Shown here one piece after another: positions 1 through 32,111 of a stretch of 32,111 bases of DNA. The notes under the pieces were generated by a model. The model worked only from the letters and a program-made list of their open reading frames with translations, was not told the origin of the DNA and did not search any database. The stretch's first letter is position 1; each line of letters begins with the position of its first letter. The stretch comes from Gemmatimonadota bacterium (GTDB lineage: Bacteria; Gemmatimonadota; Gemmatimonadetes; Gemmatimonadales; Gemmatimonadaceae), in contig JANNOC010000372.1 of assembly GCA_031398865.1 (NCBI GenBank), positions 1 to 32,111 on the forward strand, written 5' to 3'. The position numbers and the translations under genes were made by a program.

Positions 1-151
1 CCATCACCTCAATGAACTTGTTGTCGTTGTAGTAGCCGCCGTCGTCAGAAAAGATACGAATGCCGTTGAAGATTTCGGCGCCCTGGCTGAACTGCAGGAA
101 GGCCTTCACATCAAAGCCCATCCATGCCACCGTGTTGGTGAATCCGCCAGT
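1..151 (-). pseudogene. Continuation of the SusC/RagA receptor frame downstream of an in-frame TAA; runs off the left edge
   Basis: The minus-strand codons just after the TAA at 152-154 stay in the same frame with no further stop. They read TGGFTNTVAWMGFDVKAFLQFSQGAEIFNGIRIFSDDGGYYNDNKFIEVM. The GGFxNT motif is the usual continuation of SusC beta-barrels. Confidence 0.8.
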
Positions 152-2695
152 TTAGTCCGGGTGCGGACTGCCGAGTATCTGCCGGTCACCGGAGTTGATG
201 TCTCCGTCGCTGTTGAGGTCCTCGTACTTCGCGTCGCCGGTTGCCGGATCCACACCAAGGAACTTGATCGCGTAAAACGCTCCAAGAGGCTGCCCCACTT
301 CCACACGGTTGATATCACGAATTCCCGTGTTGAAGGGCTGATCAAGATACAGCTTCTTCACCTTGTTATCGTTGAAAGCGATGTTGAAGTCTGAGGTCCA
401 CGAGAAGCCGTTGGTGGTTGACGGCTGCACAATCCCCGCACCGAACGTGAACTCGAAACCCCTGTTCTCGATGCTGCCGATATTCTGCAGAATTGACGTC
501 TGGCCGCTCGTGGACGTGATGGGCCGGTTCACCAGAAGGTCCTTGGTTGTCTTCACATAGCGGTCGGCAATGACGCTGAAGCGACCGCCCAGGAAGGTGA
601 GGTCGATACCGATGTCAACCTCTCGCGTGGCCTCCCAGCGCAGGTCAGGGTTGCCGAGACTGGTTTGCGCGAGCCCGGGCTCTTCGCCGACATGCGCCTT
701 CCCGAAGCGTTGGAGCGCCGGAAAATCCTGGAGGAGGGCCTGATTTCCCGTTCTGCCAAGGCTCGCCCGCAGCTTGACCCCGGCGAGGTTTTTCAGCGAC
801 TGCAGCGCAGGCTCGTCACTCAATACCCATCCGAAAGACGCCGCGGGAAACACACCGTACCGGTTGTTTTTGCCGAAGCGGGAGGACCCATCCGTGCGCA
901 CACTGGCCGTCACAAGGTAGCGGTCGAGCAGGCTGTAGTTCGCGCGGCCGAAGACGGATAGGAGATTGTCGCCCGTCCACCCGCCGTCATACACGGTCAC
1001 CTTCGCCGCGTTGCCGACATACCGGAACTCCTCGTTGCCGAAGCCCTCGCCCTGGATGTAGTCGATCTCCGTGCCGTTCCACTCGACACTGCTCCCGCCG
1101 ACGACCGAGAGCGTGTGCATGTCGTTTGACGGGAGGTCGTAGGTGGCGAAGCCCTCGACCAGGTAACGATTGGACGTGGAGTTGCCTTGCGTCGCAACGC
1201 CGGCCTGTCCCGCGGCGTACGTCCCGATGACTCGCGGCGAATCCCAGCGCAGGTCGCGCAGGTTGAGCACATCGGCGCCCAGCTTTCCGTTGAGCTTCCA
1301 GCTGGGACCGAAGTTGTAGATCGCCTCGATGTTTCCGTACGACCGAAACACGCGTGATTCGACAGAGTTGAATTCGTTGAGCGCCAGCGGGTTGGTGTAC
1401 TCGAGGCCTTGTGTCGGACTCGTGTAGCTGCCGTCAGGCTGTCGTACCGGGAAATACGGCTGCACCGCGATCGCGTTGCCCACGGAGGCGTTGATCGAGT
1501 TGTCATTCTCCACGCGGTCGTGATCCTCGCGTGACACGCTCAGCGAGCTCCTGAACGAGAGGCGGTCGTTGGCGATGAAGTCCAGATTCACGCGGCCGGA
1601 TTCGCGATTGTAGCCCGAGCCGGTGACCAACCCCTGCTGGTCGAAGAACGATCCGTTCGCGAAGTACTGGATACGATCGTTGCCGCCCGTCGCGTTGAGC
1701 GTGATGTTGCGGATCGGCGCATTGCGGAAGATCTCGTCCTGCCAGTCGGTGTCGACCGAGTCATCCACGCCGACGACGCCAAAGTAGTCGTCGCCATAGC
1801 CGGATTCAGCCGCGGCTTCGTTCATGTATTCCAGATACTGCGTGGCGTTTAGCACGGGCCACTTCCTCTCGACGCTCTGCATACCGGTATAGGTATTGAA
1901 GCTCACCTTGCTGCCACCGGTACGGCCGCGCTTGGTCGTGATCATCACGACTCCATTCGAGCCGCGTGAGCCGTAGATGGAGGCCGCCGCGGCATCCTTC
2001 AGCACCGTGATGGATTCGACTTCATCAGGATTGAGGCCCGTCACGCCGGTGACGTCCTGTCCGCCCACGTCAAGCTGCGAGTTATCCTCGCGAATGAGCG
2101 GCACGCCGTCCACGACGTACAGCGGCTGATTGCTCGCGGACAACGATGCGGAGCCGCGCACGCGGACGGTAATTCCCGCGCCGGGATTCCCAGCGTTGTG
2201 CGTGACCTGCACGCCTGCGGCGCGCCCCTGTAGTGCCCCGTCGATCCCTGCGTCGGGCGAATTCTCGATCTCAGTGCCCTGCACAGTCGTGACGGAGTTG
2301 CTGATGCTGGCGCGGGAACTCGTTCCGTAACCAGTGACCACGATCTCTGTGAGGCTGCGCGGGGCTTCAACCAACGCAAAGTTCACTTCCGCCTGCTGGC
2401 CCTCGCTGAGCGTCACACTCCGGCTCACCGGTTGGAAGCCGAGGCGCTGCGTGCGCAAGGTGACGGATCCCGCCGGGATATTGCGCAGCGAATAGGTGCC
2501 CGCGTCGTCAGTCACCGTACCGCGCGTGGTTCCGGCAACCGAGACACTCGCGCCGACGATGGGGCGCCTGCTCACGGAATCCACCACCGTTCCGCTTACT
2601 GCTGCCCTGACTTGCGCCATCGCCGGCCGCGGCGCTGTCACCAGCGAGGCGAAGGCGATGGTTGCCATGCTCCACTCGAACAAGCGTCGTCTCAT
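152..2695 (-). CDS. SusC/RagA-family TonB-dependent outer-membrane receptor, ending prematurely at TAA 152-154
   Basis: ATG at 2695 follows GGAGG (ggaggtaccATG). The signal peptide is MRRRLFEWSMATIAFASLVTAPRPAMAQ. A CarboxypepD_reg-like domain follows (VSGTVVDSVSRRPIVGASVSV...YSLRNIP), then a plug domain (EIVVTGYGT, ITVLKDAAAASIYGSRGSNGVVMITTKRG), then the barrel. I trimmed the track ORF start at 2806. Confidence 0.9.
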   Translation of the reverse strand: MRRRLFEWSMATIAFASLVTAPRPAMAQVRAAVSGTVVDSVSRRPIVGASVSVAGTTRGTVTDDAGTYSLRNIPAGSVTLRTQRLGFQPVSRSVTLSEGQQAEVNFALVEAPRSLTEIVVTGYGTSSRASISNSVTTVQGTEIENSPDAGIDGALQGRAAGVQVTHNAGNPGAGITVRVRGSASLSASNQPLYVVDGVPLIREDNSQLDVGGQDVTGVTGLNPDEVESITVLKDAAAASIYGSRGSNGVVMITTKRGRTGGSKVSFNTYTGMQSVERKWPVLNATQYLEYMNEAAAESGYGDDYFGVVGVDDSVDTDWQDEIFRNAPIRNITLNATGGNDRIQYFANGSFFDQQGLVTGSGYNRESGRVNLDFIANDRLSFRSSLSVSREDHDRVENDNSINASVGNAIAVQPYFPVRQPDGSYTSPTQGLEYTNPLALNEFNSVESRVFRSYGNIEAIYNFGPSWKLNGKLGADVLNLRDLRWDSPRVIGTYAAGQAGVATQGNSTSNRYLVEGFATYDLPSNDMHTLSVVGGSSVEWNGTEIDYIQGEGFGNEEFRYVGNAAKVTVYDGGWTGDNLLSVFGRANYSLLDRYLVTASVRTDGSSRFGKNNRYGVFPAASFGWVLSDEPALQSLKNLAGVKLRASLGRTGNQALLQDFPALQRFGKAHVGEEPGLAQTSLGNPDLRWEATREVDIGIDLTFLGGRFSVIADRYVKTTKDLLVNRPITSTSGQTSILQNIGSIENRGFEFTFGAGIVQPSTTNGFSWTSDFNIAFNDNKVKKLYLDQPFNTGIRDINRVEVGQPLGAFYAIKFLGVDPATGDAKYEDLNSDGDINSGDRQILGSPHPD

Positions 2696-2777
2696 GGTAC
2701 CTCCAGTCGGGTGCGACCCGGACGCGGAAATGAGAGGCGGCCACGGGGGAAGGGCGGGCCGCCGATAGTATCCCCCC

Positions 2778-2806
2778 ACTATGCGGCCGAGAACCCGAAC
2801 GGTCAA
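2778..2806 (-). promoter_or_regulatory. Candidate sigma70-type promoter for the SusC-like gene
   Basis: The minus strand reads TTGACC, 17 nt, CATAGT in an AT-richer patch about 85 nt upstream of ATG 2695. This is motif matching only. Confidence 0.3.
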
Positions 2807-3257
2807 GAAGAATATGAGTTGTGTTTCGCGCTGCCATGCAGTGCCTCGTGCAGCATCAAGCTGGCGACGACGGTGGGCGGTCGCCGGACGCCGGAAGATC
2901 CGCTACGGCATGCAGCGTGTCCGAGGCGCACGGTCGAACCATCCCCCACGACCCGCTGGCGCATCGATCGACGATAGCCCTAGCACTCGTAAGGCCAATA
3001 GGTTACATTACATGCTCGAGCAGGGACGAGGCGCATCGCGCCCTCCGGCTCGTGGAGCCGATTCCCACCGCTTGCGGACATTGGCTCACGAAGAGCCAGT
3101 TGCTGCGCCGCAGACCACAACTCTTCCGAACGTAGATGCTCGCGCCTCCTCCTCGCTCAGTCGAGGGCCGCGCGATTTCGCCGGATTCCGGTCCCGCTTT
3201 CCATGCGAGGCCGCGGCAAGCGGCTCGGCATCATGGAGAGAGACAGCAGGAATCGCG

Positions 3258-4499
3258 ATGCACATGGAAATAACGCTGGACCCGACGGATGTGTCGGTGG
3301 ACGATGCTTTCGCGGCAAACACTGGAGCCCCGGAGTCTGACGTTCTCTCGGCACCAGCTTTTCTCACCTTCGACGATTTCAGTTTCTCCCCGCCCGTTCG
3401 CGACGCCATCCGTGACGCTGGTTATACCGTCCCGACTCCGATTCAGGCGCAGGCGATCCCCCTCGCGTTGAAAGGGCGCGACATCATCGGGCTGGCGCAG
3501 ACGGGTACGGGCAAGACCGCCGCCTTCACGCTCCCGATCATCGAACAGCTCCTGGGTGGACCATCACGCGTCCGGGCTCTCATCCTGACCCCCACGCGTG
3601 AGCTTGCCGCTCAAGTGGAGGAGAGCTTCCGGAAATACGGCAAGCACTCCGATCTTCAGGTCGCTCCCATCTTCGGCGGCGTCGCGCTGGATCCGCAGGA
3701 GAAGCAGCTGCGCCGAGGAGTGGATGTCATCGTAGCGACTCCAGGACGCCTGCTGGATCATCTCGAGCGGCAAAACGTGGTTTTCGACGATCTCGAGATT
3801 TTGGTGCTCGACGAAGCGGACCGCATGCTGGACATGGGGTTCGCCCCGCAGATCAACCGCATCGTTGGTCAGGTTCCGCGCTATCGTCAGACGCTGCTCT
3901 TCAGCGCCACGATGCCTCCCGAAGTCGAGACGCTGGCTCGCAAGTATCTTCGCAAGCCGGTGGTGATCCAGGTCGGGCGCCGGTCGATGCCCGCGAACGC
4001 CGTGACCCACGCGGTGTATCCGGTGCCCCGCGAACGCAAGAGCGCGCTGCTCACGGCGCTGCTGTCCAAGCCGGATATGGACTCGGTGCTCATCTTCACG
4101 CGCACCAAGCATGGCGCGGACCGCGTGGTGCGCCATCTCGAGAAGGCGGGTATCTCCGCGACGGCGATGCACGCGGACAAGACTCAGGCGCAGCGCACGA
4201 AAGCGCTCGCGTCATTCAAGGACGGCTCGGTGAAGGTGTTGGTGGCGACGGATATCGCGCAGCGGGGACTGGATATCACCGGGATCACGCACGTCATCAA
4301 TTACGACGTGCCGCAGCAACCCGAAGACTACGTGCACCGCATCGGACGCACCGCCCGGGCGGCCGCGTCGGGTGATGCGTTCACGTTCATGTCCCCTGAC
4401 GAGATCGCCATGGTGCGCACCATCGAACGCGTCATTGGCCAGCAGATTCCGCGCATCTCGGTGCCCGGGTACGACTTCGGCACGGTGGCCGCGGACTGA
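3258..4499 (+). CDS. DEAD-box ATP-dependent RNA helicase (RhlE-like)
   Basis: Q-motif region FDDFSF...TPIQ, motif I AQTGTGKT, motif II VLDEADRMLD, SAT (FSATMP), motif VI HRIGRTARA. The first in-frame ATG before the conserved core is 3258 (MHMEITL). The track ORF from 2781 is an upstream extension. Confidence 0.9.
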   Translation: MHMEITLDPTDVSVDDAFAANTGAPESDVLSAPAFLTFDDFSFSPPVRDAIRDAGYTVPTPIQAQAIPLALKGRDIIGLAQTGTGKTAAFTLPIIEQLLGGPSRVRALILTPTRELAAQVEESFRKYGKHSDLQVAPIFGGVALDPQEKQLRRGVDVIVATPGRLLDHLERQNVVFDDLEILVLDEADRMLDMGFAPQINRIVGQVPRYRQTLLFSATMPPEVETLARKYLRKPVVIQVGRRSMPANAVTHAVYPVPRERKSALLTALLSKPDMDSVLIFTRTKHGADRVVRHLEKAGISATAMHADKTQAQRTKALASFKDGSVKVLVATDIAQRGLDITGITHVINYDVPQQPEDYVHRIGRTARAAASGDAFTFMSPDEIAMVRTIERVIGQQIPRISVPGYDFGTVAAD

Positions 4500-4514
4500 T
4501 TTCTGAGGCGCGTG

Positions 4515-4931
4515 TCAATGTCGCACGCGACCTAACCGCGACGTGAAAATCGTGTCGACCGCCCGGCTGTTGCGAACGATCACCCGGGTGTTCGCCGCGC
4601 CGTAACCCAGCCCGTTCGGCGCGTACATAACAGCCGCCCGCGTCACTTCGAGACGCACCTCGTGCAGCGCCGCGACGGGACGGTGCAGGAGGGTATCCGC
4701 GCCTGACGTGACGGTCACCGTTCCCGCCGTGTCAATGACAACGCGGGCGTACGCCGCGCGCGCGATCGCGGCGTTGCGCGCGACGCTCAGCGCCGTGACA
4801 ATGTCCGTCACCGCGCTATTCACCCGCAACGAATCCAGGACGCGCGCGGCGCGCGTCGCGGCGATGGTTGTCACAATCCCGATCAACGCGAGAACAATTG
4901 TTGTCTCGAGCAGGGTGATTCCGCGCCGCAT
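4515..4931 (-). CDS. Prepilin-type N-terminal cleavage/methylation domain protein, GspH/FimT-like pseudopilin
   Basis: AGGAGG lies 5 nt upstream of ATG 4931. The N-terminus MRRG/ITLLETTIVLALIGIV is a class III signal, with Gly at -1, Glu at +5 and a hydrophobic helix. Total length is 138 aa. Confidence 0.8.
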   Translation of the reverse strand: MRRGITLLETTIVLALIGIVTTIAATRAARVLDSLRVNSAVTDIVTALSVARNAAIARAAYARVVIDTAGTVTVTSGADTLLHRPVAALHEVRLEVTRAAVMYAPNGLGYGAANTRVIVRNSRAVDTIFTSRLGRVRH

Positions 4932-5134
4932 CTTCCTCCTGTCGGGCGACGCGCGATATTTGCGTACGTGTGAGCCGCTCGCCGGCACCATCTCGACGCA
5001 CGTGGCATTCGTTTCGCGCGTCGCCCACGCTCCGGGCATCGCGGCGCCGACCGCGCGGCGGCGAGTCGAAGCGGATCCTGTTGGTCTCAACGCACTCGAT
5101 GCGGTGATCGCCGCATTCGGGAGGAGATGACAGC

Positions 5135-5419
5135 ATGCACAAGGAAGGCGAGCACACCCGAGCGCGACTCGCGTCAGTCGCCCGTGGTATTCTTCTGGTG
5201 GTCGCGCTCAGCGCGTGCGGAGGCACGGGGATCGCTCCGCAGGGGGAGGTGTCCACCGGGCAGGCGCTGATCGAACTGAGCGACGCGATCAACGCGATGC
5301 GAGATGACAACGCACTGTTGCAGGCGCAGGTGGATTCACTGCGCGTGGACATTGCGCGGCAGGACAGCGTGCTGCGGCAGGTCGCGGCGGTCGCGGGCGT
5401 CTCGATGCGAGTCCGCTGA
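5135..5419 (+). CDS. Small lipoprotein with a coiled-coil C-terminus
   Basis: GGGAGGAG lies before ATG 5135. The lipobox is LLVVALSAC. The mature part has a heptad-like pattern (LIELSDAINAMRDDNALLQAQVDSLRVDIARQDSVLRQV). Confidence 0.65.
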   Translation: MHKEGEHTRARLASVARGILLVVALSACGGTGIAPQGEVSTGQALIELSDAINAMRDDNALLQAQVDSLRVDIARQDSVLRQVAAVAGVSMRVR

Positions 5420-5441
5420 CGCGACGCGGGCGTCGAGCAGT

Positions 5442-5450
5442 TGCTATTAT
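5442..5450 (+). promoter_or_regulatory. Candidate extended -10 promoter (TGcTATTAT) for the selenoprotein-pfkA pair
   Basis: TGcTATTAT sits in the only AT-rich patch of the 55-nt gap, about 25 nt upstream of ATG 5475. AGAGGA lies between them as a Shine-Dalgarno site. Confidence 0.35.
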
Positions 5451-5474
5451 TACCGACGAAACGACAGAGGACCC

Positions 5475-5708
5475 ATGCGCATCTCGATCGAATACTGCAC
5501 TGTTTGAAACTACGAGCCCCGGGCTTCCAGTTTGGCGGCCGAGATCAGCAAACAGTATCCTAACGCGAAGGTCGAGCTCATTCCTTCGTCGCGCGGGCGG
5601 TTCGAAGTCGTGCGTGACGGCGCGGCCATTTTCGAGAAATCCAAGCTCGGCCGGCACGCCGACCCAGGCGAGGTGTTGAGAATGCTCACGACGTCCCCAG
5701 CGAAGTAG
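5475..5708 (+). CDS. SelW/Rdx-family selenoprotein, 77 aa, with in-frame UGA (Sec) at 5505-5507
   Basis: Reading through TGA 5505 gives MRISIEYCTV-U-NYEPRASSLAAEISKQYPNAKVELIPSSRGRFEVVRDGAAIFEKSKLGRHADPGEVLRMLTTSPAK, ending at TAG 5706-5708. The IEYCxxU redox motif, the GRFEV...DG..IF.K motif and the length match the Rdx (SelW/SelT/SelH) fold. The 67 codons after the TGA have no stop and mostly G/C at third positions. Confidence 0.85.
5507..5533 (+). promoter_or_regulatory. Candidate bacterial SECIS hairpin immediately 3' of the UGA
   Basis: AAACU (5507-5511) pairs with AGUUU (5529-5533). The upper stem pairs GAGCC (5514-5518) with GGCUU (5522-5526) and includes one G-U pair. There is a 2x2 internal loop and a small apical loop 14-16 nt from the UGA. 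Confidence 0.5.
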
Positions 5709-6788
5709 ATGCGAATCGCTCTGTCCACAGGCGGCGGCGATGCGCCGGGACTCAATGCCGTCATCCGTGCCGCGGTGCTCACGGCCATCAATCGGGGCTG
5801 GGAGGTGCTCGGTATCCGCAAAGGTTACGCGGGCCTTCTTGGAGACGATGAGGTCGTACCGCTTACCAAGGATTCCGTCCGCGGCATCGGACACCTCGGC
5901 GGAACGATTTTGAGGACGACGAATCGCGGCAATCCGTTCCACTACCCGCGTCTGCAGGCGGACGGTTCGTACGTCGAGGTGGATCGCTCCGACGAGATTA
6001 TCGCGAGTGCGGCGAATCTGGGGATTGACGCCATCATCTCGATCGGTGGCGACGGTTCACTGGCAATCGCGCAGCGTCTGTGTGCCAAGGGGATGAAGAT
6101 CGTGGGCGTTCCCAAAACCATCGACAACGATGTCAGTGGAACGATCACGTCGTTCGGCTTCGACACCGCGGTGAATACCGCGCTGGAAGCGATTGACAAG
6201 CTGCATACGACCGCCGAGAGCCACGACCGCGTGATTGTGCTGGAGGTCATGGGACGGGGTGCCGGCTTCATCGCTCTGCACAGCGGGCTGTCCGGGAGCG
6301 CCGACGTTATTCTCATCCCGGAGATCCCGTACGAGATCGAGAAGGTCTGCGACAAGGTCCGCGCGCGCGATCGCGTGGGCCGGCACTTCTCGATCGTTGT
6401 CGCCGCGGAAGGCGCCTATCCGAAAGGCGGCGCGGAGTCCACACTCGGGAATTCTCTCCCCGGACAGGCGAAGCGCGTTGGTGGAATCGCGGACAAGCTT
6501 GCCCGCGAGATTCAGGAGCGGACCGGCAAGGAAACGCGTTCGCTGGTGCTTGGCCACCTGCAGCGTGGCGGGATGCCCACCGGCTACGACCGCTTGCTGG
6601 CGACGCGCTTCGGCGCCGCCGCCGTGCGCGCTATCGCCGAAGAGAAGTGGGGACACATGGTCGCGCTGCAGTCGCCTCACATCGTGTACCTGCCGCTTGC
6701 CGAAGCGCTTGCGGAGCCGAAGCGCGTGGACCCCACGCACGACGTCGTCATCACCGCGCGGGCGACGGGGATTTCGTTCGGGGACTAG
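5709..6788 (+). CDS. pfkA: 6-phosphofructokinase
   Basis: Contains GGGDAPGLNA, ISIGGDGS and VPKTIDNDV, with full-length PFK-A architecture. Gly in GGDGS and Lys in PKTIDND suggest the actinobacterial-type ATP-PFK clade (inference). ATG 5709 directly abuts the upstream TAG. Confidence 0.9.
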   Translation: MRIALSTGGGDAPGLNAVIRAAVLTAINRGWEVLGIRKGYAGLLGDDEVVPLTKDSVRGIGHLGGTILRTTNRGNPFHYPRLQADGSYVEVDRSDEIIASAANLGIDAIISIGGDGSLAIAQRLCAKGMKIVGVPKTIDNDVSGTITSFGFDTAVNTALEAIDKLHTTAESHDRVIVLEVMGRGAGFIALHSGLSGSADVILIPEIPYEIEKVCDKVRARDRVGRHFSIVVAAEGAYPKGGAESTLGNSLPGQAKRVGGIADKLAREIQERTGKETRSLVLGHLQRGGMPTGYDRLLATRFGAAAVRAIAEEKWGHMVALQSPHIVYLPLAEALAEPKRVDPTHDVVITARATGISFGD

Positions 6789-6829
6789 CGGGGTGGCCGA
6801 TCCAAGTGGCGAGCGCAAGGACGCGCCGT

Positions 6830-8086
6830 TCACAGATACGACAGCCATCGCTTTTCCGGATGCCTCCGCTTGTACTCCGCATACCAGGCGCACAGCGGGT
6901 ACAGCAGCAGCGCGGTGACCACCCACCAGAAGTACACGCCCGCTAAACCGAAACCGTGATAGCCGGGCGGGTAATTGAAGACCGGCGTCTGGTACAGCCA
7001 TTCGGTCGGCTCGCCGCGCAGGTGCGCGACGCCAATGGCAAGCGCGTGCGCGAGCGGGAACTGCAGCAGATAGAAAAACAGCGGCACGCGTCCGAAGACG
7101 ATGAACGGGCGGGTGACCGCGTTGGGCTCGCGATCGAGCGCGCGCAGAAGTGCGATCGCCGGCCCCAGCGTCATGAGCAGGAAGAGCAGCGACGGAGGGT
7201 ATTTGGTGACGTTCAGGAACGACAGCACGGTAAAGACCGCGTCCTTCTGTGCAGACCAGCGCTGCGCATCACCGTAGATGTTGGTCAGGCGGATGACGAT
7301 GAAGGCGCCCGCGAGCGACAGTCCCAATCGCAGCAGTATCCGATTGCGCCGCTCTTTCTCCAGCAGCAGGATCGCGCCGAAGGCATAACCCGCCGCCATG
7401 ACGCCGATCCACGGAATCAGTGGATACAGCGTGAACCAGGTCCAGTTCGGCGCCAGCTGGATGGTGCCGGGCTGATGCAGCACCATCCACAGGGGGCGCA
7501 GCGTCCCGAACGCCGCCGGATTGATTCCATCGAGCAGGTTGTGCAACGCGATCATCGTGATGCCGAAGGCGGCGATGGCGCGCACCGGCAGGTGAATCAG
7601 CGCCGCGAGTACGATCATGGACCAGCCCAGTGCCCAGATCACCTGCGTCCACATGAATGATCGGTCGACCGTGAACGAGAGGCCCGTCTGCACGAGCGTC
7701 AACTCGAGGATGATGAGCCAGATGCCGCGCGTCACGAGAAAGCGCGAGAGCTCCGCCTTCGGCTTGCCGCGCGCTAAGGACAGGAACGCGCCTGTGCCCG
7801 AGAGAAACACGAAGACCGGGGCGCAGAAGTGCGTGATCCAGCGCGTCAGGAAGAGCGCCGGACTCGTTTGCGTCAGATCAGTGGGATCGAAGCGCGCGTC
7901 GGTGAAGTAGTCGCGTACGTGATCCAGCACCATGATCACCATGATGATGCCGCGCAGCAGGTCGACGGAGTCGAGACGACTGACGCTGCGGGTGGCGTCG
8001 CCGAGTGGAGCGGCCGTGTACGATCCGAACGGCGAGGACGGGGAGGGGGAGGGGGCGCGCGATTCAGCGGGGAGAGACGTAGCCAT
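6830..8086 (-). CDS. DUF1624 (heparan-alpha-glucosaminide N-acetyltransferase-like) polytopic membrane protein
   Basis: The motif DLLRGIIMVIMVLDHVRDYF is followed by about 10 hydrophobic helices. ATG is at 8086. Confidence 0.75.
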   Translation of the reverse strand: MATSLPAESRAPSPSPSSPFGSYTAAPLGDATRSVSRLDSVDLLRGIIMVIMVLDHVRDYFTDARFDPTDLTQTSPALFLTRWITHFCAPVFVFLSGTGAFLSLARGKPKAELSRFLVTRGIWLIILELTLVQTGLSFTVDRSFMWTQVIWALGWSMIVLAALIHLPVRAIAAFGITMIALHNLLDGINPAAFGTLRPLWMVLHQPGTIQLAPNWTWFTLYPLIPWIGVMAAGYAFGAILLLEKERRNRILLRLGLSLAGAFIVIRLTNIYGDAQRWSAQKDAVFTVLSFLNVTKYPPSLLFLLMTLGPAIALLRALDREPNAVTRPFIVFGRVPLFFYLLQFPLAHALAIGVAHLRGEPTEWLYQTPVFNYPPGYHGFGLAGVYFWWVVTALLLYPLCAWYAEYKRRHPEKRWLSYL

Positions 8087-8167
8087 GTTCGCTCCGGCGA
8101 TGGTGGCACTTCTCGACGCGCCAAGATAGGGCCGACAGGTGGATCGGGCCAGAATGTAAGTGTCTCG

Positions 8168-9142
8168 TCAGGAGGTCGCGCCGCCGGCGTGCCTCGCTCT
8201 CTGTGCGTCGAACAACAGTGCCGTCAGCTCGGCGGCGTTCTGCGTGCCGTAGTGCGCGTAGCAGTTGTTCATCAGCACGTGAGTGCGTTGCGCCTGCGGG
8301 GCGACTCCGAGAATTTTCGGCACCCACTCGCCGAGCTCGGCGGCCGTGTAGAGGTATCGGTAGCGCTCGACCGTGGGGACATTGGGCACCTCCCACATCT
8401 CCACCCGCCGGCCGTGCATGCGGATGAGCGCAAGGCGCGGCGACGTCACCGCCGCGATGGGCGGGACGCTGCTCTCCAATCCCTGAGGACCGTCCACGAT
8501 AACGAGGGGAATGTCGTGCGTCGCGAAGAAGGCGAGCGTGCGCCGCGTCTTGTTTTTCTCTTCGCCGAACCAGCGATGGTTGCGCAGCTCGACGGGTGCG
8601 GCGATGTCACCCAGGCGCGACTGACCTTCCAGCAGCGTATCCACCGCGGCGCTGCAGGGGATGAACCAGCGCGGATACTGCATGAGCACCGCGCCGAGCT
8701 TTCCCGCCTCGCGCAGCGGCTCGAGCGCGTCGAGAAAGAGCCGCCACACTTCATCCATGATCGCGTGGGGCAGGTTTTTCGCGTACACCTTCCTCGAGGT
8801 GGCCAGCTCCGCCGGGAGTGCGGCGCGGAGATCCTTGGGCAGACGTGAGACTTCCGCGGGCTGTCCGGTCATGAGTGCGAAAGCCTTCAGATTGAAGACG
8901 AAGCCCGGCGGCGTGCGCTCGGCCCACAGTTCCGCGGTACGGCGGGCGGGGATCGCGTAATAGCTCGAGTCCACCTCCACGAGGGGAAAGCGCGAGGCGT
9001 AGAAGCGCAGCCGGGATTCCGGAGTCGTTGAGTCCGCGGGGTAGAAGCGGTCGCTCGCGAGGAGGGTAGGATCCGTCCACGACGCCGTTCCCACGAGGAT
9101 GTCGGGAGTTGGCTGGGAGGCGGCGTCCGGCACAAGTCGCAT
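8168..9142 (-). CDS. DUF72 (UPF0759, YecE-like) protein
   Basis: The N-terminal ILVGTASWTDPTL...FYP...RLRFYASRFPLVEVDSSYYA is the DUF72 signature. ATG is at 9142. Confidence 0.85.
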   Translation of the reverse strand: MRLVPDAASQPTPDILVGTASWTDPTLLASDRFYPADSTTPESRLRFYASRFPLVEVDSSYYAIPARRTAELWAERTPPGFVFNLKAFALMTGQPAEVSRLPKDLRAALPAELATSRKVYAKNLPHAIMDEVWRLFLDALEPLREAGKLGAVLMQYPRWFIPCSAAVDTLLEGQSRLGDIAAPVELRNHRWFGEEKNKTRRTLAFFATHDIPLVIVDGPQGLESSVPPIAAVTSPRLALIRMHGRRVEMWEVPNVPTVERYRYLYTAAELGEWVPKILGVAPQAQRTHVLMNNCYAHYGTQNAAELTALLFDAQRARHAGGATS

Positions 9143-9308
9143 GGGGCGAATCTACCAAGCCAGAAAGCGTGTTGTGAGGCGGCGGGGCGGCCGCGGTTTC
9201 TCGCGCCGTGTCCTCGATAGCGGACGATCGGAGCTCCGCCGTGAATCGGGCCCGTGCGCAAGCGGCTGGCGCGTCGTGCGTTAGCGTCGGCACTCAGATT
9301 CCGCAACA

Positions 9309-9324
9309 TGGCACCGCTAGTGCA
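9309..9324 (+). promoter_or_regulatory. Candidate sigma54 (-24/-12) promoter
   Basis: TGGCAC-cgcta-GTGCA compares with the consensus TGGCAC-N5-TTGCA. GG and GC have correct spacing. It lies 65 nt upstream of ATG 9389 on the same strand. Confidence 0.3.
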
Positions 9325-9347
9325 CTAATGGGTGCCGATAGCAGGAT

Positions 9348-9376
9348 GGACCGGCTGCACGACGGACCGGCTGCAC
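9348..9376 (+). repeat. Exact 13-nt direct repeat GGACCGGCTGCAC, two copies separated by 3 nt
   Basis: Copies at 9348-9360 and 9364-9376. The period is 16 nt, so it is not codon-phased. It ends 12 nt before the start codon. Confidence 0.9.
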
Positions 9377-9388
9377 ATGGGGGACTGC

Positions 9389-10072
9389 ATGAAGCATCGC
9401 TCGCACGTCATTCTCACCTTCGCGCTCGTCGTGGTGGCTGCGGTCTCCGCGCCGCTCGGAGCGCAGGGATGGGATCGCAAACCGGCTATTCCTCCGGGTC
9501 ACCGTCCGCCAGCCGGGATGTGTCGCATCTGGATTGATGGTGTGCCTCCAGGACAGCAACCCGCTCCGACCGATTGCGCGACGGCGGTGCGTAATCGCCC
9601 GTCCAACGGCCGCGTCATTTTCGGCAGCGATGCGCGCGTGGACCGGCGCGGCAAGCGCGACGATGAGCGCGATGATGACACTGAGCGCGGCCGTCGTTCG
9701 CGCGGCTCCGATGACGACACCGACCGCAATCGTCGCTCGAGCAGCCCCGACACGTGCGTTGACGCGAACCGTGACGGACGCTGCGACCTCGTCTACCGCC
9801 GCGTGGATGGACAGCGTTCGCTTCCGCAAATGGTCGGCGCCGTTCTCTTCGAACGTGGCCGCACCTCCTCCGATGTGACGCGATGGCTGGGCGGGTCCGC
9901 GACCGCGGGATCATATGTGGACGCCGATCGCGACGGCGTGCCCGAACGGGCGACCTGGCGCGATGCTGCCGGCCAGATCGTGCAGATATGGACGGACACC
10001 AACCGCGACGGCCGAGCCGATCGCGTGGACGTCTACGAGAAGGGCCGCATCGTCCGATCGGTTCGCCCGTAA
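9389..10072 (+). CDS. Secreted hypothetical protein with a Pro/Cys motif, an Arg/Asp-rich linker and three DxDxDG motifs
   Basis: Signal peptide MKHRSHVILTFALVVVAAVSAPLGAQG. Motif PPGHRPPAGMCRIWIDGVPPGQQPAPTDC. Calcium-loop-like motifs DANRDGRCD, DADRDGVPE and DTNRDGRAD. Confidence 0.7.
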   Translation: MKHRSHVILTFALVVVAAVSAPLGAQGWDRKPAIPPGHRPPAGMCRIWIDGVPPGQQPAPTDCATAVRNRPSNGRVIFGSDARVDRRGKRDDERDDDTERGRRSRGSDDDTDRNRRSSSPDTCVDANRDGRCDLVYRRVDGQRSLPQMVGAVLFERGRTSSDVTRWLGGSATAGSYVDADRDGVPERATWRDAAGQIVQIWTDTNRDGRADRVDVYEKGRIVRSVRP

Positions 10073-10090
10073 CACGAACCTACTGACGGA

Positions 10091-10136
10091 ACGCCGCCGG
10101 CTGAGGGATCTTCCTCACTCGGCGGCGTCTTCTTTG
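10091..10136 (+). terminator. Intrinsic terminator-like hairpin
   Basis: A 9-bp GC stem pairs ACGCCGCCG (10091-10099) with CGGCGGCGT (10120-10128). An inner stem pairs TGAGG with CCTCA. The hairpin is followed by CTTCTTTG. It starts 19 nt after the stop at 10072. Confidence 0.55.
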
Positions 10137-10152
10137 CACTCTTCCTCCGTCC

Positions 10153-12846
10153 ATGCTGCGACCCGTTCAGGACCGCTACCTCCCGCCGGATCACGACGCG
10201 TTCGTGGCCGCGGAGCCCCCGACCGGGCGCGTGATCATCATCGCGCCGACCCGTGCAGCGTGCGAGACCATCGAGCTGGCCCTCGGCCTGACGATCGACA
10301 CGTATCTCGAGCGCACCAACGGTGCGCGCGTGCGTGCGCTGGCCGCGTCGGGACGGGGCTTCGGCATCGTCGCGGGTACGGGCACCGGAAAGACGCTCGC
10401 GACGCGCCCGATCGCGCAGACGATTCTGCGCAGTGATGACCTCAGGGTCGGCGTCGTCAACCGCGAGCGCGAGGCGACGCCTGAGACGCCGACGTGGAAC
10501 GTCATTATCGTCACCACCGGGATCGCGCGCCGCTGGTTCCAGGACAACGATATCCTGGCGACCGATACGCTGATCGTGGACGAGATCCACCAGACATCGG
10601 CGGAGCTGGAGCTGTGCCTCGCGTTAGGCAAGCGCGTCGGATGTCGCTTCATCTGGCTGTCCGCCACCGTGGATCCCACGTTCTATCGGGAATATCTGGG
10701 CAGCGCGGACGTCCTCGAGGTGTACTCCTTCGACGCCGCCAAGGCCGCGGACGTCAAGCTGGTGCGGCGCAATCCCCTGGATTTCCTGGACGACCGCTTC
10801 CTGCAGGGGGTGGTGAAGCAGAAGCGGGGTGTGGGCATGTTTCTGCCGACGCGCGCGGGCGTCGAGCAAGCGGCGGCGGCGGTGGGACTGCGTGCCCCGC
10901 GCATCAACACCGCCTACTATCACGGCGGCGAGCCCATTCGGGTTCTGCGTCCTTTTCTCGAAGGTGGCGAGCGCAAGCCCTATTTCCTCGCCATGACGGC
11001 GGCGGGACAGAGCGCGCTCAACGTGCAGGGGTTGGACACGGTCGTCATTGACGACACGCGCTTCGCGAACGTCATCGAGCGTGGCAAGAATGTGTTGACC
11101 AAGCTGCACCTCGGCGCCAACGAGATCCTGCAGATGGCCGGGCGCGTGCACGGCCGCGTGCCGGGTGGGCGCGTGTTCATCCTCTCCGACCGCGACATCG
11201 AGTTCTCCGCGCTACGGCCCACAGCCCCCGACTTTCAGCTCGCGGGCGATTCCGAGCGCGTCGCGCTCACGTGCGCCGATCTCGGGGTGCGCGCGGACGA
11301 GCTGGAGCTCCCGGTGCCGCTCGACCGGGTTGCGTACCGGCGCGCGGTCACGCTGCTCGAGGGGCGTGGCATCATCGCGGCGGGCCGGCTCTCCGCGTAT
11401 GGCAAATCGGTCGAGGCGCTGCCCGTGGATCGGCCATGGGCCGAGCTGATCGTGAACGCGTCGGATGAGCTGATCCCGTATCTCGCGGTGATGAGTTCGA
11501 TCGAGTCGCTGCATCGGATGACCCGTGAGGACCGCGACCTCGACGGCCTTGTCGTCCCCGGCAGTGACAATCTCACTGCGTACAACCTGTACGCCGAAGC
11601 GTACCGGCAGTGCGGGTACATGGGCGAGGTGTACGGCCTCCAGCGCCACCTCTTTGACGACAGCGTTCAGCGCTGGGCGGAACGGCGCGGCGTCCTGGTC
11701 AAGGCAATCGAGGATGCCGCGCTCGCGGCGGCGAGCGTATTCCGCGGCGTTGGCCTGCCACTCGCCACCGCGATGCCGATGGCGGGCGAGCACATTCATC
11801 GCGCCTTCAGCGAACTGCTCGCGCAGATCATGCCGTTCGATCTCGTCATCGACGAGCACACCACGGACGGCCAGGAAGCCCGCGTATCCAAGACGAGTGT
11901 GTGTGGAAGCTGGGGAGCGATTGCGGGCGAGTTGCGCTACTTCGCCGACAAGTTCGGCGTGGCGCGCGCGTCCATCGAGGGCACGCAGATTCCGATGGAT
12001 CGCGTGCGGAAGTACGCCACCGCGGGCTCGCCGGAACTGATCTACGAGCCGCATCGTCGCAACGGCTCGCTCGCGCTGCGCCGGCGCGTCGAGTATTTCG
12101 GCTTCGAGCTGGAGCGGGACGTGGAGTCCGTGGAAGACTTCCCTCCCGAACTCGCGGCGCAGGCGCGCCAGGTGCTCGCGGAGGCGCTCGCGCGGTTCGA
12201 GGCGCGCCACGTCGCGGTGAAGAAGAACCGCGCCGCCATCGAGGAGCTACGCGAGATTCATCGCCGTTCGGGCGGTCGGACACCACGCCTCGGCGCCGTG
12301 GAGCTCGCCGCGCTGTATGAGGAGCAGCTTCGCGACGTCACCTCGATGGATGAATTCCGCGCCGCTTCGCTGGTGGTGGATCGCGATCACTTCGTGCCGC
12401 GCGCTGAGCGCGAGCGCTACATGGCGCTGGCGCAGTCCGTGACCGTGCGCGACCGTGACGTGGAGCTGGACTACGATGTGGAGGAGCGCGACGGCGAGAC
12501 CGCTGGGGTCATCCGACTGCGTCTCCCGGAGAAGCTCGCCCGCACGTTGACCGAGGCGGAAGTGCCCATACTGGACCGTCCGGTGCGCTTCACGGTCTTG
12601 CGCGGACAGCGCGGCTCCGTGCGCGCGGACACGTTAGGCGAGTTACAGGAGCTGCTCGCGCGCCCATGGTCGACGGACGAGACGGCGAACGGCAAGCGGC
12701 GTGATCGCGAGGGTGAGGATTTCGCGTCGCGCGAGGAGCGTCGCGTGCGGTCGCTCGCGGCTGACCGCCAGGGCGGGCGGGATGGTCGCGGTAGTCGTGG
12801 CGAGCGCGGCGGCGGCCGCGGCAAACGCCGGCGCCGGTCGCGATGA
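10153..12846 (+). CDS. DEAH/RHA-family ATP-dependent helicase (HrpA/HrpB-like) with an Arg/Gly-rich C-terminal tail
   Basis: Motif I GTGTGKT, motif II VDEIH, SAT (LSATVD), motif VI-like QMAGRVHGRVPGGRVFIL. An HA2-like region has SDNLTAYNLYAEAY. The tail is GGRDGRGSRGERGGGRGKRRRRSR. No Shine-Dalgarno site is seen, so the start is less certain. Confidence 0.8.
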   Translation: MLRPVQDRYLPPDHDAFVAAEPPTGRVIIIAPTRAACETIELALGLTIDTYLERTNGARVRALAASGRGFGIVAGTGTGKTLATRPIAQTILRSDDLRVGVVNREREATPETPTWNVIIVTTGIARRWFQDNDILATDTLIVDEIHQTSAELELCLALGKRVGCRFIWLSATVDPTFYREYLGSADVLEVYSFDAAKAADVKLVRRNPLDFLDDRFLQGVVKQKRGVGMFLPTRAGVEQAAAAVGLRAPRINTAYYHGGEPIRVLRPFLEGGERKPYFLAMTAAGQSALNVQGLDTVVIDDTRFANVIERGKNVLTKLHLGANEILQMAGRVHGRVPGGRVFILSDRDIEFSALRPTAPDFQLAGDSERVALTCADLGVRADELELPVPLDRVAYRRAVTLLEGRGIIAAGRLSAYGKSVEALPVDRPWAELIVNASDELIPYLAVMSSIESLHRMTREDRDLDGLVVPGSDNLTAYNLYAEAYRQCGYMGEVYGLQRHLFDDSVQRWAERRGVLVKAIEDAALAAASVFRGVGLPLATAMPMAGEHIHRAFSELLAQIMPFDLVIDEHTTDGQEARVSKTSVCGSWGAIAGELRYFADKFGVARASIEGTQIPMDRVRKYATAGSPELIYEPHRRNGSLALRRRVEYFGFELERDVESVEDFPPELAAQARQVLAEALARFEARHVAVKKNRAAIEELREIHRRSGGRTPRLGAVELAALYEEQLRDVTSMDEFRAASLVVDRDHFVPRAERERYMALAQSVTVRDRDVELDYDVEERDGETAGVIRLRLPEKLARTLTEAEVPILDRPVRFTVLRGQRGSVRADTLGELQELLARPWSTDETANGKRRDREGEDFASREERRVRSLAADRQGGRDGRGSRGERGGGRGKRRRRSR

Positions 12847-12871
12847 ACTGGCGCCTCCCACCGCTGACGTC

Positions 12872-15061
12872 ATGACGGCCGATTTCTCGGCGGAGCAGCG
12901 ATTCGCCCTGCAGGATCGCGTGGCGCGCGTCATCGCGGAGGCGCCGACACTCGATCACGCCATCGAGCGCCTGCTCGCGACGATCGGATCACAGCTCGAC
13001 TGGCCCATCGGCATGTACTGGCACCGGCCGGTCGGCTCCGACCGGCTACGCGTACGCGCGGTCTGGCACGCGGAGGGGAGTACCGTCAATGCGTTGGCGG
13101 CGGCGAGCCACGCCTGGACGTTTCGCCGCGGCGAGGGATTTCCGGGGCGCGTCTGGCAGGCGCGGCGACCGCTGTGGCTGGCGAACCTTGCAGCCGATGA
13201 TCTGTTTGTGCGAGGCGATGCCGCCCTCGCCGTGGGTGTGCGCGGCGCATTCGCTTTCCCGGTCGCCTCGGGGGACGAGCTATTGGGCGTCATGGAGTTC
13301 TTTCAAGCGGAAGCGAGCGAGCCGGACGCAGCGCTGGTGGCCCTGTGCGAAGGGGTCGGTGCGCAGATCGCCGCGTTTGCGGAGCGCGACCGCGGAGAGC
13401 GCGCGATCCGGGAGAGCGAGGCACTCAAGACGGGCATTCTCGAATCCGCGCTCGACAGCATCGTCACCATGGATGAGCACGGGAAGATCAGTGAGTTCAA
13501 TCCCGCCGCGGTGCGCATGTTCGGGTACACACGGGACGAGGCGATCGGTCGGTCGCTAGCCGACACGATCATCCCGCCCTCCTATCGCGACGCGCATCAC
13601 CGGGGCATGGCGCGATATCTCGTGACCGGTGAGCAGAGCGTGCTCGGACGGCGCATCGAGGTGTCCGCGATTCGCAAGGATGGATCCGAGTTTCCGTGCG
13701 AGCTCGCGATCACGCGCCTGCCGCTCGCCGGACCTCCGTCGTTCGCCGGGTACATTCGCGATCTCACCGAGCGCAGGCGCGCGGAAACCGCCATGCGCTT
13801 CGTAGCGGAGACCAGCGTCGCCCTGGCCTCGTCGCTGGACTATCGCGCCACGCTCGTCGACATCGCGCGGCTGGCCGTGCCCGCGATCTGCGACTGGTGT
13901 GTCGTCGAGTTGCTGGAGGGCGACCAGGGGCTCCGGCCGGTAGCCGCCGTCCACCGCGATGCGGCGAGCGTCGCGCGCATTCTTCAGGTGCACGCCGATT
14001 GCGAGGGAGCGGTCGCGTCGTACTGTCCGCGGCGCGTTGCCCGAACCGGCATTACCGAGTGGGTCCCGGACGTGGCGTCGAGCGCGCCGGCAGCGCACGA
14101 CCTCGAGTCCAATGACGCGCTGCGCGAGCTGCAGTTGCGCGCGTACGTCATCGCGCCGTTGACGCTGCGCGGCGCGAGCTTCGGAACGATTACCTTCGCG
14201 AACAGCGCGTCGAGCCGTGCGCTCACCGACGCCGACCGTATCCTCGCCGAGGACATCGGGAGGCGCGCCTCGGTCGCGATCGAGAACGCGCGGCTCTTCG
14301 AGGAATCGGAGCGCGCACGCGACTCGGGGGAAGTGGCCAACCGCGCCCGAACGGAATTTCTGGCGATGATCAGCCATGAGCTCCGCACGCCGCTCAATGC
14401 CATCGGCGGTTACTCGCAGCTGCTCGAAATGGGATTGCATGGGGACATCACCGATGCGCAGCGCGATGCGCTTTCGCGAATCAGCCGCAACCAGGAGCAC
14501 CTGCTCGGCCTGATCAACAACATCCTGAACTTTGCGAAGGTCGAGGCGGGTCGCGTGCAGTTCGACCTGGTGCCGACGCGCGTGAGCGAGGTCGTTGCGG
14601 GACTCGAGGCTCTGATTCATCCGCAGGTGCTGGCGAAGCAGCTGACGTTCGAGGTCCAGGACGGACACCCTGCCGCGTGCGTCGTAGCGGACGCCGAGAA
14701 GATGCGGCAGGTACTGGTCAACCTGCTCTCGAACGCCGTGAAATTCACGGACACGGGTGGCCGCGTGACGCTGCAGTGGGCCGTTGCCGCGACGACCGTT
14801 GCGATCTGCGTGAGTGACACTGGCGTCGGAATCCCGGCGGCCCGGGTGCGCGACATCTTCGAGCCGTTCGTGCAGGTAAATGCCGCGCTGACGCGGGAGA
14901 GCGAGGGGGTGGGACTCGGGCTCGCGATCAGCCGGGAGATTGCGCGAGCGATGAGCGGGGAGCTGTCGGTGGAGAGCGAACCCGGCAAGGGGTCCGCCTT
15001 CACCTTTACGCTTCCGCGCGCGGCCGACGCCGCGAGCGTCCCGCGCGCGTCGCCCTCCTAG
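12872..15061 (+). CDS. Soluble sensor histidine kinase, GAF-PAS-GAF-HisKA-HATPase_c
   Basis: PAS core SIVTMDEHGKISEFNPAAVRMFGYTRDEAIGRSL. H-box FLAMISHELRTPLNAI. N-box NLLSNAVKFT. G-boxes DTGVGI and GVGLGLAISREIA. There is no transmembrane segment and no receiver domain. ATG 12872 lies 26 nt after the helicase stop. Confidence 0.85.
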   Translation: MTADFSAEQRFALQDRVARVIAEAPTLDHAIERLLATIGSQLDWPIGMYWHRPVGSDRLRVRAVWHAEGSTVNALAAASHAWTFRRGEGFPGRVWQARRPLWLANLAADDLFVRGDAALAVGVRGAFAFPVASGDELLGVMEFFQAEASEPDAALVALCEGVGAQIAAFAERDRGERAIRESEALKTGILESALDSIVTMDEHGKISEFNPAAVRMFGYTRDEAIGRSLADTIIPPSYRDAHHRGMARYLVTGEQSVLGRRIEVSAIRKDGSEFPCELAITRLPLAGPPSFAGYIRDLTERRRAETAMRFVAETSVALASSLDYRATLVDIARLAVPAICDWCVVELLEGDQGLRPVAAVHRDAASVARILQVHADCEGAVASYCPRRVARTGITEWVPDVASSAPAAHDLESNDALRELQLRAYVIAPLTLRGASFGTITFANSASSRALTDADRILAEDIGRRASVAIENARLFEESERARDSGEVANRARTEFLAMISHELRTPLNAIGGYSQLLEMGLHGDITDAQRDALSRISRNQEHLLGLINNILNFAKVEAGRVQFDLVPTRVSEVVAGLEALIHPQVLAKQLTFEVQDGHPAACVVADAEKMRQVLVNLLSNAVKFTDTGGRVTLQWAVAATTVAICVSDTGVGIPAARVRDIFEPFVQVNAALTRESEGVGLGLAISREIARAMSGELSVESEPGKGSAFTFTLPRAADAASVPRASPS

Positions 15062-15591
15062 CCCTGCGGCGTTTCGGCGGGGAGTTGTTTGTCGTACCGC
15101 TCTTCGCGATAGGGCCGGAAACCGCGCGCGAGGTAGTTGGGCAGGGCGGCGGACGAGTCCAGCGTGCACGTGTGCAGCCACACGCGCGTCCCGCCCATGC
15201 GCCACGCCTCTTCCACGGCGAACGTCAGCAGATGCGCGCCCAGTCCACGGCCCACGAATGCCGGCAGCAGTCCGAAGTAGGCGATCTCGACGCTGCCGTC
15301 CTCGTGCGCCACCAGCTCGACGTACCCCGCGGGTACGTCGTGCACGCGCAGCACCCAGACCGCCACGTTCGCCCGACCCAGATACTCGGCGAGCGCCGCG
15401 TCAGGCCACACATCGCGATCGGTCCAGTGAAACGCGCGGCCCACGCCCTGATACAGCATGCGATACTCCGCCGGGGAGTTCGCCAGCAAGACGATGCGCG
15501 CCCCGTCCGGCGGGGGCGCCGCCCGAAGACGCAGCTCGCCGCGGGAGCGCAGCTCGAGGAATGTGCGCACCACGGAGACGGTGTGGGTCAT
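15058..15591 (-). CDS. GNAT-family N-acetyltransferase
   Basis: Acetyl-CoA binding region LLPAFVGRGLGAHLLTFAVEEAW. Length is 177 aa. The internal ATG 15591 (MTHTVSV) was chosen; the track ORF start at 15765 overlaps the upstream gene. Confidence 0.75.
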   Translation of the reverse strand: MTHTVSVVRTFLELRSRGELRLRAAPPPDGARIVLLANSPAEYRMLYQGVGRAFHWTDRDVWPDAALAEYLGRANVAVWVLRVHDVPAGYVELVAHEDGSVEIAYFGLLPAFVGRGLGAHLLTFAVEEAWRMGGTRVWLHTCTLDSSAALPNYLARGFRPYREERYDKQLPAETPQG

Positions 15592-15629
15592 CGACGCAGG
15601 TTCGCTGGCTCGCACGGTCGGCGTGGTGC

Positions 15630-16283
15630 TTACGCCGGGACGAGCACCTTCCGCCGGTGGCGCGCCGCCTTGGCGCGGTTTCCGCATCCCGCCATGTCGC
15701 ACCACCGGCGCCGTCCGTTGCGGGTCCCGTCGTGGAAGACGCGCGTACAGCGCGGATCGGCGCAACGCCTGACGCGCGCCAGCTCCTTCAGAATGAGCGC
15801 GTCCGCCGCCGACTCGACGACAGGAATCATGAGCCCGGCGAATGCGTCGCCCACCGGCACGAAGCTGCGCGCGAAGCCACCGTCGGCGCGCGGCTCGACG
15901 CGGCGAACACCCGCGCTGCGGCCAAGCACGCGATTCAACTCCGCGAGCGACTCCAGCCGAACGCGCTCGCTCGCCGCGCCACGTTCCGCGAGCACGCGCA
16001 GCGCCGCCCGCACGCGCCGCGCGTCCACGAGAGCCGCGGCCGCGCCCGCGGGCTGCTGGTAGGCGCGACGGCGGATCGCAACGGCGCGCTCGGCATCCAC
16101 CACGCCCGCGGAACCCAGCCAGCGAAGAAACGCATCGAAGTCGGCCAGCAGATCGCGGCGCACATCGCGGCGGGTCTCATCGGTGTTGATGAAATCCAGC
16201 CACAGCCGCTCGCCCACGAAGACGAATGGCGACTCGGTGAGAAGAGGATGTGCGGAGCGCGCGACACGCTGCAGGATGGTCAT
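15630..16283 (-). CDS. CGNR zinc-finger (ABATE + zf-CGNR) putative stress-responsive regulator
   Basis: C-terminal motif RVRRCADPRCTRVFHDGTRNGRRRWCDMAGCGNRAKAARHRR. The N-terminal LDFINT motif is also present. Confidence 0.85.
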   Translation of the reverse strand: MTILQRVARSAHPLLTESPFVFVGERLWLDFINTDETRRDVRRDLLADFDAFLRWLGSAGVVDAERAVAIRRRAYQQPAGAAAALVDARRVRAALRVLAERGAASERVRLESLAELNRVLGRSAGVRRVEPRADGGFARSFVPVGDAFAGLMIPVVESAADALILKELARVRRCADPRCTRVFHDGTRNGRRRWCDMAGCGNRAKAARHRRKVLVPA

Positions 16284-16291
16284 GGCTCGCT

Positions 16292-16320
16292 AGCATACCC
16301 CGGCGCGCGGGGGCGTGCAA
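16292..16320 (-). promoter_or_regulatory. Candidate promoter for the CGNR-GNAT pair, possibly giving a near-leaderless mRNA
   Basis: The minus strand reads TTGCAC, 17 nt, TATGCT, then 8 nt to ATG 16283. No Shine-Dalgarno site is present. Confidence 0.25.
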
Positions 16321-16326
16321 GCGCGA

Positions 16327-17778
16327 TCAGCCGACGCCGGCGCTCGGCAGGCCGACGGAGCGACTGACGCGTTTCGCGAGCCGCTGCAGACCGTCGTACG
16401 CGGCGTACTTGTAGGCGTCCCCGAGCGTCGGATAATTGAAGACGGCCTGGATGAAGAAGTCGATCGTGCCGTTGTACATCATGCACGCCATGCCGATGTG
16501 AATCAGCTCTGACGCGCCCTCGCCGATCACGGAGACGCCGAGGAGCCGCTGATCCTCCGGGCGGAAAATCAACTTCACAAAACCTTCCAGATCGCCGAGG
16601 ATGAGACCGCGCGGGTTGAGCCGGAAGCTCGCCTTGCCGATCTCGTAGCGAATGTCCTTGCCGCGGACGCTCTCTTCCGTTTCGCCCACCATCGCGCATT
16701 CCGGAATGGTCCACACCGCGTAGGGAAGCACCGGCGACACACGGTCCTTGTACCGGAAGTCAAACGCGTGGCAGATCCCGACGCGCGCCTGCTCCATCGA
16801 CGTGGACGCGAGCGCGGGATAGCCGATCACATCTCCCGCGGCGTAGATGTGGGGAATGGCCGTGCGGAAGTGTTCATTGACATGGATGTAGCCGCGGGCG
16901 TTCGTGGTGATCCCGGCCGCCGCGAGCGAGAGATCCGCGGTGTTGCCCACGCGTCCGACGCAGTACAGGACGCAGTCCGCGCCGAGCTCCGTGTCGTCCG
17001 TCAGCGTCACGTGCGCGAAGCCGTCCTCCACGCGCAGGGCAGCGACCTCCGAGTCGTTATGCACGGCGATGCCGAGGCGGCCCGTCATCTGTGACCGCAG
17101 CGTCTCGCTCACCTCGCCGTCGAGTTGCATCAGCAGCCGTTCCTTCACGTTGATCAGGGTGACGCGAACCCCGAGCGCCGCGAACATGCAGGCGAACTCG
17201 CAGCCGATGACGCCGCCGCCCACCACGACCATCCGGCGCGGGATCTTCTCGAGGCGCAGCACTGAATTGCTGTCCACGATCACCTGGTCGTCGAACGGCA
17301 CGTCACTCGGACGTTGCGGGACACAGCCGGTCGCGATGAGAAAGACTTCGGCACTCAACCGCCGCGGCTCCTGGCCGAAACGCAGAATCTCCACGGTGTG
17401 CGCGTCCACGAAGCGCGCCGAACCCTGCATCACCGTGACATTGTGTTTCCTGAGATTCTCGTCGATGAGCTGCCACTCCGTCTCGACGACGGCGCGCTCG
17501 CGATGCATGAAATCCGCGATGGTGATGTCGCGCTTCACCGTGTAGTCCACGCCGTACAGCCCGCGCTGCCGCAGCCCGGAGAAGTACAGCGCGGTTTCCC
17601 GCAGCGTCTTGGACGGGATGGTGCCGGTATTGACCGCCGCGCCGCCCGGCTTCGGGGCGCGCTCGATGATGCACACCCGCTTGCCAAAATACGCGGCCTG
17701 CGCCGCGCCCTTTTCTCCCGCGGGGCCGGCGCCAATGATCACCAGATCGAAATGGTCGGGCAGATGCTTCTGAATCAT
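16327..17778 (-). CDS. sthA: Soluble pyridine nucleotide transhydrogenase (Si-specific NAD(P)+ transhydrogenase)
   Basis: FAD site VIIGAGPAGEKGA. GGAAVNTGTIPSK lacks the CxxxxC disulfide of lipoamide dehydrogenases, as in SthA. A second Rossmann motif is VVVGGGVIGCEFA. ATG 17778 overlaps the upstream stop (ATGA). Confidence 0.8.
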   Translation of the reverse strand: MIQKHLPDHFDLVIIGAGPAGEKGAAQAAYFGKRVCIIERAPKPGGAAVNTGTIPSKTLRETALYFSGLRQRGLYGVDYTVKRDITIADFMHRERAVVETEWQLIDENLRKHNVTVMQGSARFVDAHTVEILRFGQEPRRLSAEVFLIATGCVPQRPSDVPFDDQVIVDSNSVLRLEKIPRRMVVVGGGVIGCEFACMFAALGVRVTLINVKERLLMQLDGEVSETLRSQMTGRLGIAVHNDSEVAALRVEDGFAHVTLTDDTELGADCVLYCVGRVGNTADLSLAAAGITTNARGYIHVNEHFRTAIPHIYAAGDVIGYPALASTSMEQARVGICHAFDFRYKDRVSPVLPYAVWTIPECAMVGETEESVRGKDIRYEIGKASFRLNPRGLILGDLEGFVKLIFRPEDQRLLGVSVIGEGASELIHIGMACMMYNGTIDFFIQAVFNYPTLGDAYKYAAYDGLQRLAKRVSRSVGLPSAGVG

Positions 17779-18763
17779 GCGGGCGGACTGGTCGAAGTGC
17801 TGTCGGAGGTGCCATCGGGCATCGTCAGCGCGTCCTCGCGATAGACGATCCACCCCGTGACGTCATCCGCCACGAGCTCGACCTCCGTGCCGATTGGGAT
17901 GGTGAGGTTCGGCACCTCGTGCCCCGCCGGAAAATCCATGAGGATCGGCACGCCGAGGTCGGAGACGAGGTCCACGATAAAGTCCTCGAATTCGTCCTCT
18001 TCGGACCGATCCAGCGAGAGCTGGCCGAAGATCACTCCGCGAACATGACGAAGCAGACCTGCCGCGCGTAAATGCACCAGACGCTCGTCCGCGAAGGACA
18101 TGGGATCCCGCGTCTCCTCGAGAAAGAGAATCGCGTCCTTCGTATCGATCTCGTACGGCGTGCCGATGGTCTGCTGCACGAGCGACAGATTGCCCCCGGT
18201 GAGCCGCCCGATGGCGCGCCCCGGGCGCACGACCCGCGCGATGTCGCGTCCGATCCTGGTGGTGGGTCGCGGCACGGTCAGCGCCGTGAGCAGCGACGAC
18301 ATCGTCGGGTCGCGTGTGCTCGGGATGAGGTCGTCCACAGTCGGCCCGTGGAAGACGCGCAACCCCGAGCGCCGCATGAGCCACAGGTGCAGCGCCGTGA
18401 CGTCGGAATAGCCGACGAACGCCTTGGGATTGCGGCGAAACACTTCGGGCTCGAGGTGGGGAAGCATGCGCATCGCACCATAGCCGCCGGTCCCGCTGAT
18501 CACGGCCTTCACGCGCGGATCGAGCCACATTCCCATGAAGTTCTCCGCGCGGCGCTCGTCTTCGTGGCGCTGAAAGCGGCGCAACTGCGCGATCTCGGAA
18601 TCCAGGATGACGCCGTAGCCGGCGCGTTCCAGTGCCCGGACGCCACGCGCGAGCCAACCCGGCCGCGGTGCATACGATGGTGCCACGACGCCGATGGTGT
18701 CCCCCTTCGTCAGCGCCGCCGGCCGCAGCAGGGGAGGAGGCGTGTGCGCGCTGTCCTCGGCGG

Positions 18764-18767
<4 letters not shown>
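17775..18767 (-). CDS. LD-carboxypeptidase (peptidase S66, LdcA/MccF-like)
   Basis: TIGVVAPS; nucleophile motif FVGYSDVTALH; C-terminal FPAGHEVPNLTIPIG. GTG start 18767 overlaps the kinase stop (GTGA). Confidence 0.8.
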
Positions 18768-20731
<1,964 letters not shown>

Positions 20732-20820
20732 CGTGCACACTACGGTACATCCGCCGCGGTGGTGACGCCATTGCCGCCGCGTGCGTTGGCTCCCCGCAGT
20801 CCCCGCGCTAGCTTTCCTGC

Positions 20821-22044
20821 ATGACATCCCCGCGTCCCGGGTCTCCCGCCACCTACTTTCGGAAGGGCTTCGGCCTCAAATCCGAAGTGCAGGAGACGCT
20901 CGACTCGGATTACACCGGCCAGCTCGTGGACCGGTTGCGCGAACGTGAGTACACGCTCAGTGCCGGCGGCGTCACGCTGCGGCTCGCCCGCGAGTTCGGC
21001 TTCTGCTACGGTGTGGAGCGTGCCGTGGAATACGCGTACCAGACGCGGCGCAAGTTTCCCGAGCGGCGCGTTTGCCTCGTTGGCGAGATCATTCACAACC
21101 CGCACGTGAACGCCAAGCTGCGCGCGATGGGCATCGAGATTCTGGAGCCTGTAGCCGGACGCTTCGATTTCAGCGCCATTGGCGCGGACGACGTGGTCAT
21201 CCTGCCGGCCTTTGGCGTCACGATCGCGGACTTCGAGATGCTCCGGAGCACCGGGTGCGTCATGGTGGACACGACCTGCGGCTCGGTGCTCAACGTGTGG
21301 AAGCGCGTCGAGTCGTACGCGCGTGACGGCCTCACGTCGCTGATTCACGGGAAGTACTACCACGAGGAGACGCGCGCGACCGCGTCGCAGGTGGAGAAGT
21401 ATCCGGGCGGGCGGTACCTGGTCGTGCGCAACATGGACGACGCACGCGCTGTCGGCGAGTACATCGAGGGGCGCGGCGACCGGGACGCGTTCCTCGCACG
21501 CTTCGCGCACGCCGCCTCGCCCACCTTCGACCCCGACCGCGACCTCGCGCGCATCGGCGTCGCCAATCAGACGACGATGCTCGCGCGCGAATCGCTCGCC
21601 ATCGGCGAGGAAGTCGGCCTCGCCATGGCGCGCGCGCATGGAGAGGCATACCGCGCCATCGCGTTCCGTACCTTCGACACGATCTGTAGCGCGACACAGG
21701 ACCGCCAGGACGCCGTCGCGGAGCTGCTGCGCGAGCCACTCGACGTCATGCTCGTTGTGGGAGGCTACAACTCCAGCAATACGATCTCGCTCGCGGCGAT
21801 CTGCGCGGAGCACGTGCCGACGTATCACCTCGAGGACGCCGACAGCATCGACGTCGGCAGAGGCACGGTGCGCTACCGCCGCATCGGCGCGCACACGGAG
21901 GAGGCCGAACAAGCCGATTGGCTACCGCCGGGCGAGGTCCGCGTCGGGCTCACCGCCGGGGCGAGCACGCCCAACAACAAGATCGGTGAAGCCGTTGCTC
22001 GAGTTTTCGCGACGCGCGGCATCGATCCGATCGCCGCCGAGTGA
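20821..22044 (+). CDS. ispH: 4-hydroxy-3-methylbut-2-enyl diphosphate reductase, long form
   Basis: GFCYGVERAV, IIHNPHV, CGSV and the VVGGYNSSNT-type C-terminal region. It has the roughly 400-aa architecture with an N-terminal extension. Confidence 0.9.
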   Translation: MTSPRPGSPATYFRKGFGLKSEVQETLDSDYTGQLVDRLREREYTLSAGGVTLRLAREFGFCYGVERAVEYAYQTRRKFPERRVCLVGEIIHNPHVNAKLRAMGIEILEPVAGRFDFSAIGADDVVILPAFGVTIADFEMLRSTGCVMVDTTCGSVLNVWKRVESYARDGLTSLIHGKYYHEETRATASQVEKYPGGRYLVVRNMDDARAVGEYIEGRGDRDAFLARFAHAASPTFDPDRDLARIGVANQTTMLARESLAIGEEVGLAMARAHGEAYRAIAFRTFDTICSATQDRQDAVAELLREPLDVMLVVGGYNSSNTISLAAICAEHVPTYHLEDADSIDVGRGTVRYRRIGAHTEEAEQADWLPPGEVRVGLTAGASTPNNKIGEAVARVFATRGIDPIAAE

Positions 22045-22096
22045 CGGGCCACGCGGCGCGAACGACTTCGAGGGGCGCGCCGGTGAGCGGATCGGC

Positions 22097-23080
22097 GTGA
22101 GCGCGCCCACCACCGCAGCGCGCCCGGCCTACGGCACAGTCGAGCTGCATGGCGGCGACGCGCGCGTCGTCATGATGCCCGCGCTCGGCGGCCGGATCAC
22201 GGAACTCGACGCGGGCGGACGGCAGTGGCTGCTCGCGCCCCCGGTCGCGCACGGCGGGCCGCTCCCCAGCGACGGGGGGGCGTACGAGGACCGATTCGTG
22301 GGCGGGTACGACGAGTGCTTTCCGACGCGCGCGGCGTGCACGCTTCCGCACAGCGGCGCACCGCATGTCGGATTGGCCCTCCCCGACCACGGCGAGCTCT
22401 GGTCGCGCCCATGCGACATCGAGATTACGACGGACGCGGACGGCCAGCGCGCGGTCTGCCGGTGGGTCGGCCGACGATTGCCGTACCGGTTCGAGCGCAG
22501 CGTCGTCTTGCAGCCCGACGGCGAAATCGTGATGCGATACGCCGTCTCTAATGGCGGGGCCGTGCGATTGCCGTTTGTATGGAGCGCCGACGTCGTGGTG
22601 CCGCTCGGCGCCACCACCAGAATCGTGCTCCCCGACGGCGTGGTGACGCGAGTGGTGCGCGCGACGGGCGCCGAGCTTGGCGGAGCGGGATCGGAACATC
22701 GCTGGCCTCGCTTCGCGCTGCCGAAGCGAATTGTGGATCTCTCCCGCCCAGCGTCCGTGGGCAAACGCTTTTCCGCGCGTGTGACGATGGATCTCCCGTC
22801 CGGCGGGATGAGCCTGCACGACGGAGGTGCACGGCTGGACCTCGCCATCGAGAGCGCGTTTCCGGCAATGCTCGCCGTCGAGATCGTTCGCGCGCCGGGG
22901 TCGTTCCTCGGCCGCGCGGCAATGTCGCGATTGATCCTGTCCCCAGGCTTTGGCGCTCCCGACTCACTCGCCGAGGCGCTCGGCGCATGGCACGGTGCGC
23001 AATGGCTGGAGGCCGGCGCGACTCGGGCATGGACGCTCCGGTGGCGCGGCACTCGCGAGGGTGCGGCGAGCGGGACGTAG
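22097..23080 (+). CDS. Galactose-mutarotase-fold (aldose 1-epimerase-like) protein
   Basis: GGYDECFPT and LPDHGELW resemble the GGIP.CFP and HGF...W motifs of glucose-6-phosphate 1-epimerase-like proteins. The predicted protein looks beta-rich. The GTG start at 22097 is inferred, because the first ATG (22172) would cut the first strand. Confidence 0.5.
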   Translation: MSAPTTAARPAYGTVELHGGDARVVMMPALGGRITELDAGGRQWLLAPPVAHGGPLPSDGGAYEDRFVGGYDECFPTRAACTLPHSGAPHVGLALPDHGELWSRPCDIEITTDADGQRAVCRWVGRRLPYRFERSVVLQPDGEIVMRYAVSNGGAVRLPFVWSADVVVPLGATTRIVLPDGVVTRVVRATGAELGGAGSEHRWPRFALPKRIVDLSRPASVGKRFSARVTMDLPSGGMSLHDGGARLDLAIESAFPAMLAVEIVRAPGSFLGRAAMSRLILSPGFGAPDSLAEALGAWHGAQWLEAGATRAWTLRWRGTREGAASGT

Positions 23081-23084
23081 TCGG

Positions 23085-24152
23085 TCAGCTCACCCGCGCG
23101 TCGGCGGGTGGCGGGCGCCGCGCACCGACGTTCCACCATCGACGCAGCCCCAGCATGGCGAACGGGAGGACGATGGGGAACGCAAGAAAGAGAATGCGTC
23201 CCAGGTTCAGCCCGAAATACAGAATGGTCAGCGCAAGCATGGGAACAAAAAGCGCCCACCGCCGCAGTGCTGGCGTCCCGTCGCCGCGCGCGTACGCGTG
23301 TACCGCGGGGACCCACAGAAGGCCGAACGATGAGAAGAGATCGATGAGACGGTTTGGACGCGTGAACACCGAGGCGACGAAGCGCAGCGCGCGCTCCAGG
23401 CCGTGTGCGCCCGAAGCGGCCGCGGGAAGATAGTCGCCCGGAGCGGGAAACCAGACGAAACGCGCTCCGAGATACAGCAGGATGCCTGGTGCCGCCGCCA
23501 ACAGGAAAATGGCCCGGGTGCGCCATGATTCCACCGCGAGCAGGGCAAGCGGCAGCACGAGAACGATGGATTCTTTTGCGAGCATTCCCACGGCGACGGC
23601 AACGCCGAAGAGCCACACGTTCGCGACGCGAAGTGCGAGCACCGCCAGGACAAAGAAAAACCAGCTCGCGGGATCCACCGACGGAACGCCGCCCGCCTGC
23701 AGCACGGGCATCGAGGTGAAGAAGAGCAACGTCCCGAGCAGCGATTCCACCGGCGTGAACGCCAAGGTCGCCAGCAGGAGATACAGGACGCCGGCGGTCA
23801 GTGTCAGGAAGAGCACGTTGACGAACCGGAGTTTTACCGAGGCGATCCACGCATCCGTTGGCGCAGGGCGCGACGAGATGGCGCGCAGCGGTGCATCGGG
23901 AATGAGACGCGCCATTGCCGGCACGAGTACGCGATAGTGCCAATGGCCGCCCGGACTCGCGCCCTGCACCATCCCGACGTATCGCTGCGGATCGCGATAC
24001 GCGCTGGTGCGTTGCTGCACCGTCTCCGGCTCGAAGAGCTGTGCATGGGACAACGCGATCGCGTAGCTCGCCATGGTCCAGACGACGATCAGAGCAGCGA
24101 GACGCGGGAGAGGAATGCGCGGGAGCGACTGTGCCGGCGCACGGCCGGTCAC
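23085..24152 (-). CDS. Polytopic membrane protein (about 10 helices), family not recognised; possibly GT-C-like or polymerase-like
   Basis: Hydrophobic helices run throughout the protein. GTG 24152 overlaps the kinase stop (GTGA). An alternative ATG at 24074 would cut the first helix. The track ORF from 24731 is an overlap artefact. Confidence 0.6.
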   Translation of the reverse strand: MTGRAPAQSLPRIPLPRLAALIVVWTMASYAIALSHAQLFEPETVQQRTSAYRDPQRYVGMVQGASPGGHWHYRVLVPAMARLIPDAPLRAISSRPAPTDAWIASVKLRFVNVLFLTLTAGVLYLLLATLAFTPVESLLGTLLFFTSMPVLQAGGVPSVDPASWFFFVLAVLALRVANVWLFGVAVAVGMLAKESIVLVLPLALLAVESWRTRAIFLLAAAPGILLYLGARFVWFPAPGDYLPAAASGAHGLERALRFVASVFTRPNRLIDLFSSFGLLWVPAVHAYARGDGTPALRRWALFVPMLALTILYFGLNLGRILFLAFPIVLPFAMLGLRRWWNVGARRPPPADARVS

Positions 24153-26389
24153 AGCCGCATCTTCTGCACGAGCGCCTCGAAGCGCGGATCTCCGCGCACC
24201 GGGTCGAACATCGGATTGACCTTGAGATAGGCCAACCAGCCGCGGCGCTCTTCGAACGCGCGCTCGGCCCAGTGCAACGCATCGTCCAGCCGGCCGAGCC
24301 CAAAATGAATGGTGCTCAACGCGACCGGTGAGATGTAATCGGACCGTGCTGCCGTTTCGAGCTCGTGGAGCAGCGCTTCCGCCGCGTCGCGCTGCCCGGC
24401 GCGGGCCAATGCGTAGCCAAGGGTGGCGGTGGTATATGAGCTCGCGCCGTGCATCCCCACCGCCTCGCGCAGGACGCGCTCGGCTTCGTCGAGATCGCCA
24501 GCCTGCGTGAGCGCGAGACCGAGGACGCGGTAGTTCTCCTCCGCTGTGGGATTCATCGCGATCGCCCGCATCAGATGGTACCGCGTCTGCTCGTACCGCC
24601 GGGCATAGTAGTACTGCCAGCCCAGACTGCGGCGCACGGAGACCGACGCCGGATCGAGCTCCTGCGCGGTGTGCGCCTCGACCAGCGATTCCTCCATTCG
24701 TCCCTGCGATGCGAGCAGAAACGCGTACCATTGGTGCGCGGTCGCATAGCGAGGGTCGAGCTCGATCGCGCGGCGGAACTCACGCCAGGCGCCATCCCAG
24801 TCCCAGCCGTGGATGAAGAGACTCCACGCCAGCGACGCGTGTGCTTCGGCCAGCGTCTCGTCCAGTTGCAGCGCCTTGCGGGCGTAATATTCGGCGCGGC
24901 GGAACCCCTCGGCGACCGGGACGCTGCGATAGTCGATCTGCAGAGCATAGGCGTCCGCGAGCCCGGTATACGCGGGCGGGTAACCCGGGTCTTCCTCGAT
25001 GGCCTGCTCGAAGTACTGGATCGCTTCGCTGACGCCCTCCTGCGTGCGCTTGTTCCAGGCGTAGCGTCCTTTGAGATACAGGCCGTAGGCCTTGACGTTC
25101 TCGGTGTATCGCTTCGGGACCGGGAGCGCGTTCAGGTCGGCGAACGACGTCGTCAGCAGCGTGTTCACGATCGTGCGCGCGATCTCATCCTGAATGGCGA
25201 ACACGTCGTCGAGCTTCCGGTCGTAGCGTTGTGACCAGAGCAGGCCCCCGTCGCCGGTGGACGTGAGCTGCGCTGTGATGCGCAGGCGATCGCCGGACTT
25301 TCGCACCGTCCCTTCGAGAACGACGGACGCGCCAAGCAGCGCGCCGATGGCACGGACGTCCTGCGATTTCCCCTTGAGCGCGAACACCGACGTGCGTGAG
25401 GCGATGCGCAATCCGTCCACCTTGGTGAGGGCATCGATCAGCTCGTCGGTAATGCCGTCACTCAGGTATTCATTGTCCGCGTCGGAGCTCGCGTTGATGA
25501 AGGGGAGTACCGCGATCGTGCGGGTCGCGGGGAGGTAGGCTCGTCCGTTTTCTCGCTCGACGGAGCGCAGTGCGGCGATGAAGTCGGGCACCGTCGCGAA
25601 CCGCTGGGCCGGATCCTTAGCGAGTGCCTTGGTCAGCGCCCGTTCCACGCTGGGCGGCACGTCGGGCCGATGCGCGCGCACGAGCTGGGGTGTTTCGGTG
25701 ACGTGCTTCGCCATCGTCGCGCGCGCACTGCCGCCGTCGAAGGGAGGCTGTCCGGCGAGCATCTCGTACACCACGCACGCGAGGCTGTAGATATCGCTTG
25801 GCGTGCCGAGATTCGCCTCGCCGCTCGCCTGCTCGGGACTCATGTATTCCGGCGTGCCGATCGCGATGCCTGTCTCGGTCACCGGAGGGCTGTTCTCACC
25901 ACAGCACGCGCGCGCAACGCCGAAATCCGCGAGCACGGCGTGCCCATCAGCGAAGAGCACGTTCTCGGGCTTCACGTCACGGTGCACGAAGCCGTTGCGG
26001 TGCGCGTAGTCCAACCCGGCGCCGACCTCATGGGCAATGCGCAGGGCGTCCGCGAGTCCGAGCTGTGCTTCACTGTCCAGCCGGTCGCGCAGGGAGCCGC
26101 CGGGCACGAACGGCGAGACGTAATACAGCAGGCCGCCACTCTCGCCCGAATCGATCAAGGGGACGATGTGCGGATGGGACAGTCGCGCCGCAATGCCGAT
26201 CTCGCGCAGAAAGCGCTCCGCTCCCAGCGATGCCGCCAGCTCCGGTCTGAGCACCTTGATGGCGACCTTGCGGCCGTGCTTGTGCTCGTCGGCGAGGTAC
26301 ACCGTCGCAAAGCCACCGCGCCCAAGCTCCCGCTCGATCGTGTATCGATCCGCGAGCAGCGCGGTGAGCGGAGTCGAGACCGTTTCCAT
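24149..26389 (-). CDS. Ser/Thr protein kinase with a TolB-N-like domain and TPR repeats
   Basis: GRGGFATVY, AIK, HRDVKPENVL, DFGVA and GTPEYMSPE. Next comes IAVLPFINASSDADNEYLSDGITDELIDAL...VLEGTVRKSGDRLRITAQL. TPR-like repeats follow, rich in Ala, Tyr, Leu and Asp. ATG is at 26389; the 356 codons upstream in the track ORF are an extension. Confidence 0.85.
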   Translation of the reverse strand: METVSTPLTALLADRYTIERELGRGGFATVYLADEHKHGRKVAIKVLRPELAASLGAERFLREIGIAARLSHPHIVPLIDSGESGGLLYYVSPFVPGGSLRDRLDSEAQLGLADALRIAHEVGAGLDYAHRNGFVHRDVKPENVLFADGHAVLADFGVARACCGENSPPVTETGIAIGTPEYMSPEQASGEANLGTPSDIYSLACVVYEMLAGQPPFDGGSARATMAKHVTETPQLVRAHRPDVPPSVERALTKALAKDPAQRFATVPDFIAALRSVERENGRAYLPATRTIAVLPFINASSDADNEYLSDGITDELIDALTKVDGLRIASRTSVFALKGKSQDVRAIGALLGASVVLEGTVRKSGDRLRITAQLTSTGDGGLLWSQRYDRKLDDVFAIQDEIARTIVNTLLTTSFADLNALPVPKRYTENVKAYGLYLKGRYAWNKRTQEGVSEAIQYFEQAIEEDPGYPPAYTGLADAYALQIDYRSVPVAEGFRRAEYYARKALQLDETLAEAHASLAWSLFIHGWDWDGAWREFRRAIELDPRYATAHQWYAFLLASQGRMEESLVEAHTAQELDPASVSVRRSLGWQYYYARRYEQTRYHLMRAIAMNPTAEENYRVLGLALTQAGDLDEAERVLREAVGMHGASSYTTATLGYALARAGQRDAAEALLHELETAARSDYISPVALSTIHFGLGRLDDALHWAERAFEERRGWLAYLKVNPMFDPVRGDPRFEALVQKMRL

Positions 26390-26401
26390 GCCGCGAATAT
26401 G

Positions 26402-26415
26402 GCGCGACGTCGCGC
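26402..26415. promoter_or_regulatory. Perfect 14-bp palindrome GCGCGACGTCGCGC
   Basis: It is its own reverse complement and lies 13 nt upstream of kinase ATG 26389. Confidence 0.5.
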
Positions 26416-26488
26416 GGAGCGTGAGGCGATGATCGGTGTCCCGCGGCACCACGCGGCATAGCTCCGCGCGCCGCAAGCGGATGCGCGT

Positions 26489-26502
26489 GTGACGCGCGTC
26501 AC
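26489..26502. promoter_or_regulatory. Perfect 14-bp palindrome GTGACGCGCGTCAC
   Basis: It is its own reverse complement and lies 62 nt upstream of ATG 26564, in the same 174-bp divergent intergenic region. Confidence 0.5.
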
Positions 26503-26563
26503 CACATCGTTTCCACCGGCTCCCGGCGGGTGACTCCGCCCGCGCGCGAGTCGTCGTTTGTGG

Positions 26564-28516
26564 ATGACTCCACTGCCCATTCGACGGCCCCGTGCCCGCC
26601 GCGCCTTCAAGGCCGCGGCGGCGTTCATTTCCATCGGCGCGGCGCTCACGTCCATTGTGAATTTCGCCCGCAGCTCCGAGACCGCGGGGTCGCTCGTACG
26701 CGATGGCGCTGTCGCGTGGATCAAGGTCACGCCGCGGCTCGATACGGCGGTCGCCATCGGCGATACGATGCGATTCGCCGCCACTGTGGCGGATCAGAAC
26801 GGCGCGCTGATTCCTGGTGCCCTGCTCACATGGAGCACGGACGATCCGGCGGTCGCATCGGTGGACCGGCATGGCGAAGTGGTGGCGCGCGGCGCGGGCG
26901 TCACCGGGGTGAGTGCCGCGGTGGGTGGCCACGTCGCGCGCTCGCGCGTCGTCGTACGCCAGGCGGTCGCGCATGTGGAGCGCGTGTCGGACGAGGTCGT
27001 TCGCGTGGGGGAAGGGGAACGCCAGCGACTGGAAGTGCGCGCGACCGATGCGCGTGGCTACGTGATCGCCGGCCGGCCAATGGACGCACGCGCGTCCGAT
27101 AGCTCCGTTGCCACGGTGGATTCGCTGGGCATCGTCAGTGGCCAGGCGGCGGGCCGCGCCGCGGTGACGCTGGCCATCGACGGCCTGATGGTCGAGTGGC
27201 CGGTCGAGGTGGTCGCCCGCCCGGCCGTGGTGTCGAGGGTGGGAGACACCGAATTGCGCGCGCCCGCCGGTCGTCCGCTTCCGCGTCCCGTCGTCATTCG
27301 CGTGACGTCGCGACGGGGCCGCCCCGCCGCCGGCGTGCTGGTTCGCTTCCTCGCGGAAGAGGGGCACGGCCAGGTGGACCGCGACACCGCTCGCACCGAC
27401 GGCGCAGGCACCGCCGCGGCGCACTGGATTCTTGGCGTGGCACCCGGCCGGCAGCATCTCACCGTGACAGTCGAGAATCTGGATAGTGCCCTGGTGCTGG
27501 TCGCGGACGCCGAGCCTAACGCTGGGAACGTCCGATACGTGTCGCTAGGGAGTGACCGAAGCGGTCGCGCGGGACAGCCATTGCCGCAGCCGGTGACGGT
27601 GCGTCTCACGGACTCCCTTGGGCGCGCCCTCGCGGACGTTCCCGTCTCCTGGAGCGCAGAGGCCGGGACCGTGTCGCCGCTCGCCGCTCGCACCGATACG
27701 CTCGGTGAGATTCGCGCGCGCTGGACACTCGGGAGCAGAAGCGGACGGCAGCGTCTTCGCGTGCAGGCCGGCCGCGCCAGTGCGATCGCGCCGTTCCATG
27801 TCTCGGCAGACGCCGCCGCCGGCGCGCCGGCGTCAGCGGCCATCGTGAGCGGGATGTCGCAGACCGGCCGTGTCGGCGCGCCGCTCCCCGCTCGCATCCG
27901 CGTTCGGGTGCGCGACGCCGAAGGAAATCCGGTGGCGGGAGCGCGCATCAGGACGAAGGCGGCGTCGGCAGCCGGGCGCGTGTCCGACACCTTGCTCGTC
28001 ACCGATTCTACTGGTGGGACAAGCCTCGGCTGGACGTTGGGGAGCGCGGCGGGACAGCAGCAGCTGGTGCTACGCCCCGAGGGCATCGCGAAAGGACTCG
28101 TCGTGACGGCCACCGGTCGGCCGCTGGCCGCTGCGAACATCGAGGTGACGCAACCGTCGGTGGCGGCGACCGCGGGGCGCGCGCTGTCCGAGCCCGTTCG
28201 CGTGCGCGTGACGGATGCGTACGGCAACGCCGTTTCTGACGCGCCGGTGCTGTTCGCGCCGCGCAGCGGCACCGCGACGCCTCGGCAGGTGATGACCGAT
28301 GCCAAGGGACGCGCCGCGGCGCGCTGGACGATGGGGCGAGAGGTGCGCGCACAAACGCTCGTGCTGACCGTGCCACGCACGAATGCGCGCGCTGAAGTGA
28401 CGGTGGATGTGCGAGCGGCTCCGGCGCGTGTGGCCGCACCGCCCGCGCGCGCGAAGCCCAAGCCCGCGAAACCCAAGTCCGCGAAGTCCAGCCAGGCGAA
28501 GCGAAAGACGGGCTGA
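26564..28516 (+). CDS. Membrane-anchored protein with multiple Ig-like domains (2 Big_2-like plus 4 invasin/Big_1-like) and a Lys/Pro-rich tail
   Basis: N-terminal anchor RRPRARRAFKAAAAFISIGAALTSIV. The Big_2-like domains contain FAATVADQNGALIPGALLTWSTDDPAVASVD and LEVRATDARGYVI...ASDSSVATVD. Four further repeats follow. I prefer ATG 26564 over the track TTG 26558. Confidence 0.8.
   Translation: MTPLPIRRPRARRAFKAAAAFISIGAALTSIVNFARSSETAGSLVRDGAVAWIKVTPRLDTAVAIGDTMRFAATVADQNGALIPGALLTWSTDDPAVASVDRHGEVVARGAGVTGVSAAVGGHVARSRVVVRQAVAHVERVSDEVVRVGEGERQRLEVRATDARGYVIAGRPMDARASDSSVATVDSLGIVSGQAAGRAAVTLAIDGLMVEWPVEVVARPAVVSRVGDTELRAPAGRPLPRPVVIRVTSRRGRPAAGVLVRFLAEEGHGQVDRDTARTDGAGTAAAHWILGVAPGRQHLTVTVENLDSALVLVADAEPNAGNVRYVSLGSDRSGRAGQPLPQPVTVRLTDSLGRALADVPVSWSAEAGTVSPLAARTDTLGEIRARWTLGSRSGRQRLRVQAGRASAIAPFHVSADAAAGAPASAAIVSGMSQTGRVGAPLPARIRVRVRDAEGNPVAGARIRTKAASAAGRVSDTLLVTDSTGGTSLGWTLGSAAGQQQLVLRPEGIAKGLVVTATGRPLAAANIEVTQPSVAATAGRALSEPVRVRVTDAYGNAVSDAPVLFAPRSGTATPRQVMTDAKGRAAARWTMGREVRAQTLVLTVPRTNARAEVTVDVRAAPARVAAPPARAKPKPAKPKSAKSSQAKRKTG
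27215..28417 (+). repeat. Four tandem divergent repeats of about 100 aa encoding Ig-like domains
   Basis: The pattern G..LP.PV.VRVTD..G.P..G..V......G.V......TD..G.A...WTLG...G.Q.L recurs four times, roughly at aa 220-320, 321-420, 421-522 and 523-620 of the track ORF. Confidence 0.7.
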
Positions 28517-28546
28517 CGTTCTGCTTCGGCCGACATCGTTTCTCCC

Positions 28547-29011
28547 GTGAGCCTGACACTCTGGATCGACGCCGACGCTGCGCCGCGGGATGTGAAGGAC
28601 ATCTGCATCCGCGCGTCGGAGCGTCTTGCGCTTGCGACCGTGCTCGTCGCCAACCAGCGCATTCAACTCCCGCCCGGGTACCCGCACCTGACGGCCGTAC
28701 GCGTCGAGGGCGGGCCGGATGTTGCCGACCGATACATCGCGGAGCATGCCGTGGCAGGTGATGTGGCCGTCACCGCGGACATCCCGCTGGCCGCGCTCCT
28801 GGTGCCCAATGGAGTGGTGGTCCTCGACCCTCGGGGCGAAGAGTACACGACAGAGAGCATCGGGGAGCGCCTCTCGGTGCGAAATTTCATGGACGGGCTT
28901 CGGGGTTCGGGTGTTGAGACGGGGGGAAACGCTCCGTACGGATCGCGCGAAAAGCAGGCATTCGCGAACGCGCTCGACCGCGCGCTGACTCGCGCGGGAC
29001 GCCAGCGCTGA
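28547..29011 (+). CDS. yaiI: UPF0178/DUF188 protein (YaiI/YqxD family)
   Basis: LWIDADAAP, VLVAN, VAGDVAVTADIPLAA, and the C-terminal GG..PYG...KQAFANALDR typical of the family. GTG start at 28547. Confidence 0.8.
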   Translation: MSLTLWIDADAAPRDVKDICIRASERLALATVLVANQRIQLPPGYPHLTAVRVEGGPDVADRYIAEHAVAGDVAVTADIPLAALLVPNGVVVLDPRGEEYTTESIGERLSVRNFMDGLRGSGVETGGNAPYGSREKQAFANALDRALTRAGRQR

Positions 29012-29077
29012 CGTCGGTCGGCCTAACGGGCTGCGTTCGAGCGTGCCCTTTGCCGCTCAGGAATCCTCCGTATCCCC

Positions 29078-32000
29078 TCAATGGAAGTCGCGACTGCGCG
29101 CGTGCTCGGCGCCGACACGCGCGTCCAGCGCCAGAAAGCGTTCCCCGCGCAGGTTCACGACGTTGCTCTCCACCTGCAGCGTCCCGCGCACGAGGAGGAG
29201 GGGTGTCGTCGAGATCAGCAGCGCCTGCCGCTCGAAGCGTTGTGGGGTGATGACGACGTTCACCATGCCGGTCTCGTCCTCGAGCGTGAGAAAGACGAAG
29301 CCCTTCGCGGTGCCGGGTCGCTGGCGGCAGATGACGAGCCCGGCGACCGCCACGTGCTCGCGGTCACGCCGGCGGTGCACCTCGCGTGCTGAGAGAATAT
29401 CGTTAGGCGTCAGCAGGGGACGGAGGTGGCGCATCGGGTGCCCCGTGAGGGAGACGCCCGTGAGGCGGTAGTCCGCTTCGGTGATCTCGAAGGGAGCCAT
29501 GGCCGGGAGCGGGGCGGGGCGTTGGATGCGCGCGGATGGCGCGAGCGGTCCGGCGTCGCCCCGGAGAGCCTCGAGCACTCCCCACAGGGCCGCGCGGCGG
29601 CGCCGCTCCGGTGGCTCGTCCGGGAACATGGCGTCGAAGGCACCCGCTTCCGCGAGGAAGCGCAGCGATCGGCGATCGAGGCCGGTGCGATGCACGACGT
29701 CGGGGAGGGAGGCAAAGGGTCCGTCGCGGAGTGCGGACTCGAGCTTGTCGCGCGCCTTGGCGCCGAGGCCGCGGACGGAGCGGAGGCCGAGTCGGACGGC
29801 GGGGGCCCCCCGCGCCCCGCCGTCTCGTTCCAGCGTCGCATCCCACAACGAACGCGTGAGGTCTACCGGCCTGACGACGACGCCGTGCCGCCGCGCGTCC
29901 TCGACGAGCGTTCCCGGCGCATAGAATCCCATCGGTTGCGCGTTCAGGATCGCCGCCGTGAACTCCGGCGCGTAGTAGTGCTTGAGGTACGCCGACGCAT
30001 ACACCAGCAGCGCGAAGCTCGCCGCGTGCGATTCGGGGAACCCATAGTCCGCGAACGCATTGATCTGCTGGAAGATTCGCCGCGCCGTCTCTTCGGCGAT
30101 CCCGTTCCGCCGCATCCCCTGCACCAGCTTCTCGCAGATCTCCGCCATCCGCTCGCGCGACCGCTTGTGCCCCATCGCGCGGCGCAGGTTGTCCGCCTCT
30201 CCCGGCGTGAAGCCCGCGCACGCAATCGCGACCTGCATGCCCTGCTCCTGAAAGAGCGGAACGCCTAACGTGCGCTTGAGAATCGGCTCCAGCGCGGGGT
30301 GCGGATACGTCACCGGCTCTTCCCCCGCCCGGCGCCGGAGATACGGATGTACCATGTCGCCCTGGATCGGCCCGGGGCGGATGAGCGCGACCTCGACCAC
30401 CAGGTCGTAGAAGCAGCGAGGCTTGAGCCGCGGCAGTGTGTTCATCTGCGCGCGGCTCTCGACCTGGAAGACACCGATTGTGTCCGCGCGGCAGAGATCG
30501 TCGTACACGGCCTGATCCGTCATCTCCAGCTGTGCGAGGTCGATCGTGACGCCACGGGTATGTCGGATGTAGACCAGACAGTCCTGCAACAGCGTGAGGA
30601 TGCCGAGTCCCAGCAGGTCAATCTTCACGAGTCCCACCGGCTCCAGATCATCCTTCTCCCACTGGATGACGGTGCGCTCCGCCATGGACGCCGGCTCGAT
30701 GGGGACGATGGTGGAGAGCGGCTCCGCCGTGAGGACGAAGCCACCGACGTGAATCGAGCGGTGCCGCGGAATCTGGTGCAGACCGTCCACGACGTCGGCG
30801 AGCGCGCGCACGCGACGATCCGCGGGATCGAGACCGGCGCGGGCGAGGAGGGCGTGGTCCTCCACGGGGCGGAGCGCCGTGATGGGGTTGCGGCGTTCCA
30901 CGTGATCGTTGCTCGCGTCCGGGTCGAGCCACCCCGTGCGCGCACCGGAGCTCTGCGCGCTGGGACTGCCATACGGCTCATACGCGGCGCTGGGATGCGG
31001 CCGGTCGGCACTCGTCAGGCGGCGGCCGGCGGGGGTGACCGCGGTGCCGACGCGCAGTGCCGCCGCTGTCGCGCGCGCCGAGAAGCGGTCGCTCAGCGTC
31101 GAGAGCGCATCGGCCTGCTCCACGGAAAAGCCCAGGACGCGCGCCGCATCGCGGACCGCGGACCGGCCGCGATAGGTGATCTGCTCGCACACCATCGCGG
31201 CGTGCTCTCGCCCGTAGCGCTCGTAGACGTACTGCAACACCCGCTCGCGCTCACGGTGGGAAAAATCCAGGTCGATGTCCGGTGCTTCCTGCCGCTCCTC
31301 GCTCAGAAACCGTTCGAAGAGCAGCTCCATGCGAATCGGATCGATCGCGGTGATCCCCAGGCAGTAGCACACGGCGGAGTTGGCCGCGGAGCCGCGTCCC
31401 TGGCAGAGAATCCCTTCGCGGCGCGCGAAGCGCACGATGTCCCACACGATGAGGAAATATCCCGCCAGCCCGAGGCGCTCGATGATGGCCAGCTCGTGCG
31501 CGATCTGTCGTTCGTGCCGCTCGTCACGCGCGCTTCCGTTCTCAGCCGCTCCCCAGCGTTCCCCCGCGCCCTGCTCCACGAGTCGCGCGAGGTACTCGTC
31601 CGCCGTCACGCCGGGCGGGAGGGGAAACGCCGGGAGCGTCGGGTGCAGCTGCTCGAGCCGGAACGCGCACCGCTCCGCGATCGACAGCGTCGCGCGGATT
31701 CCTGCGTCGTCGTGCTGCCAGCGCCGGCGCATCGCCGCGGCGCTCTTGAGATACCATTCGCCGCTCGGGCGCAGACGCGTCCCCATCTCGTCGAGCGTGC
31801 GCTCGTGCCGCAGGGAGCAGAGCACATCGTGCACGATCCGGCCGCCGGCCGCGGCGTAGTGCACGTCGTTGGTGACCACCCAGGGAATATCCAGCGCGCG
31901 CGCGAGCGGAATCAGCTCGCGGACGATGACGCGCTCCTCCGGGAGTTGGTGGTCCCAGCACTCGTTGGCGACGCGGCGGTCGAAAATGTCGCGCAGCGTC

Positions 32001-32111
32001 GCCACCGCTTCGCATGCGCCGTCCGGATCGCCCGCCGCCACCAGCGACGGCACCCACCCGCGCGGACACCCCGTCAGCGCGAAGAGCCCTCGGGCGTGCG
32101 CCGCGAGCAGG
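29078..32111 (-). CDS. dnaE2: Error-prone DNA polymerase III alpha subunit DnaE2 (ImuC), with its 5' end beyond the right edge
   Basis: PHP, polymerase core, HhH and C-terminal OB regions are present (VICRQRPGTAKGFVFLTLEDETGMVNVVITPQRFE). The frame stays open from the track start at 32053 to 32111, reading LLAAHARGLFALTGCPRGWV. The gene is therefore partial. Confidence 0.9.
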   Translation of the reverse strand, partial: LLAAHARGLFALTGCPRGWVPSLVAAGDPDGACEAVATLRDIFDRRVANECWDHQLPEERVIVRELIPLARALDIPWVVTNDVHYAAAGGRIVHDVLCSLRHERTLDEMGTRLRPSGEWYLKSAAAMRRRWQHDDAGIRATLSIAERCAFRLEQLHPTLPAFPLPPGVTADEYLARLVEQGAGERWGAAENGSARDERHERQIAHELAIIERLGLAGYFLIVWDIVRFARREGILCQGRGSAANSAVCYCLGITAIDPIRMELLFERFLSEERQEAPDIDLDFSHRERERVLQYVYERYGREHAAMVCEQITYRGRSAVRDAARVLGFSVEQADALSTLSDRFSARATAAALRVGTAVTPAGRRLTSADRPHPSAAYEPYGSPSAQSSGARTGWLDPDASNDHVERRNPITALRPVEDHALLARAGLDPADRRVRALADVVDGLHQIPRHRSIHVGGFVLTAEPLSTIVPIEPASMAERTVIQWEKDDLEPVGLVKIDLLGLGILTLLQDCLVYIRHTRGVTIDLAQLEMTDQAVYDDLCRADTIGVFQVESRAQMNTLPRLKPRCFYDLVVEVALIRPGPIQGDMVHPYLRRRAGEEPVTYPHPALEPILKRTLGVPLFQEQGMQVAIACAGFTPGEADNLRRAMGHKRSRERMAEICEKLVQGMRRNGIAEETARRIFQQINAFADYGFPESHAASFALLVYASAYLKHYYAPEFTAAILNAQPMGFYAPGTLVEDARRHGVVVRPVDLTRSLWDATLERDGGARGAPAVRLGLRSVRGLGAKARDKLESALRDGPFASLPDVVHRTGLDRRSLRFLAEAGAFDAMFPDEPPERRRRAALWGVLEALRGDAGPLAPSARIQRPAPLPAMAPFEITEADYRLTGVSLTGHPMRHLRPLLTPNDILSAREVHRRRDREHVAVAGLVICRQRPGTAKGFVFLTLEDETGMVNVVITPQRFERQALLISTTPLLLVRGTLQVESNVVNLRGERFLALDARVGAEHARSRDFH

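Follow-up and report, generated by a model that had tools for sequence, protein, structure and literature searches.

Organization of the locus and its start region

The stretch of DNA studied here (32,111 nt, referred to below as the window) carries a small gene of the SelW-like (Rdx) family that is interrupted by an in-frame TGA and followed, with no intervening nucleotide, by a gene for 6-phosphofructokinase (pfk). The features of this locus are listed in Table 1. As read from the sequence, the small gene has ten codons including the ATG (MRISIEYCTV), the TGA as its eleventh codon, 66 sense codons, and a TAG at 5706-5708. Of this gene, the ORF listing contained no more than a 58-residue ORF from TTG 5532 and the end of a same-frame ORF that starts at ATG 5304 and stops at the TGA, its last ten residues being MRISIEYCTV. 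This confirms the observation of the first-pass annotation that the ORF track holds just a ten-codon tail of the gene. Its further statements, that reading through the TGA gives a 77-residue protein with a C-T-V-U motif and a GRFEV..DG..IF.K core and that no other stop occurs before TAG 5706, were also borne out, the core being present as GRFEV..DG..IFEKSK. GC content at the three codon positions of the joined frame was 0.55/0.48/0.77, compared with 0.67/0.47/0.79 in the neighbouring pfk, which agrees with the host-like third-position G/C bias noted previously. Long antisense ORFs were also present over the region (5289-5942 and 5510-5821, both on the reverse strand); such ORFs are a usual by-product of DNA with 67% GC.

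Table 1. Coordinates of the features of the SelW-like locus within the window.
Feature	Position	Strand	Basis or remark
Extended -10-like element TGcTATTAT, possible own promoter (weakly indicated)	5442-5450	+	Located in the 55-nt intergenic spacer
Shine-Dalgarno-like AGAGGA	5466-5471	+	GAGG core ends 4 nt before the ATG; sequence not conserved among orthologous loci
SelW-like (Rdx family) CDS, predicted selenoprotein	5475-5708	+	77 residues, U at position 11, TAG stop included; family HMMs and 80 orthologues of like architecture
CxxU redox motif, TGC ACT GTT TGA = C-T-V-U (C8-T-V-U11; Cys8 TGC at 5496-5498)	5496-5507	+	Alignment to the CxxC of PDB Rdx proteins
In-frame UGA, predicted selenocysteine codon	5505-5507	+	TGA in 80/80 best Gemmatimonadota loci; TGC in a metagenomic orthologue
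SECIS-type hairpin	5522-5540	+	RNAalifold consensus of 81 sequences; alignment columns 18-36
Artefactual short ORF with TTG start, 58 aa, reported by ORF callers instead of the full gene	5532-5708	+	ORF listing and database fragments
6-phosphofructokinase (PFK_mixed), 359 aa	5709-6788	+	TIGR02483, 437 bits vs cut-off 430.55

Relatives of the gene were collected from reference genomes, represented by one genome per species; the source genome was absent from this set, and the best identity was 76%. The scan returned 213 relatives, the best 80 of which (64-76% identity) all belonged to Gemmatimonadaceae or to other Gemmatimonadota MAGs. These 80 sequences (L001-L080) and the window copy were combined into the alignment of 81 sequences used throughout this study. 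All 80 best relatives carried TGA at codon 11, within the motif I-E-(Y/F)-C-x-x-U-x-Y.

The alignment supported 5475 as the start codon, since M or V occupied that column in the orthologues and conservation was lost upstream, where the 30 nt preceding the start were unconstrained (mean entropy 1.91 bits in the 81 sequences). The Shine-Dalgarno site and the extended -10-like element proposed in the first-pass annotation were both found in the sequence; however, a scan of positions 5000-7000 for the strict sigma-70 consensus (-35/-10) detected no promoter, and the Shine-Dalgarno sequence was not conserved among the orthologous loci. TAnnnT hexamers occurred between -60 and -1 in 52 of the 81 loci, as against about 23 in shuffled sequences. 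At some loci (L014, L033, and L065), the hexamers lay as close as 4-9 nt to the start codon. The spacing in these regions hints that some of the loci may produce short-leader or leaderless mRNAs.

Family, fold, and conservation on both sides of the TGA codon

For the family and PDB searches, U was replaced by C. The 77-residue sequence matched the Pfam Rdx family (PF10262) with 68.8 bits (cut-off 22.6), and residues 2-70 were aligned, across the TGA, with profile positions 1-71 of 74. It also matched the NCBIfam equivalog NF041051, "SelT/SelW/SelH family (seleno)protein" (97.7 bits vs a cut-off of 88), and TIGR02174 (55.3 bits vs a cut-off of 34.2). The best sequence match in PDB was Atu0228 (2fa8; E = 1.8e-9), over residues 2-69. 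In the comparison with PDB sequences, C-T-V-[U] was aligned with CTQC of 2fa8 and with CEPC of MIEN1 (2ljk). The first-pass annotation had proposed examining whether the U faces a Cys in homologues; it was found to align with the TGC codon of a metagenomic orthologue (L081, protein P0005) and with the second Cys of CxxC in bacterial Rdx structures.

The fold was tested by proxy, using an AF2 model of P0005, a natural Cys orthologue that is 64% identical to the window protein. The model had a pLDDT of 91.6, with strand 1 at residues 2-8, a CVVC motif at residues 8-11, and helix 1 at residues 14-27; the motif thus starts on the last residue of strand 1, ahead of helix 1. In Foldseek comparisons, this model superimposed on the bacterial SelW-related structures 2fa8, 2ojl, and 2oka with TM scores of 0.85-0.90 and rmsd values of 1.1-1.7 A, and, as judged through P0005, the protein has the thioredoxin-like beta-alpha-beta-beta-beta-alpha fold. 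The model, the Foldseek matches, and the motif alignment therefore indicate that a strand integral to the fold, together with half of the active site, is specified by the ten codons that precede the TGA.

Conservation within the alignment gave a similar picture at the nucleotide level. Across codons 2-10 of the 81 sequences, mean column entropy was 0.48/0.34/1.00 bits at the first, second, and third codon positions, respectively, and periodicity of this kind was present on both sides of the TGA. Ile5, Glu6, and Cys8 were invariant in the 81 sequences and were encoded by two or three synonymous codons each (TGC or TGT for Cys8). This codon-periodic entropy and the synonymous variation at invariant residues indicate that the segment before the TGA is translated in the frame of the remainder of the gene.

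Gene callers routinely shorten members of this selenoprotein family. A protein search returned approximately 55 fragment homologues of 42-61 residues. The 11 fragments that were retrieved all started with "LAAE/LAAA...", with L-R-E-T..., or later, that is, at or past the column of the window TTG, and several fragments had been named "selT/selW/selH-like putative selenoprotein" or "predicted Rdx family selenoprotein" by JGI. The TTG at 5532-5534 is the conserved Leu20 codon; its first two bases are the final loop positions (5532-5533) of the hairpin described below, and its third base (5534) begins the 3' arm. Dozens of database entries begin with "LAAE..." because gene callers take this conserved TTG as a start. 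The main value of our finding accordingly lies in annotation, in that a real gene is missed or shortened by standard ORF calling, as has happened dozens of times in the annotation of public metagenomes.

In the reading adopted by ORF finders and by most annotated metagenomes, the TGA is a genuine stop; the real product would then be the 58-residue protein from TTG 5532, and the ten upstream codons would be a separate mini-ORF or non-coding. This explanation is hardly credible, as conservation at the protein level, in the same frame and with synonymous variation, extends over those ten codons in the 81 sequences, and the codons encode strand 1 and the CxxC/U motif, both of which the Rdx fold needs. 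Moreover, the ORF from the TTG alone scored 36.4 bits against Pfam Rdx, a value that doubles when the upstream codons are included, and the TTG itself is a conserved Leu codon inside the hairpin. The first-pass annotation had named a conserved protein beginning after the TGA as an outcome that would speak against its proposal; that start proved to be a gene-calling artefact at the TTG in the hairpin loop.

Rather than a truncated ORF, positions 5475-5708 very probably constitute a functional gene for a 77-residue SelW-like (Rdx family) protein with a thioredoxin fold and a CxxU active site, in which the UGA is predicted to specify selenocysteine (Sec). SelW-like CXXU proteins are an established family of bacterial selenoproteins; they were the most abundant such family in the Sargasso Sea metagenome and are present in Geobacter, Desulfotalea, Symbiobacterium, and other bacteria (PMC1088965, PMC1794560). 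The window protein resembles those described in its family HMM match, its size of about 75 residues, its N-terminal CxxU, and the presence of a hairpin with a G in its loop shortly downstream of the UGA (PMC1088965, PMC1794560). Unlike the described members, it belongs to a Gemmatimonadota clade for which we found no published description, in which the Sec form occurs in nearly every species representative and the gene usually lies upstream of pfk. The gene is therefore not a new kind of element; it is a further, otherwise ordinary member of a known family, from a lineage new to the SelW-like literature that we searched, and a curated NCBI model already names the family.

Cys-containing Rdx structures (Atu0228 2fa8, 2ojl, 2oka, 2obk, 3dex, and 2p0g) are similar to the window protein in sequence, in modelled fold, and in the place of the redox motif. 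They differ in having CxxC, a length of about 100 residues with extra termini, 22-35% identity, and no SECIS. Eukaryotic selenoprotein W and MIEN1 (2npb and 2ljk) likewise belong to Rdx and have a thioredoxin-like fold with CxxU (SelW) or CxxC (MIEN1) after strand 1. The relationship to eukaryotic SelW is distant, however, as the P0005 model matched mouse SelW with a TM score of 0.69 and E = 0.038. The SECIS of eukaryotes is also structurally different and is found in the 3' UTR.

The downstream hairpin and proposed decoding of the TGA codon

The RNAalifold consensus contained a conserved hairpin shortly after the TGA. In the window, its outer stem is formed by the pairs G5522-C5540, G5523-C5539, C5524-G5538, and U5525-G5537, followed by a 1x1 mismatch (U5526/C5536; columns 22/32) and by the pairs C5527-G5535 and C5528-G5534. 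The apical loop is A-G-U-U-U (5529-5533; columns 25-29), in which an A-U closure is possible and would leave a three-base loop. The loop G (5530; column 26) was invariant and is located 22 nt after the UGA, and the next base was U in most sequences. All six pairs were standard in all 77 distinct sequences, and the hairpin was paired in 81/81.

Compensatory changes were detected in three of the six pairs. Pair 18-36 was GC (60), CG (8), AU (6), UA (2), or UG (1); pair 21-33 was CG (63), GC (8), UG (5), or UA (1); and pair 23-31 occurred as CG, UG, and UA. Both sides had changed in 28 cells, whereas shuffling gave 3.1 +/- 1.6 such cells (0 of 500); when the 3' partner was displaced by one to three columns, pairing fell to 19-55%. 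Pairs 18-36 and 21-33 both fall on four-fold degenerate third positions, the covarying columns being the third positions of Arg16, Ala17, Ala21, and Ala22. Because these positions are free under protein selection, the constraint must be on the RNA. Third-position entropy was 0.69 bits in codons 12-20, compared with 1.30 bits in the remaining gene, and in the 81 sequences Thr/Ala18 always ended in C and Leu20 was always YUG. The alignment thus offers an unusually clean, covariation-backed example of a putative minimal bacterial SECIS, written wholly in synonymous codon positions.

Folded alone, the segment 5522-5540 adopted the consensus register at -8.7 kcal/mol (z about -1). Such stability is not exceptional for GC-rich sequence, and we count this against the Sec reading. 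In addition, no Rfam family reached its gathering score over the whole window, and the matches around the gene were at chance level. Since stability is unremarkable and Rfam gave no match, the case for a SECIS rests on covariation. A longer minimum-energy hairpin extending from the UGA (5505-5547; -15 kcal/mol, z = -1.06) was rejected, as 80.6% of its cells were paired compared with 80.7% in shuffles, and its covariation score was below that of the shuffles. The first-pass annotation had placed a hairpin at 5507-5533; it was right in expecting a SECIS after the UGA, but the fold it drew roughly corresponds to the unconserved minimum-energy structure, whereas the conserved hairpin is the one at 5522-5540.

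Bacterial SECIS elements are located directly downstream of the UGA and have a small apical loop with a G (PMC1088965). The position and loop of the hairpin fit these published features, and we assign it as a predicted bacterial SECIS. The minimal SECIS of Escherichia coli fdhF is a 17-nt upper stem-loop in which U17 is bulged; it begins 11 nt downstream of the UGA, and its loop contains G23/U24 (PMC8659212). Like the fdhF element, the window hairpin is short and lies within the coding sequence just after the UGA. Its stem starts 14 nt after the UGA instead of 11 nt, and in place of a 5' bulged U it has the 1x1 mismatch, whose 3' base is an almost invariant C; the combination of bulged U and 11-nt spacing that characterizes the fdhF type was thus absent. 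There is also no conserved lower stem reaching back to the UGA. The apical loop of fdhF, which we take to be A-G-G-U-C-U, is resembled by the A-G-U-(U/C)-U loop found here, the invariant G and the mostly conserved U being located at +26/+27 as compared with +23/+24 in fdhF. By analogy, the hairpin would work like the fdhF SECIS, although it is not of that exact type.

Six full-length database entries had W, G, R, or C at the U position, and four of them were looked up at the DNA level. P0005, which is metagenomic, has TGC at the Sec codon (L081, 155-157) and is a true Cys form. P0002 is listed with W; its DNA has TGA (L083, 657-659), and translating the locus with table 11 does not yield the entry, so that the source gene caller apparently read UGA as Trp. 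The public entries with W at this position are P0002-P0004, and the DNA look-up covers P0002 of these. GGA (Gly) was found for P0001 (L085, 432-434) and AGA (Arg) for P0006 (L082, 495-497), each one base away from TGA and each on one short contig. The hairpin is retained in the Cys and Gly alleles; in the Arg allele, SECIS pair 21-33 is replaced by a C-C mismatch. These rare TGC, GGA, and AGA alleles may reflect Sec-to-Cys conversion and decay, or assembly errors. The GGA and AGA variants count against the Sec reading, implying either that some populations can do without the residue or that the contigs contain errors. Variants without TGA are strongly over-represented among full-length entries, because full-length calls arise only when the TGA is gone.

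TGA ends 15 of the 22 genes in the window, indicating that UGA is the main and ordinary stop codon here and that read-through is gene-specific, with recoding confined to this locus. ARAGORN detected no tRNA gene in the 32-kb window and, in the 80 related loci, a single tRNA-Gly and no tRNA-Sec. Tblastn searches with approximate E. coli queries found no SelA, SelB, or SelD in the window or in 1.3 Mb of related loci, and none of the annotated window proteins was one of the three. We count this absence against the Sec reading; for the related loci it is expected, because all of them cover the same syntenic 20 kb. The gene-poor stretches of the window at 22.0-24.2 kb and 27.4-29.1 kb contained ordinary ORFs, with no TGA-split gene evident in these two stretches.

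The database entries with W or G, and the fact that Sec machinery was not observed in the window or the related loci, might be explained if the UGA were read through without Sec, by near-cognate insertion of Trp, Cys, or Arg or by a lineage-specific reassignment of UGA. We consider this highly unlikely. The W entry that was checked, P0002, is a TGA translated by the source gene caller, and the use of UGA as a terminator in the window speaks against reassignment. The position is, moreover, that of the catalytic second Cys of CxxC, where only Cys or Sec is chemically sensible, and the hairpin, which covaries and has its loop G as far from the UGA as in a SECIS, is the signal for SelB.

It could also be argued that the Sec-type allele is inactive in the source genome, the Sec machinery having been lost or the gene being in decay, and the AGA and GGA variants on single contigs, one of them with a broken SECIS pair, are of the kind that decay would produce. 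There is very little probability that this applies to the window copy, which is intact in its start, its CxxU motif, and all six SECIS pairs and is free of frameshifts. In addition, all 80 species representatives (80/80) keep the TGA and the hairpin under compensatory evolution, which would be unexpected if the lineage had lost decoding.

The in-frame UGA of this SelW-like gene almost certainly encodes selenocysteine. From the maintained SelB-type signal, we infer that the host possesses Sec machinery on which decoding depends (SelB and tRNA-Sec) and that selenium is incorporated at the UGA. In the proposed mechanism, the ribosome would reach the UGA at codon 11, selenocysteine would be inserted there, and translation would go on to the TAG. 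The product would most likely be a small thiol/selenol oxidoreductase. The original suggestion of a SelW/Rdx selenoprotein gene hidden by UGA recoding is therefore upheld by the family HMMs, the alignment with Cys, the coding conservation on both sides of the TGA, and the covarying hairpin. These observations also indicate that selenocysteine is decoded in this member of the Gemmatimonadota and apparently in most of its family. Our literature search, which covered Gemmatimonadota, Gemmatimonas, BSepDB, and the use of selenium in different bacterial phyla, found no publication on this capacity in the phylum, which we likewise count against the Sec reading. The known picture of how selenoproteins work is unchanged by the finding.

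Linkage to phosphofructokinase and the surrounding genes

As the table indicates, the pfk ATG directly abuts the TAG of the SelW-like gene in the window (gap 0). A pfk gene on the same strand followed the SelW-like gene in 62 of the 80 related loci, and the gap was -4 to 112 nt in 60 of these. In the remaining 18 of the 80 loci, the gene directly after the SelW-like gene was a homologue of the window ORF 9332-10072. This conserved adjacency suggests a selW-pfk operon, and the two genes are probably co-transcribed, so that the SelW-like gene would share its transcription with the abutting pfk. We found no report of selW-pfk linkage in bacteria, and the conserved adjacency is a lead to the function of bacterial SelW-like proteins.

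As a speculation to which we attach a low probability, the Gemmatimonadota SelW-like protein might not be a free-standing antioxidant but might be dedicated, as a redox partner or regulator, to the phosphofructokinase encoded by the co-transcribed and often abutting gene; the conserved secreted D/R-rich protein encoded downstream could be a second partner. If this were true, glycolytic flux would be tied to selenium and redox status, and a bacterial SelW-like protein would for the first time have been given a physiological role.

The forward-strand ORF 9332-10072 encodes 246 residues with a signal-peptide-like N-terminus and a D/R-rich middle, and has no Pfam or NCBIfam match; a homologue was present downstream of selW in 71 of the 80 loci. 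In the window, an acyltransferase_3/HGSNAT-like gene (6830-8086) and a DUF72 gene (8168-9142), both on the reverse strand, lie between pfk and this ORF. Upstream of selW, the loci also often retain a small lipoprotein-like ORF and, on the opposite strand, a pseudopilin-like gene. ORF 5135-5419 on the forward strand encodes 94 residues of no known family, with a lipobox-like LSAC and a coiled-coil-like tail, and was found upstream of selW in 34 of the 80 loci.

Farther along the window, the forward-strand ORF 10153-12846 (897 aa) has a marginal DEAD-box match (27.5 bits), and its span overlaps the start of the PAS/GAF histidine kinase ORF 12701-15061. A soluble pyridine nucleotide transhydrogenase gene (SthA-type, NF003585, 541.6 bits) is located at 16327-17853 on the reverse strand, approximately 10 kb from the selenoprotein gene. 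The longest ORF for a Ser/Thr kinase-TPR protein (24149-27457, reverse strand) overlaps ORF 26558-28516 on the forward strand, which encodes 652 residues of repetitive sequence. The kinase domain of the reverse-strand ORF begins only at residue 372, implying that the true start of the kinase is probably near 26350 and that both overlapping genes are probably real.
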